Source: Bacilli bacterium
GTDB taxonomy: Bacteria > Bacillota_I > Bacilli_A > RF39 > UBA660
NCBI GenBank assembly: GCA_017541885.1
Contig: JAFXYF010000011.1
Coordinates: forward strand, 85,007 to 149,006
Reading direction: 5' to 3'
Length of the DNA: 64,000 bases
In this document: in pieces, positions 1 to 64,000 of the stretch
Layout: each line of letters starts with the position of its first letter
Numbering within the stretch: the first letter of the stretch is position 1
The notes under the pieces: generated by a model
Databases searched by the model: none
The model's input: the letters and a program-made list of their open reading frames with translations, nothing else
What the model was told of the DNA's origin: nothing
Made by a program: the position numbers and the translations under genes

Positions 1-572
1 CAAAACTAGTTAATTTATGTAAGACTTATTTCTCACGTAAGAGTGGAGAAGAAGTATTTAATGAAACTCATGCTTGGGCATTAAAACATGATCCTGAGTA
101 TGCCAAATTATTAGATGAAAATAAAGATGATATGATTAAATTCTTCAGTATTGAAAAAGATGGACCTAGACCTAGAAAAGATATTTCTAAGTATAGTGAA
201 GTAAGAGAAGAATTTAGTTATGCAATTGATAGTTTATTTGAAAAAGAAGCTTATGCTAAATTTGATGGAGATAAAACATATGATACAGATTTAGTATTAG
301 ACTATGTAAATAATGTATTAAACTTAGATGTTGAAAATGAAGAATGGTTTAATAGTATTAAAGAATTTGCAGCAGCTAATGGATATGCAGCAAGTCCAAA
401 AGACTATAAAAATAATCCAGATGCATATAAAGGTCATGTTGGAGATATCTGTGAAGCAATTCGTGTAATGATTACAGGAAGACTAAAATCACCTGATCTA
501 TTTAGTATTATGAAGATTTTAGGAAAAACTAGAATTATTGACAGAATTAATTTATATAAAAAGTTAAAATAG
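1..572 (+). CDS. gltX: Glutamate--tRNA ligase, C-terminal part (5' truncated by window edge)
   Basis: Frame is open from position 3. RPRKDI..YS and KDYKNNPDAYKGHVGD..R...TGR..SPDL match the anticodon-binding domain of clostridial-type GluRS. Confidence 0.8.
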   Translation, partial: KLVNLCKTYFSRKSGEEVFNETHAWALKHDPEYAKLLDENKDDMIKFFSIEKDGPRPRKDISKYSEVREEFSYAIDSLFEKEAYAKFDGDKTYDTDLVLDYVNNVLNLDVENEEWFNSIKEFAAANGYAASPKDYKNNPDAYKGHVGDICEAIRVMITGRLKSPDLFSIMKILGKTRIIDRINLYKKLK

Positions 573-629
573 TCTTTGAGATTAAAAAAAATATGTTATA
601 ATGAAGTAGCATAAAGGAGTGTTTAAAGG

Positions 630-1301
630 GTGGAAGAAATAGATTTAAAAGAGATGTTTGATTATTTTCTAGGACGAGTATCATGGATTATCATTGCCGT
701 AGCATTAGCTGTAGCAGTAGGTAATGTATATACTATGTTTACTAGAGTACCAATGTATAGAAGTACTACTACTTTAGTATTGGTAAGTGAAAACAAAGAT
801 AGTGCTAGCTATAATACAAGCGAGCAACAATTGAATAAAAACTTAGTAGGAACTTATTCAGAAATTATTAAATCAAGAACTATTCTAAATGCAGTTATTA
901 GAAACTTAGATTTAGATTATTCTTATACTACATTACAAAATAGAATTACAGTAAGTTCAGTAAATAATACAGAAATTATTCGTATTGCAGTAGCTGATTC
1001 TGATCCAAAAGTAGCTACAAAGATTGCTAATGAAATAGCAAAAGTATTTGTTAGTGAAATTAATAAATTCTATAAGTTAAATAACGTTAGTGTATTAGAT
1101 AGAGCAGAGAATAATAGTGTTCCATATAATGTAAATTATTTAAAAGATAATGCAATCTATATAATGATAGGTTTAGTATTATCTTGTGGAATTATCTTTA
1201 TATTCTTCTACTTTGATACAACAATCAAGACAAGTGAAGAAATAGAAAAGAAACTTGGATTAACAGTAGTTGGTATTGTACCAAAGGTTGGAAAGGAGTA
1301 G
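630..1301 (+). CDS. Wzz/CpsC (YwqC/TkmA-like) transmembrane activator of BY-kinase
   Basis: MEEIDLKE start, two TM segments, P.Y.STTTL, Y..IIKS, C-terminal DTTIKT.EEIE..LGL.V.G.VP. Confidence 0.9.
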   Translation: MEEIDLKEMFDYFLGRVSWIIIAVALAVAVGNVYTMFTRVPMYRSTTTLVLVSENKDSASYNTSEQQLNKNLVGTYSEIIKSRTILNAVIRNLDLDYSYTTLQNRITVSSVNNTEIIRIAVADSDPKVATKIANEIAKVFVSEINKFYKLNNVSVLDRAENNSVPYNVNYLKDNAIYIMIGLVLSCGIIFIFFYFDTTIKTSEEIEKKLGLTVVGIVPKVGKE

Positions 1302-1307
1302 AAGTAT

Positions 1308-2009
1308 ATGAGAAGTAAAGATTTAGTGATTACAAAAAATCCAAAATCATTATTTGCAGAATCTATTCGTACCATCCGTACAAATATAGCTTTTGCATCA
1401 TTAGATAAAGAAGTTAAAATAATTATGAATACTTCTCCTGAAGCAGGAGATGGAAAAAGTTTCGTTACAGCAAATCTAGCAATTGCCTATGCTCAAGAAG
1501 GTAAGAAAGTATTATTAATTGATGCTGACTTAAGAAGAGGTAGACAACATGAAATATTTGAAGTAATGAATGTAACAAGTGGTGGTTATACAAACTTAAT
1601 GTTAAATTATAAAGACAATATGGATTTTACAAAATTTATATTCCCAACATTTGATAAAAATATTGATCTTTTACCTACAGGACCTACACCACCAAACCCA
1701 GTAGAATTATTAGGTAGTGAAAATAACAAAAGATTATTAGATAGATTAAAGAAAAAATATGATCTAATTATTATGGACTGTACACCAATCATTGGATTAA
1801 GTGATGCTTTAATTCTTTCAACATTAAGTGATATTAACTTAGTAACAGTATCAGTTAAGAAAACAAGAATGGAAAATTTAGAGAGAACTGCTAAATTATT
1901 TGAACAAGCAAATGCTAAAATTGATGGTGTTATCCTAAATAAATCTCATCCAGCAGGAAGTCATTATTATAGTTATTATTATAATAATGATTACTATAGT
2001 GAGAAATAA
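1308..2009 (+). CDS. CpsD/CapB (PtkA-like) bacterial tyrosine kinase
   Basis: ESIRTIRTNI, Walker A TSPEAGDGKS, LLIDADLR, D.TP and a C-terminal Tyr cluster (HYYSYYYNNDYY). Confidence 0.93.
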   Translation: MRSKDLVITKNPKSLFAESIRTIRTNIAFASLDKEVKIIMNTSPEAGDGKSFVTANLAIAYAQEGKKVLLIDADLRRGRQHEIFEVMNVTSGGYTNLMLNYKDNMDFTKFIFPTFDKNIDLLPTGPTPPNPVELLGSENNKRLLDRLKKKYDLIIMDCTPIIGLSDALILSTLSDINLVTVSVKKTRMENLERTAKLFEQANAKIDGVILNKSHPAGSHYYSYYYNNDYYSEK

Positions 2010-2740
2010 TGTTAAAAGACTTACATAGTCATTTACTTTATGGTATAGATGATGGTTGTAAAACAATAGAAGAATCTCTATCATTATTAAAAAAAATGAG
2101 CGCTGCTGGAGTAAAAGAAATAATAATTACGCCACACTATATCGAAAATAGTAAATATGTTTTCAATAATGAAAGTAAAGAAAAATTATTTAATATTTTA
2201 AAAAATGAAGTAAAGTTTGAAAAAATAGATGTAACACTATACTTAGGAAATGAAGTGTTCTATACTGATCGATTTGTAGAATTATTAGAAACTGGTGAGA
2301 TAGCAACACTTAATAATAGTAAATATTTATTATTTGAATTTCCTATGCGTAATCCTCACTCTAAAGCAGGTGAAATCTTATCCAACTTGATAAGTCATGG
2401 ATACGTACCTATACTTGCTCATCCAGAAAGATATAAAGAGTTCCAAGAAACTCCAGATCTTGCAGAAGAGTATTTAAGAATGGGTGTATTACTTCAAGGA
2501 AATTACACTTCATTATTTGGAAAGTATGGTAGAGCACCTAAAAAGCTATTAAAATATTATATTAAAAAAGGATGGATATCATTCTTAGGTAGTGATGCTC
2601 ATCATGAATTTAAATGTAATGAAAAGAGTTTAGTTAGAAAACTAAATTGGCTTAATAGAGATAAAGAATATGTTCATAACTTATTAGAAGGTAATTTTGA
2701 TAAAGTTATCAATAATGAAGATATTGCAATGATTAGATAA
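2009..2740 (+). CDS. CpsB/CapC (PtpZ-like) PHP-family tyrosine phosphatase
   Basis: DLHSHLL.GIDDG, TPHY, GNE, LAHPERY and GSDAH motifs. Confidence 0.93.
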   Translation: MLKDLHSHLLYGIDDGCKTIEESLSLLKKMSAAGVKEIIITPHYIENSKYVFNNESKEKLFNILKNEVKFEKIDVTLYLGNEVFYTDRFVELLETGEIATLNNSKYLLFEFPMRNPHSKAGEILSNLISHGYVPILAHPERYKEFQETPDLAEEYLRMGVLLQGNYTSLFGKYGRAPKKLLKYYIKKGWISFLGSDAHHEFKCNEKSLVRKLNWLNRDKEYVHNLLEGNFDKVINNEDIAMIR

Positions 2741-2766
2741 AAAAAAGAGGTTTAAACCTCTTTTTT
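2741..2766. terminator. Bidirectional intrinsic terminator
   Basis: aaaaaagagg-tttaaa-cctctttttt between convergent genes. Confidence 0.85.
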
Positions 2767-3466
2767 AATTATGTACTAAAGTACAAGTACCTTTACCTTC
2801 AAGTACTTTCTTAAGATTACCTTTTTCATTTATGTTAAATACTAAGATTGGAATATCTTCATCCATACATAAACTAATAGCAGTAGAATCCATTACATGT
2901 AATTTTTTATTAAGTACATCAATATAAGTAATATCTTCAAAACGTTTTGCATCATCAAACTTCTTAGGATCTTTATCATAAACTCCATCTACTTTAGTAG
3001 CTTTAACTAAAATATCAGCTTTAATTTCAGCAGCTCTTAAACTAGAAGCTGTATCAGTAGAGAAGAATGGACTACCAGTTCCACATCCAAATATAACAAC
3101 TCTTCCTTTTTCTAAATGACGAGTAGCTCTATCTTTAATATAGAACTCAGCAATTTGTCTCATTTCAACTCCAGTTTGAACTCTAACAGGAGTACCAATT
3201 TGTTTAAAAGCATCTCCTAAAGCTAAAGCATTCATAACTGTACCCATCATACCAATATAGTCTGATGTAGCACGATCCATATATTCGTTGCTTTTACCTC
3301 TCCAGAAGTTTCCACCACCAACAACAATACCAATTTCATAGCCTAAATCAACACATTCCTTGATTTCACGAGCAATTTCAATAGTTCTATCAAAGTCAAT
3401 ACCAGTTGTTTTTTCACCTGCAAGTACCTCTCCACTAAGTTTTAAAAGTATTCTCTTATATTTCAA
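2765..3466 (-). CDS. pyrH: UMP kinase
   Basis: [35 protein letters not shown] and DGVYDKDP. Probable TTG start at 3466 after GGAG (ORF track starts at 3496). Confidence 0.95.
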
Positions 3467-3543
3467 AAAATCATCTCCTAAAATGTAGTTTATCACATGT
3501 CAAGGAAAATGCCAAATAATAAGGAAAAAATAAAGTTAAATGT

Positions 3544-3572
3544 TTGACAATATATGCTCTATATGCTATAAT
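3544..3572 (+). promoter_or_regulatory. Sigma-A promoter of the rplU-prp-rpmA operon
   Basis: TTGACA (3544-3549), 17-nt spacer, TG-n-TATAAT (3564-3572). Confidence 0.85.
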
Positions 3573-3577
3573 CTATG

Positions 3578-3650
3578 TGTTTGACGCCTCATGCTCAAAC
3601 CGCATTGAAAAGGTTATAAACGAATTTCGTACCTCAAAAGCGAGTCTTAA
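3578..3650 (+). promoter_or_regulatory. Probable L21 ribosomal leader RNA
   Basis: GC-richer untranslated leader between the promoter and the rplU RBS, ending in GCGAGTC as in the Firmicutes L21_leader. Confidence 0.55.
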
Positions 3651-3672
3651 GTTTAATAAAGGAGGTAAAAAA

Positions 3673-3972
3673 ATGAACGCTGTTATTAAAGTCGGTGGAA
3701 AGCAATACTATGTTACAGAAGGAGCAGAAATCTATGTTGAAAAACTAAACTGCAACGCTGGAGACACAGTTAGCTTTGATCAAGTTTTAATGCTTGATGC
3801 TAAAATCGGAAATCCTTATCTTACAGGTGTTACTGTTCAAGGAGAAGTTCTAAAGAATGGTAAAGCTAAGAAAATTAAAGTTTTCAAATACAAAAGCAAA
3901 GATAGATCAAACCGTGTAAAACAAGGACATAGACAACCTTATACAAAAATCAAAATTACAAAAATTGGATAA
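3673..3972 (+). CDS. rplU: 50S ribosomal protein L21
   Basis: [10 protein letters not shown]...[11 protein letters not shown] at 3673 follows AAGGAGG. Confidence 0.97.
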
Positions 3973-3975
3973 TTT

Positions 3976-4278
3976 ATGATTACAGTTAATGTAGAAAAAG
4001 AGAATAAAAAGTATAAGAAGATTAGTATTCTAGGACATGCAATGTATGCCGATAGAGGAAAAGATATTGTATGTAGTTCTGTAAGTAGTATAGTTATTAC
4101 TACAGTAAATGGAATTCTAACTTTAAATAAAGGAAGTCTATCATATATGGTTGGTAAGAAAGGAATGAAAATCGAGCTTAAGAGCGAAGATGAAACAACT
4201 CAATTACTAATTCATAATATGGTTAATCTATTAAAAGATCTGGAAAAACAATATCCAGAAAATGTAGAAGTGAAATAA
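3976..4278 (+). CDS. prp: Ribosomal-processing cysteine protease Prp (YsxB)
   Basis: GHA...G.DIVCS.VS motif; located between rplU and rpmA. Confidence 0.92.
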
Positions 4279-4289
4279 GGAGGAGAATT

Positions 4290-4580
4290 ATGAAATTATT
4301 AAAATTAGATATTCAATTATTTGCTCACCACAAAGGGCAAGGATCAACATCTAATGGTCGTGATTCTGCAGGACGTAGACTTGGAGCTAAAGCAGCAGAT
4401 GGTGAATTCATCACAGCTGGTTCAATTATATACCGTCAAAGAGGAACTAAAATGTTCCCAGGAACAAATACTCGTCGTGGAAGCGATGATACTATTTATT
4501 CAACTATTGATGGAATCGTTAAATTTGAACGTTACGGAAGAGACAAGAAGCAAGCTTCAGTTTATCCAGTAGAAGGATAG
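4290..4580 (+). CDS. rpmA: 50S ribosomal protein L27 with N-terminal Prp-cleaved extension
   Basis: [24 protein letters not shown]. Confidence 0.97.
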
Positions 4581-4588
4581 TAGAAATC

Positions 4589-4613
4589 AAGAGCCATTGA
4601 GGCTCTTTTTTTT
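4589..4613 (+). terminator. Intrinsic terminator after rpmA
   Basis: aagagcc-attga-ggctctt followed by a U-tract. Confidence 0.85.
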
Positions 4614-4680
4614 GCTAAAAAAATATACACTAAAAATAAATTATGATACAATACAATTGAAAGAAAAAAGGAGGGATAGT

Positions 4681-5952
4681 ATGTTTGTTGATGAGGTATT
4701 ATTAAGAGTAGAAGCCGGTAATGGTGGAGATGGATGTACTGCCTTTAGAAGAGAAAAATTTGTACCAATGGGAGGACCATATGGTGGTAATGGAGGACAC
4801 GGTTCAGACATTATCTTTAAAGTAGATGAAGGATTACATACATTATTAGATTTAAGATATCAAAAGACAATCAAAGGTCCAAAAGGAGAAAATGGTAGAG
4901 GAAAGAATCAACACGGTAAAGGAGCAGAACCTACTATAGTAAAAGTTCCTTTAGGAACAGTTGTTACTGATATGGAAACAGGGTTTATCCTAGCAGACTT
5001 ATCCCATAAAGACCAAGAAGAGATAATAGCAAAAGGTGGAAGAGGAGGTCGTGGAAACACAGCCTTCAAAACACAAACTAATACAGCTCCAGATTATTCA
5101 GAAAATGGAGAAGAAGGAGAAAAGAAATTCTTAAAAGTAGAAGTAAAAATGTTAGCAGATGTAGGTTTAGTAGGACTACCAAGTGTAGGTAAATCAACAA
5201 TTATTTCTTGTATATCTGCATCTAAACCAAAAATTGCAGCATATCACTTTACTACTTTAAGTCCAAATCTAGGAGTAACAAGATCTAGTGATGGAAGAAG
5301 TTTTGTAGTAGCTGATCTTCCAGGATTAATAGAAGGAGCATCTTTAGGAGAAGGATTAGGAGATAAATTCCTAAGACATATTGAAAGAACAAGAGTTATA
5401 GCTCATGTAGTAGATATGGCTGGATCTGAAATGAGAGATCCATATGAAGATTTCTTATTAATTAATAAAGAATTAGGTGAATATAATAAAAAATTATTAG
5501 ATAAACCTATGATTGTAATAGCAAATAAAATGGATTTACCAGAAGCAAAAGAAAATCTAGAAGAATTTAAAAAGAAAGTAGATTGTGAAATATTTGAAGT
5601 ATCTGCTGCTATGAATAAGGGTTTACAACAAGTAGTAGATCGTCTAGCAGACATTCTAGATACAATACCAATGAATCCATTATATGATGAATCACAAATT
5701 GAAAGTAATGTATTATATAAATTTAAGAAAGAAGAACCTTTCACAATTACTAAGGAAAATGATTGTTGGGTAATAGCTGGAGATGAAATTGAAAAAATCT
5801 TTAAGATGACTAAATTTTCATCAGATGAAGCAGCATATCGTTTTGCTAAAAAGATTAAAAGAATGGGGATTGATGACAAGTTAAAAGAACTAGGAGCTGA
5901 AGACAACGATCAAGTAAGAATCTTAGACTTCTATTTCAATTACAAAGACTAA
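4681..5952 (+). CDS. obgE: GTPase ObgE
   Basis: MFVDE, FRREKFVP.GGP.GG.GG, GLPSVGKST, DLPG, NKMD and a C-terminal OCT domain. Confidence 0.97.
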   Translation: MFVDEVLLRVEAGNGGDGCTAFRREKFVPMGGPYGGNGGHGSDIIFKVDEGLHTLLDLRYQKTIKGPKGENGRGKNQHGKGAEPTIVKVPLGTVVTDMETGFILADLSHKDQEEIIAKGGRGGRGNTAFKTQTNTAPDYSENGEEGEKKFLKVEVKMLADVGLVGLPSVGKSTIISCISASKPKIAAYHFTTLSPNLGVTRSSDGRSFVVADLPGLIEGASLGEGLGDKFLRHIERTRVIAHVVDMAGSEMRDPYEDFLLINKELGEYNKKLLDKPMIVIANKMDLPEAKENLEEFKKKVDCEIFEVSAAMNKGLQQVVDRLADILDTIPMNPLYDESQIESNVLYKFKKEEPFTITKENDCWVIAGDEIEKIFKMTKFSSDEAAYRFAKKIKRMGIDDKLKELGAEDNDQVRILDFYFNYKD

Positions 5953-5972
5953 TATAAATTCAGGGGGACAAT

Positions 5973-6665
5973 ATGAATAATTACAAGAAAATAGCTGAAT
6001 ATTTAGCTGTAAAAAGATTTTTACAAGAACATCCAGATTATTTTACAAAAGATGAACAATTATCAATCGATCACTATGCAAGTAAACTAGATGATAAAGC
6101 ATATCTTAAAGATGTTACAAGAGAAATATATGATGAATTAGGTCTTATTCCAGAAAATAAAAATATCTATATTGCATTTAGTGAATTAATAAGACAATTA
6201 TATGGATTAGATAATAAGAATATTGTAGAAGTAGGTGGAGGAATTATTCCAAGACTTGCTAAAAGAATAAAACTACAACAAAAGAATGGTACTATTACCG
6301 TATATGATCCGCGTCTTGCTAAAGATATAGATGACACTGAAGGAATGACTTTAAAAAGAGAACAATTTAGTAGTGCAACAGAAATTCCAGAAGCAAACTT
6401 ACTAATTGGTCTAATGCCTTGTGAAGGAGCAACTCCTTTAATTATGCAAGCAACACAAAAACAAATAGACTTTATTCTATGGTTGTGTGAAGGCGGACCT
6501 CATGGAGAACCATTTGACTTCTATGAATCAGATGAAGAGTGGTTAGATAGTACTATTCACACTGCAAGAAGAGGAGTAGAGGATAATAATATGGGTGAAT
6601 TACATAAGTTAGAATTAAAAGATTACTCAGATTATCCAATCATTTACAATCAACGTAAAAAATAA
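5973..6665 (+). CDS. Hypothetical protein, possible class I SAM-binding fold
   Basis: IVEVGGG...VYDP resembles methyltransferase motif I; GLMPCEG. Confidence 0.45.
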   Translation: MNNYKKIAEYLAVKRFLQEHPDYFTKDEQLSIDHYASKLDDKAYLKDVTREIYDELGLIPENKNIYIAFSELIRQLYGLDNKNIVEVGGGIIPRLAKRIKLQQKNGTITVYDPRLAKDIDDTEGMTLKREQFSSATEIPEANLLIGLMPCEGATPLIMQATQKQIDFILWLCEGGPHGEPFDFYESDEEWLDSTIHTARRGVEDNNMGELHKLELKDYSDYPIIYNQRKK

Positions 6666-6730
6666 TTGTAGACTTTTTATAAAATATGTTATAATTTTCT
6701 TAGAATATACACTAAGAAGAGGGTGTTAAA

Positions 6731-7528
6731 ATGAAAGATATACATTTTTTAGAGAGTAAAGGAATTGATGTAAAATCAAGTCTAGAATTATTTGGAGACG
6801 AAAGCAAATACACAGAAAAATTAGGAGAATTTTTAGTAGGAATTCATACTAAAATTAAACAATTAATTGTATTTATGCAAAAACCAGATATGCCAAATTA
6901 TTCAAATTGTGTTAGATCTATGAAGAATGATGCAAGATTCTTTGGATTTAACAAACTTGCAGATATGGCTGCAGAACATGAAGAAAAGAGTATGGTTGGT
7001 GACTTATATTATGTTACTGAACATATTAATGACTTAATACAAGAGACAAATAGCGCAATTGTAACTATTCAAGAATATTTGAATGGTGGAGAAGAAATTA
7101 AGAAAGAATATGCTGAGACAGTAGATGCAATTGAAACATACGAACAAGATACAATCCTTGTTGTAGATGATTCAAATATTGTTAGGAACTTCGTTAAAAG
7201 AGTATTCGCAGAAAAGTATAATATTGGTACTGCAAATGATGGAGAAGAAGCAATTAACTTAATTGAAAAGAATAAAGATAATGGACATATTAAAGCAATA
7301 CTATTAGACTTAAGTATGCCAAAAGTAGATGGTTTTGGAGTTCTAGAACATATGAGAAGTCATAATCTATTAGAAAAGATTCCAGTATCAATTATTTCAG
7401 GAGATTCATCAAAAGAAACAATTGATAGAGCATTTACTTATAATATTGTAGATATGTTAAGTAAACCATTTAATGATAGTTCTATCTCAATCGTAGTAGA
7501 AAAAACATTAATGAGAAATGATTTATAA
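6731..7528 (+). CDS. HPt-like domain fused to a response-regulator receiver
   Basis: C-terminal receiver motifs ILVVDD, LLDLSMP..DG, ISG and KPF. N-terminal helical HPt-like region. Confidence 0.8.
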   Translation: MKDIHFLESKGIDVKSSLELFGDESKYTEKLGEFLVGIHTKIKQLIVFMQKPDMPNYSNCVRSMKNDARFFGFNKLADMAAEHEEKSMVGDLYYVTEHINDLIQETNSAIVTIQEYLNGGEEIKKEYAETVDAIETYEQDTILVVDDSNIVRNFVKRVFAEKYNIGTANDGEEAINLIEKNKDNGHIKAILLDLSMPKVDGFGVLEHMRSHNLLEKIPVSIISGDSSKETIDRAFTYNIVDMLSKPFNDSSISIVVEKTLMRNDL

Positions 7529-7554
7529 AAAAAAGAAGGATTTCCTTCTTTTTT
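7527..7554. terminator. Bidirectional intrinsic terminator
   Basis: A-tract-gaagga-t-ttccttc-T-tract between convergent genes. Confidence 0.75.
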
Positions 7555-7557
7555 ATT

Positions 7558-7878
7558 TTATTCTACAAATTTTAATGTATCACCAATAATTAATTTATCA
7601 GCAGTATCAAGTGGAAGTATATATAAGTTTTTAGCTTTTAAATGAATTATTCTTTTCTCACTCTTAACATTTGAATGAAGATAAAGAATCTTATTATTTT
7701 TATCAGTAAAACAAGCATCTACTCTTTGACAAAAGAAATAAGTACTAAGTTTTTTCTTATTAGGAAAGAATAAACATAATTCATTTTTATATAGGTTAAA
7801 TTTCAAAGATTTAAATCTTTCTTTAAAAGATTTTAACTCTTTTATTTCAATTTTTTTATTTCTAACTTTAAGGTACAT
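7558..7878 (-). CDS. DUF192-like small protein
   Basis: SFKERFKSL...LFF.....YFF...VDACF.D..KI pattern resembles DUF192. ATG at 7878 follows AGGTGA. Confidence 0.5.
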   Translation of the reverse strand: MYLKVRNKKIEIKELKSFKERFKSLKFNLYKNELCLFFPNKKKLSTYFFCQRVDACFTDKNNKILYLHSNVKSEKRIIHLKAKNLYILPLDTADKLIIGDTLKFVE

Positions 7879-7964
7879 AAAATCACCTAAGTTCATTATA
7901 ACATATTTTTCTTTAAAAAATTGGATTAATATGGTATTATATAAAAGGAAATGGAGGTATTAGT

Positions 7965-8690
7965 ATGAGTGGACATTCAAAGTGGGCTACAATTCATCGT
8001 AAAAAAGGTTTACTTGATGCTGCAAGAGGAAAAGTATTCCAAAAGTTAGCAAAAGAGATCATGGTAGCAGCTAAAGGAGGAAGTCCTGACCCGAATCAAA
8101 ACGCATCACTAAGATTGGCAGTTGATAAGGCAAAAGCTCAAAACATGCCAAAAGAAAACATACAAAAAGCAATTGAGAAAGCAACTGGAGGAGCAGATGG
8201 TGCAAACTTCGAATCAGTTCGTTATGAAGGATATGGTCACGGAGGAGTAGCATTTATGGTAGATTGTTTAACAGACAATCGTAATAGAACTGCTTCACAA
8301 GTAAGAGCTGCATTTACTAAAGCTGGAGGAAACCTTGGAACTGATGGTTCAGTAAGTTATATGTTTGAGCGCAGAGGTTCTATTGTTATTCCAGGAGAAT
8401 ATGATGAAGACACTATGATGATGGCTGCATTAGACGCAGGAGCACTTGATTTTGAGCATGTAGAAGATAGTTACATGATAACTACTGATGCTACATCATT
8501 TACTGCTGTAAAAGATGCATTAGAAGCCGCTGATGTAAAAGAATTCTTAGAGTGTGAATTAACATATATGCCTAATATGGAAGTAGAACTTGATGAAGAA
8601 GGACAAGAAAAAGTAATGAAGTTAGTTGATGCCCTAGAAGATTTAGATGATGTTCAAGATGTATACTATAATTTAAAAGAAACAGAATAA
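7965..8690 (+). CDS. yebC: YebC/PmpR family protein
   Basis: MSGHSKWATI..KKG..D..RG, YEGYG, TDNRNRT and LEDLDDVQ.VY. Confidence 0.96.
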   Translation: MSGHSKWATIHRKKGLLDAARGKVFQKLAKEIMVAAKGGSPDPNQNASLRLAVDKAKAQNMPKENIQKAIEKATGGADGANFESVRYEGYGHGGVAFMVDCLTDNRNRTASQVRAAFTKAGGNLGTDGSVSYMFERRGSIVIPGEYDEDTMMMAALDAGALDFEHVEDSYMITTDATSFTAVKDALEAADVKEFLECELTYMPNMEVELDEEGQEKVMKLVDALEDLDDVQDVYYNLKETE

Positions 8691-8731
8691 AAGACTCTAA
8701 GAGTCTTTTTTTATTTATAAAATGTTAATTT

Positions 8732-8745
8732 AAAACAAATGTTTT
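8732..8745. promoter_or_regulatory. Possible degenerate LexA (Cheo) box upstream of ruvAB
   Basis: AAAAC-AAAT-GTTTT versus the Firmicutes consensus GAAC-N4-GTTC. Confidence 0.35.
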
Positions 8746-8801
8746 AGTTTTGTTTGCTTTAAATATTATTTTAGATTATAATAATAATTGGAGATGATTA
8801 A

Positions 8802-9365
8802 ATGTACGATTATATAAAAGGTATAGTAACAACAATAAAGAATAATGCGATTGTCTTAGAAAATAATGGAATAGGGTATTTAGTATATGTTGCTAATCCA
8901 TATTCTTATGAATTAAATAAAGAATGCAAAGTATATATCTATCAACATGTAATGGAAGATGAGAATAGTTTATATGGTTTTAAAACATTAGAAGAAAAAG
9001 ATTTCTTCTTAAAACTAATTAGTGTTAAAGGATTAGGTTGTAAGATGGCTTTACCAATTCTTGCAGTAGGTTCAGTTGATGGAATAATGGATGCTATTGA
9101 AAGAGAGAATATATTATATTTAAAGAAATTCCCTAAGATTGGTGATAAATTAGCTAAACAAATAATTCTAGATTTAAAAGGTAAATTAGAGTTTATTGGT
9201 GTAGGAATTAGTGATGATGAAATAAAAGTAGAAAATGAACTAAAAGAAGCATTAATTGCCTTAGGATATAAAGAAAAAGAAATTATACCTGTAATTGCTA
9301 AAGTAGATACATCACTTTCAATTGAAGGTCAAATAAAGGATGCGTTAAAATTATTATTAAAATAG
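8802..9365 (+). CDS. ruvA: Holliday junction DNA-binding protein RuvA
   Basis: MYDYIKG, GIGY, LYGF, LISVKGLG.K.AL, PKIG.K.A..I. Confidence 0.95.
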   Translation: MYDYIKGIVTTIKNNAIVLENNGIGYLVYVANPYSYELNKECKVYIYQHVMEDENSLYGFKTLEEKDFFLKLISVKGLGCKMALPILAVGSVDGIMDAIERENILYLKKFPKIGDKLAKQIILDLKGKLEFIGVGISDDEIKVENELKEALIALGYKEKEIIPVIAKVDTSLSIEGQIKDALKLLLK

Positions 9366-9374
9366 GAGGTCTCT

Positions 9375-10376
9375 ATGAAAGAAGAAAGTGTTATTGGGAA
9401 TTTTTCATTAATGGATGATAAAACAATAGATAATACAATTAGACCAGAAACAATAGATGAATATATTGGACAAACTGATGTTAAAGAAAATATTAGAGTC
9501 TTTGTAGATGCTGCTAAAATGCGTAAAGAGTCTCTTGATCATGTTTTACTTTATGGTCCTCCAGGATTAGGTAAAACAACTCTAGCATTTATTATTGCTC
9601 ATGAATTAGGAACTAATATTAAAACTGCTTCAGGTCCTAGCATTGAAAAGAGTGGAGATTTAGCTGCTATTTTATCTTCTCTAGAACCAGGTGATGTCTT
9701 ATTTATTGATGAGATTCATAGAATGCCTAGATATATTGAAGAAATATTGTATCCTGCAATGGAAGACTTTTCTCTAGATATAATTGTTGGTTCAGAAGGT
9801 AATAGTAGAAATATTAAAATAGATCTTCCACCATTTACATTAGTAGGTGCTACAACTCGTGCAGGAGACTTATCTTCTCCTTTAAGAGATCGTTTTGGAA
9901 TTATATCTAAATTACAATTCTATACAGTAGAAGAATTAAGAGATATTATTAAAAGAACATCAAGAGTACTAGAAATGCCAATTGCAGAAGATGCAGCATT
10001 AGAACTAGCCAAAAGAAGTAGAGGAACTCCTCGTGTAGCCAATAGATTATTCAAAAGAGTAAGAGATTTTGCTATGGTAAAGAAAAGCAAAGAAATTACT
10101 TTAGATATAACAAATGAAGCATTAGAAAGATTAAAAGTAGATAAAATTGGTCTTGATAGTACCGATAGAGAATTATTACTCGCAATCATTAATAGATTTA
10201 ATGGTGGACCAGTTGGAATAGAAGCTCTAAGTAGTTCAATAGGTGAAGAAGTAACTACAATAGAAGATGTTTATGAGCCTTACTTATTACAAATTGGATT
10301 ATTAAAAAGAACTGCTAGAGGACGTGTCGTAACAGATGCAGCATATGAATTATTAGGAATTGAAAAGAGAAAGTAA
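9375..10376 (+). CDS. ruvB: Holliday junction helicase RuvB
   Basis: RP....[26 protein letters not shown] and RGTPR. Confidence 0.98.
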
Positions 10377-10437
10377 TTTCTCTTTTTTTATTTATTAAAA
10401 TATGTTATAATTATGCGTAGTTGTGGAGGGGATCTCA

Positions 10438-11463
10438 ATGAAAGTAGAAGATTTCGATTATGATTTACCAGAAGAATTAATAGCTCAAACTCCTTTAAAA
10501 CAAAGAGATGCATCAAGACTATTAGTACTTGATAAAGAAACAGGAGAAGTAGAACATAAACATTTCTATGATATTATTGATTATTTAGAAGAAGGAGATA
10601 CTTTAGTATTAAATGATTCTAAAGTATTACCTGCAAGATTAATTGGAGTAAAAGAAGAGACTAATGCTGTAATAGAAATTCTTTTATTAAAGAACCTAGA
10701 AAAAGATAATTGGGAATGTTTAGTAAAACCAGCAAGACGTATTAAAGTAGGAACTATAGTAAGTTTTGGAGAAGGTAAATTAAAAGCAAAATGTATTAAA
10801 GAATTAGATGAAGGATTAAGACATTTTGAACTTATTTATAATGGTATATTAATGGAAATATTAGATGAATTAGGTACTATGCCTTTACCTCCATATATTC
10901 ACGAAAAACTAGAAGACCAATCACGTTATCAAACAGTATATGCAAAAGAAGTAGGTAGTGCTGCAGCACCAACTGCAGGACTTCATTTTACTAAAGAACT
11001 ATTAAAGAAAATTGAAGACAAAGGTGTTAATATTGCCTATGTAACATTACATGTTGGATTAGGTACATTTAGACCTGTAAGTGTAGAGCGCGTAGAAGAT
11101 CATGAAATGCATAAAGAGTTTTATACTATGACAAAAGAAGTAGCAGATCTTCTAAATAAAACAAAGAAAAACGGTAAAAGAATTATTGCTGTAGGAACAA
11201 CATCAACTAGAACACTAGAAACAATTGCTTCTAAATATAATGAATTTAGAGAGTGTAGTGGCTGGACAGATATCTTTATATATCCAGGGTATAAATGGAA
11301 AGCTATTAACTGTTTAATCACAAACTTCCACCTACCAAAATCAACACTAGTAATGTTAGTATCATCTCTCGCAGGAAGAGAACATATTTTAAACGCTTAT
11401 AAAATAGCTATTGAAAATAAATATAGATTCTTCTCCTTTGGAGATGCAATGTTTATAAAATAA
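10438..11463 (+). CDS. queA: S-adenosylmethionine:tRNA ribosyltransferase-isomerase
   Basis: [36 protein letters not shown] and [10 protein letters not shown]. Confidence 0.98.
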
Positions 11464-11533
11464 TAAAGAAACATCGAATTGACATAATCGATGTTTTTTG
11501 TTAGTATAAAAAGCTATCAGGGAGTGTGTGGTT

Positions 11534-12490
11534 ATGAAATTAGTACCAGAACAAATTTATTATCTTCGTAAACTAAGAAGAGAAATGAAAAGGAAAATAA
11601 TGGAGTTTAATAATAGTTCAGAATCAAGGAATCGTCTTACATTTGAAGACTTTTACAAAGACTCTCAAAATAGAAAAGATGTTGAAGCTATAAATGAAAT
11701 GTTAACAGAAGCTGAATTTGTAAAGACTAGAAATTTTGAAATGGTAGATATTGGTACAATTTTTTTAATAGATTATGGAGATGGATATAAATATCCAACT
11801 ATGTTAGTAGATAAAGATACTATGTATGATCCAAATCATAATTATATACCTACTGATAGTGAAATAGGTTCTGTTTTATTAGGTGCCAAAGAAGGAGATA
11901 TAATAACATTTATACTTTCTGAAATAGGAAGAAAAATGACAGCTAAAATAACAGATATTGATAGAATACAAGATCATTACATGCACTTTATAAAAGAAAA
12001 AACATATAAAAATAGAGTATGTGCTCCTGTTAAAAGACAAATGGCAAAAATAAAAACAGAAGAAGGAGACGAAGCATATAAAAAAGCTTTAGCAATCACT
12101 GAAAGTCAAGTAGAACTATTATATGATGAATTAAAAAAATTAGATTTTAGAAATCCAGAAGATAAATCAAGAATTAATGAAATAAAAAGAATTATAAAAG
12201 AATATCCAATTGCTTCTCCACCAACAAACGGAATAGTAGAAGCAGGAAGTAAAATTGTTATTACTTTTGTAACTGAAAATAGTCAGTTTATCACAAAAGA
12301 ATACGAATTTATTAATAGAGCAGTATCTACTGAACTTGATAGTGAATATATTGAAAGAATATCTGATTTTGGAAATGAAATATATGGATTAAGTCCAGGA
12401 GATCCATTCCGTTTACCAAATAATAATTGGTATATAGGTGGAGTAATAGAAAGCATAGATGAAATAGAAGATAAGAAAAGAGTTAGATAA
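11534..12490 (+). CDS. Protein with two tandem GreA/GreB-like modules
   Basis: Two repeats of a coiled coil plus V..G..., I...S..G..L.G...GD (Gre C-terminal domain pattern). Confidence 0.55.
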   Translation: MKLVPEQIYYLRKLRREMKRKIMEFNNSSESRNRLTFEDFYKDSQNRKDVEAINEMLTEAEFVKTRNFEMVDIGTIFLIDYGDGYKYPTMLVDKDTMYDPNHNYIPTDSEIGSVLLGAKEGDIITFILSEIGRKMTAKITDIDRIQDHYMHFIKEKTYKNRVCAPVKRQMAKIKTEEGDEAYKKALAITESQVELLYDELKKLDFRNPEDKSRINEIKRIIKEYPIASPPTNGIVEAGSKIVITFVTENSQFITKEYEFINRAVSTELDSEYIERISDFGNEIYGLSPGDPFRLPNNNWYIGGVIESIDEIEDKKRVR

Positions 12491-12542
12491 CTCTTTTTTC
12501 TTGTTTAGAATAAAAAAATCCTGTATAATAAGGTGGAATTGA

Positions 12543-13670
<1,128 letters not shown>

Positions 13671-13681
13671 TACTTGCTTTT

Positions 13682-13915
13682 TTATATGTAAAAAATAGGA
13701 CTATTATGATTTTCTTGAGTAGTATTATCATCTTTTTCATTCATAATTGAAGTAATATTTTTAAGTACATGAAAATTATCAATCATAGGTCTCACTTGAT
13801 TATAAATAGGTATAGCTTGATTAACTAAATTTAAAGTTTTAGAAGCTCCATCTAAAAATCCAGCATAATCAAAGCCTTTAATTAAAGATAATAAATTGTT
13901 TCCATTAGGAATCAT
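13682..13915 (-). CDS. Small VrrA/YqfQ-like protein
   Basis: L..A.KTL....QAIP...QV.PM..N and a C-terminal P.FYI, as in YqfQ. RBS GAGGTG. Confidence 0.55.
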   Translation of the reverse strand: MIPNGNNLLSLIKGFDYAGFLDGASKTLNLVNQAIPIYNQVRPMIDNFHVLKNITSIMNEKDDNTTQENHNSPIFYI

Positions 13916-14032
13916 AAGAACACCTCAAAATATTATATGAAGAAAATAAAGAAAAGTTTAAAATAGTATTTAAAATTAAAATTAACTATGTTAAAATAAA
14001 ATAGTATAAGAATAGAGAGAGGAGGAGTATCA

Positions 14033-15727
14033 ATGGCACTATTTGGTTCATTGTTTGGTGGTAATAATACTAATCCAAATACAATGAGTTTAAAAGAAGA
14101 CAAGAAGAAAAAGAAAAAAGGAAAAGATAATGAAGAACTAGCCTATGATAATCCTGCTTTTCAAATATATGACCCAGGAAGTAGCTTTAATGCCCAATCT
14201 GGTTTTATTAATCAAGAACAACAAACTGCACCTCCAGCTACAGCTCCTATTGTAGAACAACCAGCAACTCCTCAAGCAACAATTGATCCAGCCGCAATAG
14301 CCGCAGTAGTATCAGCTCAACCAACAGTTCCACCTACAACAGTAGAACAATTAGAATTAGATCAACAAGTTAATGTAATAGGTGCAGAACAAGTTGCAAG
14401 TCAAGATATTAATAGAGGTCAAGAAGTAACAAATTATAATAATACCGTTCCAGGTTCTGAAGGATCAACAATTGCTCCTACTACAGATCCAGAAGATAAA
14501 AATAAAAGAGTCGCAAGACCAGTAAGAAGATATCGTTATACAATTATCAATGGTGTAGGTAAGAAAGAACAAGGAACATTTGAAGCCGAAACAGAAGCAG
14601 AAGTAAGAAATTTCTTACAAATGCAAGACTATCAAGTCTTAGAAGTAAAAGAAAGATCTAAATCAGATATTGATATTGGAGGAAATGGAAAAATTAGTGC
14701 AAGTGACTTATCCTTCTCTCTAACCCAATTATCTACTTATTTACGTGCTGGTATCCCATTATCAGATTCTGTAAGAATTCTTGCTAAACAATCAAGAAAA
14801 GCAAACTTAAAACACCATTATAATCAATTAGTATATCAATTACTAAAAGGAGAAAACTTATCTGACGCTATGGAAATGCAAGGAAAAGTATTCCCTAAAT
14901 TATTAATAAATATGGTAAAGACTGCTGAAATGACAGGAGACTTACCATCTATTCTAGATGATATGGCAGAGTACTATACTTCAATGGAACAAACAAGAAA
15001 ACAAATGAAATCTGCTATGACTTATCCAGCAGTAGTATTGACTATTGCAATTGGAGTTTTAATCTTCATGTTAACATACTTAGTACCTCAGTTTACTTCT
15101 ATGTTTGAAGATCAAGGAGCAGAACTTCCAGCATTAACTAAAGCCATAGTTGGAGTCAGTGGATTCATTATTCAAAAATGGTATTGGTTATTAATAGGAG
15201 TTGCTGCTGTAATAGCTATATTCTATTTACTATTTACTAAAGTACAAGGATTTAGAAAAGCAATACAAATAATACTAATGCATATGCCTGTTACTAAAGA
15301 TGTAATTATTTATAATGAAATGGCAAACTTCTCAAAGACTTTTGCATCATTATTAAATCACAGTGTATTTATTACTGACTCAATGGAGATTCTATCAAAG
15401 ATTACTGAAAACGAAGTATATAAAGGAATTATTAATAAGACTCTAGAAAACCTAGCTAAAGGAGACTCAATATCTTCTGCATTTAGAGGAGAATGGGCAA
15501 TTCCAGTAGTAGCTTATGAAATGATTGTTACAGGTGAATCTACTGGTCAATTAGGTGCTATGATGGAAAAAGTCGCAGCACACTTCCAAATGTTACATAA
15601 AAACGTAATTGATCAAATGAAGAGTTTAATTGAACCAATAATGATTGTCTTCTTAGCTGCAATCGTAGGTGTAATTTTAGTATCTATAATTCAACCAATG
15701 TTCTCTATTTATAGTCAAATTAAATAA
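14033..15727 (+). CDS. Type II secretion/type IV pilus inner-membrane platform protein (GspF/PilC)
   Basis: QLSTYLRAGIPL, GE.LSDAM, AE.TG.L, AMTYP, GESTGQL and LIEP; long low-complexity N-terminal extension. Confidence 0.92.
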   Translation: MALFGSLFGGNNTNPNTMSLKEDKKKKKKGKDNEELAYDNPAFQIYDPGSSFNAQSGFINQEQQTAPPATAPIVEQPATPQATIDPAAIAAVVSAQPTVPPTTVEQLELDQQVNVIGAEQVASQDINRGQEVTNYNNTVPGSEGSTIAPTTDPEDKNKRVARPVRRYRYTIINGVGKKEQGTFEAETEAEVRNFLQMQDYQVLEVKERSKSDIDIGGNGKISASDLSFSLTQLSTYLRAGIPLSDSVRILAKQSRKANLKHHYNQLVYQLLKGENLSDAMEMQGKVFPKLLINMVKTAEMTGDLPSILDDMAEYYTSMEQTRKQMKSAMTYPAVVLTIAIGVLIFMLTYLVPQFTSMFEDQGAELPALTKAIVGVSGFIIQKWYWLLIGVAAVIAIFYLLFTKVQGFRKAIQIILMHMPVTKDVIIYNEMANFSKTFASLLNHSVFITDSMEILSKITENEVYKGIINKTLENLAKGDSISSAFRGEWAIPVVAYEMIVTGESTGQLGAMMEKVAAHFQMLHKNVIDQMKSLIEPIMIVFLAAIVGVILVSIIQPMFSIYSQIK

Positions 15728-15742
15728 GGGAGGTATTGCATT

Positions 15743-16510
15743 ATGAAAATAACATATACAATAATCTTCTTTATTTTAGGAACTTGCATGGGATCATTTT
15801 TCACAGTAGTAGGATTACGTTTACCTAAGAAGAAAGATTTTATTAAAGGAAAAAGTCATTGTGATAATTGTGATCATGAATTATCTCTATTAGATATGGT
15901 TCCAATCTTATCATATTTATTCTTAGGTAGAAGATGTAGATATTGTCATGAAAAAATAGATGGACTATCTACATATATGGAATTCTTCACTGGAATACTT
16001 TATGCTTTAGCATTTTATACATTTGGTCTATCAAGTGAATTATTTATTGCTTTAGGAATAGTATCATTATTATCAACACTATCTGTATCCGATATATCAT
16101 ACTATATAATTCCAGATGAAGTATTAATCTTCTTCTCAGGTTATTTCCTAATAGTAGAAGCAATTTCAGAAGGAGTAATAGTAACACTCCAACATCTATT
16201 ATCAGGAATTATCTTATTTGCCTTTATGTATGGAATTATGCTTTTGGGTAATAAGTTATTTAAAAAGGAAACTTTAGGTGGAGGAGATATAAAGCTAATG
16301 TTTGTAGTAGGATTAGTACTAAATCCATTCTTAGGAATAGTATCAATCTTTATCGCAAGCTTCTTAGCTTTACCAATATCTTTATTAATATTATGGAAAG
16401 ATAAAAAGAATTTAGTTCCATTTGGACCATTTCTATTAATAGGTTTTCTTCTAATATATTTCACAAGATTAGATATGAAAATGATTATAGATTTTATTAA
16501 ATCAATTTAA
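15743..16510 (+). CDS. Prepilin peptidase (PilD/ComC, peptidase A24)
   Basis: GSFF.VV..RLP, SHCD.C, GRRCRYC, D..Y.IIPD, GGGDIKL and PFGPFL. Confidence 0.94.
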   Translation: MKITYTIIFFILGTCMGSFFTVVGLRLPKKKDFIKGKSHCDNCDHELSLLDMVPILSYLFLGRRCRYCHEKIDGLSTYMEFFTGILYALAFYTFGLSSELFIALGIVSLLSTLSVSDISYYIIPDEVLIFFSGYFLIVEAISEGVIVTLQHLLSGIILFAFMYGIMLLGNKLFKKETLGGGDIKLMFVVGLVLNPFLGIVSIFIASFLALPISLLILWKDKKNLVPFGPFLLIGFLLIYFTRLDMKMIIDFIKSI

Positions 16511-16569
16511 AGAAAGATATTCTTTCTTTTTTTTTCAAATTATATTATTATAGGAGTAGGTGAGGAAGT

Positions 16570-17871
16570 ATGAAGAATATTACAATTGTTCCAGCAGATA
16601 CATATACAGTAATCAATAAAAGTATTATCACTGAACAAGATAGAAGAATTGTATCAATTCTATATCAACCAATTATTGGTTATACTGCAACATCTCTATA
16701 TTTCACATTAATAGATTCTCTAAATGAAAAAGACTTAATGAGCGAAGATTTAACTCATCATCATTTAATGTCTAATATGCAATTAAAATTAGAAGATATA
16801 GTAATTGCTAGAGAAAAATTAGAAGCAATAGGGCTCTTAAAAACATATATGAAAAAAGATAATATTAATCAATATGTTTATTGTGTATATTCTCCATTAC
16901 AAGCATCAGACTTCTTCAATCACCCAGTATTAAATATAGTTTTATATAATAATATTGGTAAAAAAGAATATGAAAAAGTATTAAATTCTTTTAAAATACC
17001 AACTATTACATTAAGAGATTATGAAGATATTACATCATCATTTGATGAAGTATTTAAAAGTGTTAAAGGATCAACTTTAGAAATAGAAGAAGATTTAATC
17101 AAAAAGAATTCTAATAAATTAGGAATTAAAAAGAGTATTGATTTTGATTTAATAGAACAAAGTATTCCAAAGACACAAATTAGTGATAAGTGTTTTAATA
17201 CAGAAATAAAAGAATTAATAAATCAATTAAGTTATATCTATGAATTATCAACATTAGATATGCAAGAAATAATAAGAAATTCACTAAATGAAAAAGGTTA
17301 TATGGATAAAACTATTTTAAGAAAAAGTTGTAGAGATTATTATCAATTTGAAAATGGAGGTAATCTTCCATCACTTATTTATAATAAGCAACCAGACTTC
17401 TTAAAGAAACCTGAAGGAGACAACTCTAAATTAGCAAAAATGATCTATACATTTGAAAATATAACTCCATATCAGTTATTAAAAGCAAAATATAAAGGAG
17501 CAGAACCAACTGATAGAGATAAAAGATTAGTAGAAAGCCTACTTATAGATCAAAAACTAAATCCAGGAGTAGTAAATGTCTTAATAAGTTATGTTTTAAA
17601 AACTAATAACGAACAATTAAAGAAAAGCTATGTAGAAACAATTGCTGGTCAATGGAAAAGATCTAATGTTGAAACAGTAGAAGAAGCAATGAAAATAGCT
17701 GAGAAATACCATAAACGTATGAAGAAAGAAATGGTAAAAGAAAAAGATATTAAGAAAAAACCAGTAAAAGAAGAACAATTACCAGTATGGTTTGAAACTG
17801 ATCAAGATATTACAGATACTACAGATGAAGAAGTAGAAGAATTAGATAAGATTTTAAAAGAATTAGTCTAA
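16570..17871 (+). CDS. dnaB: Replication initiation/membrane attachment protein DnaB (Bacillus-type helicase loader)
   Basis: LYQPIIG..A.SLY, KLEAIGLLKTY, VVNVLI.YV and ETIA..W. Confidence 0.85.
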   Translation: MKNITIVPADTYTVINKSIITEQDRRIVSILYQPIIGYTATSLYFTLIDSLNEKDLMSEDLTHHHLMSNMQLKLEDIVIAREKLEAIGLLKTYMKKDNINQYVYCVYSPLQASDFFNHPVLNIVLYNNIGKKEYEKVLNSFKIPTITLRDYEDITSSFDEVFKSVKGSTLEIEEDLIKKNSNKLGIKKSIDFDLIEQSIPKTQISDKCFNTEIKELINQLSYIYELSTLDMQEIIRNSLNEKGYMDKTILRKSCRDYYQFENGGNLPSLIYNKQPDFLKKPEGDNSKLAKMIYTFENITPYQLLKAKYKGAEPTDRDKRLVESLLIDQKLNPGVVNVLISYVLKTNNEQLKKSYVETIAGQWKRSNVETVEEAMKIAEKYHKRMKKEMVKEKDIKKKPVKEEQLPVWFETDQDITDTTDEEVEELDKILKELV

Positions 17872-17993
17872 TTCTTTTTTTGTAAATAAAAGTAAATATA
17901 TTTGTAAAAAAATGTAAAAAAAAGGCTTAATTTCTCATATATTAATAATGTAAGAGTTTTTTATGTTATCCTATTAGAGGAAGGAAAAAGCCT

Positions 17994-18488
17994 ATGACAA
18001 AGTATAATGACAACGAATTTTATAATATAATTAATGAATATGCTAATCATCCTAAAGTACAAGAATTAAAAAATTGTACACATCATGGAATAGATAGATT
18101 TGATCATTCTAAAAGAGTAGCATATTTTACATATATCATTACTAAGAAATTACATTTAAATGTTTATTCTGCTACTAAAGCAGCAATGTTACATGATTTC
18201 TTTACAGATGAGTTAAAAGATAGAAAAATGGTAAGAAGTCTTAGACTTCATCCAAACGTTGCAGTAGAAAACTCTAAAAAGTATTTTACTTTAACTCCAA
18301 TGGAAGAAGATATTATTAAGACTCATATGTTCCCAGTAACATTTACTCCACCTAAATATTTAGAAAGTTGGATAGTAGATATAGTAGATGATGTAGTATC
18401 AGTTTATGAAAGAGCATATTCTATTACCAGAAATGAACACAGTGTTGCTAACATCTTAGCACTTATATTTTTAGGATTATTAAGATAG
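17994..18488 (+). CDS. HD-domain phosphohydrolase
   Basis: HH...R..HS, LHDFF, HP..A..N, I..HMFP and E.W.V..VD. Confidence 0.85.
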   Translation: MTKYNDNEFYNIINEYANHPKVQELKNCTHHGIDRFDHSKRVAYFTYIITKKLHLNVYSATKAAMLHDFFTDELKDRKMVRSLRLHPNVAVENSKKYFTLTPMEEDIIKTHMFPVTFTPPKYLESWIVDIVDDVVSVYERAYSITRNEHSVANILALIFLGLLR

Positions 18489-18542
18489 AGCGTAAGCTCT
18501 TTTTTATTTCAAAATATTATGTTATAATGTACTAGAAAGAAG

Positions 18543-20168
18543 ATGGATATTATGAAAAAAACATATATATTTGGTCATAAAAAACCAGATACAGATTCCG
18601 TTACATCAGCCATAGCTCTTTCTTACTTAAAGAATCAATTAGGGGATAATACAGAGGCTAGAGTCTTAGGTAATTTAAATAAAGAAACAACATTCGCATT
18701 GAATTATTTTAATGTCAAAGAACCTAAGTACTTAAATGATGTAAAACTACAATTAAAAGATATTAATTATCATAAAGGATTTATGATTGAAGATACTAAG
18801 AGTATTTATGATGGATATCAAGAAATGCTACAAGCAGAGTTAACTGGAATTCCAGTATGCAAGAAAAATGGAGATTTTTCAGGCTTAGTAACATTAAAAG
18901 ATTTATCATATAACTTAGTAAATGAAAATGTCGAAGACTTATATACTTCATATGATAATATTTTAAGAGTATTAAAAGGTGAAGAAATAGTAAGAGTAAG
19001 TGAAGATATCATTGGTAAATTAGTTGTCGCAGCATATCGTTCTACTACATTTATTAGTAATGTTAAATTAGAAAAGAATAATATATTAATCGTCGGAGAT
19101 AGACATAGTGTTATTGAGTATGCAGTAAATGCTGGAGTTAAATTAATAATTCTATCAGGAGATTCTTATATTAAAGATGAACATATAGAGATTGCTAAGA
19201 AAAATGGAGTAAATATAATTCGTACTCCATATGATACTTATCGAGTATCAAGACTAGTAGCTTTATCTAATTACATTAAAACAATGATCAAATTAAAAGA
19301 ACCAATTACATTTAATGAAAAAGATTATGTTCAAGATATTATCGATATTAATAATAAACAAAAACATACAAATTATCCTGTAGTAGATAAAAATAATAGA
19401 TGTTTAGGTTTATTAAAAATAACAGATTTATCAGAAAAGAATCCTAAGAAAGTAATACTTGTAGATCATAATGAAAAATTACAAAGTGTAGATGGTTTAG
19501 AAGAAGCAGAAATTCAAGAAATCTTCGATCACCATGCTTTAGGTAGTATCACAACAAATAATCCAATTAATTATCGTAATATGGTAGTAGGATCAACATC
19601 TACAATAGTTTATACATTATATAAAGAAACTAAAACAGAAATTCCAAAAGATATGGCTGGAATGATGTTATCAGGAATTCTTTCAGACACATTAATCTTA
19701 AAGAGTCCTACTGCTACTGAAAGAGATAGAAAAGCAATAGAAGAATTATCAAGTATTTTAGGAATAGATTACATGTCTTATGGTATGGAATTATTAAAAT
19801 CAGGTACATCTCTAGAAGGATTATCTAAAGAAGACGTATTATATAATGATTATAAATTATTCACAGTTAATGATAAGACAATTGGTATCGGACAATTCTT
19901 TACTATGAACTTTGAAGAAATAGAAAAAGAATTAGATGAATATATTAATATCTTAGATAATACTGCAGAAGGTAATAATTATACTTTAGTCGCATTATAT
20001 GTAACAGATATTATTAAAAATGGTAGTTATGTCATATATAATAGAAAAGCCCAAAATATTATGGACTTAGCATATGATGAAGAAATACATGAAGGAGAGT
20101 TCATTGAAGGATGTGTATCAAGAAAGAAACACGTCGTTCCAATCATTATGCAAATAGTTGAGAATTAG
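18543..20168 (+). CDS. ppaC: Mn-dependent inorganic pyrophosphatase with CBS and DRTGG domains
   Basis: GHKKPDTDS, LVDHNE, DHH, ILSDTL and SRKK, with an internal CBS/DRTGG insert. Confidence 0.95.
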   Translation: MDIMKKTYIFGHKKPDTDSVTSAIALSYLKNQLGDNTEARVLGNLNKETTFALNYFNVKEPKYLNDVKLQLKDINYHKGFMIEDTKSIYDGYQEMLQAELTGIPVCKKNGDFSGLVTLKDLSYNLVNENVEDLYTSYDNILRVLKGEEIVRVSEDIIGKLVVAAYRSTTFISNVKLEKNNILIVGDRHSVIEYAVNAGVKLIILSGDSYIKDEHIEIAKKNGVNIIRTPYDTYRVSRLVALSNYIKTMIKLKEPITFNEKDYVQDIIDINNKQKHTNYPVVDKNNRCLGLLKITDLSEKNPKKVILVDHNEKLQSVDGLEEAEIQEIFDHHALGSITTNNPINYRNMVVGSTSTIVYTLYKETKTEIPKDMAGMMLSGILSDTLILKSPTATERDRKAIEELSSILGIDYMSYGMELLKSGTSLEGLSKEDVLYNDYKLFTVNDKTIGIGQFFTMNFEEIEKELDEYINILDNTAEGNNYTLVALYVTDIIKNGSYVIYNRKAQNIMDLAYDEEIHEGEFIEGCVSRKKHVVPIIMQIVEN

Positions 20169-20176
20169 GAGATAAA

Positions 20177-20689
20177 ATGGTAGAAAAAATAGTAGAAGGA
20201 CTTCTAGGACTATTAAGTGGTCTAGGAGGACTAGCATTTGGAAAACAACTTATGGTATTTATTATTTCTCTAATGCCAATCTTAGAGCTTAGAGGAGGAT
20301 TAATAGCTGCTGCTTTATTAAAACTAAATCCAGTAGAAAGTTATATAATTTCTATTATTGGAAATATTCTTCCAGTACCATTTATTTTATGGTTTATAAA
20401 TAAAATATTAGAATGGATGAGAACTAGAAAACATTTATCTAAGATTGCTAAATGGTTAGATAAAAAAGTAGAGAAGAATAGAAAAAAGATAGAGAAATAT
20501 GGATTCTGGGGATTAGTATTATTTGTAGGTACACCTCTTCCAGGAACAGGAGCATGGACAGGATGCTTAGTCGCAGCAGTATTAGAAATGGATAGAAAAA
20601 AAGCATTTCTAGCCGCAATGATAGGTATATTCATCGCAAGTATTATAATGATGATACTATCATTTGGAGTACTATCAAATGTAATTTAA
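20177..20689 (+). CDS. Putative small multi-drug export membrane protein (COG2426)
   Basis: P.LELRGG and FVG.PLPGTGAWTG. Confidence 0.85.
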   Translation: MVEKIVEGLLGLLSGLGGLAFGKQLMVFIISLMPILELRGGLIAAALLKLNPVESYIISIIGNILPVPFILWFINKILEWMRTRKHLSKIAKWLDKKVEKNRKKIEKYGFWGLVLFVGTPLPGTGAWTGCLVAAVLEMDRKKAFLAAMIGIFIASIIMMILSFGVLSNVI

Positions 20690-20762
20690 AATAGGATATT
20701 TTCCTATTTTTTCTTTTACAAAAATTAAATAATTATATATAATTAATAATAGAGGTGAGAGT

Positions 20763-21266
20763 ATGAAAAATAGATATGGTTTCACTCTAATTGAATTATT
20801 AGTAGTTATTGTAGTTATCGGTGTAATTGCCGGTATGAGTTGGCCTATTCTTACAAAGGTTCAAGAAAACAATGAACTATCAAATTATAAAAAATATGGA
20901 GAGTCCCTTGTAGCAGGTGCAAAACTTTATGTAGATGCTTATGAAGAAGATGTTTTCTATTATGAAGATGACTTAACTCCAGCACAACAAGAAGCAGGAC
21001 AATGTGCCTATATAAGTTATGCAGATCTAGCAGAGCATCAATTAATAAAAGATTATTCAAAAAATGGTATTACATGTAATACTGAAAGCACATTTATAAA
21101 AGTAATTAGAAAAAGAGATAGATATTCATATGAATACTACTTAGGCTGTGGATACGTACATGATGATAATTCTATGCTTACAAATGCCTCAGGAGAAATA
21201 TTTTATACCCTTCCACAAGAACAACATTTAAATGAAAAAGACTATAATGCATGCAAACTAAAATAG
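20763..21266 (+). CDS. Type IV pilin-like protein
   Basis: Class III signal G/FTLIELLVVIVVIG; four Cys in the C-terminal domain. Confidence 0.9.
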   Translation: MKNRYGFTLIELLVVIVVIGVIAGMSWPILTKVQENNELSNYKKYGESLVAGAKLYVDAYEEDVFYYEDDLTPAQQEAGQCAYISYADLAEHQLIKDYSKNGITCNTESTFIKVIRKRDRYSYEYYLGCGYVHDDNSMLTNASGEIFYTLPQEQHLNEKDYNACKLK

Positions 21267-21330
21267 AGTAGATTTATCTATTCTTTTTTTTTAATAAGTA
21301 ATATGTTAAAATAAAAATAGGAGGAATAAT

Positions 21331-22704
21331 ATGGAATATAAAAAAGATATTAATACAAATATATTTAGAGGATATGATATTAGAGGAATATATCCTACAG
21401 AAATAGATGAAGATACTGCATACACAATAGGATTAGGTTTTGGTACCCATATCAAAAGAATGGGTAAAACAAAATGTGTTATTGGTCATGATAATAGATT
21501 AAGTAGAGAAGTTTTAACAAATGCTTTAATTAAAGGTATTACTGAAACAGGGATAGATGTAATATACCTAGATTTATGTACTACACCAATGTATTATTAT
21601 GCTTGTATAAAATTACAAGTATATAGTGGAGTAATGGTAACAGCATCTCATAATCCAAAAGATGATAATGGATTTAAATTTGCTTTTGATGAATCAGGTA
21701 ATTGTAAAGGTCAAGAAATTCAAGACTTTTTAGCAGAAATCCAAGAAGGAAATTTTGAACAAGGAAATGGTACAGTAGAAAACTATGATATTACTGAAGA
21801 TTATATTAATCTATTTAAAGAAAATCTTCATTTTGGTCCAAGAAGAGTAAAAGCTGTTATTGACCCTGGAAATGGTACTACAGGTATTATTGCTAGAAAG
21901 ATATATGAACTATTCCCAATAGATTTAACATTCATAAATGAAGAGTCTGATGGTAACTTCCCAAATCACCATCCAGATCCATGCGTAGAAAAGAATTTAG
22001 ATCAATTGAAAGCAAAAGTATTAGAAATTAATGCAGATGTTGGTCTATCATTCGATGGTGATGGAGACCGTATGGGAATGGTATCAGAAAATGCTAAGTT
22101 TATCCCAACAGATAAATATATGATTATTATCGTAAGAGATATAATTAATAAAGTTGAAAAGAAAACATTCCTATGTGATGTTAAATGTTCTAAGAGCTTT
22201 ACTGATGAAGTAGAAAAGTTAGGTGGAACACCATTTACTTATCGTACAGGTAACTCTTATACAAAAGCTAAAGTAAGAGAAGATAATTTACCATTTGGAG
22301 GAGAATTATCAGGACATGTATATTTTAGAGATCGTTGGCCTGGATTTGATAGTGGATTATATGCTGGTTTAAGACTATTAGAAATAATGTCTAATACTGA
22401 TAAGAATGTTGAAGATCTTCTAGATGGAATTAATGAATATTATTCTACAGAAGAATTAAAGTTTGCATCTCCTGATAATATAAAATTTGAAGTAATAGAT
22501 GAAATAGGAGAATATGTAAGAACAAAAGGATTAAAATTCATAGATATTGATGGAATTAAAGTATTATATGATGATGGTTGGGCACTAGTTCGTGCAAGTA
22601 ATACAGGTCCTAATATAACAGCTAGATTTGAAGCAAGCACAAAAGAAAGATTAGAAGAGATTCAGAAAGAATATACTGATCTAATAGAAAAATTAAATCA
22701 ATAA
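21331..22704 (+). CDS. Phosphomannomutase/phosphoglucomutase
   Basis: FRGYDIRG, TASHNP, DGDGDR, GELSGH and RASNT.P. Confidence 0.95.
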   Translation: MEYKKDINTNIFRGYDIRGIYPTEIDEDTAYTIGLGFGTHIKRMGKTKCVIGHDNRLSREVLTNALIKGITETGIDVIYLDLCTTPMYYYACIKLQVYSGVMVTASHNPKDDNGFKFAFDESGNCKGQEIQDFLAEIQEGNFEQGNGTVENYDITEDYINLFKENLHFGPRRVKAVIDPGNGTTGIIARKIYELFPIDLTFINEESDGNFPNHHPDPCVEKNLDQLKAKVLEINADVGLSFDGDGDRMGMVSENAKFIPTDKYMIIIVRDIINKVEKKTFLCDVKCSKSFTDEVEKLGGTPFTYRTGNSYTKAKVREDNLPFGGELSGHVYFRDRWPGFDSGLYAGLRLLEIMSNTDKNVEDLLDGINEYYSTEELKFASPDNIKFEVIDEIGEYVRTKGLKFIDIDGIKVLYDDGWALVRASNTGPNITARFEASTKERLEEIQKEYTDLIEKLNQ

Positions 22705-22813
22705 AAAGAGTTTACAAAACTCTTTTTTATTTTAGTGTAAAGTTATGTTAAAGGAAGAGTCAAAAAAAGTAAAGTATGATATGATTAAATAAGATTAGAC
22801 TGGAGGACTTTTT

Positions 22814-24844
22814 ATGGCAATTTCAGAAGAAGAATTTCAAAAAGAAAAGAAAATACTACATAAGATTAATAAACTATTAGGAAATACTTTATCTGAGCTT
22901 GGAGAAGAAGTAATTGAAAGTGAAGATAACTTAGTAGAGTTTAAAAAGATGATGTGGGAAAATGCCAATAACTTTGATGCAGCAGAAGCTCATCAAGCAA
23001 TGTATGCAACTGCATTAGAAGCAGATAAAGCCTACCAGAAACAACAATATTTTAAAAGACTTTGTAGTATAAAAGATAAACCATATTTCGCAAGTATCGT
23101 TTTTAAAGACGATAAAGGTGAAATCTATAATATTTATATGTCTTTAACATATTTAAAAGATGATAATGCAAATAATATTTTATATGACTGGAGAAGTCCT
23201 ATCTGTAGTTTGTTCTATGATTATGAAACAGGACCAGCTTCATATAAAGCTCCAGGAGGTACTTACACAGGAGAATTAAAAAGAAAAAGACAATATAAAA
23301 TAGAAAAGAAAAAACTCTTAGGAGTATTTGATAATAGTTTAAATATTGATGATGAAATACTACAAGAAGTACTCGCAACAGAATCTAGTGATAGAATGAA
23401 AAATGTTGTAAATACTATTCAACAAGAACAAAACCAAGTAATTAGAAATCTAGAAGATCATAACTTAATAGTACAAGGAATTGCTGGATCAGGTAAAACA
23501 ACAGTTGCTCTTCACCGTATTGCATTCTTACTTTATAGATTAAAAAATTTAAATAGTAATAATATATTAGTATTTTCACCAAATAATATTTTTACTGAAT
23601 ACATTTCAGATGTATTACCATCTTTAGGAGAAGATAATACTCTTCAAACAACATTTGCTGATTACTTATATAGTTTTATAAAAGAATATAAAAATGTCGA
23701 AAACTTCTCAGACTTTGTAAGAAGATATTATTCTTATGAAGAAACTAATCCAGAACTTGTTGAATATAAACAAAGTGATAAGATTATTGATGATTTAGAT
23801 GCTTTTTGTGAAAATTATATTGATAATTGTAAATTCATTAATGATTTTAAAGAAGGAGAAGCTAATTATATTTTAAAAGATGATTTAAATGAAATGCTTC
23901 ATGATAGATATGAAAGATTACCTTTATTTGAAAGAATAGAAGAAATGTCAGAAAAACTAAGTTCAAACTATTATAAAGGTTCAATGAAAAAGAAAGCTAC
24001 ATTTCAAAAACTTTTATATCAAAATGCTAACTTTAAAAAAGACTATAAAGAAATAATGAGAGAATTCTATAAAAGTGAATTTTGTAGATATAGAGTATCA
24101 GATGTCGAAATAGATAAATTTATCTATACAGATAATCTTCATTATGAAGATGCTTTAATCTTTGCTTATTTAAAAGGTACATTAGAAGGATTCTTATATG
24201 AATCTACTATTAAACAAGTAGTAATAGATGAAGCTCAAGATTATAATAGATTACAATATATAATTATAAATAATATCTTTAAAAAAGCAGATTTTACTAT
24301 TTTAGGAGATATTAATCAAAATATTAATCCATATTATCATTATAATTCCCTAGAAGATTTAAAAGATTTATTTAGAGAAGATACTAAATATATTGAATTA
24401 TTAAAAACATATCGTTCTAGTCCAGAAATAATAGATTATACAAATAAGATATTAGGATTAAGACACGTTAATGCAATTAGAAAAGATAATAATAAACCAG
24501 TAATTATTAGAAAAGATTTAGATAATATTAAAGATAAAATGATAGAAGATATTGCTTATTTAAAAGATCAATATAAATCTCTCGCAATCATTACAAAAGA
24601 TGATAAAGAAGCAGAAAAGATTTATGATTTAATAAAAGATGATACACAAATATCTTTAGTTGATGCAGATTCAAAGAAATTTAAAAAAGATTCGATCGTT
24701 ATACCTGCATATGCCGCAAAAGGCTTAGAGTTTGATAGTGTAATTATTTATAATGATCGAGATAATTCTTATCGAAGAAATGAAAGAAATTTATTGTATG
24801 TTGCTTGTACAAGATGTCAACATGAACTAATAATTTATAATTAG
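22814..24844 (+). CDS. helD: RNA polymerase recycling motor ATPase HelD
   Basis: PYFA, DWRSPI..LFY, IV.TIQ.EQN..IR, QG.AGSGKT..ALHR.A.LLY, IDEAQD, KGLEFD and LYVACTR. Confidence 0.9.
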   Translation: MAISEEEFQKEKKILHKINKLLGNTLSELGEEVIESEDNLVEFKKMMWENANNFDAAEAHQAMYATALEADKAYQKQQYFKRLCSIKDKPYFASIVFKDDKGEIYNIYMSLTYLKDDNANNILYDWRSPICSLFYDYETGPASYKAPGGTYTGELKRKRQYKIEKKKLLGVFDNSLNIDDEILQEVLATESSDRMKNVVNTIQQEQNQVIRNLEDHNLIVQGIAGSGKTTVALHRIAFLLYRLKNLNSNNILVFSPNNIFTEYISDVLPSLGEDNTLQTTFADYLYSFIKEYKNVENFSDFVRRYYSYEETNPELVEYKQSDKIIDDLDAFCENYIDNCKFINDFKEGEANYILKDDLNEMLHDRYERLPLFERIEEMSEKLSSNYYKGSMKKKATFQKLLYQNANFKKDYKEIMREFYKSEFCRYRVSDVEIDKFIYTDNLHYEDALIFAYLKGTLEGFLYESTIKQVVIDEAQDYNRLQYIIINNIFKKADFTILGDINQNINPYYHYNSLEDLKDLFREDTKYIELLKTYRSSPEIIDYTNKILGLRHVNAIRKDNNKPVIIRKDLDNIKDKMIEDIAYLKDQYKSLAIITKDDKEAEKIYDLIKDDTQISLVDADSKKFKKDSIVIPAYAAKGLEFDSVIIYNDRDNSYRRNERNLLYVACTRCQHELIIYN

Positions 24845-24857
24845 GAAGGAGAATATT

Positions 24858-26255
24858 ATGTCAGTATATAATATGTTACAAAGTCCATTAGATAGTTTTT
24901 ATAATTTAGATAAAATAGTAGATGAAAATTCTAAAAATTATTCTATGTATAAATCTATTGTAAGAGCAAATTGTAAAGATAAAATCTATGGAAAGTATAA
25001 TGAAAATGAATCAAACCAGTTTTATTTAAGATTATATTATGACTGGTATAATAATTTGTTGTCTTGTGCAAATAGGAAAGGTGTAAAACAAGAATATAAA
25101 GAAATATTAGATAAACTAATTAATTATTTAAATAATAAAGTTCCAAGTACAAAAGAAGATGTAATAGATATCTTATCTGAAGATAAAGATGATGAAGAGT
25201 TAAATGAAATATTAAATATATTTAGATGGAATAATTTAGGAGAAGATACAGGTTGGAATCATATAGCATCATCTAAAGTAAAATTTGGTACACATAAAGC
25301 TCCATCTCCATGTCATAGAATATATATAAATTGTGACTCTACAATAACTCATAAACTTGCAAGACTATTTGTAGAGAAATGTAATGATGAAGATTTAACA
25401 TATTATTTTAAATTTGATGATTTTGGTAAAAGAGATGATAATTTTGTAATTTACTCAGATTCAGAAAACTTAGAAAAATATGTAATGATATTAAAAAGAG
25501 TAATTAAAGAAGAACATCTAGCATCCAATATTCATAGACCACCAATCTGTACTAGTACTATTGATGATCAATTAGGATATGGTTCAGATCCAGAAATTGG
25601 AGGAGATGTAGAATCATTCAATCAAAATAGAAGTGATCATTTAGAAAAATGTTTTAATAATACATTCTATAAATGGATAGAAAATAGAGGTAAAGAACAT
25701 TTAATTAATACTTTAATTCATTCTGCCAAAGATGAAATAAAAAACTATATTGGAAGCAGTAGTACTTATAAAGGATTTAGAGGTTATACAAAAGAAGATC
25801 TTGATACAGAAGAATTCTATGATGCAGTAAACGAATACATGCATGATCATATAGATAATATAATGGACTACTATAAAACAGGAAATGATGATTTTAAAAG
25901 AACAATTCCATTTGTAGATGGATATCTAAAAATAGATAAAGATATTTTGAATATGGCAAGAAAAAAAGAAATAAAATATATTTATTCTGAGAATGAAGAC
26001 TTTAGATATAATTTAAAAAATGAAATACTAAGTACTTGTGAAGAAAATGGTATAGATAAAAATAACTATGGTTGTAATTTATATTTACTAGAAGATTTAA
26101 AGAAAGAAACAATGAGTAATATCGTAAGTTTAGATGTAAATGTAAGAAATATAGATGATAAAAAATATCATAGTAATAGAAGATCAATCTTTGGATTCTT
26201 ATTTGGTAAGAAGAAAAAAGAAGAAGAGGAAGAAGATCAAGTAGTAAATTATTAA
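24858..26255 (+). CDS. Hypothetical protein (weak resemblance to HopA1-family domain)
   Basis: Long ORF with RBS; motifs HRIYIN, YYFKF, R.DNFVIY, GYG.DP and SF...R. Confidence 0.5.
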   Translation: MSVYNMLQSPLDSFYNLDKIVDENSKNYSMYKSIVRANCKDKIYGKYNENESNQFYLRLYYDWYNNLLSCANRKGVKQEYKEILDKLINYLNNKVPSTKEDVIDILSEDKDDEELNEILNIFRWNNLGEDTGWNHIASSKVKFGTHKAPSPCHRIYINCDSTITHKLARLFVEKCNDEDLTYYFKFDDFGKRDDNFVIYSDSENLEKYVMILKRVIKEEHLASNIHRPPICTSTIDDQLGYGSDPEIGGDVESFNQNRSDHLEKCFNNTFYKWIENRGKEHLINTLIHSAKDEIKNYIGSSSTYKGFRGYTKEDLDTEEFYDAVNEYMHDHIDNIMDYYKTGNDDFKRTIPFVDGYLKIDKDILNMARKKEIKYIYSENEDFRYNLKNEILSTCEENGIDKNNYGCNLYLLEDLKKETMSNIVSLDVNVRNIDDKKYHSNRRSIFGFLFGKKKKEEEEEDQVVNY

Positions 26256-27511
26256 AAGAGGAGTATATCCTCTTTTTTTATTAAATAAATTTGATATATA
26301 AAAGTACAAAAAACATTTATTAAAAAAGAATAGATTAAACTATATATTTCAAAATCAAATAATAAAAATATAATCATAGTACTAAGTCTTATAAATGAAC
26401 TAACAAGAGTAGTATAAAAAATATATTTAGTCTTTCCAATAGATAAAAATATAATAGAAAAAATTGGTTGAATATATAAAAAGAAAGAAAATAAAGAAAG
26501 AATTCTAAGATATTTAAATCCAAAATAATTATGATAAATAAAAAGTAATAACTTATCGCCAAATAATAGAAATACAAAAGTAGTACCAATACTAAATAAA
26601 AGTATTATAAAAATGATAAATCTTAATAATTTATTTGTGTTTTTATTATTACTATTAGAAAGAATTGGAAGTAAAGCTTGAGCAGTAGCATTAACAAAAA
26701 AAGTTGGAAGTAATAATAATGGATAAACATATCCAGTAAGAATTCCATAATCTATAGAAATATTATTAGAACTAGATAGTAATAGTAAAATAGTTGGTTC
26801 TAAAAAATAAGTAAAACTACCAATAAAACTACTAAATAAATTAGGTATAGCTAAACACATTACTTCTTTTAAATAAGAATTATTAAATGTAATTCTTCTC
26901 TTTCTTTTAGGAATAAATATTAAAAGAAATAAAGTAGAAATAAGTTCACTAACTATATTAAAAATAATAATTATAAAAACAATTATCGAAGTAGAGTAAT
27001 CAGTAAAGAAACCTAAAAGGTAATAAGCAAATATAAATCTAATGAAATTCTCTATTAAATTAGAAATCACTGGAGGAAGCATATTTCCTATACCTATAAA
27101 GTAACTTCTAATAATACTAGATAAAGTAGTAAAAGGTATAACAAAAGCTATACCAATAACAGGTAAATAACAACTATTATTATGCAGTAAATTAGTACTA
27201 ATAAAATTTGCTGATATTAAAACTAAAAACAATAAAATAATATTATATACACCTAAAAATAAAAGTAGGGTAGAATATAATTCATGGGGTCTTTTATTAG
27301 AAGATGCGACTAACTTAGATAAAGCTAAAGGAACTCCAGCTTGAGAAACAGTAATTAGTAATGAAAATGTAGGAAGAACAAGCATATATAAAGCAAGACC
27401 ATTAATCCCAATTCTACTACTAATTATAATCTTTATAATCATTCCTAAAAGCTTTGTAATAAGCCCACCAATAAGTAGTAAAAAACTAGAAGTAATAAAT
27501 TTCTTTTTCAT
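26252..27511 (-). CDS. SpoVB/MurJ-like oligosaccharide flippase
   Basis: About 12 TM segments; KKFI..S..L......K.LG......SR.IG..G..LY....P and G.P.A.SKLVA. Confidence 0.8.
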   Translation of the reverse strand: MKKKFITSSFLLLIGGLITKLLGMIIKIIISSRIGINGLALYMLVLPTFSLLITVSQAGVPLALSKLVASSNKRPHELYSTLLLFLGVYNIILLFLVLISANFISTNLLHNNSCYLPVIGIAFVIPFTTLSSIIRSYFIGIGNMLPPVISNLIENFIRFIFAYYLLGFFTDYSTSIIVFIIIIFNIVSELISTLFLLIFIPKRKRRITFNNSYLKEVMCLAIPNLFSSFIGSFTYFLEPTILLLLSSSNNISIDYGILTGYVYPLLLLPTFFVNATAQALLPILSNSNNKNTNKLLRFIIFIILLFSIGTTFVFLLFGDKLLLFIYHNYFGFKYLRILSLFSFFLYIQPIFSIIFLSIGKTKYIFYTTLVSSFIRLSTMIIFLLFDFEIYSLIYSFLINVFCTFIYQIYLIKKEDILLF

Positions 27512-27689
27512 AGTAAATTTTTATGAAAAAAGTAAAAAAAATATATCAATGTTTTTGAATTTATGGTATAGTTAAATAAAGATGAGATAACCCGAAGGTA
27601 AAGTATTGTCAAAGAGTAGAAATTTGTCGAATTTAATCCCCTACAAAATAGGAAGTTATGATAAAATGAATATGATAGAGGTGACACAA

Positions 27690-28742
27690 ATGAACGATTT
27701 ATTAGATTTTTTAACATCACAAGAAATAATAATTGTTTATATAATAGCAGCTTTGGCTTGCCTTATCTGTTTTATTGTATATTTAGTAGAGAAGAATAAC
27801 GAGAAATTAAGACTTAGACACAATACTAGAGAATTAAATAAATTAGTAGAGGAGATTAAAGCATTGACTCCAGAAGAAGCAAAAGAAGAAGTATATGATA
27901 CTCCTGTACTTGAAAATATTATTGAACAACCAGAAAAACCTATGGTAATTGGACCAATTAATGTAGAAGAAACTGTAGATTTATCTGAAGTTGTAGAAGA
28001 AGTAAAAAAATATGAAGACGAAGTAATTGAAGAAGAACCTGAAGATGAATTAGAATATACTTCAATTGAACCAGATCAAGAAACTGCAAGATTAGAATTA
28101 GAAAGACTTAAAGAACAACTAGAAAGAGAAGAATTAAGAGACCAAGAAGAAGTAGTTGAACCTACACCAGTTGAAGTACAACCAGTACAAACAACTGAAC
28201 CTCAAATAGAAGCAATTGAAACAGTAAATGAATATGAAGAAGAACAAGAAAAGACAGCAATCATCTCATTAGAAGAATTATTAGCAAAAAGCAAAGAAAT
28301 GTATGAAGCTAATGAGTTAACTCAATATAAAGATGAAGGTAATGAACCTATATCAATTCAAGATTTAGAGATTCAAGTACAAAGACAAGCTGCTACATAT
28401 GACGAACCATTTATTATAGCTAATGTTGTACCAGAAGAAGAATTACAAGAAGGAATTAATGAAGCATTTGAGCAAATCGTTCAAGAAGAAAAAGAAGTAT
28501 TACATGTTGATGATATGAATACAATTTCTGAAGAAACTGTTAATCCAGTAGTAAAAGAAGAAGTAAGAAAGTTTCAAGCAAGCCCAATTATTTCTCCAAT
28601 CTTTGGAATAGAAAGAGATACTTCAAAGGATAATGCATTATCGTTAGAGAATACTGCTAATTATGATAAATTAGATGCAGCTATGCGTAAGAATAATGAA
28701 TTCTATATGTCGATCTCTGAATTACAAGGAAAAACAGAATAA
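27690..28742 (+). CDS. Acidic membrane-anchored hypothetical protein
   Basis: N-terminal TM, Glu-rich body, C-terminal F.ASPIISPIFG. ATG at 27690 follows GAGGTG. Confidence 0.7.
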   Translation: MNDLLDFLTSQEIIIVYIIAALACLICFIVYLVEKNNEKLRLRHNTRELNKLVEEIKALTPEEAKEEVYDTPVLENIIEQPEKPMVIGPINVEETVDLSEVVEEVKKYEDEVIEEEPEDELEYTSIEPDQETARLELERLKEQLEREELRDQEEVVEPTPVEVQPVQTTEPQIEAIETVNEYEEEQEKTAIISLEELLAKSKEMYEANELTQYKDEGNEPISIQDLEIQVQRQAATYDEPFIIANVVPEEELQEGINEAFEQIVQEEKEVLHVDDMNTISEETVNPVVKEEVRKFQASPIISPIFGIERDTSKDNALSLENTANYDKLDAAMRKNNEFYMSISELQGKTE

Positions 28743-28826
28743 CTCGAGAAATCGAGTTTTTTTATTTAATATTATTAATATATATGTTATAATATGTAAG
28801 ACAAAAAAGGAGAAAAGACGTATTTT

Positions 28827-30095
28827 ATGAAAAGTGTTGGAATATATACCTTAGGTTGTAAAGTAAATACCTATGAATCAGAGTATATAATGAGTCTATT
28901 AAAAGATAATGGATATATTATTAAAGACTTTGATGATATTTGTGATGTCTATATTATTAATACTTGTACAGTCACAAATAATAGTGATAGTAAATCAAGA
29001 AAAATAATAAGACAAGCAATAAAGAAAAATCCAAATGCTTGTATAGTCGCAATGGGATGTTTCATCGCAGCTAATCCAGAATATAATGAAACTGGTATAG
29101 ATATATTAATAGGTAATAAAGATAAATCTAAAATATTAGAATTATTAAATGAATATTTTAAAACAAAAGAAATAATAAAAGTACAATATAAAGATCGTAT
29201 AAAAGACTTTGAAGATATGTATATAAAAGATTTTCCAGGTAGAACAAGAGCTTTTGTTAAGATCCAAGATGGTTGTGATAATTTCTGTACATATTGTATT
29301 ATTCCTTATGTAAGAGGAAAATGTCGTAGTAAAGATGAAAGAAAAGTAATAGAAGAGATTGAAGGATTAGTTAAAAATGGTTATAAAGAAGTTGTTTTAA
29401 CTGGAATTCATACTGGAAGTTATGGAGTAGATCTAGAATCATCTTTCGCAGATTTATTAAATAAACTAGTTTGTATTAAAGGTTTAGAAAGATTAAGAAT
29501 ATCATCAATAGAATGTACAGAGTTAAATGAAGATGTTTTAGATGTATTAAGAAACTCTAAAGTACTAGTAGATCATCTTCATATTCCTATTCAAGCAGGG
29601 TCTAATGAAATATTAAAGAGAATGAATCGTAAATATAATTTAAATGAATTTATTAGAAAGATTGAAGAAATAAGATCAATTAGACCAGAAATCGCAATAT
29701 CTACTGATGTTATTGTTGGATTTCCAGGAGAGACAGAAGAATTATTTAGTAAGACAATAGAAACATGTAAAAATATAAAATTCTCTAAATTACATGTTTT
29801 CCCATATAGTGAAAGAAAAGGTACTGCTTCATCTAAAATGGATGGTAAATTAGATAATAAGATAAAAAAAGATAGGGCAAGAAAATTAATTGAAGTATCA
29901 GAAGAATTAGAAGAGAATTATATGAGAAACTATCTAAATAAAGATGTAGAAGTATTAATAGAAGAAACAATTGATGGATATTCATATGGACATACTGGAA
30001 ATTACTTACATGTAAAAATAAAAGGAGAATATCCTCATAACGAAATAGTAAAAGTAAGAATAAAAGATATTAAATATCCATATTGTATTGCATAA
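28827..30095 (+). CDS. mtaB: tRNA t6A methylthiotransferase MtaB
   Basis: TLGCKVN.YES, INTCTVT, KIQDGCDNFCTYCIIP, HVFPYS.R.GT and a TRAM domain. Confidence 0.95.
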   Translation: MKSVGIYTLGCKVNTYESEYIMSLLKDNGYIIKDFDDICDVYIINTCTVTNNSDSKSRKIIRQAIKKNPNACIVAMGCFIAANPEYNETGIDILIGNKDKSKILELLNEYFKTKEIIKVQYKDRIKDFEDMYIKDFPGRTRAFVKIQDGCDNFCTYCIIPYVRGKCRSKDERKVIEEIEGLVKNGYKEVVLTGIHTGSYGVDLESSFADLLNKLVCIKGLERLRISSIECTELNEDVLDVLRNSKVLVDHLHIPIQAGSNEILKRMNRKYNLNEFIRKIEEIRSIRPEIAISTDVIVGFPGETEELFSKTIETCKNIKFSKLHVFPYSERKGTASSKMDGKLDNKIKKDRARKLIEVSEELEENYMRNYLNKDVEVLIEETIDGYSYGHTGNYLHVKIKGEYPHNEIVKVRIKDIKYPYCIA

Positions 30096-30122
30096 AAAAA
30101 ATAGGACTAAGTCCTATTTTTT
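30094..30122. terminator. Bidirectional intrinsic terminator
   Basis: A-tract-ataggac-taa-gtcctat-T-tract between mtaB and the 490-aa gene. Confidence 0.85.
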
Positions 30123-30124
30123 AT

Positions 30125-31597
30125 TTATTCTTCAGTTTCTTCTTCTTTATCTTTTCTCATAGCTTTTGCTGCTATCATACCAGCAATACCTGCTGCAGCA
30201 CCAATTGCTGCTGGAGTAATATAATCTCCAAATGAATCTTTCATTCCAACTCCAGTTTCAGGAATAGATGAATATTGAGGAGTTGAATCAGTATAACCTG
30301 TAGAAGAACCACTATCAACACTATTATCTAAATTAGAAAAAATAGGTGATGCATGTTGTGATAAAGCATTATCACTAACTCTTTCTTGAATAGCAGATGT
30401 TGTATTAACAATATCTGTATTAGTAATTGGATTATTAGAAATAGGTTGAGTATTATTAATAGTATCATTATTAATAATTATAGTTCCTAAATCATCACCC
30501 TTTTTATTATCAAATATTGGAACAGTAGGTGTAGTAGGTGGATTAGTTATAGAATCTGGAGGTCCAGCATATAAAACCTGAATTTTAGGTACAGAAGCTG
30601 GTGGTGCAATAGTAACAGGTGTTGTTTGATTCTCAAAATAACTAGGTCCAGCATATACTACTTGATTAGTAGGAACTTTAATATCAGCTAAATGACCATT
30701 AGGATTTACTGGATTAGTATCATTAAAATAGCTAGGTCCAGCATATACTACTTGATTAGTAGGAACTTTAATATCAGCTAAATGATCACTAGGATTTACT
30801 GGATTAGTATCCTCAAAGTAGCTAGGTCCTGCATATACAACTTGATTTGGTTTAGGTATAGTATTTGCCCTAGGAAGATTATCCTTATTGTTAGAAGGAG
30901 CTTCTGTAATAGGAGCTGTGCTTGCAGGCGCACTAGTTTGCGGATTTGTTGGGAATGTTCTTGGAGCAGTTGTAGGCGCACTAGTTTGCGGATTTGTTGG
31001 GAATGTTCTTGGAGCAGTTGTAGGCGCAGGTGCAGATGGAGCAGTAGTTGTAGGTAATGGAGCAGTTGTAGGTGATGGAGTAGTTACGCTTGATGTTTGA
31101 GGAGTAGTATCTTGAGTTGTATTAATATTAAGACCCCCACCGTTAGAAGTCATTCTCTTTAAATCATCTTCACTAACTTCAATTAACTTACCATCAGGGC
31201 CCTTAATCATCATTTTACTTTCACCTTGTTCAGCAGTAACACCAGATACATTTTCATTTCCTGTTTGAACATTACTAGAAGTATCTCCGCCAGCACTAAC
31301 ACTGTTTTCATTCATGAAAGATTCAATTGCACGAACTTGATTATTAATTGTATCAGAAATATTTTTAGTATCTTCTCTACACTGAGTCATAAGTCTCTCA
31401 GGCATTCTCATATCAATAGCAGAATCATCAACTTCAACAAATTCAATACCATTAGCATTAGATATCTTCATAACTGCATCATATAAAGTATTATCTACCT
31501 CAGATAAATCATTTTTAATTTCATTAAGTAAAGCTTGAGCTTCAGAAACCTTAGCCTCATCATATTTTATTGTAGCATTAGCATTATTCCCCTTCAT
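30125..31597 (-). CDS. Repeat-containing surface protein: WXG100-like N-terminus, Pro/Thr linker, four (V/L)YAGP motifs, IPETG sorting signal; candidate radical SAM substrate
   Basis: Helical N-terminus without a signal peptide; NQVVYAGPSYF x3 plus QVLYAGPP; IPETG followed by a hydrophobic segment and a KAMRKDK tail. Confidence 0.75.
   Translation of the reverse strand: MKGNNANATIKYDEAKVSEAQALLNEIKNDLSEVDNTLYDAVMKISNANGIEFVEVDDSAIDMRMPERLMTQCREDTKNISDTINNQVRAIESFMNENSVSAGGDTSSNVQTGNENVSGVTAEQGESKMMIKGPDGKLIEVSEDDLKRMTSNGGGLNINTTQDTTPQTSSVTTPSPTTAPLPTTTAPSAPAPTTAPRTFPTNPQTSAPTTAPRTFPTNPQTSAPASTAPITEAPSNNKDNLPRANTIPKPNQVVYAGPSYFEDTNPVNPSDHLADIKVPTNQVVYAGPSYFNDTNPVNPNGHLADIKVPTNQVVYAGPSYFENQTTPVTIAPPASVPKIQVLYAGPPDSITNPPTTPTVPIFDNKKGDDLGTIIINNDTINNTQPISNNPITNTDIVNTTSAIQERVSDNALSQHASPIFSNLDNSVDSGSSTGYTDSTPQYSSIPETGVGMKDSFGDYITPAAIGAAAGIAGMIAAKAMRKDKEEETEE
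30633..30850 (-). repeat. 90-nt (30-aa) tandem repeat carrying NQVVYAGPSYF
   Basis: YAGP codons at 30824-30835, 30734-30745 and 30644-30655 (exact 90-nt period); a degenerate fourth copy at 30560-30571. Confidence 0.92.
30926..31028 (-). repeat. 48-nt (16-aa) near-perfect tandem repeat APTTAPRTFPTNPQTS
   Basis: Unit aggcgcactagtttgcggatttgttgggaatgttcttggagcagttgt starts at 30926 and 30974; partial third start at 31022. Confidence 0.92.
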
Positions 31598-32003
31598 TTA
31601 AAACACCTCCCATATCAGTAGTTTGTTGTGGAGTTGTATCAAGATGAAGAAGAGCTTCTTGCTCATCTAATCTTTTAGCTTCTTCATTAAATATTACTTG
31701 TTTACGATTAACAACTCTTTGAGTTGTAGTATTAACTGTTTCAGATAAATCATTTATATATAATGAAAAATCTCTAGTTCTCTTTTCATATTCTTCAATT
31801 ATTGCTTCCATATTTGAATCAGAAACAGATAAACTATCACGATTAATTAAATCTTTTAATACTTCAATTTTCTTAGATAAATTTTCTAATTTTTCTGATG
31901 CATCTTTTAACATACGACATCCATTATTAATAGTTGGCATATCAATTACTTTTAAAGCATCTTCAGCAATAACATATTTTCCTTGATATTTTTCTATAGC
32001 CAT
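31584..32003 (-). CDS. Small helical protein, WXG100/Esx-like (tentative)
   Basis: 139 aa with a helix-turn-helix coiled-coil pattern; GGAGG RBS; overlaps the start of the 490-aa gene by 14 nt. Confidence 0.55.
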   Translation of the reverse strand: MAIEKYQGKYVIAEDALKVIDMPTINNGCRMLKDASEKLENLSKKIEVLKDLINRDSLSVSDSNMEAIIEEYEKRTRDFSLYINDLSETVNTTTQRVVNRKQVIFNEEAKRLDEQEALLHLDTTPQQTTDMGGVLNEGE

Positions 32004-32026
32004 AATTTAGCCTCCTAATATATATA

Positions 32027-32104
32027 ATTGTATCATATTAAAAGAGTGATTTGTATAGATTTTTCGACAAAAAGAGAAGTAATTCAAATAAGTTATGATA
32101 TACT
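32027..32104. promoter_or_regulatory. Divergent extended -10 promoters
   Basis: TGaTACAAT on the minus strand (32027-32035) and TGaTATACT on the plus strand (32096-32104). Confidence 0.55.
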
Positions 32105-32121
32105 AAACTAGAGGTGTTAAG

Positions 32122-33210
32122 ATGACAACCAATTTAGAAAAAGAGAATGATTTAAAGAATTTATCTATGCAAAGAAAATATCTTTATGATCATCCTGTAT
32201 TAAGATTTTTATTCCTAGAAGTTACATCAAGATGCAATGCAAGGTGTGAACACTGTGGAAGTAGATGTGATGGTAATGAACAAGGAAAAGAAATAGAAGC
32301 AAAATATTTAAAGAAAACACTCAAAGAGATTTCAGAGTGTTATGATCCTAAAAAAGTATTCTTAAATGTTACTGGTGGAGAACCATTAATGAGAAAAGAT
32401 TTATTCGATATAATGGAATATGCAACAAATCTAGGTTTTAAATGGAGTATGACATCTAATGGAATGATAATAAATGAAACAATGATAAAAAAACTTGAAA
32501 AAGCAAAGATGACAACAGTTTCTATTAGTATTGACGGATTAAAAGAAACTCACGAGAAATTTAGAAAAGTACCTAATTGTTATGAAAATATTTTAAAAGG
32601 TATAGATATGATGCAAGCATCTCCTGTATTTAAAATAGTTCAAGTCACAACAGTAGCAAATAAAAATAATATTAATGAGTTAGAAGATTTATATCAATTA
32701 CTTTTAAAACATAATGTTAAATATTGGAGAGTAGTTAATTGTGATCCAATAGGTCGAGCTAATGATAATAAAGATATTTTCTTAGATATGGATGATTATA
32801 AATATTTATTTCATTTTATAGAAGAAAAACAAAAAGAAGGCAAAATGAAAGAAATTACTTATGGATGTAGTCATTACTTAGGAATAAATGGAGAAAATAA
32901 ATATAGAAACTTCTATTTTATTTGTACTACAGGCTTAACAGTAGGAAGTATTCTAAGTAATGGAGATATCTTTGTATGTCCAAATGTTCCAAGAAGAAAA
33001 GAACTAATTCAAGGAAATATTAAAAAAGATAGTTTTGTAGATGTTTGGGAAACTAGATATAAAGAATTTAGAAATGAGAATAGAACATCAAATTCTAAAT
33101 GTAAAAAATGTAAGCATTGGGAATATTGTTTAGGTGATTCGTTCCATACATGGAATTTTGATGAAAATAAACCAAATATTTGTCTAAAATCAATTTTTGA
33201 TGAAATTTAA
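32122..33210 (+). CDS. Radical SAM/SPASM maturase, splicease-like (TIGR04133/PlpX-type)
   Basis: EVTSRCNARCEHCGSRC, TGGEPL, SISIDG...H..FR, PIGRA, YGC..YLG and a SPASM region C..G...SI..NG.I..CP, QGNI..D.F.DVWE, CKKC.....C.G...H...C. Confidence 0.85.
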   Translation: MTTNLEKENDLKNLSMQRKYLYDHPVLRFLFLEVTSRCNARCEHCGSRCDGNEQGKEIEAKYLKKTLKEISECYDPKKVFLNVTGGEPLMRKDLFDIMEYATNLGFKWSMTSNGMIINETMIKKLEKAKMTTVSISIDGLKETHEKFRKVPNCYENILKGIDMMQASPVFKIVQVTTVANKNNINELEDLYQLLLKHNVKYWRVVNCDPIGRANDNKDIFLDMDDYKYLFHFIEEKQKEGKMKEITYGCSHYLGINGENKYRNFYFICTTGLTVGSILSNGDIFVCPNVPRRKELIQGNIKKDSFVDVWETRYKEFRNENRTSNSKCKKCKHWEYCLGDSFHTWNFDENKPNICLKSIFDEI

Positions 33211-33231
33211 GCAAGAGAAATCTTGCTTTTT
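33209..33231 (+). terminator. Intrinsic terminator after the radical SAM gene
   Basis: aagcaaga-gaaa-tcttgctt followed by a U-tract. Confidence 0.85.
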
Positions 33232-33277
33232 ATGAACTATAAAAAATGTTATAATAGTCTAGAAAGGAGTGAAGATA

Positions 33278-35470
33278 ATGGCTACTTATATAAAAGGAAC
33301 ATACTCAAAATCAATATATGAATCAAGTGCTGGATATCATATTGGTATTATGAGAGTAATAGATACAAACGATGAATCATTAAGTGATTTTATTGGTAGA
33401 ACAATTACCTTCACTGGATACTTTCATGAACTAAATAATATAGATACATATATGTTCTATGGTAAAAAGATAAATCATGAAAAATATGGAGAACAATTTC
33501 AAGTAGAATCATATGAAAGATGTAAGCCAGAAGAAAAAGATTCAATTATTGACTTTCTAACAAGTGGACTATTTAAAGGAATAGGTGAAAAAAAAGCAAC
33601 AAGAATAGTAGAAGCTTTAGGTAAGGATACATTAAAAATAATTCTAGATGAACCAAATAATTTAATATTAATTCCTAGTGTAACTAAAAAAGATATAGAT
33701 ACTCTTCACAATAAATTAAAAGAATATGAAGAAAGTTATGAAACGATTCTTTATCTTCAAGATTTAGGATTTAATACAAAAGATTCAATGATTGTCTATA
33801 ATACATACAAAAAGAAAACAAAAGAAATAATTGAAGAAGATATTTATAAAATAATATTAGATATTCATGAAATAACATTTAAGAAGATAGATATAGTTGC
33901 ATTAAAAAGTGGTATTGCAAAAGATGATAAAAAAAGAGTTAAAGCAGCTCTTCTTTATATAATGGATGAAGTAAGTAATACTTATGGACACAGTTATTAT
34001 TTCTATGATGAGTTAGTATCATACCTTCCTAGAGTTTTAGGAGTTATTCCAGAAGAGTCTAGAGTAGAAGAATGTCTAAAAGAATTAGAGTTAGATTTAT
34101 TAATTATGCATAAAGAGAATAGATATTATCTAAAAGAAATGTATGAAGCAGAAACTCTAATAGTAAAAAGATTAAGAATGCTAAATAATAATAAAGAAAG
34201 AGTAGAAAAGAAGTTAGATGATAATCTAAATGCATTAGAAGATGTATTTGGAATTAAGTATAATAATGAACAATTAGAAGCAATAAAGAAAAGTATTACT
34301 AAAGATCTAGTTATTATTACTGGAGGCCCAGGTACAGGAAAAACAACTATTCTTCAAGGAATATGTGAACTATATCGTATGATGAATAAACTATCATATG
34401 AAAAACTAATATCAAATATTGCTTTACTAGCTCCTACAGGTAGAGCAGCAAAAAGAATGAGTGAAGCAACTTCTCTTCCAGCATCAACAATTCATAGATT
34501 TTTAAAATGGTCTAAAGAAACAAATAGATTTCAAGTAAATCAGTATAATAAATCTAAAGTAGAATTAGTAATAATAGATGAATCTAGTATGATAGATACA
34601 TATTTATTTGCTAATCTATTAAAAGGATTATCAAGCAATTGTAGAATAGTAATTGTAGGAGATGATCATCAATTGCCTAGCGTTGGTCCAGGACAAGTTC
34701 TACATGATTTAATAGAAAGTAATGCCTTAGATGTAGTAGAGTTAAAAGAGCTATATCGCCAAAACAAAGAATCAAATATTATTAATTTAGCTTATGATAT
34801 AAGAAGAAAAGAAATAGATGAATCAAGATTTAACGTAGATGAAGATTTAACATTTATTAAATGTTTAGATAGTGAAGTAATGAATTATATATCTGAGATT
34901 GCGACTACATATAAAGATTTAAATTATAAGAAATTTCAAATTCTAGCACCTATGTATAAAGGATTAAATGGAATAGATGAAATAAATAAACAAGTCCAAG
35001 AAATAGATAATCCTAAAAGTAAAGTATTAAAAGAATTAAAACAAAGTGACGTAGTCCTAAGAGAAAATGATAAAGTAATCCAATTGACTAATATGCCAGA
35101 TGATAACGTTTATAATGGAGATATAGGTATAATTGATGAAATAACTACAAATACTAAAAAAGAAATAAGAATAGATTTTGATGGTAATGTAGTTAAATAT
35201 ACTCCAGCTAATTTTGATAATTTTAGATTAGCTTATGCAATTAGTATTCATAAGTCTCAAGGATCAGAATTTGATGTAGTAGTCTTACCATTAGTTAAAG
35301 GATATCAAAGAATGTTATATCAAAAATTAATTTATACTGCAGTAACAAGAGCTAAAAAGAAGCTATATCTAATAGGAGATATTAATGCTTTAAAATATGC
35401 CTCTAAAAACACTGAAGTAGATATTCGTAGGACAACAATTAAAGATTATTTAATAAATGGTATAATTTAG
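33278..35470 (+). CDS. recD2: ATP-dependent RecD-like DNA helicase RecD2
   Basis: H.KYG.QF, KGIG.K.A, TGGPGTGKTT, APTGRAAKR, IIDESSM, HKSQGSEF and YTAVTRAK. Confidence 0.95.
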   Translation: MATYIKGTYSKSIYESSAGYHIGIMRVIDTNDESLSDFIGRTITFTGYFHELNNIDTYMFYGKKINHEKYGEQFQVESYERCKPEEKDSIIDFLTSGLFKGIGEKKATRIVEALGKDTLKIILDEPNNLILIPSVTKKDIDTLHNKLKEYEESYETILYLQDLGFNTKDSMIVYNTYKKKTKEIIEEDIYKIILDIHEITFKKIDIVALKSGIAKDDKKRVKAALLYIMDEVSNTYGHSYYFYDELVSYLPRVLGVIPEESRVEECLKELELDLLIMHKENRYYLKEMYEAETLIVKRLRMLNNNKERVEKKLDDNLNALEDVFGIKYNNEQLEAIKKSITKDLVIITGGPGTGKTTILQGICELYRMMNKLSYEKLISNIALLAPTGRAAKRMSEATSLPASTIHRFLKWSKETNRFQVNQYNKSKVELVIIDESSMIDTYLFANLLKGLSSNCRIVIVGDDHQLPSVGPGQVLHDLIESNALDVVELKELYRQNKESNIINLAYDIRRKEIDESRFNVDEDLTFIKCLDSEVMNYISEIATTYKDLNYKKFQILAPMYKGLNGIDEINKQVQEIDNPKSKVLKELKQSDVVLRENDKVIQLTNMPDDNVYNGDIGIIDEITTNTKKEIRIDFDGNVVKYTPANFDNFRLAYAISIHKSQGSEFDVVVLPLVKGYQRMLYQKLIYTAVTRAKKKLYLIGDINALKYASKNTEVDIRRTTIKDYLINGII

Positions 35471-35504
35471 AAATAATTACTCATACTAATACTGAGGTGA
35501 TTAA

Positions 35505-35663
35505 ATGAAAATGCTCATGTTAGAGATGTTAGGATTAGGAGTAGGACTAACAGTCATTGGTTGTCTCTATTTTAAAGATCATCCAGAAGAACTTAAAAAA
35601 ATGAAAAAACAAGTAAATGATATGAGTAATATGATATGTGACAATAAAAAACAAGAAGGCTAG
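35505..35663 (+). CDS. 52-aa small membrane-anchored protein (not in the ORF track)
   Basis: GAGGTG RBS; MKMLMLEMLGLGVGLTVIGCLYFKDHPEELKKMKK...; terminator-like hairpin at the stop codon. Confidence 0.65.
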   Translation: MKMLMLEMLGLGVGLTVIGCLYFKDHPEELKKMKKQVNDMSNMICDNKKQEG

Positions 35664-35704
35664 AAATAGTCTTCTTTTTGTTATACAATTATTTCGGTGA
35701 TTTT

Positions 35705-36463
35705 ATGATTACAATTAAAAGTGAAAGAGAAATAGAATTAATGAGACATGCAGGAATGCTTGTATCAGAAATGCATAAATTTATTAAACCATATATCAAG
35801 GCAGGAATTTCTACTTATGAATTAGATGCTTTATGTGAAAAATTTATTAGAGATCATGATGCAGTACCTACATGTAAAGGATTTGAAGGTTTTCCAGCTA
35901 CATTATGTACAAGTATTAATGATGTAGTAGTTCATGGAATTCCATATAAAAAAGATGTATTACAAGATGGAGATATAATTACAATAGATGTTGTAATTGG
36001 TTATAAAGGATATCAAGGAGATGCAGCATGGACATATACAGTAGGTGAAGTAAGTGATGAAAAGAAATACTTAATGGAACATACTGAAAAAGCTCTATAT
36101 GAAGGAGTAAAACAAGTAAAGCCAGGAAACAGAATAGGAGATATTTCTTATGCAGTACAAAAATATGCAGAAGAACATAACCTTGGAGTAGTAAGAGAAC
36201 TTTGTGGACATGGAATTGGTTCTGATATGCATGAAGAGCCAGAAGTACCAAACTTTGGTATTCCAAATACTGGTCCAATGTTAAAACCAGGAATGGTAAT
36301 TTGTATTGAGCCAATGTTAACATATGGTCATAGATTTATTTATCAAGAAGATGATGGTTGGACAGTAAGAACACAAGATCATTCTCCAGCTGCTCACTAT
36401 GAACATACTATATTAGTAACAGAAGATGGATATGAAATATTAACTCCAAGATTAGATGATTAA
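35705..36463 (+). CDS. map: Methionine aminopeptidase type I
   Basis: MITIKS.REI, C.SIND.VVHGIP, GD.A.T, GHGIG..MHEEP, IEPM and AHYEHT. Confidence 0.97.
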   Translation: MITIKSEREIELMRHAGMLVSEMHKFIKPYIKAGISTYELDALCEKFIRDHDAVPTCKGFEGFPATLCTSINDVVVHGIPYKKDVLQDGDIITIDVVIGYKGYQGDAAWTYTVGEVSDEKKYLMEHTEKALYEGVKQVKPGNRIGDISYAVQKYAEEHNLGVVRELCGHGIGSDMHEEPEVPNFGIPNTGPMLKPGMVICIEPMLTYGHRFIYQEDDGWTVRTQDHSPAAHYEHTILVTEDGYEILTPRLDD

Positions 36464-36540
36464 CGTAAAAGCAAATAGTTTTTACGTTTTTTTATTACAA
36501 TTATATATAAAAAAAGATATAATAAGAATAAGGTGATAAT

Positions 36541-37986
36541 ATGAAGAAAAGTATCATATTTTTAATTAATGGATTAGGTATAGAGAAACCAGGAAGTTAT
36601 AGTATAGATTTAGATCAACTTATGCCACAATTAGGTAGAGTAAAAGAAACATCATATTTTACTACTGCTATAACAAGTTCTCTAGAATATAAAGATGCAT
36701 ATCAAAGATTCTTCTTAGGAGAAACATATAAATATGAATTAGAATTTGTTCATAATAATGTTATGAATCAAAATATTTTAACTAATCCAACATATCAACA
36801 ATTTGGAGAATCAATTAAAAGACAAAACTCTAAGATTCATATTTTCTTAGAACCAACTAATGATAGAGTAATAGAAGAGATTAATAACTTAGTTAATACA
36901 TTAACTATTGGAGCTAATCAACAAATATTCTTACATTTAGTTCTATCCCAACAAACAGTTTCAGAATATGATAATTTAACACAAATTATAAATTATATTA
37001 AGTTCCATTTACATAATCATATGACTGTAGGATTTATTATGGGTAAAGAATATTTACCAGATGAATTAACTAAAAAAGAAACAGATTATTTAAAAAGATT
37101 ATTATTCTATTGTTCTTGTGAAAGATGGACTGAAACAGAAAAAAAATTACAAAATTTGAGAGATGCTAAAATAAGACCTTGTGAAGTAGAAGGTTTCTGT
37201 GCAACTAATGAATGTTTTATTTCCAATGGAGATACAATTTTATTCTTTAATACAAGAAAGAATAATTATGATAATTTAATTACAGGAATATATCAAATGG
37301 CTCCAGAAGTATATAAAACAGAAGTAACATTACCAATATATTCATTATTAAAATTAGATACTAAATACAATATTCCATCATTCTTAGAAAGTATTGAGTA
37401 TACTAATTCTTTAGCAAAGACTTTAGAAAAATATAATAAAAAAGCTCTAATTATTACAGATCAAAAAAATATAAATTTAGTTAATTTTTATGCTAATGGA
37501 ATGAATAGTGTAAATAATCCTAATATAAGTTTTATCTTAAAAGATGATAGATTATATCAAAAAGAATTTATTGAACAATTAATTAATACTACACCATATG
37601 ATTTAATAATTTTTGATTATCATATGGATGTATCAAGTAATATTAATAAATTAAAAGAAGGATTACAAAAGATGGATCCAATTATTGGACTAATTGCAGA
37701 TGTTTCTGAAAATAAACACTCATTCTTTATAACATCTCTATATGGACTAAAAAAAGATATACCTTTAGCAGATTATAATTCAGAATTAGTTACAATAGAC
37801 TATGAAATGCAAATACCAATATTCTTCTTTGATTATACATATCCTAAAGGAAAATTCTATTTAGCCCCAGGAGAAACAAACGATATCTTATCATCAGCTC
37901 TAAGATGTGTAATAGATGATCCTAATTTATATACATTAGTAAAACAAAAAGGTTTAATAAATAACTTAATAAAAGCATTTAAATAA
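36541..37986 (+). CDS. Degenerate homolog of 2,3-BPG-independent phosphoglycerate mutase (GpmI-like)
   Basis: Length and spacing match iPGM: IFLINGLG (vs IILDGWG), I..GD.ILFFNTR (vs FFNFR), FFITSLYG (vs ITADHG) and IPIF. Confidence 0.6.
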   Translation: MKKSIIFLINGLGIEKPGSYSIDLDQLMPQLGRVKETSYFTTAITSSLEYKDAYQRFFLGETYKYELEFVHNNVMNQNILTNPTYQQFGESIKRQNSKIHIFLEPTNDRVIEEINNLVNTLTIGANQQIFLHLVLSQQTVSEYDNLTQIINYIKFHLHNHMTVGFIMGKEYLPDELTKKETDYLKRLLFYCSCERWTETEKKLQNLRDAKIRPCEVEGFCATNECFISNGDTILFFNTRKNNYDNLITGIYQMAPEVYKTEVTLPIYSLLKLDTKYNIPSFLESIEYTNSLAKTLEKYNKKALIITDQKNINLVNFYANGMNSVNNPNISFILKDDRLYQKEFIEQLINTTPYDLIIFDYHMDVSSNINKLKEGLQKMDPIIGLIADVSENKHSFFITSLYGLKKDIPLADYNSELVTIDYEMQIPIFFFDYTYPKGKFYLAPGETNDILSSALRCVIDDPNLYTLVKQKGLINNLIKAFK

Positions 37987-38042
37987 AAAATACAAAGAGA
38001 TTTGTATTTTTTTATGTTAAAATAATAATTGAGGTGTTTTCT

Positions 38043-38621
38043 ATGAGAAAAATAGTACTTGCTTCTAATAATAAGCATAAAGTAAAAGAATTTAAAGAAA
38101 TGTTAGGTAATGTAGAAATACTAACATTAGAAAGTATCGGTTTTACAGAAGATATTGAAGAAACTGGTAAAACATTTGAAGAAAATGCATTGATCAAAGC
38201 TAGAACAATTAAAGAGTATTTAAATGACAAGAATTTAGATTATGCAGTAGTTGCTGATGATTCAGGTCTATGTTGTGAAGCACTAAATGGTGCTCCAGGA
38301 ATATATAGTGCAAGATATGCTGGTGATCATGATAATGAAAAGAATAGAGCAAAATTAAGAGAAGATTTACAAGGAAAAGATAGAACTGCATACTTCATCT
38401 GTACAATTGCTTTTATTGATGAAGAAGGCAAAGAGCAAATATTTGTTGGAAAGACGTATGGAACTATTATAGATGAAGAATTAGGAAATAAAGATTTCTG
38501 CTTTGATTGTATGTTCCATTCAGATGATTTAGATAAAACATTTGGAGAGTCTACTGAAGAAGAAAAAAATAGTGTATCTCATAGAAGTAGAGCAATAGAA
38601 AAATTAAAAGAAGTATTATAG
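38043..38621 (+). CDS. rdgB: Non-canonical purine NTP pyrophosphatase (RdgB/HAM1)
   Basis: ASNN.HKV.E, EETG.TF.ENA..KA, ADDSGL...AL.GAPG.YSARYAG and KN.VSHR. Confidence 0.95.
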   Translation: MRKIVLASNNKHKVKEFKEMLGNVEILTLESIGFTEDIEETGKTFEENALIKARTIKEYLNDKNLDYAVVADDSGLCCEALNGAPGIYSARYAGDHDNEKNRAKLREDLQGKDRTAYFICTIAFIDEEGKEQIFVGKTYGTIIDEELGNKDFCFDCMFHSDDLDKTFGESTEEEKNSVSHRSRAIEKLKEVL

Positions 38622-38631
38622 GAGAATTATT

Positions 38632-39204
38632 ATGGAACAAAGTAATTACAATATGGTTATTTCAATTATTACCGCAGTACTTATAGTCCCAATAATGGTT
38701 TTATCATTAATATTTCAAAATAATACACTAACAAGAGTATTATTAAGTATTTATGGGGGATTAGGAATAACTTATTATATTTTAAAAAGTATTATGTATC
38801 ATAAAGATGAATCTACATCTAAAATAGTATTAGATAGATTATCAAATTCTATATTTGATGTAGTATCTCTATTAGTAATAATTAATTTTTGTTTATTATT
38901 ACCTAATAGTTTTAAATGGATATTATTTGGATTATTAATATTTGAATGTATCTTAGAAATAATAATAGATTCATTAGATAAAGTAATAGAAATAAAATAT
39001 TTATTATCAGCATCTAAAGTAATAACATTAATATTTATCTTATTATATTTATACCCAATATCAGTAGTATTAGGTTTAGGAATAGTATCAATAATAGGAT
39101 TTTATATTAATCATTTATTAGGAAGATTATTACAAAATAAATTAATATTATCATTTGATTTGACCTCAATTATAATATTTGGTATATTTTTAATATTAAT
39201 ATAA
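38632..39204 (+). CDS. Multi-pass membrane hypothetical protein
   Basis: About 6-7 hydrophobic segments; GGAG RBS. Confidence 0.65.
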   Translation: MEQSNYNMVISIITAVLIVPIMVLSLIFQNNTLTRVLLSIYGGLGITYYILKSIMYHKDESTSKIVLDRLSNSIFDVVSLLVIINFCLLLPNSFKWILFGLLIFECILEIIIDSLDKVIEIKYLLSASKVITLIFILLYLYPISVVLGLGIVSIIGFYINHLLGRLLQNKLILSFDLTSIIIFGIFLILI

Positions 39205-39240
39205 GAAGTTTATGTTATAATACATAGTAGGAGGAAGAAT

Positions 39241-40050
39241 ATGGACATAATTAAATACATAATTTTAGGAATTTTACAAGGTATTACAGAACCATTACCA
39301 ATCTCTAGTAGTGGTCATATCTATATTATTAAAGCTATTATTAATACAACTATCTTTAATGATTTAAGTCTAGAAATATTCTTAAACTTTGCATCTTTTA
39401 TTGCAATACTATTAATCTTTAAAAAAGATGTAATTAAATTGATTAAAGGATTCTTTAAGTACATTAAAACTAAAGGAGAAGAATGCAAAGAAGAATTTAA
39501 ATATTGTTGGTTATTAGTAATTGGAACTATTCCAGTAGCAGTATTAGGATTCTTTACAAAAGATATCTTAGAAGGAGTTCTAGCTAGAAATATTTTCTTA
39601 GTTGGATTAGGATTCTTTGTAACAGGAGTAGCTTTATTACTTGCAATGGACTCTGAAGGAGAAAAACAAGATAAAGATATTACTATTAAAGATGCAATTT
39701 TAATTGGTATTTATCAAGCAGTTGCTATAGTACCAGGAATCTCAAGAAGTGGTATGACTCTAGTAGGATGTTTATTAAATGGTTTCGATAATAAAACGGC
39801 TTTAAAATATTCTTTCATGTTATATTTACCAGTTAGTTTAGGAACAATGATTTCAGGATTTACTGAATTTAAAGCACAAAGTGCTGATATTAATATGATC
39901 CTATATTATTTAATTGGAATGATAGCTGCAGGATTATTAACATATATTTCATATAATTGGTTAACAAAGATAGTAGAAAGAGGCAAATTATGGAGATTCT
40001 CAATATACTTATTTGCTATTGCAATCTTCACAGTTATGCTATTTATATAA
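39241..40050 (+). CDS. uppP: Undecaprenyl-diphosphate phosphatase
   Basis: LQGITE.LPISSSGH and Q..A..PGISRSG.T. Confidence 0.95.
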   Translation: MDIIKYIILGILQGITEPLPISSSGHIYIIKAIINTTIFNDLSLEIFLNFASFIAILLIFKKDVIKLIKGFFKYIKTKGEECKEEFKYCWLLVIGTIPVAVLGFFTKDILEGVLARNIFLVGLGFFVTGVALLLAMDSEGEKQDKDITIKDAILIGIYQAVAIVPGISRSGMTLVGCLLNGFDNKTALKYSFMLYLPVSLGTMISGFTEFKAQSADINMILYYLIGMIAAGLLTYISYNWLTKIVERGKLWRFSIYLFAIAIFTVMLFI

Positions 40051-40062
40051 GGGGGTTAGATT

Positions 40063-40836
40063 ATGGAAAATAAAATGTCACGTACAAAGTTCATTGCTCT
40101 AACCGCTATATTCTATATAATTATTTATATTGTAGTAAAACTATTTATTGTATATACACAAGATTTATTTATGGATAATGATGTATATAGTAAACAATAT
40201 AATATTGGTAAAGTCTTAACAGTAAATTCATATACTGAAGAAGAAAAAGCAAATACTGATTATTTTGAATCATACTCAGATTCTTATAAAATGAAAATAA
40301 AGAATTATTTTACTGAATTTGAAGCAGGAGACTCTGATTCAAATTATGAATATTATTTATTATATGATGCAGAAAATCAAATTAATGCAGCATTTATGAT
40401 GGGTCAATTTGAAACACAAATTCATAGTATAAAGAATTATGATGAATCAAGTTATTATTATGAATTTAATCATTTCCCATTATATATATCTAATTTATTA
40501 AGAGAATATTATTTAAATAAAAATAATATTACAAACGATGTAGAATTAATTAAGTTTATTAGAGAAAGAGAAAAAGAAGATGGTAAATTTACTACTCCAA
40601 TAATAAAAATTAAAGAAAATTATTTCTTTAACTTTGTGGAGACTAATCTTCCTAGTCTTGATAATGTAACTTATATTGAAGGAGATTTAACTGGATATAT
40701 GTATGAAACTGATACATATAAACAAGTATGTATAATAAAAAATGATAAACTATATTGTTTAACATTCTATAAATTAGATTATTTTACAGATGATATGATC
40801 TTAGATATATTAAGATCACTAGAAATAGAAAAATAA
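40063..40836 (+). CDS. Hypothetical protein with N-terminal membrane anchor
   Basis: Single N-terminal TM; Tyr-rich extracellular part. Confidence 0.65.
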   Translation: MENKMSRTKFIALTAIFYIIIYIVVKLFIVYTQDLFMDNDVYSKQYNIGKVLTVNSYTEEEKANTDYFESYSDSYKMKIKNYFTEFEAGDSDSNYEYYLLYDAENQINAAFMMGQFETQIHSIKNYDESSYYYEFNHFPLYISNLLREYYLNKNNITNDVELIKFIREREKEDGKFTTPIIKIKENYFFNFVETNLPSLDNVTYIEGDLTGYMYETDTYKQVCIIKNDKLYCLTFYKLDYFTDDMILDILRSLEIEK

Positions 40837-40857
40837 AAAGACCAATTGGTCTTTTTT
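40835..40857. terminator. Bidirectional intrinsic terminator
   Basis: aaaaagacc-aatt-ggtcttttt. Confidence 0.8.
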
Positions 40858-41422
40858 ATTTATTATCTGGAATAAACATTAATAATGTTTTTAATATCTT
40901 ATCAGGATCAAATGTCTTAGGATCTTTAACTGAGTCTGCAATTACACTTATAAATCCAGAAGTATAGAATAAGACAAAAGTTCTTGTAGGTAAATCAGTA
41001 TTATTAATATTATTCTTTTCAATATCTTTTATAGTTAGATTAACAATAGTATCCATTGTCATATCTATCGCAATAGAATTACCATTTATTTTTGCAACAG
41101 CAGAATATATTTCAAGATTCTCACTAACATGATTTAAAAGTATTGTAAGCATCTCCTTAAAATATTCTTGAGGATTATTTGTAGGATTAGTAATAACCAT
41201 AGTATTAGTTAGTTCTGAACTAAGATCAAGTAATAATGATTGTAATAGTTCAAACTTATCATTGAAATGATCATAAAATGTAGATCTATTAACATATGAA
41301 GAAGAACATATTTCAGATACTTTTATTTGTTCAAAAGGCTTTTCTTTCATAAGAGCCATAAGACCTCTATATAAACTAGCTTTTGTTTTTACAATTCTTA
41401 AATCTTCTTTTTTATTATCCAT
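40856..41422 (-). CDS. TetR/AcrR family regulator
   Basis: DLRI.KTK..L...L..L..EK.F..I.V..IC....VNRSTFY.HF.DK. Confidence 0.93.
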   Translation of the reverse strand: MDNKKEDLRIVKTKASLYRGLMALMKEKPFEQIKVSEICSSSYVNRSTFYDHFNDKFELLQSLLLDLSSELTNTMVITNPTNNPQEYFKEMLTILLNHVSENLEIYSAVAKINGNSIAIDMTMDTIVNLTIKDIEKNNINNTDLPTRTFVLFYTSGFISVIADSVKDPKTFDPDKILKTLLMFIPDNK

Positions 41423-41561
41423 AAGAACACCACCTAGCTTTATTATATCAGTTTCCCAACAAATGTAAAGATAACCAACAAAATTTGTTTAACTTATAAA
41501 TATAAATCTTTATAAAATAATTCATTATTGATATAATATAAAAAGAGTAAGGAGAATGATT

Positions 41562-42203
41562 ATGAAGAAATTATTATTAACATTATTATTAGGATTATTT
41601 ATTTTACCATTTGGAGTATTCGCAGAAGAAAAAGTACCAGTATACTTCTTTCATGGAGATGGATGTCCACATTGTGCCGAAGCAAAAATGTTTTTTGACT
41701 CTCTAGAGTCTACTGAATATGGAAATATGTTTGAGATTAAACCATATGAAGTATGGAATGATGAAAGTAACGCAAGACTAATGTATGCTTTCGCTGTAAT
41801 AAATGGAGAAGAAGATGAAGCAACTGGAGTTCCATACATAGTTATTGGAGATAAATCTTGGATTGGCTATCTAGATAGCTATAATAAAGACTTTGAAACT
41901 CAAATAGAAAAACTATATAAAGAAAAAGCAGCAGATAGATATGATGTATTAAAAATATATGAAAGAGAAAAAAATAATGAAAACTCAATATATGATTTTA
42001 ATATACCGGAGAATAATTCAGATGATTCATATGCAGACGATGCTTATAATGATTCATTAGATGACTATGTAGTAGAAAAAGATAATCTAAAACCATTAAA
42101 GAAAATACTACCCATACTAATTGGAGTAGGAGTAGTTGGAATACTATTTGTAGTAGGAATAACAGTCTTAATAATAGTATTAGTAACTAGAAAGAAGAAA
42201 TAA
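41562..42203 (+). CDS. Exported glutaredoxin/thioredoxin-like protein with C-terminal membrane anchor
   Basis: Signal peptide (..GVFA), CPHC, GVPYIVIG and a C-terminal TM followed by RKKK. Confidence 0.85.
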   Translation: MKKLLLTLLLGLFILPFGVFAEEKVPVYFFHGDGCPHCAEAKMFFDSLESTEYGNMFEIKPYEVWNDESNARLMYAFAVINGEEDEATGVPYIVIGDKSWIGYLDSYNKDFETQIEKLYKEKAADRYDVLKIYEREKNNENSIYDFNIPENNSDDSYADDAYNDSLDDYVVEKDNLKPLKKILPILIGVGVVGILFVVGITVLIIVLVTRKKK

Positions 42204-42265
42204 TTAAGTAAAGTGGGTAGGTTTTACTCGCTTTTTTTGTTATAATAGATTAAGGAGTTGATACT

Positions 42266-43891
42266 ATGAAAAGAAAAAAGAAAGATTTTAAGAAACACGG
42301 TTTATTAAAAAGTATAATTATTTCACTTTTATTCGCAGGTATTTATTACTATATTTCTTATCCTGCATTAGATATTCATAATCTAGGTTTATGGATGTAT
42401 ATTATTTCAGTACTAGTAGTATTTTTAATATGTCAAACAGTATTCCATACAGGATTAGTAATAGAAGATTTACAAACAGGAAAAATATCAGTACAAAATC
42501 ATAAGATAATGAAATTATGGTTAGCAGTACCAGCAATTATAATTATTTTAGTTTTAGTCGCAATACTTAACTCTGCAATGTTAAATGCCAAAAAGTATTA
42601 TAAGAGAATTGAAATAGATACAACTAAAACATTCCAAGAAGATCTACCAGAAGTAGACTTTAATAAATTACCATTACTAGATAAAAAATCATCATCTAAA
42701 TTAGGAGATCGTGTAATGGGTGGTATGAGTGAATTAGTATCACAGTATGATGTATCAGATGAGTACACTCAAATCAATTATAACGACGAAATTATAAGAG
42801 TTACACCTCTAGAATATAATGGAACAATAAAATGGTTTACAAACCGTGATAAAGGTATTACAGGCTATATTACAGTTAATTCTACAACAGGTAAAGCAAA
42901 ACTAATTAAATTAGATAAAGGATTAAAATATGCACCTTCAGCATTATTTAATGAAAACCTATATCGTAAATTACAATTTAGTTATCCAACTAAAAACTTT
43001 GATGCAATTAACTTTGAAATAGATAATTCTGGTAATCCATATTGGGTTGCAAGTGTAGTTAAATATCATGGAATTAATCAAAGAAGAGAAGTAACTGGAG
43101 TAGTAATATTTAATCCAATTAATGGAGAATCAAAATATTATAAATTAAAAGATGTACCTTCATGGGTAGATCATGTATATGAAGCAGAATTAATTCTAGA
43201 ACAAGTAAATGACTGGGGAGCATATAAAAATGGATATTTAAACTCAGTATTTACTCAAAGAGATGTAGTCGCAACTACTACAGGATATAACTATCTAGCA
43301 TTTAATGATGATGTATATCTATATACTGGTATTACATCAGTTTTAGCAGATGAATCAAATATTGGATTTATTCTTACAAATATGAGAACTAAAGAAACAA
43401 ACTTCTATAGTGTTGCTGGAGCAGAAGAGTACTCTGCAATGGACTCTGCAAAAGGTCAAGTACAACAAATGAAGTATACATCAACATTCCCATTATTAAT
43501 TAATTTAAATGGACAGCCAACATATTTAATAAGTCTAAAAGATAATGCTGGACTAGTTAAAATGTATGCCTTTGTAGATGTAGTAGACTATCAAAAAGTA
43601 GTAGTAACTGATGCCTCTAAAGGAATAGAAGCAGCAGCTGATGCTTATTTAACTCAAATGGGAGAAGAATCAGGAACAAGTAAAAATACTAAGACAATTA
43701 ATGTTTATGGTATCAAAGAAGTAATAATTGATGGTAATACAGTTTACTATTTCACAGATCAAAATAATCAAAAATATAAAGTATCAATTAAAGTAAATAA
43801 AAACAGATTACCATTCTTAAAAGAAGGAGAACAAGTAGAAATCGAATATAATAAAGAACAAGAAGTAATTAATATTACAGAACTTAAATAA
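42266..43891 (+). CDS. Conserved Firmicutes membrane protein with large extracellular domain
   Basis: Three N-terminal TMs; LGDR, RVTPLEY, FEID..G.PYW, YTGITS...DESN.GF and AEEYSAM.SA.G.VQ. Confidence 0.75.
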   Translation: MKRKKKDFKKHGLLKSIIISLLFAGIYYYISYPALDIHNLGLWMYIISVLVVFLICQTVFHTGLVIEDLQTGKISVQNHKIMKLWLAVPAIIIILVLVAILNSAMLNAKKYYKRIEIDTTKTFQEDLPEVDFNKLPLLDKKSSSKLGDRVMGGMSELVSQYDVSDEYTQINYNDEIIRVTPLEYNGTIKWFTNRDKGITGYITVNSTTGKAKLIKLDKGLKYAPSALFNENLYRKLQFSYPTKNFDAINFEIDNSGNPYWVASVVKYHGINQRREVTGVVIFNPINGESKYYKLKDVPSWVDHVYEAELILEQVNDWGAYKNGYLNSVFTQRDVVATTTGYNYLAFNDDVYLYTGITSVLADESNIGFILTNMRTKETNFYSVAGAEEYSAMDSAKGQVQQMKYTSTFPLLINLNGQPTYLISLKDNAGLVKMYAFVDVVDYQKVVVTDASKGIEAAADAYLTQMGEESGTSKNTKTINVYGIKEVIIDGNTVYYFTDQNNQKYKVSIKVNKNRLPFLKEGEQVEIEYNKEQEVINITELK

Positions 43892-43914
43892 CATGTAGGT
43901 TTGGGGTGAAGTAG

Positions 43915-45414
43915 ATGAAAAAGAAAATAGTATGTTACTATCCATTTTTAGGTACAGAATTAAATGATAGTATGTTTAAAAATACTGCATCATGGGAATA
44001 CTATTTAAAATGTTTATTAGAAAAAGATGATATAGAAATTCATACATATGACAGAGTAGATTTAGATAATGTAGATTATGTTTTATTCTTTGATAATATC
44101 TTTTATCAAAATCTAGATATAATGTGGAAGTTATATAATAAAAAGCTTCTAGAAAAAAGTGTCTATATAAATTATGAGCCAGTAACAGGTCATGCTAAAA
44201 ATCATGATGCCAAAGGTATGGAAAATCTTGCTAATATATTTAGTAAAATAATTACATTTGATGATGATATAGTAGATAACAAAAAGTTTATTAAAGGAAA
44301 TATTGCAAACTTCTATAGTAAAGAAAAAGAATATAAACATGATTTTAAAGATAGAAGACTAATCACAATGATTTCTAATAATACAACTAAAGATAGTGTA
44401 ATAAAACTATTAAATTATTATAATTACACAAAATATTTTAATAGATCAAATATTAAAGAAGATGAACATTCAATCTACCTAGAAAGAGTAAAAGTAGCAA
44501 ATTATTTCTTAAAAAAGCATAAAGATGATTTTGATTTATATGGTGGTTTATGGAGTAAAAAATATAATAAGATTCATAAAGGCTATGTAGAAAGAGAAGA
44601 GAAATTAGATATTCTAAGTAAATATAAATTTGCTTTTAGTTACGATTCATATACAAATCAAAATGGATATATCTCAGAAAAAATATTTGACTGTTTTAAA
44701 GCAAAAACAGTTCCAATCTATTTAGGTGCAGATAATGTAACAGATTATATTCCAAAAGAATGCTTTATTGATAAAAGAGACTTTAAAACATACGATGATT
44801 TATATAATTATTTAGTAAATATGGATGAAAAAACATATGAACATTATATAAAGAATATTGAAAAGTTTTTAAATTCAAGTAAATATAAAGAATACTTTTC
44901 AAGTGAACAATCAGCAAAAAGAATAAAAACAGCTTTAATGACAAGTAATAAAATTAATTATTTAAAAGCTTATAATAGTTTAATGTATTTTGAAAATAGA
45001 AGAAGAAAAGTACATAAGAAAAAAATAATGTATTATACATTAAGACATATTTATCATAAAGAACATAAAATAGAAGTTAATTTTAAAGTAAGAAGAGGAT
45101 CTAATATTAGAATAGAATCAAATGGTCTTGTAGAACCAAAAGATATAAGATTAGATTATACAGATAGTTTTAGTGTTAAATTTGATTACTCAGTAAAAGA
45201 CTTCTTTATAAAAGTTTATAATATAAATGCAGATGAATATTTTAACTTTATAAGTATGAATGAAGAAAACGATAGAGAATTTGGTCTATTACCAAAAACA
45301 AGTAAAACATTAATTTACTATAACTATTCAGAAGCAAAAGGTATTAAAAAGTTACTTTATGTATTATTACATAACAAAAGAACTTTATTAAAAAGAATAA
45401 AAAGACAATTGTAA
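43915..45414 (+). CDS. Glycosyltransferase family 10 (alpha-1,3-fucosyltransferase-like)
   Basis: YKF...........GYISEKIFD.....TVPIYLGA, the GT10 signature. Confidence 0.85.
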   Translation: MKKKIVCYYPFLGTELNDSMFKNTASWEYYLKCLLEKDDIEIHTYDRVDLDNVDYVLFFDNIFYQNLDIMWKLYNKKLLEKSVYINYEPVTGHAKNHDAKGMENLANIFSKIITFDDDIVDNKKFIKGNIANFYSKEKEYKHDFKDRRLITMISNNTTKDSVIKLLNYYNYTKYFNRSNIKEDEHSIYLERVKVANYFLKKHKDDFDLYGGLWSKKYNKIHKGYVEREEKLDILSKYKFAFSYDSYTNQNGYISEKIFDCFKAKTVPIYLGADNVTDYIPKECFIDKRDFKTYDDLYNYLVNMDEKTYEHYIKNIEKFLNSSKYKEYFSSEQSAKRIKTALMTSNKINYLKAYNSLMYFENRRRKVHKKKIMYYTLRHIYHKEHKIEVNFKVRRGSNIRIESNGLVEPKDIRLDYTDSFSVKFDYSVKDFFIKVYNINADEYFNFISMNEENDREFGLLPKTSKTLIYYNYSEAKGIKKLLYVLLHNKRTLLKRIKRQL

Positions 45415-45427
45415 TAAGGAGGATTAT

Positions 45428-46309
45428 ATGTCAAAAGTTTTTTTCACAAAAGATATTACACCTGAAAGCTTAATCAAAATCTATGAAGCATTAGGAGTAG
45501 AATTAACTGGAAAAGTAGGAGTAAAAGTATCTACCGGAGAAAAAGGAGCAAAAGGATATTTAAAAGCTGATTTAATTGCTCCGTTAGTAAAAAAACTAAA
45601 TGGTACTATTATTGAATGTAATACTGCATATCCAGGTGCAAGAAACACTAAAGAAGATCATTTAAAAGTAGCAGAAGAACATGGATTTACTTCATTTGCT
45701 GATGTAGACATTATGGATGGAGATGGAGAATTTAAAATACCAGTACATAATGGAAAACATCTAAAATATGATATAGTTGGAGAAAACTTTAAAAACTATG
45801 ATTCTATATTAAATTTAGCTCATGGAAAAGGTCATGCAATGGGAGGCTTTGGAGCAAACTTAAAAAATCAATCAATTGGTATCGCTTCACGTAATGGAAA
45901 AGCATATATTCACAGTTGTGGTCAAACAGAAGATCCAGATCTATGCTGGAGTGCTAAGTATGAACAAGAAGACTTTATTGAATCAATGGCAGAAGCTGCT
46001 ACTGCAGTTGCAGACTACCTAAAAGAAAACAATAAGCCAATTGTTTATATTACAGTTGCTAATGCTATCTCAGTAGATTGTGATTGCGATGCTCATCAAG
46101 GAGATCCAGTAATTGGAGACATTGGAATATTTGGAAGCTTAGATCCAGTTGCAAATGATCAAGCATTTATTGATGCTATTTGGGCAACTCATGAAGAAGG
46201 AACAAAAGATATTGAAGAGAGAATCGATACAAGATGTGGAAGACATATTACAGAATATGCTGAATCTTTAGGATTAGGCTCAAAAGAATACGAATTAATA
46301 GAAATCTAA
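45428..46309 (+). CDS. DUF362 family (Fe-S) protein
   Basis: VK...GE.G, ECNT.Y...R, H.KGH.MGGFG..LKN..IG, DCDC and S.DPVA.DQA. Confidence 0.85.
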   Translation: MSKVFFTKDITPESLIKIYEALGVELTGKVGVKVSTGEKGAKGYLKADLIAPLVKKLNGTIIECNTAYPGARNTKEDHLKVAEEHGFTSFADVDIMDGDGEFKIPVHNGKHLKYDIVGENFKNYDSILNLAHGKGHAMGGFGANLKNQSIGIASRNGKAYIHSCGQTEDPDLCWSAKYEQEDFIESMAEAATAVADYLKENNKPIVYITVANAISVDCDCDAHQGDPVIGDIGIFGSLDPVANDQAFIDAIWATHEEGTKDIEERIDTRCGRHITEYAESLGLGSKEYELIEI

Positions 46310-46369
46310 AAAAATAAAAAAAGGAATGAAATTCATTCTTTTTTTTGTTATACTGATTATGGTGATAAT

Positions 46370-46897
46370 ATGGAAAAGAGACTAACAAAAAAAGAAATAG
46401 TTAAAATGCTATTAAAGAACAATGAATTAGAAGCACAAGATGAAGAAGAATTATTAGATTTATTAGTAGATCAACCAATTAGTATTGATGTAGATAAACA
46501 AGAAGAAGCAAAGATGACTAATGGAGATCGTCTAGCAGATAAACTAAGTGAAATTGCCGGATCATGGGAATTCATTATTTGCTTTTCTGGATTTTTAATT
46601 CTTTGGGTTGTTATTAATTCATATGTATTAACAAATGGTTCAGAAGTAGATCCATATCCATTTATCTTACTTAATTTAGTATTATCTTGTATTGCTGCAC
46701 TACAAGCACCAGTAATTATGATGAGTCAAAATAGACAAGCAGCTAAAGACAGTTTAAGAAACCAAAATGATTATCGTACAGATTTGAAAAGTGAACTTAT
46801 ACTAGAAGATCTTCATCATAAAATGGAAGAAATCTTAAAGAATCAAAGAAAAATATTAAGAATAATTGATTCCGACGAAGAAGAAGATAAAAAATAG
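46370..46897 (+). CDS. DUF1003 membrane protein
   Basis: GSW.FI and DPYPFILLNL.LS..AA.QAP.IMMSQNRQ. Confidence 0.92.
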   Translation: MEKRLTKKEIVKMLLKNNELEAQDEEELLDLLVDQPISIDVDKQEEAKMTNGDRLADKLSEIAGSWEFIICFSGFLILWVVINSYVLTNGSEVDPYPFILLNLVLSCIAALQAPVIMMSQNRQAAKDSLRNQNDYRTDLKSELILEDLHHKMEEILKNQRKILRIIDSDEEEDKK

Positions 46898-46908
46898 TAG
46901 GTGTATTT

Positions 46909-47688
46909 ATGTCTAAGCCATTATATGAAAAGTTTATGGAAGAAAAGAATACTCCTCTAACAAAAAGATTTATAGAAGATAGTTTCAATATTATGATAAG
47001 AGAAGAACCTGAATTAGAACCTTTTATAAATGATTTTAGAGTGGTTAGGGCGAGTGAAAAGAATCTTGGAACATATTCAAATGAAAATAGAGTAATTAGA
47101 ATAAATCAAAAAAATATTGAAAGACAAGGTGGCAATGAACAATTAAATGCTCTAGAAGTAATAAGACATGAAATGGAACATGCCAGAGCCCTAAAAAAGT
47201 TTTATGAAGGAAGAGATGATATAGAATCTCTAATAATAAATTACTCTCTAAGAGATTATGCAATGATGATGGGAATGGATAGATTTCCAAATCTAGATAA
47301 TCTTAGTTGGCCTTATTTAAAGTTTAATAAGAAATAAAACTATGAAATTGATCCAGGAGAAAGATTAGCCGAAATAAAAGCTTGGAAGTATATGGTAAAC
47401 TTTTTAAAGAATCAAAGAAAAACAGATGATTTATTAACCGCAAGATCTAATTTATATTATGCATATATTAGAGGATACTTAAATAATAGATATTATTTAG
47501 ATGCTCCAACATATGAATTTTTAAGAAAAACAGGAATGTATCATAATTATCATTGGTTAAAGAATAGGGTAGATAAAAAAGATTATTCATTTGAAACAAG
47601 AATAACTTATGGTCTTCCAATTACATATCAAGAACATGAAGAAAAAGTTCTAAAAAAAGTATTATTAAAAAAACGTGAAAGAGAATAA
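46909..47688 (+). pseudogene. Zincin-like (HEXXH) protein interrupted by an in-frame TAA
   Basis: ORFs 46909-47337 and 47392-47688 are in the same frame. Reading through TAA (47335-47337) gives HEMEH...NYEIDPGERLAE. Confidence 0.7.
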
Positions 47689-47742
47689 TTTTCTCTTTTT
47701 TTGTTTTAAAAAATGTTGTATGATTAATGAGAAGGTGAAAAA

Positions 47743-49203
47743 ATGGAAATAGGTTTTGATAATAAAAAATATGTAAAAATTCAAAGTGAAAAAATTAAAG
47801 AAAGATTCACATTATTTGATAAGTTATATCTAGAAGTAGGAGGTAAATTGTTTGATGACTCTCATGCCGCAAGAATTCTTCCAGGCTTTAAAAACGATGT
47901 AAAAATATCAATGTTTAAAGAATTAAAAAAAGATCTAGAAATAATCTTTTGTATTAATGCCGGAGATATTGAAAAAAATAAAACAAGAGGAGAATATGGC
48001 ATTACTTATGATCAAGAAATATTAAAGTTAATTAATAATTCTAAGAAAATGGGATTTTCTGTAAATAGTGTCGTAGTGACTCTCTATAAGAACCAAGTAA
48101 GTGTCGATAAATTTATTAAGAAACTTAATCGTAATGGCATTAAAACCTATATTCATACATTCACTAAAGGGTATCCAACAGATGTAGATACAATCGTTTC
48201 AGAAGAAGGCTATGGAGCAAATCCATACATTGAAACAACTAAAAAATTAATATTAGTAAATGCTCCAGGACCAGGCTCTGGTAAACTAGCAACTTGTCTA
48301 TCTCAAATCTATCATGAAAATAAAAGAGGAGTTAATGCTGGTTATGCTAAATTTGAAACATTCCCAGTATGGAACTTACCTCTAAAACATCCAGTAAACT
48401 TAGCTTATGAAGCTGCAACAGCAGATTTAAAAGATGTAAATATGATTGATCCATTCCATTTAGAAAAATATGGAACAATTGCAGTTAACTATAATAGAGA
48501 TGTAGAAACATTCCCAATTCTAAAAAATATTTTAAGTAAAGTATCTAAAAAAGATATTTATAATTCACCAACAGATATGGGAGTAAATATGGTAGGTTTC
48601 TGTATTACAAATGAAAGTGTAGTAGAAGAAGCATCTAAAAAAGAAATAGTAAGAAGATACTATAATGAATTAAATAATTATAAAATGGGTCTTTGTGATG
48701 AAGATACATATAAAAAGATTAAATTATTAATGAATGAATTAAAGATAGATGAAAACTATCTTGATGTTATAAAACCTGCTTTAGAAAAGAAAGAAAAAGA
48801 AAATGGATTACCAGTAATTGCAATCGATACAGGAAATAGAATTATTACTGGAAAACAAACTGATTTAATGACCCCAGCAGGTACTGCAGTATTAAATGCT
48901 CTAAAGCATATAAGTAGAATTCCAGATATCTATTTATTATCTCCAACAGTTCTAGAACCAATTCTAAAATTAAAGAAAGATATGGGTAATAATGAAAGAT
49001 TAACTTTATCAGAAGTATTAACTGCTTTAAGTATTTGTTCAGTAACAAACCCAGTAGCTTATAAAGCATTAAAGAATATTAAAAAGCTTCAAGGATTAGA
49101 AGCTCATTCAACATATATAGTAACAGGTAGTGATAGAAAAACATTAAAAGAATTAAAGATAAATCTTACTTGTGAAAATGACTTTTTAGAAGAGAATTTA
49201 TAA
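47743..49203 (+). CDS. DUF1846/UPF0371 family protein
   Basis: GFDN.KY..IQS..I.ER, KLYLE.GGKLFDD.HAAR.LPGF, APGPGSGK.ATC and YAKFETFP.WN.PL.HPVN.AYEAAT. Confidence 0.92.
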   Translation: MEIGFDNKKYVKIQSEKIKERFTLFDKLYLEVGGKLFDDSHAARILPGFKNDVKISMFKELKKDLEIIFCINAGDIEKNKTRGEYGITYDQEILKLINNSKKMGFSVNSVVVTLYKNQVSVDKFIKKLNRNGIKTYIHTFTKGYPTDVDTIVSEEGYGANPYIETTKKLILVNAPGPGSGKLATCLSQIYHENKRGVNAGYAKFETFPVWNLPLKHPVNLAYEAATADLKDVNMIDPFHLEKYGTIAVNYNRDVETFPILKNILSKVSKKDIYNSPTDMGVNMVGFCITNESVVEEASKKEIVRRYYNELNNYKMGLCDEDTYKKIKLLMNELKIDENYLDVIKPALEKKEKENGLPVIAIDTGNRIITGKQTDLMTPAGTAVLNALKHISRIPDIYLLSPTVLEPILKLKKDMGNNERLTLSEVLTALSICSVTNPVAYKALKNIKKLQGLEAHSTYIVTGSDRKTLKELKINLTCENDFLEENL

Positions 49204-49262
49204 TTCTCTTTTTTTATTTATAGTAATGTGTTATAATATTGCTTTCCAAAAGAGGGGATACT

Positions 49263-49688
49263 ATGTATAAAATAAGAATAGTTTGTAATGACTCTGATTT
49301 AGATGAAGTAGAACAAATTAGAAAAGAAGCATTTCATCTAAAAGAAAATGCCATTAATACTTTTAAAAAACATATTGAAAATGGTAAGATGATTGCGTTT
49401 TCTCTAGAAACAGAAGACGAAAAAATAGGTGGATGTTATCTAGGAGAATACAATAATACTTTATATGTCTATTATTTGTTTTTAAAAGAGTCATATCAAA
49501 GAAGTGGTAAAGGAATAGGTAGAAGATTCTTACTAGAAATATTTAATCATAAGAAAGCAATAGAACTAATATTAAAACATAATTATGAGTATTCATCTCT
49601 TCATCCAACATGTACTAAACTAACTGAAATGTATAAAGAAATAGGCTATCAAGAACAAACTAAAGGATACTATGTAAAAAGAATATAA
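49263..49688 (+). CDS. GNAT family acetyltransferase
   Basis: LFL..SYQRSGKGIG (motif A) and MYK.IGY. Confidence 0.7.
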   Translation: MYKIRIVCNDSDLDEVEQIRKEAFHLKENAINTFKKHIENGKMIAFSLETEDEKIGGCYLGEYNNTLYVYYLFLKESYQRSGKGIGRRFLLEIFNHKKAIELILKHNYEYSSLHPTCTKLTEMYKEIGYQEQTKGYYVKRI

Positions 49689-49699
49689 AAAAAGAGCTA

Positions 49700-49975
49700 T
49701 TATTTAGCTCTTTTATTTTCTCTAACTGACTCTGTATAAGCATTAACTGTATCTAATGCATTATCATAAGCAGGTACTACTTCATATCTACCATTATCTG
49801 CATCCCAAACTCTTCTCCAACATTCAAATAGATCTTTTGTTTCGTTCTTTATAATAAATACTTCAGGTTCAGTTTGACCATTTTTAAATATATTTGTAAG
49901 TAGTTGAGTTTTTTCATCAGTATCTAATTCTGCATTTAATATAGCAGTTAATAAGTCTTCTATAGTAAATCCCAT
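49700..49975 (-). CDS. Hypothetical protein
   Basis: GGAGG RBS before ATG at 49975; normal amino-acid composition. Confidence 0.6.
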   Translation of the reverse strand: MGFTIEDLLTAILNAELDTDEKTQLLTNIFKNGQTEPEVFIIKNETKDLFECWRRVWDADNGRYEVVPAYDNALDTVNAYTESVRENKRAK

Positions 49976-50146
49976 ATATTTACCTCCCATCGACACATTA
50001 TTATATAAATTTTTTATAATTTGTCAATTAATATTTACACATAGTAAAAAATATAACTTTGTTGATATATAAAGGGAAAATAGTGTAAGATTATACATTT
50101 ACAAATTTCACTTTACAGCACCACTCGACAAATTTTTAAAAAACTA

Positions 50147-50174
50147 TTGCATTTTTATAAATGTGTAGTATACT
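50147..50174 (+). promoter_or_regulatory. Sigma-A-type promoter with no downstream ORF
   Basis: TTGCAT (50147-50152), 16-nt spacer, TATACT (50169-50174); A/T-tract UP-like element upstream. Confidence 0.6.
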
Positions 50175-50179
50175 TAAAT

Positions 50180-50888
50180 TACTATTAAAGATACAAGTAT
50201 ATTTATCGAATACCTGTAATCAATAATAGTATAGGTAATATTATAAAAAATAAAAAAACATAATATTATCTAACCCGATAATATTTCAATAAAAGGAATA
50301 TTATCACACATAGGTTACACTTATTAATATATATAAGTATGTTAACAGCTATATTTTATAATTTTATGTACTAACATAAATTATTAAATATAGAAATATT
50401 ATTATATTAACAAATAACTATTATATTAATAAAAATAACTATTATATTTAACAAACTATTATATTAAAAACAAAATTATTATTAAAAAAACAAATTATTA
50501 TTAAATATCAAATTATTATATAAAATAATGTATTATGGTAACATAATAAATAAAAATATAATAAAAAATAATAATTTAAAAAAATAATAATTCAAATATA
50601 ATAACTACAAATATAATAATTATCTAATATAATAATTACCCAATATAATAATAAAGTACATAATTAATAATCTATTAACTATAGATAAAGTTATTTATGA
50701 TATAGTAATACCTGTATATATTATCTCATTCACCTTCTATTATCATTACAGCAAACAGTAAAGTAAATGAGAGTAAGAAAGTCAAAACTTATTTAAGTGG
50801 ATATATTAATAATTTATCGATGCATAGATATTTTATTAATGGTCGTTTGCAGAAAGAAATTAATTTGACAGATTAATTTCTTTTCTTT
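50180..50888 (+). ncRNA. Candidate large structured non-coding RNA (~700 nt), family unassigned
   Basis: No ORF of 60 aa or more. Serial hairpins, an 8-stem nested ladder (50397-50653) and two possible pseudoknots, bounded by a promoter and a terminator-like hairpin. Confidence 0.6.
50851..50888 (+). terminator. Terminator-like hairpin ending the candidate ncRNA
   Basis: agaaattaat-ttgacag-attaatttct followed by tttcttt. A second, weaker terminator lies at 50930-50955. Confidence 0.55.
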
Positions 50889-50973
50889 ATGAGTAGTTCG
50901 ATTTATTAGAATTTACTTTTTAAAACAGGAAAGAGACTTAACGGCCTCTTTTTTTGTATAAGAAAAAGAGATC

Positions 50974-51627
50974 TTAGATCTCTTTTGAATTCTTATATAT
51001 TGTAATTGTTAAAGCTATTAGGAATAATAATATATCTATATTTCTTAAGAAATATAAAGTTTCAGAGAATACCACTCTAATATTTAAATAAATCATTATA
51101 CTTCCAATATGCATACCCATCATTGATAAAGCAATAAATCCAATCGCAACAAATGCAAGAATAGTAAATATTTTATATGGGAAATGTTTCTTTATTGTTA
51201 ATCCTAAAATACTTAATCCTACCCATACATGGAATAATAAAGTTGTAATGTCTTGCATTAGATAACTTATTTCTTGAATAAGATAAGCAGGATAACTAAA
51301 CATATGCTCTGCAGTCTTAGACATAAACATTATTTGTGATACAAGATCTTTAACATTTAAAATAAGCAATAATACAATTGCAATTAATGAAAGTATATTT
51401 GTAATAGTAGTAGTTCTATATTTTGTCATACTAACAATTAAGAATACAATTATAATTCCATCTAATACTAAAGTAGATAAGAATCTAAATATCATATCTG
51501 GAATATTATCAACAAAATAGTTACCAACAGAGAAGTTATAAATAAGAATTATTAAATATAATAAAATATATAACGCAAAACCAACGATTCCTAATATAGG
51601 GAATAACTTATTTCCTTTCTTTTTCAT
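50974..51627 (-). CDS. Multi-pass membrane hypothetical protein
   Basis: About 6 TM segments; AAAGGAG RBS. Confidence 0.7.
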   Translation of the reverse strand: MKKKGNKLFPILGIVGFALYILLYLIILIYNFSVGNYFVDNIPDMIFRFLSTLVLDGIIIVFLIVSMTKYRTTTITNILSLIAIVLLLILNVKDLVSQIMFMSKTAEHMFSYPAYLIQEISYLMQDITTLLFHVWVGLSILGLTIKKHFPYKIFTILAFVAIGFIALSMMGMHIGSIMIYLNIRVVFSETLYFLRNIDILLFLIALTITIYKNSKEI

Positions 51628-51746
51628 TATTATTCTCCTTTCTTATTATTAATTATACTACTATATTAAAAAATCTTATAGATAAAAATAAAATGTTCGA
51701 TTGATTTTTATTTCGATAAAGATTAATATGATTCTAGGTGATGAAT

Positions 51747-52511
51747 ATGAGAATACCAATCTTTTTAAAAGAAAATAAAAATACTTATAAAGACGAGTAT
51801 TTACAAATAATTAAAGTATTATCAAGTAAATGTTTAATATATGAAAAGAATAGTTATTCTTATTTTGAGTTCATTAATTCTTATCTATTTCATAATTGGG
51901 AATATAGAGGGACATATTTAGATGTATATAGTTATTTAGAAAGTATCGGAATAAATCTAAATAATAAAAAGATTCATGAAGAAAACTTCTTATCATTTTT
52001 AGAGTTTATTTTAAATATAAATTTATTATTAGAATCTAAAAAGTATAAGAGTATAACATTTAGTGATAAAGCTAGTAGTATTCTATTTCATAACATTCCA
52101 ATAATTATAGATAATCTAGGATATTCTATCTATGATATAGATGATAAGATTTATATATTAAATAAGGATATAGAATATGATAATTTAATGGAACTAGTAC
52201 CAAATGATTTATATCCTCTAATTATGAGTTATAATCTACCTTCAAATAAAGGTATTAAGATGAAAAGAATAATTCTAAATAAAATCTATAATATAATTAA
52301 TGATAAATATAAAGTATATAATCCTTCAGTATATTCAAGTATTAAAACTATAATTACAAAAATGGGTATAATAGGGGATATTGATAAGAAATATAAAAGT
52401 TTAAGTACTTATAAATTAAAGAAATATTATGATTATTGTTTAGAAATGATCATTTATTTAGTAAAAAGTAAAGCAATATATGAATTTAGAGATGAAGTAA
52501 AAGCAGAATAA
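51747..52511 (+). CDS. Hypothetical protein
   Basis: Long ORF with AGGTGA RBS; no motif recognised. Confidence 0.6.
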   Translation: MRIPIFLKENKNTYKDEYLQIIKVLSSKCLIYEKNSYSYFEFINSYLFHNWEYRGTYLDVYSYLESIGINLNNKKIHEENFLSFLEFILNINLLLESKKYKSITFSDKASSILFHNIPIIIDNLGYSIYDIDDKIYILNKDIEYDNLMELVPNDLYPLIMSYNLPSNKGIKMKRIILNKIYNIINDKYKVYNPSVYSSIKTIITKMGIIGDIDKKYKSLSTYKLKKYYDYCLEMIIYLVKSKAIYEFRDEVKAE

Positions 52512-52564
52512 CTTGCTTTTCTTTTTGTTTGGAATTATAATAAATGGCAATTAGAGGTGGGTTT

Positions 52565-53362
52565 ATGGTTAAGAAATCTAAAAAAGATATTTTTATGGAA
52601 GAACATAAAGAAGAAATAAAGAGAGAACTTACAAATAATAGTATAGTTTTATCATTTGCATTTGCAATTATTGTAATTGGATTTATATCATGCTTTTATG
52701 AAACAGGTAATGGACTATTAATAGGTATAGCTTTATCTACATTATTATTAACTTTAATTCAATGTTTTAGTAATGGTAATACAATGCTAAATATTCTACC
52801 AATATTTACAATGTTAGCATTTGGATTCTTTGGAGGATTTATTGAAAAGATTCCTGTAGTAAATCTATTATTAAATGAATCATTACGTAACTTTATTATA
52901 TTTTTAGCATTTGCTTTATCATTCTTTACTCAAGCTTATAAAAATGTTATTTATCAAGCAAATTTAAAGAAACTAGAATTAGAATCAAATAATAATAAGA
53001 ATAAGATGATGTTAGCTCAATTATCTACAGATAAAAAGATAGTAGAATTAGCTAAGAAGATTAAACATATATCAGAAGAAAAAGGTATTCTTGATTTTCA
53101 GTTTAATCAAGCACTCCTAGATTTAATTAATTATATTGATGCAGAAAGTTTTGTCACAACAGTTAAATCAAGTTTAGTAATGAAAGGTAAAGATGAAAAG
53201 AAAACTACATTCGCAATTGAAGAAGTAGAAGAATCTATTCTAATGAGTAATGGCGTTAGTCGTGAAAGAGAAATAAATGCTAAGAAATTCAATGATATGT
53301 CACTAGACGAAACAGAACCAGAAGAAGAAGATCCATTTGATTTCGATTTTAAATTTGATTAA
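52565..53362 (+). CDS. Membrane protein (4 TM) with cytoplasmic coiled-coil C-terminus
   Basis: Hydrophobic N-terminal half and charged tail; GAGGTG RBS. Confidence 0.65.
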   Translation: MVKKSKKDIFMEEHKEEIKRELTNNSIVLSFAFAIIVIGFISCFYETGNGLLIGIALSTLLLTLIQCFSNGNTMLNILPIFTMLAFGFFGGFIEKIPVVNLLLNESLRNFIIFLAFALSFFTQAYKNVIYQANLKKLELESNNNKNKMMLAQLSTDKKIVELAKKIKHISEEKGILDFQFNQALLDLINYIDAESFVTTVKSSLVMKGKDEKKTTFAIEEVEESILMSNGVSREREINAKKFNDMSLDETEPEEEDPFDFDFKFD

Positions 53363-53443
53363 AAAGAAGATAGAAATCTTCTTTTTTTGTTTGACTACAA
53401 CTTTTAAAGGCCTTATAATTATATATAGGATAGGAAGTGCGTT

Positions 53444-54928
53444 ATGAAAAAATATTTTCTAATTATGTTTGTTTTTTTATTTGGATTTTTCGTTATGCCA
53501 TTTGTACATGCCGAAGAAATTCCAACAGAGGGTGTTACATATTTCTTAACATATCCTAATGGAGATGAAGATGTAGTTGAATCATACTCAATGTTAAAGG
53601 ATATTAAAGAAAAATTATTGTATGACGGTTATACAGATAGTGAAGGAAAAGTATATTTAACTGGATGGGCAGAACAAGGAAAACTAAGAATATTACAAGA
53701 AGTACCAGATGGATATTCTACTAATTTAAGAGAAGCAAGAGTAGATTTATCAAAAGCTAATAATTTTAGCTTTGTAAATTATAAAGGACTAAGTAATCCT
53801 CAAACTAGTAGATCCGTAATTATTGTTGCTATTGTATTATTAGTATTAGGAATAAGTTTCTTAGTTATTAGTAAAGATAAAAAGAAATCATTAGTAATAG
53901 TACCAATTCTATTAGTAATGTTTGGAGTATATCATGCAAATGCGTGGAGCAAGTCATTTATTATTTCAGTAAATGATGGAAAAGGAAATCCTTTAAGTAA
54001 TGTACATGTACTTGTATATGGTGAACCAGTAATAGATCCAGCATTAGCTGTTAAGATTGATGCCAATGGTGGTACATTCTTTGATGGATCTACATCAATG
54101 TACTTTAGATTACCAAAAGCTAATTGCAGTATGGAAGAGTTTACTGAATCATTAAGTGATGCAGATTATGATTATTTTACAGATAATATGTATAATGCAT
54201 ATCGTAATGGTTACAATATGATTTATCCAGAAATTCCAGAAGTATTAAATAATGGATCAGTATTAAGATTAGGTTGGGTTGAATCAGAAAATGCTGATGT
54301 AGTAATGATTCATGGAAATGGTGGAACAATAGATTTCTACGGAAAGAAATTACATGATGTAGCATTCTATAAAGAAATGTTTAGTACAGATTCTGTTAGA
54401 GATTTCAAAAATACAGGAATGTATTATGTAGGTGTTGATAATAACGCAAATTGTTCTCATTATAAGAAAGATGGTTCTCTAAATGATCCAAATAATGACC
54501 TACACTTTAGAGAAGATGAATTTAGAGAAGTATATTACATTTGTTGGAATAATAAACCAGATGGTATTTACATTAATGGAGATTTATTCTTAGGTACAGT
54601 TGATTCTTGTTATGAAGGATCAGAAATGCTATATTCAGATGATTATATGTCATTATTTAATGGATATAATACTGCATTTGTAAATACTGCTGCAGATACA
54701 ATTGAAATATCATATTTCAAAGATAATGATTCTGAATCATTACCTGATATAGATAGTGATGTTATTACTTCAGTAGAAATTGTTAAGAATGGACAAACTA
54801 TTCTTACATTAAATACAAGTGAAATGCTATTCAAAGGTAGTTATTATCAAATTAATAATACTAATAAGAATGGTGTATTTATCGATTATTTAGATGAATT
54901 ATATACTAAAGGATGCTTTGAACAATAA
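53444..54928 (+). CDS. Exported surface protein with internal sorting/TM hairpin and InlB B-repeat-like (DANGG/HGNGG) modules
   Basis: Signal peptide (..VHA), SpaA-like segment (TD.EG...L, E.P.GY), NPQTS plus TM, a second hydrophobic segment, then xNGG repeats. Confidence 0.6.
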   Translation: MKKYFLIMFVFLFGFFVMPFVHAEEIPTEGVTYFLTYPNGDEDVVESYSMLKDIKEKLLYDGYTDSEGKVYLTGWAEQGKLRILQEVPDGYSTNLREARVDLSKANNFSFVNYKGLSNPQTSRSVIIVAIVLLVLGISFLVISKDKKKSLVIVPILLVMFGVYHANAWSKSFIISVNDGKGNPLSNVHVLVYGEPVIDPALAVKIDANGGTFFDGSTSMYFRLPKANCSMEEFTESLSDADYDYFTDNMYNAYRNGYNMIYPEIPEVLNNGSVLRLGWVESENADVVMIHGNGGTIDFYGKKLHDVAFYKEMFSTDSVRDFKNTGMYYVGVDNNANCSHYKKDGSLNDPNNDLHFREDEFREVYYICWNNKPDGIYINGDLFLGTVDSCYEGSEMLYSDDYMSLFNGYNTAFVNTAADTIEISYFKDNDSESLPDIDSDVITSVEIVKNGQTILTLNTSEMLFKGSYYQINNTNKNGVFIDYLDELYTKGCFEQ

Positions 54929-55077
54929 ACTATAAAAAAGAAGGATAAAAAAGGAAGACAAAACCTTCCTTTTTTGTTGATATTAAAAGGTTTTAAGTGT
55001 CAAAAGTGTAAAGTTTCGTTGAAATAAAACAAAATCTTAGGTATAATAAAATAGAGTTCAATATTAGGAGTGAGAAT

Positions 55078-56985
55078 ATGTCAGATAAATATGATGCAAA
55101 GTCGATTAAGATCCTTGAAGGACTAGAAGCAGTTAGAAAAAGGCCTGGAATGTATATAGGATCTACTGATAAAAGAGGATTACATCATTTAGTATGGGAA
55201 ATTGTCGATAACAGTGTTGATGAAGCTATCAATGGATATGGAGACTACATTAAGATAACTCTACATAAAGATGGTTCTGTATCAATAGAAGATCATGGTA
55301 GAGGTGTACCTACAGGGATGCATGAATCTGGTAAATCTACTCCTGAAGTAATTTATACAATTCTACATGCTGGTGGTAAATTTGAACAAGATGGCTATAA
55401 AGTATCAGGAGGTCTACATGGAGTAGGTTCTTCTGTAGTTAATGCTTTATCTAAGTGGATGGAAGTAACCATTAAAAGAGATAAAGAAGAATCATATATT
55501 AGATTTGAGAACGGTGGTCATGTAGCAGTTCCTCTAAAAGTAATAGGAACTACTAACAAAACAGGTACTACTGTTCGTTTTATGCCTGATCCAGAAATTT
55601 TCTCTACAACAAGTTTTTCATATACTACCATTTGTGAAAGAATGCAAGAATCTGCTTTCTTGCTTAAAGGTATTACAATTGAAGTATTAGATGAAGAAGA
55701 TGGAAGAGATAATAAATTCCATTATGAAAGAGGAATTGAAGAGTATGTTGAAGAATTAAATAAAGGAGAAAATACTCTTCATAAGATTCTTACTTTCGAA
55801 GGAAATAAAGATAAAATTGAAGTAGAAATATCAATGCAATACACAGATACTTATAATGAAAAAATTGTAAGTTTCGTAAATAATGTTAAAACTGTCGATG
55901 GTGGTTCTCACGAAGTAGGATTTAAAACTGCTTTAACTCGTGTATTTAATGATTATGCTAAAAACAATGGCTTTGTTAAAGGTAATGATAAAGCATTTGA
56001 AGGTAGTGATGTAAGAGAAGGACTTACCGCTATTATCAGTTTAAAAATTCCAGAAGGAATTCTCCAATTTGAAGGACAAACTAAAGGTAAATTAGGAACT
56101 CCTCAAGCAAAAAATGCTGTTGAGCAAATTGTAACTCAAAACTTACAAACTTATTTAGAAGAAAATAAAGCTATCGCAACAGATATTATTAATAAGAGTT
56201 TAAAGAGTAAGATTGCTCGTGAAGCCGCAAGAAAAGCTCGAGAAGAAGCTCGTAAAGGAACTTCTAAAAAGAAAGAAGAAAGATCGCTTTCTGGTAAACT
56301 TGCTCCAGCTCAAAGTAAAGATAAAACAAAGAATGAATTATTCTTAGTCGAGGGAGATTCTGCTGGAGGTTCTGCTAAAGGTGGAAGAGATAGAAAATAT
56401 CAAGCTATACTTCCTTTAAGAGGTAAAGTATTAAATACTGAAAAGACTAAAGAAGATGACATTTTAAAGAACGAAGAAATAAATACAATTATTTATACAA
56501 TAGGAGCTGGATATGGTTCTAACTTTGATATAGATGATTGTCAATATAATAAAGTAATAATCATGAGCGATGCTGATGAAGATGGAGGACATATTCAATG
56601 TCTATTACTAACATTCTTCTATCGTTACATGAAACCATTAATTGAAGATGGTAGATTATTTGTTGCTCTACCACCATTATTTAAAATCCAAAGTGGTAAA
56701 GAAGTAGAATATGCTTATACAGTAGAAGAGATGCAACAAAAAAGTAAAGGTAAGAAATGTGAAATTCAAAGATATAAAGGTTTAGGTGAAATGAATGCAG
56801 ATCAGTTAGCTGATACTACTATGAAACCTGGAAGTAGAACTTTAATAAGAGTAAACATTGAAGATGCACAACTTGCTGAGAAGAGAGTTTCTATTCTTAT
56901 GGGAGACGATGTACCTCCTAGAAAAGAATGGATTGAAGAGAATGTAGAGTTCTCTCTTGAAGACGATTATAAAATTGCTAGTTAA
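55078..56985 (+). CDS. parE: DNA topoisomerase IV subunit B
   Basis: LEGLEAVRKRPGMYIGST, EGDSAGGSAK.GRDR, PLRGKVLN, QRYKGLGEMN and PRKEWIE.NV.F; adjacent to parC. Confidence 0.93.
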   Translation: MSDKYDAKSIKILEGLEAVRKRPGMYIGSTDKRGLHHLVWEIVDNSVDEAINGYGDYIKITLHKDGSVSIEDHGRGVPTGMHESGKSTPEVIYTILHAGGKFEQDGYKVSGGLHGVGSSVVNALSKWMEVTIKRDKEESYIRFENGGHVAVPLKVIGTTNKTGTTVRFMPDPEIFSTTSFSYTTICERMQESAFLLKGITIEVLDEEDGRDNKFHYERGIEEYVEELNKGENTLHKILTFEGNKDKIEVEISMQYTDTYNEKIVSFVNNVKTVDGGSHEVGFKTALTRVFNDYAKNNGFVKGNDKAFEGSDVREGLTAIISLKIPEGILQFEGQTKGKLGTPQAKNAVEQIVTQNLQTYLEENKAIATDIINKSLKSKIAREAARKAREEARKGTSKKKEERSLSGKLAPAQSKDKTKNELFLVEGDSAGGSAKGGRDRKYQAILPLRGKVLNTEKTKEDDILKNEEINTIIYTIGAGYGSNFDIDDCQYNKVIIMSDADEDGGHIQCLLLTFFYRYMKPLIEDGRLFVALPPLFKIQSGKEVEYAYTVEEMQQKSKGKKCEIQRYKGLGEMNADQLADTTMKPGSRTLIRVNIEDAQLAEKRVSILMGDDVPPRKEWIEENVEFSLEDDYKIAS

Positions 56986-57011
56986 TTAAAATATTTAGAA
57001 AGAGTGATTAT

Positions 57012-59576
57012 ATGCCTAAGAAAAAACTTGATACACAAGAGGTAATTGAAAAGATCTTTGATTATACCTTAGAAGACTTAATGGGTGAAAGATTTGGAAG
57101 TTATTCTAAATACATTATTCAAGATCGTGCTATACCTGACGCTAGAGATGGTTTAAAGCCTGTTCAGAGACGTATTCTATACTCAATGTATAAAGAACAT
57201 AATACATATGATAAAGGCTATAGAAAGAGTGCTAAGACCGTTGGAGACGTTATAGGTAATTACCATCCTCATGGAGATACATCAATCTATGATGCAATGG
57301 TGAGAATGTCACAACCATGGAAAACAAGATTACCTTATATTGATATGCATGGTAATAATGGATCAATTGATGGAGATTCACCTGCAGCTTATCGTTATAC
57401 TGAAGCAAGACTATCTAAAATAAGTAATGAAATGCTTAGAGATATCGATAAAGATACAGTAGAGTTTGCTCCTAACTTTGATGATACAACAGTAGAACCT
57501 ACAGTTTTACCCGCAAGATTTCCAGCATTACTAGTATATGGTGCTCAAGGTATTTCTGCAGGATATGCAACAAATATTCCTCCTCATAATTTAGGAGAAG
57601 TAATAGATGCAACAATTCATAGAATAGATAATCCTAACTGTCAGTTAGATACTCTAATGAAAATAGTTAAAGGACCAGATTTCCCTACAGGAGGTATTGT
57701 AGAAGGAATAGATGGAATTAGAGAAGCTTATGAAACAGGTAGAGGAAGAATTGTAATAAAAAGTAGATATACTATCGAAGAAACAAAAAATGGACCTCAA
57801 ATAGTAATTACTGAAATACCATTTGAAGTAAATAAAGCCTTAATGGTAAAGAAAATGGATGAGATCCGTATAGATAAAAAAGTAGATGGTATAGTAGAAG
57901 TAAGAGATGAATCTGCTCAAGATGTAAGAATTGTAGTAGATTTAAAGAAAAATGCAAATGCCGATTTAATAATAAATTATTTTTTAAAGAATACTGATAT
58001 GCAAATATCTTATAACTTTAATATGGTATCTATCGTAAATAGAAGACCAAAACTATTAGGTTTAAAAGAAGCATTAGATGCCTTTATTGCTCATCAAAAA
58101 GAAGTTGTAAGACGTAGAACAGAATTTGATCTAGCTCATGCTAAAGCAAGATATCATATCTTAGAAGGTTTAATTAAATGTATATCTATTCTAGATGAAG
58201 TAATTAAAGTAATTAGAGCTTCTAAAAATAAACAAGATGCTAAAGAAAACCTAGTAAAAGAATTTGAATTTACTTTGGAACAAGCAGAAGCTATTGTTAC
58301 ATTACAATTATATAGATTAACTAATACAGATGTAGTTTTATTAGAAGAAGAAATGGCAGATTTAGAGAAAAAAATATCTATTTGGGAACAAATCTTAAAT
58401 AATGAAGCAGCTCTAAAACATGTAATGAAGAAAGAACTACAAAATATTGGTAAAGAGTATGTTACTCCAAGACTTACTGATATTAAAGAAGAAATAACAG
58501 ACATTAAGATAGATGAAACTGCAATGATTCCAAAAGAAGATGTTGTCGTATTAGTTACAAATGATGGTTATATTAAACGTACATCATATCGTAGTTATAC
58601 TGCATCTAACATGGATGATTTAACATTAAAAGAAAATGATTATATTATTGGTTTATATGAAATGAATACAACAGATACATTACTTGTATTTACAAATGGA
58701 GGTAATTACTTACATATTCCAGTTCATATGATTCCAGATCTAAAATGGAAAGATATGCCAAAACATGTATCTAACTTAATAGAAGTACCAGCAGAAGAAC
58801 GTGTAGTTGGATGTATTCCAGCATATGACTTCTCAAGTGATAAGAATGTAATAATTACTACAAAGAATAGTATGATTAAACGTTCTAAATTAAAAGAATT
58901 TAAATTACAAAGATACAATAAAGCAAGTAGTTGTATGAACTTAAAAGATAATGATGAAGTAATCTCAGTAATGACAGAAGATTATGATACAGTATTTATG
59001 ACAACAAATACTGGTTATGGATTAAGTTTCAAAACTGATGAAATACCTCTAGTAGGAGTTAAAGCATCAGGCGTTAAAGGTATGAAATTAAAAGATGATT
59101 ATATCGTATCAGTAAATAATTTCTCATATAATGCCCATGAATTTATAAGTATTATTACAGAAAATGGTACTGGTAAGAGAGTAAGATTAACTGAATTTGA
59201 ATTATCAACTCGTACAAGAAGAGGAGTTCAAGTAATAAGAGAAGTTAAATCTAAACCATACATTGTCTTAAAAACATTTATTTGTGATTCAAGATGTCAT
59301 TTAGGTATCAAGAATGGTGAAATAGATATAGTTAAAGTAACAGAATTACCAATAGTAGATAGATACTCAACTGGTAGTCAAATAACTAAAAAGAGATTAA
59401 ATGACTCATTTGTAGTTGCGACTCTAGTAAAACCTAATATGGAACAAGAAACTCTAGTAGAAACCCCAGTAGAAGAACAAATTGTAGAAGAAGAAAAACC
59501 AGTTCCTAAAAAAGAAAGAGTATCTCTTGAAGAAATAGACGACAGATTAATGACAATTGATGACTTTCTAAAATAA
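57012..59576 (+). CDS. parC: DNA topoisomerase IV subunit A
   Basis: GERFG.YSKYIIQDRA.PD.RDGLKPVQRRILY, KSAKTVG.VIG.YHPHGD and AA.RYTEARL. Confidence 0.93.
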   Translation: MPKKKLDTQEVIEKIFDYTLEDLMGERFGSYSKYIIQDRAIPDARDGLKPVQRRILYSMYKEHNTYDKGYRKSAKTVGDVIGNYHPHGDTSIYDAMVRMSQPWKTRLPYIDMHGNNGSIDGDSPAAYRYTEARLSKISNEMLRDIDKDTVEFAPNFDDTTVEPTVLPARFPALLVYGAQGISAGYATNIPPHNLGEVIDATIHRIDNPNCQLDTLMKIVKGPDFPTGGIVEGIDGIREAYETGRGRIVIKSRYTIEETKNGPQIVITEIPFEVNKALMVKKMDEIRIDKKVDGIVEVRDESAQDVRIVVDLKKNANADLIINYFLKNTDMQISYNFNMVSIVNRRPKLLGLKEALDAFIAHQKEVVRRRTEFDLAHAKARYHILEGLIKCISILDEVIKVIRASKNKQDAKENLVKEFEFTLEQAEAIVTLQLYRLTNTDVVLLEEEMADLEKKISIWEQILNNEAALKHVMKKELQNIGKEYVTPRLTDIKEEITDIKIDETAMIPKEDVVVLVTNDGYIKRTSYRSYTASNMDDLTLKENDYIIGLYEMNTTDTLLVFTNGGNYLHIPVHMIPDLKWKDMPKHVSNLIEVPAEERVVGCIPAYDFSSDKNVIITTKNSMIKRSKLKEFKLQRYNKASSCMNLKDNDEVISVMTEDYDTVFMTTNTGYGLSFKTDEIPLVGVKASGVKGMKLKDDYIVSVNNFSYNAHEFISIITENGTGKRVRLTEFELSTRTRRGVQVIREVKSKPYIVLKTFICDSRCHLGIKNGEIDIVKVTELPIVDRYSTGSQITKKRLNDSFVVATLVKPNMEQETLVETPVEEQIVEEEKPVPKKERVSLEEIDDRLMTIDDFLK

Positions 59577-59633
59577 TAAAAGAAGATTTAATCTTCTTTT
59601 TTATTTTTATTCATATACTATAGTGGTGATTAT

Positions 59634-59921
59634 ATGAGTAAAGAGTCATTTATTACTTTCGCAAGGAATAAACCAGAACTAGCAAAAGTAGTTTTAAGAG
59701 GAGATGCTTCATGGCAACAACTCTATGAGTTATATGAAATATATGGAGAAAAAAATACTGTATGGGATAATTATTTAAAGAAAGATATTGATCTAAATCA
59801 ATTTAAAGATTTATTTGAAATAATAAAAAAAGTAGATCTAAATCAAGTTCAAAGTGGAATAGAAAATGTCCAAAAAACTATTGGACTACTACAAGATATA
59901 GGTTTTAAAGGTAGAAGATAA
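59634..59921 (+). CDS. YlbD-like spore coat protein
   Basis: F..F....P.L...V......WQ.LYE.....GE....W and D.NQ.Q..I..VQ..I; ylbD-E-F-rsmD synteny. Confidence 0.7.
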   Translation: MSKESFITFARNKPELAKVVLRGDASWQQLYELYEIYGEKNTVWDNYLKKDIDLNQFKDLFEIIKKVDLNQVQSGIENVQKTIGLLQDIGFKGRR

Positions 59922-60142
59922 TGAAAGAAGAAACATTAAAATATATTAGAACTCATAAAGAATTATATGATTTATTAAGAGAAGATTCATCTCTATATGA
60001 AGAAATATACAAGAATAATGATTATGTGTATGAATTACAAAAACTAGCAAAAGAAAAATATGGAACAAGATTTATTGATAAGATAGATAATTTATCAAAC
60101 AAACTAAATCTTCTATCTTCTTTTTTAGATATCTTTAAATAA
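59921..60142 (+). CDS. YlbE-like protein
   Basis: LRE.S..Y, AK..Y.....DKI....N; lies directly after the ylbD-like gene. Confidence 0.6.
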   Translation: MKEETLKYIRTHKELYDLLREDSSLYEEIYKNNDYVYELQKLAKEKYGTRFIDKIDNLSNKLNLLSSFLDIFK

Positions 60143-60160
60143 ATATGATACAATTATCTC

Positions 60161-60454
60161 ATGAATGAATTAATGAATAGTGTAGACAATTTTTTAAATG
60201 AGTTAGATTCTAGTAGTTTAGTTCTTGATTTAAAAGAAGTATTAAATAAAGTAAAAGAAGATAAAAAATTAGTAAAATTACTTGAAGAATATAATACATA
60301 TCCAAAAGAAAATATTAAGAATGAAATTATAAAGAATAAAACTTTTCAAGAATTTAAAATTAAGGAAACAGAACTTAATCTTTTTATCATGGAAATAAAT
60401 CAAAAATTAAAAACTATTTCTAAGAAAGGAAGCTGTAAACATGAAAGTAATTAG
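60161..60454 (+). CDS. YlbF-like regulator
   Basis: Helical protein of about 100 aa with F...E.ELN.....IN; synteny with ylbDE and rsmD. Confidence 0.5.
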   Translation: MNELMNSVDNFLNELDSSSLVLDLKEVLNKVKEDKKLVKLLEEYNTYPKENIKNEIIKNKTFQEFKIKETELNLFIMEINQKLKTISKKGSCKHESN

Positions 60455-60986
60455 TGGTATTTATAAAGGCAGAAATATTTTAGGTTTTGATCTAGATGGT
60501 ACTCGTCCAACAATGGATAGAGTAAAAGAGTCGCTTTTTGGAATGATTCAAAATAATATACCTAATAGTATTTGTTTAGATTTATTTGCAGGTTCTGGAA
60601 ACTTAGGCATAGAAGCATTATCAGAAGGAGCAAGTTTTTGTTATTTCTGTGATAGTAATCATAAAGCATATCAAACAATTAATTCTAATCTAGAAAATAT
60701 TGGTATTGAAGATGCTAAAGTACTTTGTATGGATTATATGAAATGTCTAAATTATTTACGTGAAGAAGATAGAAACTTTGATATTATTTTTTTAGATCCT
60801 CCATACAAAACAAATTATATTGAAAAAGCTTTAAATAAAATAAATGAATTAAATTTATTAAAAGATAACGGAATAATTGTCTGTGAAAGTGATTCAATAG
60901 ATAAAATAGTTTATCCAGATAATTTTATTTGTGTTAAAGATAGACAATATGGTGATAAATTTGTGGTTATCCTACATAAAATGTGA
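60441..60986 (+). CDS. rsmD: 16S rRNA (guanine966-N2)-methyltransferase RsmD
   Basis: VISG..KGR, TRPT.DRVKESLF, LDLFAGSG.LGIEALS and IFLDPPY. Confidence 0.95.
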   Translation: MKVISGIYKGRNILGFDLDGTRPTMDRVKESLFGMIQNNIPNSICLDLFAGSGNLGIEALSEGASFCYFCDSNHKAYQTINSNLENIGIEDAKVLCMDYMKCLNYLREEDRNFDIIFLDPPYKTNYIEKALNKINELNLLKDNGIIVCESDSIDKIVYPDNFICVKDRQYGDKFVVILHKM

Positions 60987-61015
60987 TATTATATAAGAGA
61001 ATAGTAGGTGAAGAT

Positions 61016-62635
61016 ATGAATCAAAAAGGGTTTGCGATTACTTCAGTTATTTATGGTTTATCAATCTTAGGTATTATGGTAGTAGCAATACTTATGAGTA
61101 CTTTATCTTCTACAAGACATAATGTTTCAGAAGAAGCAAAAATGGTAGAAGAATTCCTAATTAATTATAACCAAACTGAAGTTACTTATAGAGGTGTAGG
61201 TAATTATTCCTATAAAATACCTAATGGTGAGACTGGTTGGTATAGATTTGAAGCATTTGGTAAAAGTACAGATAGTGCTGCAGGAGCATATACAACAGGT
61301 ATTATATTTGCTAAAGAAGGTAGTGTTTTTAATCTAGAAATATCTAATCAAAAAACAACAGTTTCCTCAAACTCAACTGTACTTATGAGAGCAATGGCAT
61401 CTAACGGTTCTAATGCTGGAGGAAATATAATGTGTTATCATGGTTCAACTCCAGGTGGAAATGTAAATATGACAACTTTTGCAAGTTCTTCAACAACATA
61501 TAATGGAATTGATTCCATAACATTAGATACTGCTTGTGATGGATCATTTATAATCGGATATCCAGGATCACATGCAGCAGGTACATATGATAAATTCTTC
61601 TTTGATGGATTAATCCTAGCCGGAGCTTCTGGATCAAAAGAAGGAAAAGTAATAATACAAAGAGTAGCAGAAAGAGATGGACATTTTATAAAAGATGCTC
61701 CAATAAAAAATGAAAAATTTAAAAATGTTACAAATATATCAGTAACATCTTCACTAACAGTAGATAAAATATGGTATTCATATACAGAAAAAGTTGGAAC
61801 TGAAGAAGATAGATCATATAAAACACATATAGTATCATGTAATAATCCTTGTAATGTTGGAGGAGTACCAATTATAGATGAGATAACAGTTAAATTTGCA
61901 TCAGGAAATGAAAAGAAAAATGCAACTAATACAACAGTTAAATTAAATAGTAATATAATATATCAAGCAGGAGATGATTATGGAGTAACAATAGGTGGAA
62001 ATGGTCTACATTTCTCAGCCTATCAACAAGATCATTATACAAGTGATATATTAGGTGCTAGTAATAGTTTTCCAGATCATGGAAACTATTATATAATTCC
62101 AGTAAATTCAGATAGTTTGATAGTGTCTGGTGTATCAAATGGAGCAGATGATGCTAATAAATTACAAATAGAACATATAACTGGTGAAGCAAGACAAAAA
62201 TGGGCAATTGATAAGATTAATGGTCCAGGAGAAGTATTAACAAACTTTGCAAATATTCCAAATACATCAGGAAGAAAAGAATATCGTATAATGGAACTTA
62301 CAAGATTTAAAGCATTAAACATCTATTATGATGAAAATTATAAATTAAATTTCGTTTCAGCATCAGAGACATTTAACTCTCTATCTCGAAACGATCCGCA
62401 AATTTGGAATATCTTTCCAATGAAAGATGGAACATATGCAATTAAGACAGTAGTTCCATCATACTTGAAAAATGAGCTTAGTGGTTTCTTATTTGCAAAA
62501 CCTTCTGGAGAAGGACCAAATAACCAAAACGATGTAATGATTGGACTTACTAAAGAACAAGATGTACAAGAGAAAAATACAACTCCAACAAACGTCGAAA
62601 GATTCTATTTATACTCACTAGATTTCAGTAAATAG
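61016..62635 (+). CDS. Large minor-pilin-like protein with glycine-rich and ricin-B/beta-trefoil-like domains
   Basis: MNQKG/FAITSVIYGL hydrophobic N-terminus lacking Glu5; TGWYR.EA.G...GAYT.G; Q.W motifs (RQKW, PQIW). Confidence 0.65.
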   Translation: MNQKGFAITSVIYGLSILGIMVVAILMSTLSSTRHNVSEEAKMVEEFLINYNQTEVTYRGVGNYSYKIPNGETGWYRFEAFGKSTDSAAGAYTTGIIFAKEGSVFNLEISNQKTTVSSNSTVLMRAMASNGSNAGGNIMCYHGSTPGGNVNMTTFASSSTTYNGIDSITLDTACDGSFIIGYPGSHAAGTYDKFFFDGLILAGASGSKEGKVIIQRVAERDGHFIKDAPIKNEKFKNVTNISVTSSLTVDKIWYSYTEKVGTEEDRSYKTHIVSCNNPCNVGGVPIIDEITVKFASGNEKKNATNTTVKLNSNIIYQAGDDYGVTIGGNGLHFSAYQQDHYTSDILGASNSFPDHGNYYIIPVNSDSLIVSGVSNGADDANKLQIEHITGEARQKWAIDKINGPGEVLTNFANIPNTSGRKEYRIMELTRFKALNIYYDENYKLNFVSASETFNSLSRNDPQIWNIFPMKDGTYAIKTVVPSYLKNELSGFLFAKPSGEGPNNQNDVMIGLTKEQDVQEKNTTPTNVERFYLYSLDFSK

Positions 62636-62674
62636 TGTAAACAAAAAGTAGTAAATTTTACTACTTTTTTATTT

Positions 62675-62701
62675 TTAGCACTTTTTGTTGACAAGTGCTA
62701 A
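62675..62701. promoter_or_regulatory. CIRCE element 1, overlapping the -35 TTGACA of the hrcA promoter
   Basis: TTAGCACTT-N9-AAGTGCTAA; TTGACA (62688-62693), 17-nt spacer, TATATT (62711-62716). Confidence 0.9.
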
Positions 62702-62720
62702 AATAAAGCGTATATTATTA

Positions 62721-62747
62721 TTAGCACTATAAATAAATAAGTGCTAG
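62721..62747. promoter_or_regulatory. CIRCE element 2, abutting the hrcA RBS
   Basis: TTAGCACTA-N9-AAGTGCTAG. Confidence 0.88.
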
Positions 62748-62759
62748 GAGGTTGATGTT

Positions 62760-63749
62760 ATGCTCTCTGAAAGACAAAACAAAATCTTAAAATTAATCGT
62801 TGAAAGATATATCAAGGATCCAATTCCCGTTGGCTCTAAGGTAATTTCTAAAGAATTAAATTGCTCTAGTGCTACGGTTAGAAATGAGATGGGTGAACTT
62901 GAAAATCAAGGATTATTAGAGAAAACTCATACATCTTCAGGAAGAGTTCCTAGTGAAGCTGGATACAGATACTATGTAGATAACTTAATGGAACTAAAAC
63001 AAATGAATGCTGAAGATATGTTAAAGTTACAAATTGTCTTTAAGAATCAGCAACTAGCTATATCAGATGTAATTACTAAGTCATTACAAGTAATCTCTGA
63101 TATGACAAACTATACTGCTGTAGTACTAGGTAGTACATCTCATGAGAATCTTCTTAAACAAATAGAAGTAGTTCCGATTGATGAAGCAAGTATGATTGTT
63201 ATTATTGTTACTGATAAAGGTCATGTAGAACATAAAAACATAAGATTAGAAGATGTTTCTATGGACGAAGTTAAAAAGACTGTTGGGCTTATTAATAACT
63301 TAATCTCAGGTACTCCAATTGATGAAGTAAGTCGTAAGTTGGAATTTGAAATAAAACCTATTATAGGAAATTATGTAAAACAACATGAACAACTTTATAA
63401 TGCTTTCTATCATGTATTTAGTGACTTTACGAATCAAGAAGTTAATGTTATGGGTCGAAGCAAAATGTTAGAACAACCAGAATTTTCCTCAAACATTGAT
63501 AAAGTAAAAAATGTATTCAATAAGTTAGAAAGTCCAGAATTAGTTCAAAATATTACAGAAGATGATGATAAGAATATCAAGATTTATATTGGTAAAGAAA
63601 ATAATATAGATAATGATGTTACTGTAATTCAAACTAAATATAAGCAAAATGGACAAGAAGGAACAATTGCAATAATTGGGCCTAAACGAATGGAATATGA
63701 TAGAGTCGTTGGAATGCTAGAATACATTAAAGAGAATATAGAAAGGTAG
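62760..63749 (+). CDS. hrcA: Heat-inducible transcription repressor HrcA
   Basis: L.ERQ..IL..IV..YI....PVGS, SSATVRNEM..LE, HTSSGRVPS..GYRYYVD and IIGP.RM.Y. Confidence 0.97.
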   Translation: MLSERQNKILKLIVERYIKDPIPVGSKVISKELNCSSATVRNEMGELENQGLLEKTHTSSGRVPSEAGYRYYVDNLMELKQMNAEDMLKLQIVFKNQQLAISDVITKSLQVISDMTNYTAVVLGSTSHENLLKQIEVVPIDEASMIVIIVTDKGHVEHKNIRLEDVSMDEVKKTVGLINNLISGTPIDEVSRKLEFEIKPIIGNYVKQHEQLYNAFYHVFSDFTNQEVNVMGRSKMLEQPEFSSNIDKVKNVFNKLESPELVQNITEDDDKNIKIYIGKENNIDNDVTVIQTKYKQNGQEGTIAIIGPKRMEYDRVVGMLEYIKENIER

Positions 63750-63755
63750 GCTTTT

Positions 63756-64000
63756 ATGAAGAAAAAAGAAGAAAATATTACAACAGAGCAAGTACCAGAA
63801 CAGGAAATTAAAATGGAGAATGGTGAGGCACCAACTACTCCAGAAATAGATCCCGTTCAAGCATTAACTGAACAAGTAAATAAATTACAAAAAGAAAAAG
63901 AAGAGTTAATTGAACAAATTAAATATTCTCAAGCAGAACTTGTTAGTTATAGAATGAGAAAAGATGAAGAAACTCAAAACTTACTAAAATATGCTTCTCA
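63756..64000 (+). CDS. grpE: Nucleotide exchange factor GrpE, N-terminal part (3' truncated)
   Basis: Acidic N-terminus and coiled coil, QAELVSYRMR..EE.....KYAS; directly follows hrcA. Confidence 0.85.
   Translation, partial: MKKKEENITTEQVPEQEIKMENGEAPTTPEIDPVQALTEQVNKLQKEKEELIEQIKYSQAELVSYRMRKDEETQNLLKYAS

Follow-up and report, generated by a model that had tools for sequence, protein, structure and literature searches.

A radical SAM/SPASM enzyme and a tyrosine motif in a neighbouring protein are found together across loci of one enzyme clade. In the genome analysed here, a Bacilli bacterium, the enzyme is encoded beside a 490-aa protein with four (V/L)YAGP sites. The preferred reading, given a probability of roughly one half, is an enzyme–substrate system in which the enzyme would act on the motif tyrosines of the 490-aa protein by splicease-type chemistry, with the assistance of a 139-aa helper, to yield a membrane-held product. 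If true, this would be a rare backbone-rewiring reaction carried out on a large membrane-anchored protein of a gut bacterium.

Locus organization

Coordinates (Table 1) refer to the window, which is the whole 64,000-nt stretch of DNA that was analysed. A first-pass annotation of this DNA had described a three-gene insert between mtaB and recD2 with a 118-bp divergent gap, and the ORFs bear this out. The flanks match MtaB (TIGR01579, 456.6 bits, cut-off 357) and RecD2 (TIGR01448, 726.8 bits, cut-off 500). As mtaB abuts recD2 directly in all four informative genomes of the genus that do not have the enzyme (a fifth is uninformative, its contig ending after mtaB), the cassette is regarded as an insert. 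The helper gene overlaps the start of the 490-aa gene by 14 nt, and the two genes appear to be translationally coupled.

Table 1. Features of the cassette, with positions in the window
Feature	Position	Strand	Basis
Bidirectional terminator-like hairpin between the mtaB stop and the 490-aa gene stop	30096–30122		12-pair stem, T-runs on both sides
490-aa candidate substrate gene	30125–31597	−	ORF
C-terminal anchor: IPETG, hydrophobic segment, tail KAMRKDKEEETEE	30128–30265	−	Sequence; layout shared with relatives
Tyr-motif region, proposed modification sites	30554–30853	−	Motif family-wide
48-nt (16-aa) tandem repeat, Pro/Thr-rich linker	30922–31028	−	TRF, 2.2 copies, 98 % matches
N-terminal domain, ~100 aa, conserved IDMRMPEKLMxQCRE	31298–31597	−	Alignments, AlphaFold2 model
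139-aa helical helper gene	31584–32003	−	ORF
Divergent intergenic region, 118 bp	32004–32121		Sequence; RBS for both operons
Radical SAM/SPASM enzyme gene, 362 aa	32122–33210	+	ORF, domain and family searches
Weak terminator-like hairpin 3′ of the enzyme gene	33211–33231	+	7-bp stem, 4-nt loop, T5

Terminators had been placed on both sides of the insert and a shared promoter region in the divergent gap. The left terminator stands, but the right hairpin was missed by the terminator scan and folds no better than shuffled sequences (z −0.91). Likewise the gap itself is real, but 17 promoter-like sites were found against 21.4 expected, i.e. not above chance.

The radical SAM/SPASM enzyme

Domain searches of the 362-aa enzyme return Radical_SAM (79.7 bits) and SPASM (37.6 bits), and no RRE domain was found in it. 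The CX3CX2C cysteines are C38, C42 and C45; those of the SPASM region are C249, C268, C286, C327, C330, C336 and C354. The motifs quoted in the first-pass annotation are genuine invariant columns of the genus alignment, comprising E33, T35, C38, N39, C42, H44, C45 and C49 in a first block and, in later blocks, Y247 and C249; G298, N299, D303, F305, W309 and E310; and C336, G338 and H342. Every one of these columns is retained by the enzyme.

The best family match, essentially over the full length of the model (positions 13–339 of 350), is TIGR04133 (rSAM_w_lipo), which together with TIGR04134 is an NCBIfam ‘hypothetical equivalog’ known mainly from Bacteroidota. The enzyme shares motifs with this family, among them CX2CX5C-x-G-x-x-x-H, in which the fourth SPASM Cys is absent. 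At 291.2 bits, however, it lies below the curated cut-off of 425, whereas two Bacteroidales enzymes that are true members score 570.5 and 505.9 bits. Membership of TIGR04103, which we take, with IPR026482 in PMC11002830, to be the PlpX family, was also rejected (105.3 bits, or 104.2 in the genome search; cut-off 725). Scores on AhbD (153.9 bits), NirJ2 (134.2) and MftC (118.6) are all higher than that on TIGR04103; other scores are NirJ (126.5), WgkB (111.7), PapB (94.3), DynA (88.6) and PqqE (77). Of the resemblance previously claimed to the splicease/TIGR04133 clade, the placement with TIGR04133 enzymes survives, as described next, and the family cut-offs are not reached.

In a quick IQ-TREE run on 55 radical SAM/SPASM enzymes, with no characterised splicease among them, the enzymes of the genus form a clade with one Clostridia sequence (SH-aLRT 99). 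This clade and the TIGR04133-like sequences fall together on one side of a branch (SH-aLRT 100, length 0.63) that leaves all but one of the 14 distant sequences on the other side. A grouping with heme-type radical SAM enzymes, which had been named beforehand as one of the outcomes that would speak against the proposal, was not found. The structural model of the enzyme resembles peptide- and protein-modifying SPASM enzymes; the nearest fold is that of anSME (TM 0.70, the highest), SuiB, CteB and SkfB are also similar, and a profile search of the PDB finds CteB at 3e-29.

Association of the enzyme with a tyrosine motif

Co-occurrence of close enzyme homologs with YAGP-repeat proteins had been set in advance as a check. 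With the motif taken as hydrophobic-Tyr-Gly/Ala-x-Pro in proteins neighbouring the enzyme, co-occurrence was seen among genomes of the genus, at metagenomic loci and at loci from other phyla. Within the genus the enzyme is present in 14 of 47 genomes, at 15 loci, and 11 of these loci have a motif-bearing neighbour, the present cassette with its VYAGP included. In genome G014 the neighbour contains LYGV/LYGA/LYGP nine times; elsewhere the motifs are LLYGPP (G011), PLYGVP and PKYGVV (G012), VYGPAPAP (G010), IYAPPTP (G004), KYGV and AYGV (G017, G043 and G046), VYGVP and VYGPP (G048) and VLYGPGP (G020). No motif-bearing neighbour was found at the other four loci, where the substrate is either a 95-aa stub (G023) or missing (G041, G057 and a second locus of G020, G020-C3).

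From metagenomes 80 loci were gathered, and the 27 with 2.5 kb or more of flanking sequence on each side were counted with a strict pattern: a neighbour with at least two motifs is present at 11, with one motif at 14 and with none at 2. Among the controls, none of 200 random 8.1-kb stretches of the bacterium's own genome and none of 27 loci of distant radical SAM enzymes reached two motifs; single motifs are frequent in GC-rich controls (12 of 27). In other phyla, 20 of 40 TIGR04133-like loci have a small neighbouring gene on the same strand whose product contains YG[VTP][PVRMI], against 5 of 40 distant loci. Three Bacteroidota neighbours were tested, from the loci of the two high-scoring Bacteroidales enzymes and a third, and all are TIGR04134 lipoproteins (92.1, 81.6 and 105.7 bits), with MYGVP, MYGTP or EYGVP directly after the lipobox. 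In a lipoprotein from a myxobacterium, Q(P/V)LYG(P/V) occurs five times. On these sequence comparisons the enzyme clade and the Tyr motif belong together, which suggests that the motif tyrosines are the target of the enzyme.

The candidate substrate and its putative helper

The 490-aa protein has no Pfam or NCBIfam match, and its relatives were obtained by profile search. It consists of a helical N-terminal domain, a Pro/Thr-rich linker, the four (V/L)YAGP sites, an Asn/Thr-rich stretch, IPETG (aa 445–449), a single hydrophobic segment (aa 460–477) and an acidic tail. The N-terminal domain is predicted to be a helix-loop-helix hairpin (helices 14–46 and 66–102; AlphaFold2 mean pLDDT 80.1, pTM 0.62). 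Copy number of the 16-aa linker repeat differs between samples: P0121 is a 474-aa form, and one DNA contig skips 30925–30974 within this repeat.

The four sites reported by the first-pass annotation, at Tyr255, 285, 315 and 343, were all recovered. The first three are copies of NQVVYAGPSYF with a 30-aa period and the fourth is IQVLYAGPP. Since a 90-nt tandem repeat (30633–30847, 2.4 copies, 92 % matches) holds three of them, the four amount to about two independent units. Genome-wide, YAGP occurs six times in 3 of 1410 ORFs of at least 100 aa, four of the six being in the 490-aa protein, and at least two YAGP were obtained in 0 of 20000 shuffles of that protein.

A profile search of 1.84 billion proteins with the N-terminal domain gave 52 representatives, 41 of them 150 aa or longer; two or more motifs are present in 24 of the 41. 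Tyr occupies the queried position of the frame Q-x-[LVIM]-?-[GA]-[PA]-P without exception (65 of 65). The residue after Tyr in the family is Gly in 36 cases, Ala in 29, Ser in 1 and Thr in 1; YAGP, which had been put forward as a non-canonical Tyr-Ala variant, is thus a natural variant of the Tyr-Gly site. The closest relative, P0122, has three sites in the same frame (VVYAGP, LLYGGP and ALYSAP). In nine genomes of the genus without the enzyme, relatives of the substrate's N-terminal domain carry no motif repeats. A paralog of the N-terminal domain in the bacterium's own genome also has none, and shares the C-terminal layout. Some proteins with the N-terminal domain are without the Tyr motif, so the domain is not tied exclusively to the enzyme. 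The region following it varies across the family, and one relative has a glycosidase domain there.

The 139-aa helper has no family match in Pfam or NCBIfam searches and no match to PqqD/RRE. It is kept beside the substrate gene in five genomes (G014, G011, G012, G010 and G023). P0151 is a natural fusion of the helper with an N-domain protein (hhalign 98.1 %), which ties the helper to the N-terminal domain of the substrate; in light of this fusion the 139-aa protein was underrated in the first-pass annotation.

Comparison with known systems

At TIGR04133/TIGR04134 loci a neighbouring envelope protein likewise carries the motif, there as Tyr-Gly-(Val/Thr/Pro)-Pro. A TIGR04134 lipoprotein next to the enzyme was sought here and rejected, the 490-aa and 139-aa proteins being without a significant NCBIfam match and without a lipobox. 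In contrast to TIGR04134, the partner here is a 490-aa protein that is not a lipoprotein and lacks a signal peptide, has a helical N-terminal domain and a separate helper, and combines a C-terminal membrane anchor with several copies of the site, in which Tyr is followed by Ala.

Spliceases (PlpX/PlpY, PcpX/PcpY, RhaX, RcsX and RasX) also pair a radical SAM/SPASM enzyme with an adjacent site-bearing substrate; 27 characterised spliceases are reportedly covered by Scott et al. 2022 (Chem 8:2659). The literature gives the splicease site as X-Tyr-Gly with Met or Leu as the natural X, and prints the splice tags PIRPLYGLPI and AVAAGYGVVFP (PMC11414181, PMC11626197, PMC9811515, PMC10533398); ‘939 predicted systems’ are ascribed to Scott et al. 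2022 in PMC10533398. The tags locally resemble QPLYGVP and QPKYGVV of the present enzyme group, X is often Leu or Met, and several sites per substrate occur in both systems. The 490-aa protein has X-Tyr-Ala-Gly four times, and X-Tyr-Gly is found at orthologous loci. Known spliceases need an activating alpha-helix from a Y protein or leader (PMC11414181), and some systems are binary and do without a Y protein (PMC11414181, PMC11626197). Unlike the spliceases, the cassette has no PqqD-like Y protein, Nif11/NHLP leader, protease or exporter, in agreement with the first-pass annotation, which had found no RRE/PqqD, protease or ABC exporter in the insert. Its candidate substrate is a large anchored protein and not a short peptide, and the site is Tyr-Ala-Gly; the literature search found no account of a splicease accepting Ala after Tyr and no mention of TIGR04133.

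A further parallel is anSME, a SPASM enzyme of similar length, without an RRE, whose target is a short motif within a full-size protein that has yet to be exported. However, identity to it is only ~21 %, and anSME oxidises Cys/Ser in C/S-x-P-x-R of sulfatases; neither this motif nor a sulfatase is present at the cassette.

Proposed mechanism and alternatives

In the enzyme–substrate reading, the cytoplasmic enzyme would target the tyrosines of hydrophobic-Tyr-(Gly/Ala)-x-Pro sites, here the four (V/L)YAGP. SAM would be cleaved reductively, and radical chemistry would then cut a tyramine equivalent out of the backbone. Tyramine excision is the best guess as to the chemistry, by analogy, given the correspondence of the motif with the X-Tyr-Gly site at which spliceases remove tyramine. 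The helper would bind the helical N-terminal hairpin of the substrate, and this module would probably present the substrate to the enzyme, like the leader helix or Y protein of spliceases, and/or keep it export-competent. The C-terminal hydrophobic segment would hold the modified protein in the membrane, with the Pro/Thr-rich, ketoamide-bearing stalk probably extracellular after export independent of a signal peptide; type VII secretion is present in the genome.

Somewhat unlikely, but the strongest competitor, is that the same enzyme and Tyr sites take part in some other radical chemistry: a Tyr-centred C–C or C–O crosslink, beta-hydroxylation, epimerisation or a cleavage of the Tyr side chain with a different product. 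The enzyme is equally distant from SPASM maturases of varied chemistry (MftC, WgkB, PapB, DynA and PqqE), the enzymes with the closest solved folds form thioethers, Lys-Trp links or formylglycine, and Ala, occasionally Ser or Thr, after Tyr goes beyond X-Tyr-Gly as the splicease papers strictly define it, all of which leaves room for such a reaction. The Gln at −3, common in the Bacillota motifs, points in the same direction, but it is absent from Bacteroidota motifs (DMYGVP, TKYGVP), and no second conserved reactive side chain is therefore at hand as a crosslink partner. Across phyla the motifs have in common only Tyr, a small residue and Pro, and the site fits the one known radical SAM reaction that is defined by X-Tyr-Gly.

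It is improbable that the system is decaying in its own genome, with YAGP representing drifted, unprocessed copies or with the enzyme idle, and only the Tyr-Gly relatives functional. Decay would accommodate the loss of the substrate at 4 of the 15 genus loci, the deviation of Y-A-G-P from the family consensus Y-(G/A)-P-P and the origin of three of the four sites as recent tandem copies, yet the three ORFs are all intact, no invariant genus column has been lost from the enzyme, the same-frame sites are kept in P0122 and Tyr-Ala is common in the family (29 of 67). Moreover, a near-identical cassette is present in gut metagenomes from several studies.

A cofactor-biosynthesis enzyme (AhbD/NirJ-like, for heme or similar) that neighbours the 490-aa gene by chance is very improbable and largely refuted, since AhbD, NirJ2 and NirJ, although among the next NCBIfam matches after TIGR04133, score far under their cut-offs (500 for AhbD and for NirJ2, 500 to 515 overall), a tree branch with support 100 lies between this clade and the distant group, a search for HemB/ALAD drew a blank in the genome, which is rated 98.4 % complete (a control search found HemB in 11 of 14 known genomes), and the enzyme–motif association recurs across loci.

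Possible export and anchoring

No N-terminal signal peptide is present in the 490-aa protein; export by a type VII system is plausible. Substrates of type VIIb secretion (WXG100, and LXG with Lap) similarly have a helical hairpin N-terminal domain of ~100 aa (here as modelled) and no signal peptide, a short gene for a helical partner immediately upstream, and a variable region after the N-terminal domain; a C-terminal membrane anchor as seen here is unusual for such proteins. Two EssC genes score above cut-off (974.5 and 922.3 bits, contigs C16 and C10); the cassette is on C1, not beside type VII genes. No WXG100/LXG match was found in the 490-aa or 139-aa protein (Pfam PF06013, cut-off 27.3 bits). 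The Tyr-Gly repeats of G017, G043 and G046 are joined to a domain resembling WXG100 (18.1, 22.6 and 17.8 bits, all under that cut-off). A fold search with the N-terminal domain gave nothing significant, the best E being 0.77, with TelA-LXG/Lap, EsxA and EsxGH in weak rows only. The ~100-aa hairpin shared with WXG100/LXG is a generic fold, and WXG100/LXG candidates among Protein Atlas rows (scores 0.85 to 0.89) are leads only.

The protein had also been called wall-anchored. A sortase-anchored (LPXTG) protein is expected to combine a signal peptide at the N-terminus with LPXTG, a hydrophobic segment and a short basic tail at the C-terminus. Of these, IPETG, the hydrophobic segment and KAMRK are present, but the signal peptide is absent and relatives do not conserve the Gly of IPxTG (IPDTG, IPNTA, IPDTM, IPKTS and IPDTS), whose C-terminal tails are acidic and long. 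Six sortase genes are present in the genome, and wall anchoring of the 490-aa protein is plausible.

Cassette organization and genomic setting

The first-pass annotation described a three-gene insert between mtaB and recD2 in which a YAGP-bearing protein stands beside a radical SAM-SPASM enzyme; the ORFs, their domains and the flanking genes, encoding MtaB (TIGR01579, 456.6 bits) and RecD2 (TIGR01448, 726.8 bits), confirm this arrangement. In all four informative genomes of the genus that lack the enzyme, mtaB abuts recD2 with no genes in the gap, and the three genes thus constitute a cassette at that site. Terminators had been proposed on both sides; the left hairpin is strong and closes that side, but the right-hand hairpin is weak. 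Likewise, the gap between the divergent transcription units is real, but promoter-like matches at the cassette were not above chance in a promoter scan, leaving the shared promoter region putative.

Features of the cassette and its surroundings
Feature	Coordinates	Strand	Remarks
378-aa acidic protein	27606–28742		N-terminal transmembrane helix; no Pfam match
Left bidirectional hairpin	30096–30122		strong; closes left side
490-aa protein	30125–31597	minus	ORF
Linker repeat of the 490-aa protein	30922–31028		16-aa (48-nt) repeat
139-aa protein	31584–32003	minus	ORF; stop overlaps start of the 490-aa ORF by 14 nt
Divergent gap			118 bp between the two transcription units
362-aa protein	32122–33210	plus	ORF
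Fourth-Cys loss in SPASM motif	33100–33150		enzyme residues 327–342
Right-hand hairpin	33211–33231		weak

The source genome is a 1.45-Mb low-GC assembly with a completeness rating of 98.4 %, and a near-identical cassette is present in animal gut metagenomes from several studies. Contigs from two RNA libraries (95–99 % alike, depth 2 to 5) cover parts of all three genes. One RNA-library contig spans the entire divergent intergenic region (31983–32137), so DNA carry-over is possible and transcription is not inferable from these libraries. In almost every relative examined, the gene for the 378-aa acidic protein lies near mtaB and upstream of it; it is directly upstream in most, is separated by one small gene in two, and was not seen in genome G001.

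Association of the enzyme with a tyrosine motif

YAGP occurs at Tyr255, 285, 315 and 343 of the 490-aa protein. Three of these copies lie within a 90-nt tandem repeat, so the window alone provides about two independent observations and the weight of the motif evidence comes from comparison with relatives. The enzyme is present in 14 of 47 genomes of the genus, at 15 loci, 11 of which have a neighbour bearing the motif (hydrophobic residue, Tyr, Gly or Ala, any residue, Pro). The neighbours include (Q)(V/L)LYG(V/A/P) nine times (G014), PLYGVP and PKYGVV in many copies (G012), VYGPAPAP four times (G010), IYAPPTP three times (G004) and (K/A)YGV at eight sites (G046). Genomes G023, G041 and G057 and contig C3 of G020 keep the enzyme with a partner that is a 95-aa stub or absent.

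Strong matches (E below 1e-30) to the helical N-terminal domain of the 490-aa protein, here termed the N-domain, occur in seven genomes of the genus, all of which carry the enzyme. No motif repeats were found in the weaker N-domain relatives of nine enzyme-less genomes, nor in an 813-aa N-domain paralog of the source genome. The N-domain relative of G054, an enzyme-less genome, retains a single QVLYG.

A 96-column N-domain profile searched against 1.84 billion proteins returned only 52 representatives. Of the 41 that are at least 150 aa long, 24 contain at least two motifs, with the consensus Q-x-L-Y-(G/A)-P-P; this threshold was used for the substrate family because a loose motif pattern also caught AYATG, AYAPG, LYSGV and AYGAA inside or beside the N-domain. 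In all 65 cases of the frame Q-x-[LVIM]-?-[GA]-[PA]-P, Tyr occupies the position marked with the question mark. The residue after Tyr in the substrate family is Gly 36 times, Ala 29 times, and Ser and Thr once each; P0122, the closest relative of the 490-aa protein, has VVYAGP, LLYGGP and ALYSAP. Given this family-wide alternation of Gly and Ala, the Tyr-Ala of the window is an ordinary variant, which fits the earlier idea of a non-canonical Tyr-Ala site.

The metagenome set comprised 80 loci of 53–84 % identity, 27 of them with at least 2.5 kb on both sides, scored with a strict motif pattern. Neighbours at the 27 fully flanked loci had at least two motifs in 11 cases, one in 14 and none in 2, and many one-motif neighbours contain further, looser copies, e.g. 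VYGIP and VYGVM. At least two motifs were found in 0/200 random windows of the source genome and at 0/27 distant radical SAM loci. Single motifs occurred in 14/200 random windows and at 12/27 distant loci; the latter count makes a single motif weak evidence in GC-rich DNA, hence the reliance on at least two. Co-occurrence of enzyme homologs with motif proteins, suggested as a check by the first-pass annotation, is thus seen in the genus and in metagenomes alike. Sequence comparison strongly supports a tie, far beyond chance, between enzymes of this clade and a motif in which an invariant Tyr precedes a small residue and Pro, and the Tyr-motif protein is probably the substrate of the enzyme (probability roughly 0.8).

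Domain content and phylogeny of the enzyme

The enzyme consists of Radical_SAM and SPASM domains, with the CX3CX2C motif at C38/C42/C45 and seven more cysteines in the SPASM half. No RRE domain was found in it, in agreement with the earlier description of a cassette without one. In 9/9 sequences of the genus, Ser or Ala stands in place of the fourth Cys of the canonical CX2CX5CX3C, while D339 and H342 are invariant; the C-x-G-x-x-x-H pattern is also visible in the TIGR04133-like sequences inspected. One auxiliary cluster may have an unusual or open ligand. The AlphaFold2 model (pLDDT 80.1, pTM 0.82) resembles peptide- and protein-modifying SPASM enzymes (anSME, TM 0.70; also SuiB, CteB and SkfB), and an enzyme profile matched CteB at 3e-29 among PDB sequences.

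The best family is TIGR04133, at 291.2 bits over the full length, below the 425-bit cut-off. Scores for AhbD (153.9), TIGR04053 (137.2), NirJ2 (134.2), MftC (118.6) and the PlpX-type splicease model TIGR04103 (105.3) are all far under their cut-offs; among SPASM families, the PlpX-type model does not stand out as a near relative of the enzyme. A quick maximum-likelihood tree was built from 55 sequences (14 genus, 27 TIGR04133-like, 14 distant), without a characterised splicease; its non-genus rows represent 41 of 80 loci (27/40 TIGR04133-like and 14/40 distant), hand-picked for full-length matches. In it the genus enzymes are monophyletic (support 98), sister to a Clostridia MAG sequence (99), and form one clade with TIGR04133-like sequences of Bacteroidota and Myxococcota (100). 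Of the 14 distant, heme-type-like sequences, 13 lie outside this clade, and one on a long branch (L068) is placed inside the TIGR04133 side. Grouping with cofactor-biosynthesis radical SAMs, the outcome set against the first-pass proposal, was not observed, and with HemB not found in the 98.4 % complete source genome, a role in cofactor biosynthesis is very unlikely. Of the kinship then proposed, that with TIGR04133 stands as a shared clade with a score below the family cut-off; closeness to spliceases is not supported by the TIGR04103 score.

TIGR04133 and its partner lipoprotein TIGR04134 are a long uncharacterised pair, widespread in Bacteroidota. A small same-strand neighbour with YG[VTP][PVRMI] was found at 20/40 TIGR04133-like loci versus 5/40 distant loci, and nearly all of the 20 have a signal or lipobox. 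Two enzymes of Bacteroidales belong to TIGR04133 proper (570.5 and 505.9 bits); in the TIGR04134 lipoproteins at these and a third locus (92.1, 81.6 and 105.7 bits), the lipobox Cys is followed within a few residues by MYGVP, MYGTP or EYGVP. An Anaeromyxobacteraceae lipoprotein contains Q(P/V)LYG(P/V) five times. On sequence comparison, the description that fits the cassette best is that of a sister clade, in Bacillota, to the TIGR04133/TIGR04134 radical SAM-lipoprotein system.

The enzymes of G017, G043 and G046 (L025:6920–8281, L131:5306–6679 and L133:4750–6117) have an extra N-terminal extension of ~90 aa; that of G017 showed no relation to the 139-aa helper or the N-domain (hhalign 0.6 % and 0.3 %).

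Architecture of the candidate substrate and its putative helper

No signal peptide was found in the 490-aa protein. Structure prediction gives a helix-loop-helix hairpin for its first ~100 residues (pLDDT 80.1), after which come a Pro/Thr/Ser/Ala-rich linker (73 % of residues 160–250), the Tyr sites, a stretch rich in Asn and Thr, IPETG, a single hydrophobic segment and, last, an acidic tail. Copy number of the linker repeat varies; a 474-aa form (P0121) is known, and one DNA contig omits 30925–30974 within the repeat.

The helper recurs in five relatives, each time encoded upstream of the substrate gene. P0151 (481 aa) is a natural fusion of helper (residues 2–115, hhalign 98.1 %) and N-domain (residues 201–291), which argues that the two work together; it has the usual C-terminal anchor and lacks the Tyr motif. 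Helper and N-domain are not detectably homologous (hhalign probability 0.3 %). In complex predictions of enzyme, N-domain and helper, the helper scored 0.77, 0.80 and 0.77; a control with the enzyme replaced scored 0.80, and both controls with the helper replaced gave 0.00, a pattern that counts neither for nor against binding.

Some members of the N-domain family lack the Tyr motif and have, besides the same anchor, just a low-complexity stalk. A 514-aa relative (L124:2174–3718, contig C10 of G009; also P0169) ends in a NAGPA phosphodiester glycosidase domain (48.3 bits), an architecture that resembles polymorphic secreted effectors. The 813-aa paralog, encoded outside the window (G000:C4:90632–93071; L129:2132–4573), has an N-domain-like start and, as in the 490-aa protein, an anchor of the form IPDT...DYIxPA...Gly/Ala-rich hydrophobic segment...acidic tail. 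Its lack of the Tyr motif indicates that anchor and N-domain belong to an architecture found more broadly in envelope proteins and not tied to the enzyme. As the N-domain is not limited to Tyr-motif proteins, N-domain and helper look like a general module for delivery or handling, and the enzyme-linked part of the substrate is its Tyr repeats.

Export and anchoring

Type VII export of the 490-aa protein is a hypothesis with several pointers, none conclusive. The source genome has two full-length EssC (T7SSb) genes (G000:C16:70027–73902 and C10:19889–23359; 974.5 and 922.3 bits), and substrates of relatives have WXG100-like domains with scores below the cut-off. Rows of the Protein Atlas close to clusters of WXG100 and LXG, all below 0.9, are leads only. 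The cassette does not adjoin type VII genes, and no fold match to the N-domain model reached E ≤ 0.001 (best 0.77). Searches for radical SAM/SPASM with type VII secretion or WXG100 returned nothing relevant by title or abstract. Weak WXG100-like ORFs lie near the EssC genes on both contigs.

The wall anchoring proposed at first pass is favoured by IPETG, the hydrophobic segment and six sortase genes in the genome, and disfavoured by the missing signal peptide. The IPxTG-like motif is also loose among relatives, whose tails are long and acidic, leaving wall anchoring unproven despite the sortases. Surface display and export route are both hypothetical; the link to helical, type VII substrate-like proteins suggests that exported proteins without a signal peptide could be chemically modified before secretion.

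Candidate chemistry and implications

To our knowledge, backbone splicing has so far been shown on short peptides and engineered tags. In spliceases the natural X of the X-Tyr-Gly site is Met or Leu, with a mass loss of 135.06 Da (PMC11414181, PMC11626197, PMC9811515, PMC10533398, PMC10849128, PMC11002830). Spliceases depend on an activating α-helix, supplied either by a Y protein or by the leader, and some systems are binary and lack the Y protein (PMC11414181). The splice tags PIRPLYGLPI and AVAAGYGVVFP, from PMC10533398, are similar to QPLYGVP and QPKYGVV of the cassette clade. Site preference, tag likeness and helical activation make tyramine splicing of the Tyr sites the first-choice candidate chemistry, and splicing by the cassette enzyme is put forward as a hypothesis. 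The main texts searched contained no statement on tolerance of Ala after Tyr, no mention of TIGR04133, and nothing joining radical SAM enzymes, lipoproteins and tyramine in Bacteroidota. The survey of Scott et al. 2022, which as quoted in PMC10533398 covers 27 characterised and 939 predicted splicease systems, may already list this enzyme type.

Best described, the cassette combines a helper protein with a large, anchored substrate that bears several splicease-like sites. For the full proposed mechanism, in which the enzyme would splice the Tyr sites and the helper would present the substrate before export and membrane anchoring, the chances are about even. Were the tyrosines spliced, a rare backbone-rewiring modification would extend to natural envelope proteins of large size in common gut bacteria, natural multi-site splice tags, Tyr-Ala included, would become available for protein engineering, and the TIGR04133/TIGR04134 pair would gain a testable function. 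Were the chemistry different, the sharply defined pairing of enzyme with invariant Tyr, small residue and Pro would offer a route to a new radical SAM reaction.

A broader and rather doubtful possibility is that a splicease-type enzyme puts arrays of ketoamides (α-keto-β-amino acids) into the backbone of large anchored proteins of gut Bacillota. The targets would lack a signal peptide, be type VII substrate-like and membrane- or wall-anchored, and Tyr-Ala would be accepted besides Tyr-Gly. At the cell surface, the modified stalk would trap serine and cysteine proteases of host or microbial origin covalently, or shield against them, with the Bacteroidota TIGR04133/TIGR04134 lipoproteins as Gram-negative counterpart. 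Backbone splicing would then serve cell-envelope biology and not small secreted peptides.

Further candidate substrate architectures

In G017, G043 and G046 the substrates join Tyr-Gly repeats to a WXG100-like domain, with small helical proteins encoded to either side. A third architecture is seen in seven metagenome loci (L157, L162, L170, L176, L178, L180 and L181), where proteins of 400–970 aa directly downstream of the enzyme match contain repeated units of the form KYD(I/V)xPEDNxP(Q/R)xVYG(V/I/P)P; two of the contigs carry human gut metagenome as their title.

Follow-up and report, generated by a model that had tools for sequence, protein, structure and literature searches.

The window analysed here, a 64-kb stretch of DNA from a small-genome uncultured Bacilli bacterium of the rumen, contains one long gap that is free of genes, and the locus raises the question of what this gap encodes. 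A first-pass annotation had read it as a large, ornate non-coding RNA of ~700 nt, belonging either to the ROOL or GOLLD class or to an undescribed one. RNA-based regulation is almost unstudied in such bacteria. To our knowledge, few large structured bacterial RNAs without an assigned function have been described, and the discovery of every new class has led to new biochemistry. The locus adds a candidate that has no match in Rfam, shows compensatory evolution and joins a compact conserved core to a highly unusual, near-invariant repeat ladder.

Coding content, promoter and terminators

The stretch from 50024 to 50976 (953 nt, GC 0.17) is the only one of at least 250 nt in the window that lacks a stop-to-stop frame of at least 70 codons, and the earlier description of a unique ORF-free gap thus holds at these thresholds. 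Under translation table 11, just four ORFs of 20–24 amino acids overlap positions 50000–50970. With table 4, the longest stop-to-stop frame within the gap has 71 codons and consists of low-complexity array sequence; an alternative genetic code was rejected, as it yields no gene frame. The gap is without coding potential.

A candidate promoter on the plus strand (TTGCAT-16-TATACT, 50147–50152 and 50169–50174) is present as annotated, but it is weak, agreeing with the consensus at 8 of 12 positions, and is missing from the list of a consensus promoter scan. Transcription from this promoter (50147–50174) would start near 50181 and would end at a plus-strand hairpin (50852–50884), the loop of which contains UUUGAC, with a U-rich tail to 50892, giving an RNA of ~710 nt. 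A second hairpin (50930–50951), followed by a run of seven Ts to 50957, could serve as a back-up terminator and lengthen the RNA to ~775 nt; the terminator scan lists it also for the minus strand, and it either has this role or belongs to the convergent gene as its second terminator. A bidirectional terminator-like hairpin from the same scan (50964–50986) overlaps the stop codon of that gene, which encodes 217 amino acids. The terminator hairpins that had been proposed for the end of the unit were therefore found again.

In six RNA-labelled ruminant-gut runs from six studies, 0.32–0.55 of 89 sampled words were present, a measure of word content that carries neither strand nor extent and may include DNA carry-over. 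Such words also occur in 14 DNA runs. The putative RNA is probably expressed in ruminant-gut communities.

Folding energy and conservation of the unit

Compared with 20 shuffles, the whole unit folded with z = −10.9 on the plus strand and −6.5 on the minus strand. For single segments (60 shuffles, plus/minus strand), z was −5.5/−4.5 in the 5′ domain, −5.2/−8.2 in the repeat ladder and −1.2/−3.8 in the 3′ core, and three control segments of the same composition gave −0.2 to −1.4. The energy signal stems from the 5′ domain and the ladder. When the annotation is held against shuffled sequence, the whole unit, the 5′ domain and the ladder therefore beat chance, whereas the plus strand of the 3′ core does no better than its shuffles. 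As the minus strand of the ladder is the more stable one, folding energy alone does not favour the plus strand.

A related strain is represented by two metagenome contigs, L040 and L038. Identity to this strain amounts to 96.2% in the promoter region (50130–50182), 95.6% in the 5′ domain, 98.5% in the ladder (259 of 263 positions) and 90.0% in the 3′ part, compared with 80.7–87.7% in the flanking genes and 78.3% in the adjacent intergenic DNA just upstream of the promoter. Against L040 and L038, the unit is more conserved than the neighbouring genes and lies above both neutral and coding levels. The near-identity of 50232–50660 could reflect a recent recombination tract instead of selection.

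When the minimum-energy fold of the window alone was compared with L040, seven pairs were compensated, six of them local (one each in P1, the small hairpin and the terminator, three in the long hairpin), and 13 pairs were broken, mostly long-range ones. The count of zero broken pairs obtained for the consensus fold against L040 is partly circular. The global minimum-energy fold, including its pairing between the 5′ and 3′ parts, was rejected because these long-range pairs are broken in L040, and what finds support is a series of local hairpins together with a single junction, located in the 3′ core. Differences in L040 avoid the paired columns of the 5′ domain (P 0.04, window-only fold). Of the large ornate RNA, the plus-strand unit with promoter, hairpins and terminators is supported, but a global ornate fold is not established in view of the 13 broken pairs.

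Hairpins of the 5′ domain and the repeat ladder

The first plus-strand hairpin in the fold, P1 (50183–50231), has an outer stem ACTAT/ATAGT and an inner stem GTAT/ATAC. Its inner pair 50197–50213 changes from G-C to A-U in L040, and in the alignment with the related strain, judged by eye, an outer T-A pair becomes C-G and an A.C mismatch becomes G.U. Two further hairpins (50234–50270 and 50277–50305) have arms made of four copies of a self-complementary 10-mer, ATAATATTAT. As the stems within 50234–50305 are invariant in L040 and L038, they carry no covariation information, and the ATAATATTAT sites could alternatively be operator-like sites on DNA. Hairpins P4 (~50310–50346) and P5 (50349–50393), predicted on the plus strand by minimum-energy or two-sequence consensus folding, differ from the related strain by a single indel. 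A small hairpin, ATCTAT-TAACT-ATAGAT (50670–50686), is predicted on the same strand beyond the ladder and is invariant in L040. The stems listed in the first-pass annotation were all recovered by minimum-energy or two-sequence consensus folding, from these five hairpins and the ladder to the 50670–50686 hairpin, the TCTCATT/AATGAGA helix and the ATTAATAA/TTATTAAT hairpin.

The ladder itself (50393–50655, ~260 nt) is built from ~7 direct and ~8 inverted ATTATTATATT units. Seven direct units of the form (A/C)TATTAT(A/T)T start at 50398, 50418, 50439, 50456, 50475, 50494 and 50512 with a period of 17–21, and the inverted units, ATATAATAAT, about eight in number, are found from 50541 to 50652 with a period of 11–16, so that the dyad centre falls near 50535. 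As a single strand, the ladder is predicted to fold into ~7 nested A-U helices of 9–12 bp with asymmetric A-rich internal loops between them. Within its own genome it is unique (13 motif matches per 300 nt, with 8 for the next-best place), and two array-like matches there, L003 and L004, were rejected as plain low-complexity sequence. The related strain differs by four substitutions and one indel, and all five columns lie in predicted loops or spacers (binomial P 0.005). Equally, the ladder could be a repeat array that works at the DNA level. RNase III was found in the genome, so that processing of the ladder is conceivable.

A conserved 3′ core

The 3′ core (50690–50892, plus strand, ~200 nt) is common to four lineages, namely the window, the L040 strain and two further genomes of the genus, G039 and G007, with covariance-model scores of 222, 221, 160 and 71 bits, respectively. 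It comprises hairpin H1 (50697–50729), a helix TCTCATT/AATGAGA (50724–50730 with 50766–50772), a closing helix GCAAAC/GTTTGC (50751–50756 with 50845–50850), a small hairpin (50773–50792) with the loop AAAGUCAAAA and a long hairpin (50800–50844) with the loop GAUGCAUA at 50819–50826, all on the plus strand. All four sequences share the architecture of a junction closed by GCAAAC/GTTTGC, with a short hairpin (loop GUCAAA) and a long one (loop AUGCAU) inside it and the terminator hairpin after it. In G007, the closing helix keeps five pairs, one of which has become G.U, and the UUUGAC box precedes the terminator loop instead of sitting inside it.

The loops GAUGCAU and GUCAAA and a GUUUG..CAGAAA box are invariant in the four sequences, and the adjacent stems vary. 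The 5′ edge of the core carries a further box, GATAT(A/T)G, which all four keep. UUUGAC in the terminator loop is complementary to the GUCAAA loop of the short hairpin. Judged from sequence, the palindromic AUGCAU and the complementary loops suggest loop-loop contacts or self-association, which leads to predictions on dimerisation or tertiary kissing contacts.

In a three-sequence MAFFT alignment, 11 of the 58 predicted pairs are still paired after changes on both sides. The four-sequence alignment raises this number to 18 of 58, with 93.3% of cells paired, compared with 39.5–47.3% when partners are slid by 1–3 columns and with none of 500 shuffles reaching the observed value; as this alignment had been fitted to the model, its pair counts are biased in favour of the structure, and two of its four lineages are close. 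Covarying homologs, which had been proposed as a check, were thereby found in the related strain, G039 and G007. The cells of the four-sequence core contain 26 G-U and one A-C combination, which argues for the plus strand. The earlier argument that G-U pairs favour plus-strand RNA thus holds in the conserved 3′ core, but folding energy by itself adds no such preference.

Distribution

The core and the remainder of the unit were searched for separately and together. In a BLAST search across the family, 209 of 401 genomes matched the gap, almost all through the AT-rich array, and among the matches listed G039 alone matched the 3′ part. Eight array-like matches in the genus were rejected, as all eight lie inside open frames. 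Against 30 relatives, the flanks of the gap were matched and the gap itself was not. Separate searches with the 3′ and 5′ parts in 47 genus genomes gave only G039 for the former and nothing convincing for the latter. With the covariance model, two real matches to the core were obtained in 46 other genomes of the genus, G039 and G007 (the latter at E 1.6e-12), and a 22-bit match in G006 was rejected as a coding region plus a terminator. Under stricter filters, model R2 matched none of 40 other genomes in a family sample.

Pattern scans identified eight loci in metagenomes, two of them real, and 27 in genome contigs, one of them real; three viral scans gave 6, 6 and 17 loci, and none of these held up when checked by BLAST, inspection or model R2. 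When plasmids and phages were searched with the gap by BLAST, no homolog was found, the only matches being AT-rich ones to Stammera and a promoter-like one of 75 nt, in which the promoter region is 81% identical to the region of the cro-side promoter in Lactobacillus prophages. As for the 5′ ~500 nt with the ladder, they were seen solely in the lineage of the window and the L040 strain. They are missing from the G007 homolog, whose own 5′ part shows no homology to the 5′ domain (Smith-Waterman score 21, shuffles 22.6 ± 3.4). With no homolog beyond the L040 strain, the 5′ domain and the ladder could be a feature of their own. So far, the RNA appears to be narrowly distributed, in a few related rumen bacteria of one genus.

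Neighbouring genes and genomic context

The convergent gene (50974–51627, minus strand) encodes a multi-pass membrane protein of 217 aa without a match in Pfam, PHROGs or PADLOC. In the genus, 2 of 47 genomes have it, G000 and G039, and each of them also has the RNA; it is further present on L038, and the G039 copy is 29% identical (E 7e-13). On the other side lies a divergent orphan gene of 91 aa (49700–50027, minus strand, ATG at 49975) with a sigma-70 promoter at 50027–50000 that agrees at 12 of 12 positions. This gene was found in none of 46 other genus genomes and occurs in L040 at 86.6% DNA identity. Neighbours within ~3 kb are a GNAT acetyltransferase, a DUF1846 protein and orphans without a Pfam, PHROGs or PADLOC family. 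Eight neighbouring proteins searched against PHROGs and PADLOC gave acetyltransferase matches and one weak match (the 91-aa protein, PADLOC, E 0.0019), and no phage protein family was found among the neighbours with PHROGs. The window has no tRNA gene, no tmRNA by ARAGORN and no switch in GC skew.

The other copies lie in different surroundings. In G007, the RNA gene is located directly upstream of an AbiEi/AbiEii pair; the element that carries it, ~7.4 kb long, encodes a large serine recombinase and interrupts a PBP gene. The RNA and the membrane-protein gene of G039 are separated by a gene of 244 aa. In both genomes, a separate promoter for the next gene seems, by eye, to follow the terminator, and the gene that comes next in the window runs convergently, which argues for the RNA as an independent unit. 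Neither Hfq nor CsrA was found in the 98%-complete genome, and a role as a sponge for either protein was therefore rejected.

Searches against known RNA families

No family of Rfam 15 reached the gathering score anywhere in the window. At E ≤ 10, positions 49950–51050 gave 11 matches, none of them to ROOL (which we take to be RF03087), GOLLD (presumably RF01998), OLE, RNase P, tmRNA, 6S or an intron, and the homologous loci L161 and L043 had no match to ROOL, GOLLD, OLE, RNase P, tmRNA or an intron at E ≤ 1. Such permissive searches returned only chance-level matches to terminator-like small RNAs. Of the two classes of answer offered by the first-pass annotation, membership in ROOL or GOLLD thus falls away for want of a model match, and an undescribed class agrees with the result at gathering score. 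OLE, RNase P, tmRNA, 6S and group I/II introns were rejected for the same reason. A limited text search found no paper on such an RNA. The supplementary lists of PMC5737381 could in principle hold the motif, but motifs of that kind are in Rfam, where no match was found.

Interpretation

The reading to which we incline, with modest confidence, is that the gap holds a plus-strand structured non-coding RNA gene of a family outside Rfam, located in variable or mobile DNA and joining a conserved 3′ core to a 5′ extension that is specific to this lineage. The 5′ ~500 nt, with five hairpins and the 260-nt ladder, would then be an extension of the same transcript that is particular to this lineage. 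The RNA would act in trans and not as the leader of a neighbouring gene, may work via its conserved loops, either by intramolecular loop-loop contacts or because the palindromic loop lets it associate with itself, and may bind protein as well; its gene would travel with variable or mobile DNA. We hold it to be rather unlikely that the whole ~710–775-nt unit forms a single large RNA, of a class not yet described, in which the ladder is a scaffold of about seven one-turn A-U helices with conserved A-rich asymmetric loops. Repeated complementary arms and the AUGCAU loop would in that case pair in several registers or between molecules and give multivalent assemblies made of RNA alone or a platform with several protein sites, which would correspond, on mobile islands, to the ROOL and GOLLD nanocages.

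Less likely than the favoured reading, but carrying real weight, is a composite locus, in which only the 3′ ~180–200 nt are a small RNA gene with its own extended −10 (TG-A-TATAGT, 50698–50706), and the ladder, perhaps together with the four ATAATATTAT palindromes, is a double-stranded array to which proteins bind, as at iterons, centromeres or operators, and which either is a remnant of a mobile element or serves one. The core alone is common to several species and occurs in G007 without any ladder, and the GATAT(A/T)G box reads, by eye, as an extended −10 in the window and L040. Seven direct and about eight inverted copies of one 9–11-bp core with fairly regular spacing look iteron-like, the cores never vary (all five differences being in spacers), and dyad symmetry with better folding on the minus strand is what a symmetric site on DNA would be expected to show. 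However, spaced binding sites alone would not require spacers that are near-invariant too (5 changes in 263 nt, compared with ~20% divergence of neighbouring intergenic DNA). Conservation extends to the upstream promoter and to P1, with compensatory changes, which points to transcription entering the array from 50181, and the terminator scan found no terminator between ladder and core. Nor does a replication, partition or recombinase gene adjoin the array in the window, and the array is single-copy in the genome.

Three other explanations have less in their favour. Bacillus has type I toxin-antitoxin pairs that overlap at their 3′ ends, and the RNA might likewise be a cis-antisense or 3′-overlap regulator of the membrane-protein gene. 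The two co-occur in G000, L038 and G039, the protein being limited to RNA carriers among the 47 genus genomes, and in the window both units converge on shared terminator hairpins (50930–50986), but the idea seems quite improbable, as the intervening 244-aa gene rules out an overlap in G039, the membrane protein was not found in G007 beside its RNA, 217 aa is far above the size of a type I toxin, and what is conserved in the RNA is found upstream of the first terminator and not in the overlap. Non-functional AT-rich intergenic DNA or a decayed element, with chance hairpins at 17% GC and L040 identity from recent recombination, is disfavoured and considered very unlikely. Extreme AT content does inflate pairing, the array is matched by low complexity in 209 of 401 family genomes (with all eight places examined in the genus inside open frames), and the 3′ core has z = −1.2. 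Against this, three further lineages retain the core in other surroundings, with its loops invariant and pairs compensated, controls of the same composition reach only −0.2 to −1.4 compared with −5 to −8 in the 5′ domain and ladder, and L040 differences avoid paired columns both in the 5′ domain (P 0.04) and in the ladder (P 0.005). A divergent member of ROOL, GOLLD or OLE would agree in size (~710–775 nt), rumen origin, location in variable or mobile DNA and, as far as the available part of the GOLLD description goes, in having conserved 3′ and variable 5′ regions (10.1101/2024.12.08.627333), but it is hardly credible given that none of the three models matched the window at gathering threshold, 49950–51050 at E ≤ 10 or L161 and L043 at E ≤ 1, and that the window has no tRNA gene.

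Comparison with known systems

Antitoxin RNAs of type III toxin-antitoxin systems (ToxI-type) consist of direct tandem repeats followed by a toxin gene on the same strand. The structured RNA favoured here shares with them a promoter-driven non-coding array with short direct repeats and a place in defence or mobile DNA, the G007 RNA lying beside AbiE. However, half of the repeats in the window are direct and half inverted, so that they form a hairpin, the downstream gene is convergent, and the G007 copy beside AbiE has no repeats; the combination of direct repeats, terminator and same-strand toxin gene was not found at the locus. Iteron and centromere arrays are known from parC of R1 and the iterons of P1 and F. 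The ladder resembles them in its many 9–11-bp cores with roughly regular spacing, its two opposed blocks and its AT-rich DNA. Unlike them, it has no adjacent Rep or Par gene (no initiator or centromere-binding gene was found within ~3 kb), is a single chromosomal copy, has spacers as conserved as its cores and lies inside a promoter-to-terminator unit.

Among large RNAs, ROOL, GOLLD and OLE have recently been shown to form RNA-only multimers, according to the part of the report available (10.1101/2024.12.08.627333). ROOL and GOLLD often occur close to tRNA genes or within prophages; at the locus described here, neither a tRNA gene in the window nor a phage protein family among the neighbours was found, but the G007 copy lies in the element with the serine recombinase. 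ROOL was first obtained from cow-rumen data, has a mean length of 581 nt and is often located in prophages, as stated in the accessible portion of its description (PMC5737381). The new RNA likewise comes from ruminant-gut samples and lies in variable DNA, but it differs from ROOL in having no model match, one junction, at most one or two candidate loop-loop pairings and one genus of origin. GOLLD occurs in prophages and other variable DNA and has a conserved 3′ region, a less conserved 5′ region and palindromic, self-interacting kissing loops, again by the available part of the source (10.1101/2024.12.08.627333). There, the exchange of one palindrome for another served as evidence of pairing between molecules in OLE and GOLLD. 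Unlike GOLLD, the new RNA has no Rfam model match, a core of only ~200 nt, no tRNAs nearby and one genus so far, and its A/U repeat ladder has no counterpart in that part of the GOLLD description. Within the same limits of the source, it is like GOLLD, by resemblance and not by membership, in combining a conserved 3′ core with a lineage-specific 5′ part and in carrying an invariant palindromic AUGCAU loop, with one copy located in a serine-recombinase element.

The ORF-free gap and its signals

The reading best supported for the ORF-free gap at 50024–50976 is a gene for a structured RNA on the plus strand, belonging to a new family of narrow distribution. The window, chromosomal DNA of a 1.45-Mb genome, has a GC content of about 27%, and the gap (953 nt, GC 0.17) is the sole place in the 64 kb without a 70-codon stop-to-stop frame, which bears out the first-pass annotation of a single ORF-free gap of about 1 kb. 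No ORF above 24 aa was present in it under table 11 and no convincing frame under table 4. Minus-strand genes flank it on both sides, namely a 91-aa acidic orphan (ATG at 49975, span 49700–49975) and a 217-aa membrane protein (50974–51627). The orphan has a perfect sigma-70 promoter at 50027–50000, divergent from the candidate plus-strand promoter of the RNA, TTGCAT-16-TATACT (50147–50174). On the plus strand follow five hairpins from 50183 to 50393, an imperfect palindrome of 260 nt (the ladder, 50393–50655), a short hairpin at 50670–50686 and a further structured stretch, the 3' end of which is a 15-bp hairpin at 50852–50884 with a U-rich tail; two additional terminator-like hairpins lie at 50930–50957 and 50964–50986. 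The promoter and terminator hairpins named at first reading are present in the sequence, and every one of the stems listed then was recovered in sequence and folds.

Several smaller repeats were also observed. Two neighbouring hairpins (50237–50305) have arms made of the self-complementary 10-mer ATAATATTAT, which is present there in four copies, two perfect and two imperfect; all four are unchanged in the related strain described below and could equally be operator-like DNA sites. The loop of P1, the 5'-most hairpin (loop at 50204–50212, UAUCGAAU), is complementary to GUUCGAU at 50896–50902, 3' of the first terminator, and both are invariant in the related strain while their surroundings vary. 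A long-range contact between them is possible, only with read-through to about 50957. An exact 10-nt direct repeat, AATACCTGTA, occurs in the P1 hairpin (50209–50218) and at the 5' border of the core (50707–50716), and its two copies diverged differently in the related strain.

Conservation in a related strain

When the 3 kb around the gap were compared by BLAST with 30 relatives, the flanking genes were matched and the gap was not. The two flanks occupy different contigs in those relatives, so the gap marks a break in synteny. The DUF1846 block and the block of 257-aa, 272-aa, parE and parC genes (42266–57000 compared with the relatives' loci L021–L025) are each conserved in the genus and lie on separate contigs in the relatives examined, and the 2.5 kb between them here (GNAT, 91-aa gene, RNA and 217-aa gene) are lineage-specific.

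An exact-word scan of metagenome contigs yielded two true homologs among eight loci, both from a related strain. These contigs, L040 (counterpart of 49075–51226) and L038 (counterpart of 50238–52471), overlap and agree, by eye, at all positions except one. The four flanking genes are 80.7–87.7% identical to those of the window, and the intergenic DNA at 49976–50129 is 78.3% identical; the values inside the unit are 96.2% for the promoter, 95.6% for the 5' domain, 98.5% (259/263) for the ladder and 90.0% for the 3' part. Set against L040, the fold of the window alone has 7 compensated, 6 one-sided and 13 broken pairs. Local hairpins account for six of the seven compensated pairs (P1, the small hairpin at 50773–50792, three in the long hairpin at 50800–50844, and the terminator) and the broken ones are mostly long-range, so the local hairpins are supported and the global architecture is not; an ornate fold of the whole ~700-nt unit is not established. 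A consensus fold, derived from both the window and L040 sequences, has no broken pair over 59 differing columns, with compensation in 6 pairs and one-sided G-U changes in 6.

The conserved 3' core

A family-wide BLAST, followed by a covariance model from three sequences, showed that the last ~200 nt (50690–50892) recur in G039 (160 bits) and G007 (71 bits, E 1.6e-12), which are two further species of the genus; the G039 contig breaks off 45 nt 5' of the core. A match of 22 bits in G006 was dropped as coding region plus terminator. No additional member was found in a sample of 40 other family genomes with stricter filters, nor in a genome_contigs scan, in which the one real locus among 27 is the G039 stretch itself, and none of 29 loci in three viral-contig scans was real. 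A hairpin-like 29-mer shared near the contig ends by two contigs of one rumen MAG (L133, 25–53; L148, minus strand) is a chance match of the genome_contigs pattern and unrelated to the RNA of the window; it may be a repeat element of that MAG.

The homologs also supplied the covariation anticipated for a structured RNA. Of 58 predicted pairs, 11 still pair after two-sided changes when three sequences are aligned by MAFFT, and 18 do so in a model-fitted alignment of four sequences; the latter leans to structure, which makes the MAFFT count the more cautious one. In the fitted alignment, 93.3% of cells pair as compared to 39.5–47.3% with slid partners, and the observed values were reached in 0 of 500 shuffles. 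Pairing is complete (100%) in the helix TCTCATT/AATGAGA, which shows one double change and two single ones. As this helix and the invariant GCAAAC/GTTTGC helix cross, they form a pseudoknot or are alternatives. The earlier argument that G-U pairs favour plus-strand RNA was upheld for the core, where 26 G-U cells as compared to one A-C cell point to the plus strand as the one encoding an RNA. Three loop or linker sequences are unchanged while adjoining stems vary: GAUGCAU at the tip of the long hairpin, which includes the palindrome AUGCAU, GUCAAA in the loop of the small hairpin, and GUUUG..CAGAAA 5' of the terminator. GUCAAA is exactly complementary to the UUUGAC of the terminator loop in the window, in L040 and in G039.

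The repeat ladder and a composite locus as the main rival

The ladder is more complex than a plain inverted repeat: its left arm holds seven direct copies of (A/C)TATTAT(A/T)T with a period of 17–21, and its right arm about eight copies of the complement of that unit with a period of 11–16. As a single strand, it is predicted to fold into ~7 nested A-U helices of 9–12 bp with asymmetric A-rich internal loops between them. Nothing equivalent was found elsewhere in the genome (13 motif matches per 300 nt as compared to 8 at the second-best place), and two BLAST look-alikes were mere low complexity.

The main rival to a single RNA gene is a composite locus, in which a small RNA, driven by an extended -10 promoter of its own (50698–50706), would adjoin a double-stranded DNA repeat array. 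The G007 RNA has no ladder and a 5' part unrelated to that of the window; by eye, it also has a promoter-like site of its own some 210 nt 5' of the core. All five columns of the ladder that differ in the related strain fall in predicted loops or spacers (P 0.005). Compared with dinucleotide shuffles, the whole unit folds with z = -10.9 on the plus and -6.5 on the minus strand, the 5' domain with -5.5 and -4.5, the ladder with -5.2 and -8.2 and the 3' part with -1.2 and -3.8, three control segments of the same genome giving -0.2 to -1.4. Energy alone thus backs structure in the 5' domain and ladder and little in the 3' part, and does not discriminate between the strands; the expectation of better folding than shuffled sequence held for the whole unit and these two segments and failed for the 3' part on the plus strand. 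In the preferred reading as one RNA gene, the ~200-nt 3' core would be under structural selection, and a ~500-nt 5' extension including the ladder would be carried in the lineage of the window.

Genomic context and possible expression

Downstream, G039 is syntenic with the window: between the RNA and the 257-aa/272-aa/secreted-protein/parE/parC block common to both lie, in this order, a gene of 244 aa, a convergent gene for a 218-aa membrane protein and a gene of 629 aa. The 218-aa protein is 29% identical to the 217-aa protein of the window (E 7e-13), and this membrane protein occurs in 2 of 47 genus genomes, in both of which the RNA is present. At the G007 locus (L163 = G007:C2:22000-41000, reverse-complement ~6422–15681), a penicillin-binding-protein gene is split in the transpeptidase domain by a segment of ~7.4 kb that opens with the RNA, the N-terminal part of the gene covering profile positions 2–167 of 299 and the C-terminal part 170–298 plus a PASTA domain. 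Besides the RNA core, the segment encodes AbiEi/AbiEii, an ABC-type ATPase and a 141-aa orphan, and a large serine recombinase adjoins the C-terminal fragment at the far end. The 5' part of the G007 RNA (L161, ~1800–1850, minus strand) also has a strong Shine-Dalgarno-like AGGAGG and then a 12-codon GTG-start frame, which could be a leader peptide or chance. In both species the next gene after the RNA terminator has an apparent promoter of its own (by eye), which argues that the RNA is not a leader.

The plus-strand promoter region of the window (50130–50204) is 80–81% identical over 75 nt to the cro-side cI/cro promoter of the Lactobacillus prophage Lj771 and phage JNU_P11 (L018 2501–2570 and L019 2501–2570), with the block TATTGCATTTTTA.AAATGTGTAGTAT nearly identical; this fits a mobile-element flavour. 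Among the neighbours in the window, no PHROGs or PADLOC family was found except for acetyltransferase matches of a 149-aa protein and one weak PADLOC match. The 91-aa orphan, with one weak PADLOC match (E 0.0019) and no Pfam or PHROGs family, is present in L040 and in none of 46 other genus genomes. RNase III is present in the genome; neither Hfq nor CsrA was found.

In a word index, a 901-nt query had 0.74–1.00 of its 89 words in 14 gut or bovine-gut metagenome DNA runs from eight studies, four of these runs coming from a single study and three of those four being possible source runs. In six runs labelled as RNA, from bovine or sheep gut and each from another study, the share was 0.32–0.55 of the 89 words, which is no more than suggestive of expression, as word matches fix no part, strand or depth and DNA carry-over is possible.

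Comparison with known RNA families

Rfam 15 gave no family at the gathering threshold across the whole window and, at E<=10 in the gap, chance-level matches only, around terminators; no tRNA or tmRNA was found in the window. Within the reach of their models, this excludes ROOL, GOLLD, OLE, RNase P, tmRNA and introns, and the membership in ROOL or GOLLD considered at first was not supported. Despite its exclusion by the model test, GOLLD has a similar layout: as described, it is alike in its conserved 3' region, variable 5' region, palindromic loop and association with mobile or variable DNA.

Follow-up and report, generated by a model that had tools for sequence, protein, structure and literature searches.

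Within the window, the whole stretch of 64,000 nt of Bacilli DNA that was analysed, an intergenic region carries an almost pure A-U hairpin of 257 bases at 50397-50653 (+), in which eight rungs of 7–12 bp are nested (the ladder). No open reading frame of at least 25 aa was found in the intergenic region that holds it. The ladder lies in a putative non-coding RNA gene, the host RNA, and the features of this gene are listed in Table 1. Among nine neighbouring proteins, Pfam recognised GNAT, DUF1846 and, weakly, DUF2551, and six had no family. The neighbour p91 was found in none of the 46 other genomes of the genus and had only three relatives among 5.8 billion proteins. Synteny followed through DUF1846 gave 14 loci, and only the locus of G005 shared further genes.

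The promoter scan did not list the putative promoter because its first hexamer (−35) matches at only three of six positions. A −10-like box was read by eye at the equivalent place in the relatives. Four AATATTAT-like boxes were also seen by eye near the ladder, at about 50236-50307, and the 10-nt sequence AATACCTGTA is repeated directly, at 50209 and 50707. Searches with Rfam 15 (4227 models, including OLE, ROOL, GOLLD, 6S and T-box) gave no match at the gathering score in the whole window and none in the loci of eight relatives; permissive scans returned chance-level matches only. RNase P, tmRNA and SRP RNA were ruled out as the identity of the host RNA, since all three are encoded elsewhere in the genome. 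A literature search of main texts returned no description of it. In six ruminant-gut metatranscriptome runs, 0.32–0.55 of 89 words sampled across 50100-51000 were present, a signal to which contaminating DNA may contribute and which hints at real expression of part of the locus. In a set of DNA runs, 0.74–0.95 of the words were present.

Table 1. Features of the putative RNA gene and the ladder (window positions)
Feature	Position	Strand	Basis or remark
Putative promoter, TTGCAT, 16-nt spacer, TATACT	50147-50152 and 50169-50174	+	read from sequence
Putative non-coding RNA gene containing the ladder	50181-50895 (roughly 715 nt)	+	ends inferred
P2 hairpin GATAATATTTC / GGAATATTATC, A-rich loop ending AAAAG	50277-50305	+	helix of window/L028 alignment
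Conserved core GGTTACAC	50313-50320	+	GGTACAC in most relatives
Long-range helix P3, 5′ strand	50324-50340	+	pairs with 50707-50724
Palindromic hexamer 1, GTTAAC	50341-50346	+	comparison among relatives
Hairpin immediately 5′ of the ladder, CTATATTTTATAATTT ... AAATTATTAAATATAG	50349-50393	+	helix of window/L028 alignment
Outermost rung, TATTATTATATT with AATATAATAATA	50397-50408 with 50642-50653	+	sequence
Left-arm repeat TATTATATT	starts 50400, 50419, 50440, 50457	+	sequence
Right-arm repeat AATATAATA	starts 50555, 50595, 50610, 50626, 50642	+	sequence
Repeat AATTATTATT, facing AATAATAATT	50474, 50493, facing 50583, 50567	+	sequence
TTATTATAT, facing ATATAATAA	50513-50521, facing 50556-50564	+	sequence
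Central hairpin TATTATG-gtaa-CATAATA	50531-50548	+	sequence
Rungs 1-4	50397-50408/50642-50653, 50419-50428/50625-50634, 50440-50449/50609-50618, 50457-50465/50595-50603	+	predicted folds
Rungs 5-8	50474-50483/50583-50592, 50492-50502/50567-50577, 50513-50521/50556-50564, 50531-50537/50542-50548	+	predicted folds
Palindromic anchor hexamer CTATAG	50679-50684	+	comparison among relatives
Long-range helix P3, 3′ strand AATACCTGTATATATTAT	50707-50724	+	predicted duplex
3′ domain: closing helix GCAAAC/GTTTGC, hairpin GAGAGTAAG-AAAGTCAAAAC-TTATTT, hairpin with apical ATGCAT (50820-50825)	50751-50850	+	
Terminator-like hairpin, stem 50852-50864 / 50872-50885, loop TTGACAG, then T-rich run	50852-50893	+	

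Predicted fold of the ladder

The first-pass annotation had described short motifs mirrored around a central hairpin, and each motif that it named was present where it had been placed or at most 1–2 bases away. When the fold was computed, the minimum-free-energy structure was exactly this mirrored ladder with its eight main rungs. It contained 85 pairs, with main rungs of 12, 10, 10, 9, 10, 11, 9, and 7 bp and two minor helices of 3–4 bp, and the mean pair probability was 0.91. Tandem Repeats Finder resolved two inverted arrays, at 50400-50525 (period 17, 6.7 copies) and 50564-50652 (period 16, 5.8 copies); the spacing between repeats was unequal, about 17–22 nt in the left arm vs. 12–16 nt in the right. 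All pairs but one were A-U (84/85), and the rod would thus be thermodynamically weak. The spacers had been described as A-rich and unpaired, and this was borne out: the 87 unpaired bases comprised 62 A, 15 C, 8 U, and 2 G. The loops of both arms were A/C-rich on the same strand (77 of 87 bases), which argues against an inverted duplication, since one arm would then be T/G-rich.

Fold significance was assessed with dinucleotide-preserving shuffles (n = 200 per comparison). The + strand RNA folded at −34.9 kcal/mol (z −4.2) and the − strand RNA at −56.1 kcal/mol (z −5.7), and neither value was equalled by any of the 200 shuffles. With DNA parameters the ladder gave z −3.1, and two of 200 shuffles were as good. 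The genome was scanned for long unbranched rods in 1,202 windows of 270 nt, on both strands, from 161 crudely defined intergenic regions of at least 200 nt. The ladder ranked first as its − strand (92 pairs) and third as its + strand (80 pairs, span 247). All 85 pairs survived in the predicted fold of the whole 724-nt RNA, where the ladder was self-contained and left the core pairing intact. By these computations, the ladder fold is genuine and stands out in this genome.

A family of related RNAs and the strand of the transcript

Nine relatives of the host RNA were found, eight of them in genomes of the family to which the window belongs and one in a metagenome contig. They were detected with two covariance models of the 3′ domain built here (R1 and R2), whose E-values are rough owing to a shortened calibration, and with a pattern scan. 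In the genus, R1 had matches in 3 of 47 genomes and R2 in 3 of 41; in a sample of the family, the numbers were 5 of 151 for R1 and 6 of 151 for R2. The R1 counts include the genome of the window itself. One further record came from the pattern scan and was confirmed by model at E 1.5e-28; the pattern-scan match L056 was dropped, as R2 did not confirm it. The host RNA was found in none of 136 genomes from other families in a class sample. When the 5′ portion (50170-50400) was compared with 400 genomes of the order, two short weak matches (E about 1e-7) resulted. A DNA-level search of 40 relatives with the whole intergenic region gave A/T-rich chance matches only (seven of eight fetched loci read). 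The 3′-domain pattern had no match in viral contigs, and the RNA of the relative G007, of roughly 390 nt, had none in phage or plasmid collections. Among the genomes searched, the sequence matches place the host RNA in one family of uncultured gut Bacilli only, with a patchy distribution.

The relatives, usually about 380–440 nt long, have in common the GGUACAC core and three palindromic hexamers, together with a long-range helix and a 3′ domain that both covary. The core motif was present in all nine sequences that reach that far. The contig of G046 ends 26 nt before the anchor hexamer, and its missing 5′ half was not found by DNA or pattern search of that genome. The hairpins equivalent to P2 had other stems and a UUAAA(A)G loop, as read by eye. 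In G007 and G415 the P2 region contains a short ORF, which inspection by eye led us to reject: the stem covaries, and L057 does not preserve the frame. The P3 duplex of 16–20 nt (−6.7 to −11.9 kcal/mol) was predicted in nine of nine sequences at the same offsets with differing sequences; its 3′ strand reads ACCTGT in the window and ACTTAC in L028, the one close relative, and both still form a duplex with the unchanged 5′ strand.

The three aligned hexamers, found by eye and then by regular expression, mostly stayed palindromic while their sequence changed. The position of hexamer 1 was occupied by GTTAAC in four sequences, GTATAC in three, TTCGAA in one, and no palindrome in one. At the anchor, CTATAG was found in two sequences, CTTAAG in four, CCTAGG in two, and TCTAGA in two. 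The apical hexamer of the 3′ domain was ATGCAT in 8 of 10 sequences and GTATAC in one, and one sequence had no palindrome there.

In the 3′ domain, an alignment of three sequences (A3) contained 66 pairs, of which 13 were changed on both sides (alifold). In the alignment of the window with L028 (A2), 6 of 248 pairs were changed on both sides and none was broken (RNAalifold), and slid controls gave 0–1. The helices changed on both sides in this comparison flank the ladder; one such compensatory change, U-A to C-G, lies in the terminator stem (50860/50876). The hairpin at 50349-50393 is the same in both sequences except for one indel column. Together with the database searches, the alignments place the host RNA as a stand-alone structured family without a match in Rfam 15.

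The RNA strand is assigned from its sequence features to the + strand, since a homologous hairpin and T run closes every relative on that strand and the 3′ domain has invariant G-U pairs on the + strand that would be C-A on the − strand. The strands were not separated by a blind test that folded the two sequences individually and scored, on each fold, the changes seen in the other: for the window, 8 were kept on both sides, 6 were kept on one side and 9 were broken on the + strand, vs. 6, 5, and 8 on the − strand. We consider it very improbable that the functional molecule is a − strand transcript, either read-through from the gene of a 217-aa membrane protein or an antisense RNA, in which the U/G-rich spacers would pair as well and give a nearly continuous duplex. 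Such a transcript would have the stabler fold and the first rank in the genome scan. However, a terminator-like site at 50951-50930 (−) stands just after the membrane protein gene, the downstream p91 gene (−) has its own 12/12 promoter at 50027-50000, and promoter-like and terminator elements lie on the + strand in all relatives, as do the invariant G-U pairs of the 3′ domain.

Proposed growth of the length-variable segment

Only one segment of the host RNA varied in length, and the landmarks on either side of it held their spacing. The distance from the core to the anchor was 61, 68, 81, 81, 83, 95, and 111 nt in seven relatives, vs. 366 nt in the window and 365 nt in L028, and the ladder accounts for the difference. 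In the six sequences in which it was measured, the distance from the core to the first palindrome was 26–28 nt. The anchor hexamer stood 36–38 nt before the 3′-strand motif of P3 in every relative. The ladder was present in the window and in L028, and the seven other relatives were without it; a short hairpin lay where the window has the arrays. One of the three readings offered in the first-pass annotation, an expandable arm of the RNA, was supported in that the ladder occupies the sole length-variable segment of a conserved, covarying RNA. As for the reading as a protein-binding scaffold or sponge, a gene for Hfq, one candidate partner, was not found in the 98%-complete genome.

The fallback that it named, an array of inverted DNA-binding sites, fared poorly. 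The ladder would then be a DNA-level element, two inverted arrays of about 17-bp protein-binding repeats such as iterons, a partition site or an operator array. The two tandem arrays with periods of 16–17 and the four AATATTAT-like boxes nearby are what such an element would offer. However, the arrays lie inside a transcription unit, at a place where relatives have a short hairpin, and no replication, partition or DNA-binding family was recognised by Pfam among the nine neighbouring proteins. No switch of GC skew occurs here, and the arrays occur only once in the genome; their spacers are strand-asymmetric, and the unequal left and right periods would be awkward for a symmetric DNA-protein array. 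This explanation is therefore regarded as highly unlikely. It recalls plasmid iteron or centromere arrays, such as parC of plasmid R1, in which two clusters of short repeats are regularly spaced. The ladder resembles them in having two repeat clusters, each with a regular period, and differs from them in its position inside an RNA gene, the lack of replication or partition genes nearby, its strand-asymmetric spacers and its unequal arm periods.

Insertion of a small palindromic mobile element (MITE-like) into the RNA gene is the most improbable origin we considered. It would fit the palindromic structure and the direct repeat AATACCTGTA. However, besides the locus and its own reverse strand, the 1.45-Mb genome gave two A/T-rich chance matches and no other copy, and no credible copy was found in 40 relatives (seven of eight fetched loci read). 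The two direct repeats lie 188 and 54 nt outside the ladder and both differ in L028, and the 3′ copy belongs to helix P3.

The ladders of the window and L028 were 98.1% identical (253/258 columns), and the neighbouring CDS were 82–87% identical. All eight rungs recurred unaltered in L028; all differences fell within the 87 unpaired bases and none within the 170 paired ones. Four substitutions were observed, whereas the rates at A/T and G/C sites in the rest of the RNA predicted 18.8, and the deficit at A/T sites was significant (Fisher p 0.0007). If the four changes had been placed at random, all would fall in loops with a probability of (87/257)^4, about 0.013. Covariation is not available for the ladder itself, since no rung varies between the only two sequences that bear it. 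The near-identical block was continuous, with four substitutions over 50275-50653 and no change at the 121 sites of 50275-50396. A recent recombination tract would look like such a block.

These data bear on a neutral origin, which we regard as possible though not probable. In a genome of 27% G+C, slippage and template switching would have generated the ladder as an A/T-only quasi-palindrome, neutral baggage that the RNA gene tolerates because the variable segment accommodates it; a recent recombination tract, not selection, would explain why it is nearly identical in L028. Apparently ‘compensatory’ changes can arise in quasi-palindromes through template switching alone. The restriction of the ladder to the window and L028, with seven other relatives lacking it, favours this explanation, as do the identical block that reaches 120 nt beyond the ladder, the lack of a compensatory change in any rung and the almost pure A-U helices. 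However, inverted duplication or drift would not give A/C spacers in both arms on the same strand, the confinement of all differences to loops would be rare by chance (about 0.013 for four events), and pair probability is high despite eight near-identical rungs. We infer that the near-identity to L028 is due to selection and not to recent recombination.

The likely explanation, in our view, is that a structured non-coding RNA is made from the + strand and that the ladder is one of its peripheral hairpin arms, enlarged to a great extent; transcription presumably runs through the arm. The layout of the family would comprise a promoter, one or two 5′ hairpins, the GGUACAC core, P3, the 3′ domain and an intrinsic terminator, with P3 closing a central junction that contains one segment of free length. 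In the lineage of the window, this segment may have grown from a short hairpin into a rod of 257 nt by repeated duplication, on both strands of the hairpin, of a module of roughly 17–20 nt, in which a U-A rung with UAUUAU is joined to an A/C spacer. The rungs would then have been held complementary in mirror order by selection acting on the RNA. Such selection would also have kept the spacers as A and C only, which are unable to pair with each other, and the rod self-contained and projecting from the junction, so that the core was left undisturbed. Our best guess for the role of the arm is a structural strut or a multivalent surface of a homo-oligomeric RNA.

Known RNA arms and a possible role in assembly

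Structured RNAs are known to carry arms specific to a lineage, as in rRNA expansion segments and the variable helices of RNase P, tmRNA and SRP RNA. The ladder is like these in being a lineage-specific, self-contained helical insertion at a length-variable site that leaves the core helices intact. It differs from them in size, 257 nt on a core of about 400 nt, and its modular A-U rungs, A/C loops and near-absence of G-C pairs are unusual. The host RNA shares with 6S RNA a rod-like form with internal loops. However, the Rfam 6S model had no match in this genome, and the host family is patchy (3/47 genomes of the genus), branched, much longer and without a central bubble of the 6S type.

A six-base palindrome is known to form a kissing-loop dimer at the dimerisation initiation site of HIV-1. 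The hexamers of the host RNA are alike in that they are self-complementary over six bases and their variants stay palindromic. The two systems are unrelated, and in this bacterial RNA the hexamers are predicted to fall within a junction and an apical loop.

The large ‘ornate’ bacterial RNAs OLE, ROOL, and GOLLD are reported to form homo-oligomers via kissing loops, some of them symmetric, with the same loop in two chains; ROOL and GOLLD have a variable linker, and ROOL also comes from rumen samples (Kretsch et al., Nature 2025, PMC12286853). The host RNA resembles them in being a large, stand-alone structured RNA with no conserved coding partner, and its three covarying palindromic hexamers and single variable segment may be set beside their oligomer loops and linker. 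It differs from them in having no match in Rfam 15, a smaller conserved core, a narrow distribution and an oligomerisation that is only inferred.

By analogy with these systems, we tentatively speculated, as a rather unlikely reading, that the host RNA could represent a new self-assembling class. Its palindromes would then make symmetric RNA-RNA contacts that build a homodimer or larger homo-oligomer, and the ladder would be a lineage-specific strut or zipper. If self-assembly is true, the eight interchangeable UAUUAU/AUAAUA rungs could pair within or between chains, and their pairing could set the geometry or valency of the assembly.

With its 257 nt and eight near-identical A-U rungs on a core of about 400 nt, the ladder would be an extreme and unusually regular arm, and such a case may be instructive about how RNA arms expand. 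Of greater importance is the host RNA family, in which three covarying palindromes make self-assembly directly testable.

Fold, composition and setting of the ladder

The ladder was located in a 980-bp gap between two minus-strand genes, in a window with a G+C content of ~27% from a 1.45-Mb assembly of 16 contigs (98% complete, 7% contamination). No ORF of at least 25 aa was found in this gap. The GC skew was positive throughout the region, indicating that it is neither origin nor terminus. One of the flanking genes encodes a 91-aa orphan protein: a set of 5.8 billion proteins contained just three relatives of it, and the 46 other genomes of the genus contained none. This protein had no Pfam family. 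Upstream of its gene lie a perfect TTGACA-16-TATAAT promoter and a ribosome-binding site, GGGAGG; the listed start (GTG 49996) is probably too far upstream, and ATG 49975 would be the better fit. In genome G005 (L025), ~330 bp separated the DUF1846 gene from a relative of the 257-aa gene, after which came the topoisomerase subunit. This gene order makes the block 49239–51627 (GNAT gene, 91-aa gene, RNA and membrane protein gene) look like a lineage-specific insertion or variable region.

Coordinates of the features in the window, with nucleotide identity to the close relative L028 where compared
Feature	Position	Strand	Identity to L028	Remarks
GNAT gene			84%	
91-aa orphan protein gene	49700-49975	-	87%	
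Promoter of the 91-aa gene	50027-50000	-		12 of 12 positions
Upstream segment	50000-50099		72%	
Putative non-coding RNA	~50181-50895	+		
P3, long-range helix	50324-50340 with 50707-50724	+		
Ladder	50397-50653	+	98.1% (253/258 columns)	
Left array	50400-50525			Tandem Repeats Finder, period 17
Right array	50564-50652			Tandem Repeats Finder, period 16
Anchor hexamer	50679-50684	+		CTATAG
Downstream segment	50700-50924		89%	
Pair changed on both sides	50860/50876	+		U-A to C-G
Two overlapping terminator-like hairpins	50930-50986	both		each can be read from either strand; situated between the terminator of the RNA and the membrane protein gene stop
217-aa membrane protein gene	50974-51627	-	82% (part)	other flank of the 980-bp gap

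The mirrored motifs described in the first-pass annotation were all present at, or 1–2 bases from, the positions given there, and Tandem Repeats Finder listed the two arms as arrays in inverted orientation. The minimum-free-energy structure was the nested ladder that the annotation had proposed: 85 pairs arranged in eight main rungs of 7–12 bp and two minor helices, with a mean pair probability of 0.91 in the predicted fold. All 85 pairs were retained in the predicted fold of the whole 724-nt RNA. None of 200 dinucleotide shuffles was as stable as the ladder RNA on either the plus (z −4.2) or the minus strand (z −5.7); with DNA parameters z was −3.1, and 2 of 200 shuffles matched its energy. 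The lower minus-strand energy is explained by the U/G-rich complement of the ladder loops. Its own genome provided 1,202 windows from 161 crudely defined intergenic regions (≥200 nt) for a ranking by length of unbranched rod, in which the ladder window came first on the minus strand and third on the plus strand; the remaining top ranks went to the start of contig C8 and to C2. The ladder was single-copy in this genome, and two further matches were A/T-rich chance matches.

Of the 170 paired bases, 84 were A and 84 were U, with a single G and a single C. The unpaired bases numbered 87 (62 A, 15 C, 8 U, 2 G) and agreed with the A-rich spacers noted earlier. TATTAT occurred in all eight left rungs and ATAATA in all eight right rungs, which points to a ladder that would have grown by duplication of one module, and the mirrored order of the two rung variants implies that the two arms were kept in register. 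The spacers of the two arms are A/C-only on the same strand, which suggests that selection, or a strand-specific process, may have acted on the ladder transcript.

Comparison with L028, strand and transcription

L028, a 2,154-bp metagenome contig, was the only return of the metagenome scan with the 91-aa neighbour, and it contained the whole intergenic region. Between the two ladders, four substitutions and a single indel column were counted; every one of them lay in a loop, and the rungs were identical. The A/T- and G/C-site rates of the remainder of this RNA would predict 18.8 substitutions for the ladder (Fisher p 0.0007 on A/T sites). A recent recombination tract may lie behind this near-identity: the near-identical block is contiguous, with no substitution at the 121 sites of 50275–50396, and the comparison involves two sequences only.

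RNAalifold predicted 248 pairs for the window and L028, six of which had changed on both sides and none of which was broken; slid controls gave zero or one such change. Three of the six fell in the ATGCAT-bearing hairpin, and one each in the hairpin GAGAGTAAG...TTATTT, in a terminator-like hairpin and in a predicted long-range helix that connects the two ends of the aligned region (alignment columns 25 and 766). In a blind test, each sequence was folded alone and the changes of the other were scored: 8 pairs were kept on both sides, 6 kept on one side and 9 were broken on the window plus strand, and 6, 5 and 8, respectively, on its minus strand. This supported structure and did not discriminate between the strands. 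Three features point to an RNA that would be transcribed from the plus strand: the hairpin resembling a terminator, with its T run, in every relative; G-U pairs of the 3′ domain that do not vary (C-A on the opposite strand); and the A/C-only ladder loops.

Among gut metatranscriptomes of cattle and sheep, six runs, which carry six study codes but possibly belong to one campaign, contained 0.32–0.55 of 89 sampled words of 50100–51000. Fourteen animal-gut DNA runs, three of which may be the source sample, contained 0.74–1.00.

Distribution and architecture of the RNA family

Rfam 15 gave no match anywhere in the window at gathering scores, chance-level matches only in a permissive scan of 49900–51100, and nothing in the loci of eight relatives; no tRNAs were found. 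RNase P, tmRNA and small SRP RNA were all found elsewhere in the genome. The Rfam 6S RNA model had no match in this genome (98% complete), and a 6S identity for the host RNA was rejected because the family is far too patchily distributed.

When the genus was searched at the DNA level with the 3′ part of the RNA, genome G046 was recovered (E 1.8e-17), whose locus was syntenic with the window (relatives of the membrane protein and the next two genes). Two covariance models of the 3′ domain were used, with E-values from a shortened calibration. The first (R1), built from the window, L028 and G046, matched 3 of 47 genomes of the genus (new: G007) and 5 of 151 in a one-per-genus family sample (new: G415, G273, G078 and G255). 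The second (R2), built from eight sequences, matched 3 of 41 (none new) and 6 of 151 (new: G150), all counts including the own genome; in a class sample it matched this genome only, with no match in the 136 genomes from other families. L057 was added by a pattern scan that covered the genomes of 185,579 species, and was confirmed at E 1.5e-28; the scan gave one further, unconfirmed match. The family comprised ten sequences, two with the ladder. Viral contigs, phage records and plasmid records gave no match, and no constant neighbour gene was found among the loci. The G007 contig (L053) bears a Bacteroidota family name on its public record versus its placement in the window's genus; with its sister records under Bacilli, this looks like a labelling mismatch.

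Several structural statements on the relatives were made by eye from printed sequences, with inferred promoters. All relatives shared, in order, a −10-like box (by eye), one or two 5′ hairpins, a GGUACAC-like core, the 5′ strand of P3, a palindromic hexamer (hexamer 1), a variable segment, a second palindromic hexamer (anchor), the 3′ strand of P3, a 3′ domain (closing helix GCAAAC/GTTTGC, GUCAAA hairpin and a hairpin with an apical palindrome), and a hairpin followed by a T run. A P3 duplex with matching offsets and differing sequence was formed in 9 of 9 sequences (−6.7 to −11.9 kcal/mol). Spacing was constant on the two sides of the variable segment: 26–28 nt from the core to the first palindrome, as measured in six sequences, and 36–38 nt from the anchor to the P3 3′-strand motif.

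Several side observations concern individual loci. In G078 (L040/L049), a long 5′ extension, ~330 nt upstream of the GGTACAC core, contained several ATATATAC-like motifs ~15–20 nt apart and folded into a closed multi-hairpin domain, with no promoter located for this relative; here a different arm of the same RNA family may have undergone a second, independent expansion. A conserved ~150-nt block preceded the RNA in L037 (G007), L038 (G415) and L057; in G007 and G415 it followed a penicillin-binding-protein gene seemingly ended early (...GQGVSVTPIHLTV, then stop), and two genes resembling an AbiEi/AbiEii toxin-antitoxin pair (N-terminal sequence, by eye) came after. The RNAs of these two genomes were far more alike than their flanking proteins (50–66% identity). 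The 5′ strand of the P2 stem (a 5′ hairpin) carried a Shine-Dalgarno-like GGAGGT(GAT), paired with ...TTTACC, in L037, L038, L057 and L061; it was absent from the window, and no conserved ORF followed. At L007 (G040:C2, ~1500–1630), a 22-nt unit (AAAACAAAATAATACTATAA-like) occurred in five to six tandem copies upstream of a gene, in a genome with in-frame TGA in reading frames.

The probable expanded arm and the varying palindromes

The core-to-anchor distance was 61, 68, 81, 81, 83, 95 and 111 nt in seven relatives, versus 366 nt in the window and 365 nt in L028; the excess corresponded to the ladder (257 nt) and a 45-nt hairpin preceding it. The ladder is best read as an expanded arm of its host RNA, in line with the expandable arm suggested in the first-pass annotation. 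The same place held a 20-nt hairpin in G007 and a ~47-nt hairpin in G273 (by eye). The G046 contig broke off 26 nt short of its anchor hexamer, near the expected end of a ladder; this break fits an unassemblable arm but proves nothing, and searches for the other half of that RNA found nothing. The genome yielded no Hfq gene, which makes a role as an Hfq sponge unlikely.

Three aligned hexamers varied among the relatives and retained their palindromic character: hexamer 1 was GTTAAC (4), GTATAC (3), TTCGAA (1) or none (1), the anchor CTATAG (2), CTTAAG (4), CCTAGG (2) or TCTAGA (2), and the apical loop hexamer of the 3′ domain ATGCAT (8), GTATAC (1) or none (1). G/C-containing palindromic hexamers were otherwise rare in these RNAs (2–6 per sequence). 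The three hexamers were first noticed by eye, and patterns derived from them then served to locate them, so their count is not blind. Kretsch et al. (PMC12286853) report a variable linker in ROOL and GOLLD, and the host RNA likewise has one variable segment. They also report symmetric kissing loops in OLE and GOLLD, contacts of a kind that the varying palindromes of the host RNA might form. Hexamers that change yet stay self-complementary are what symmetric intermolecular pairing would give.
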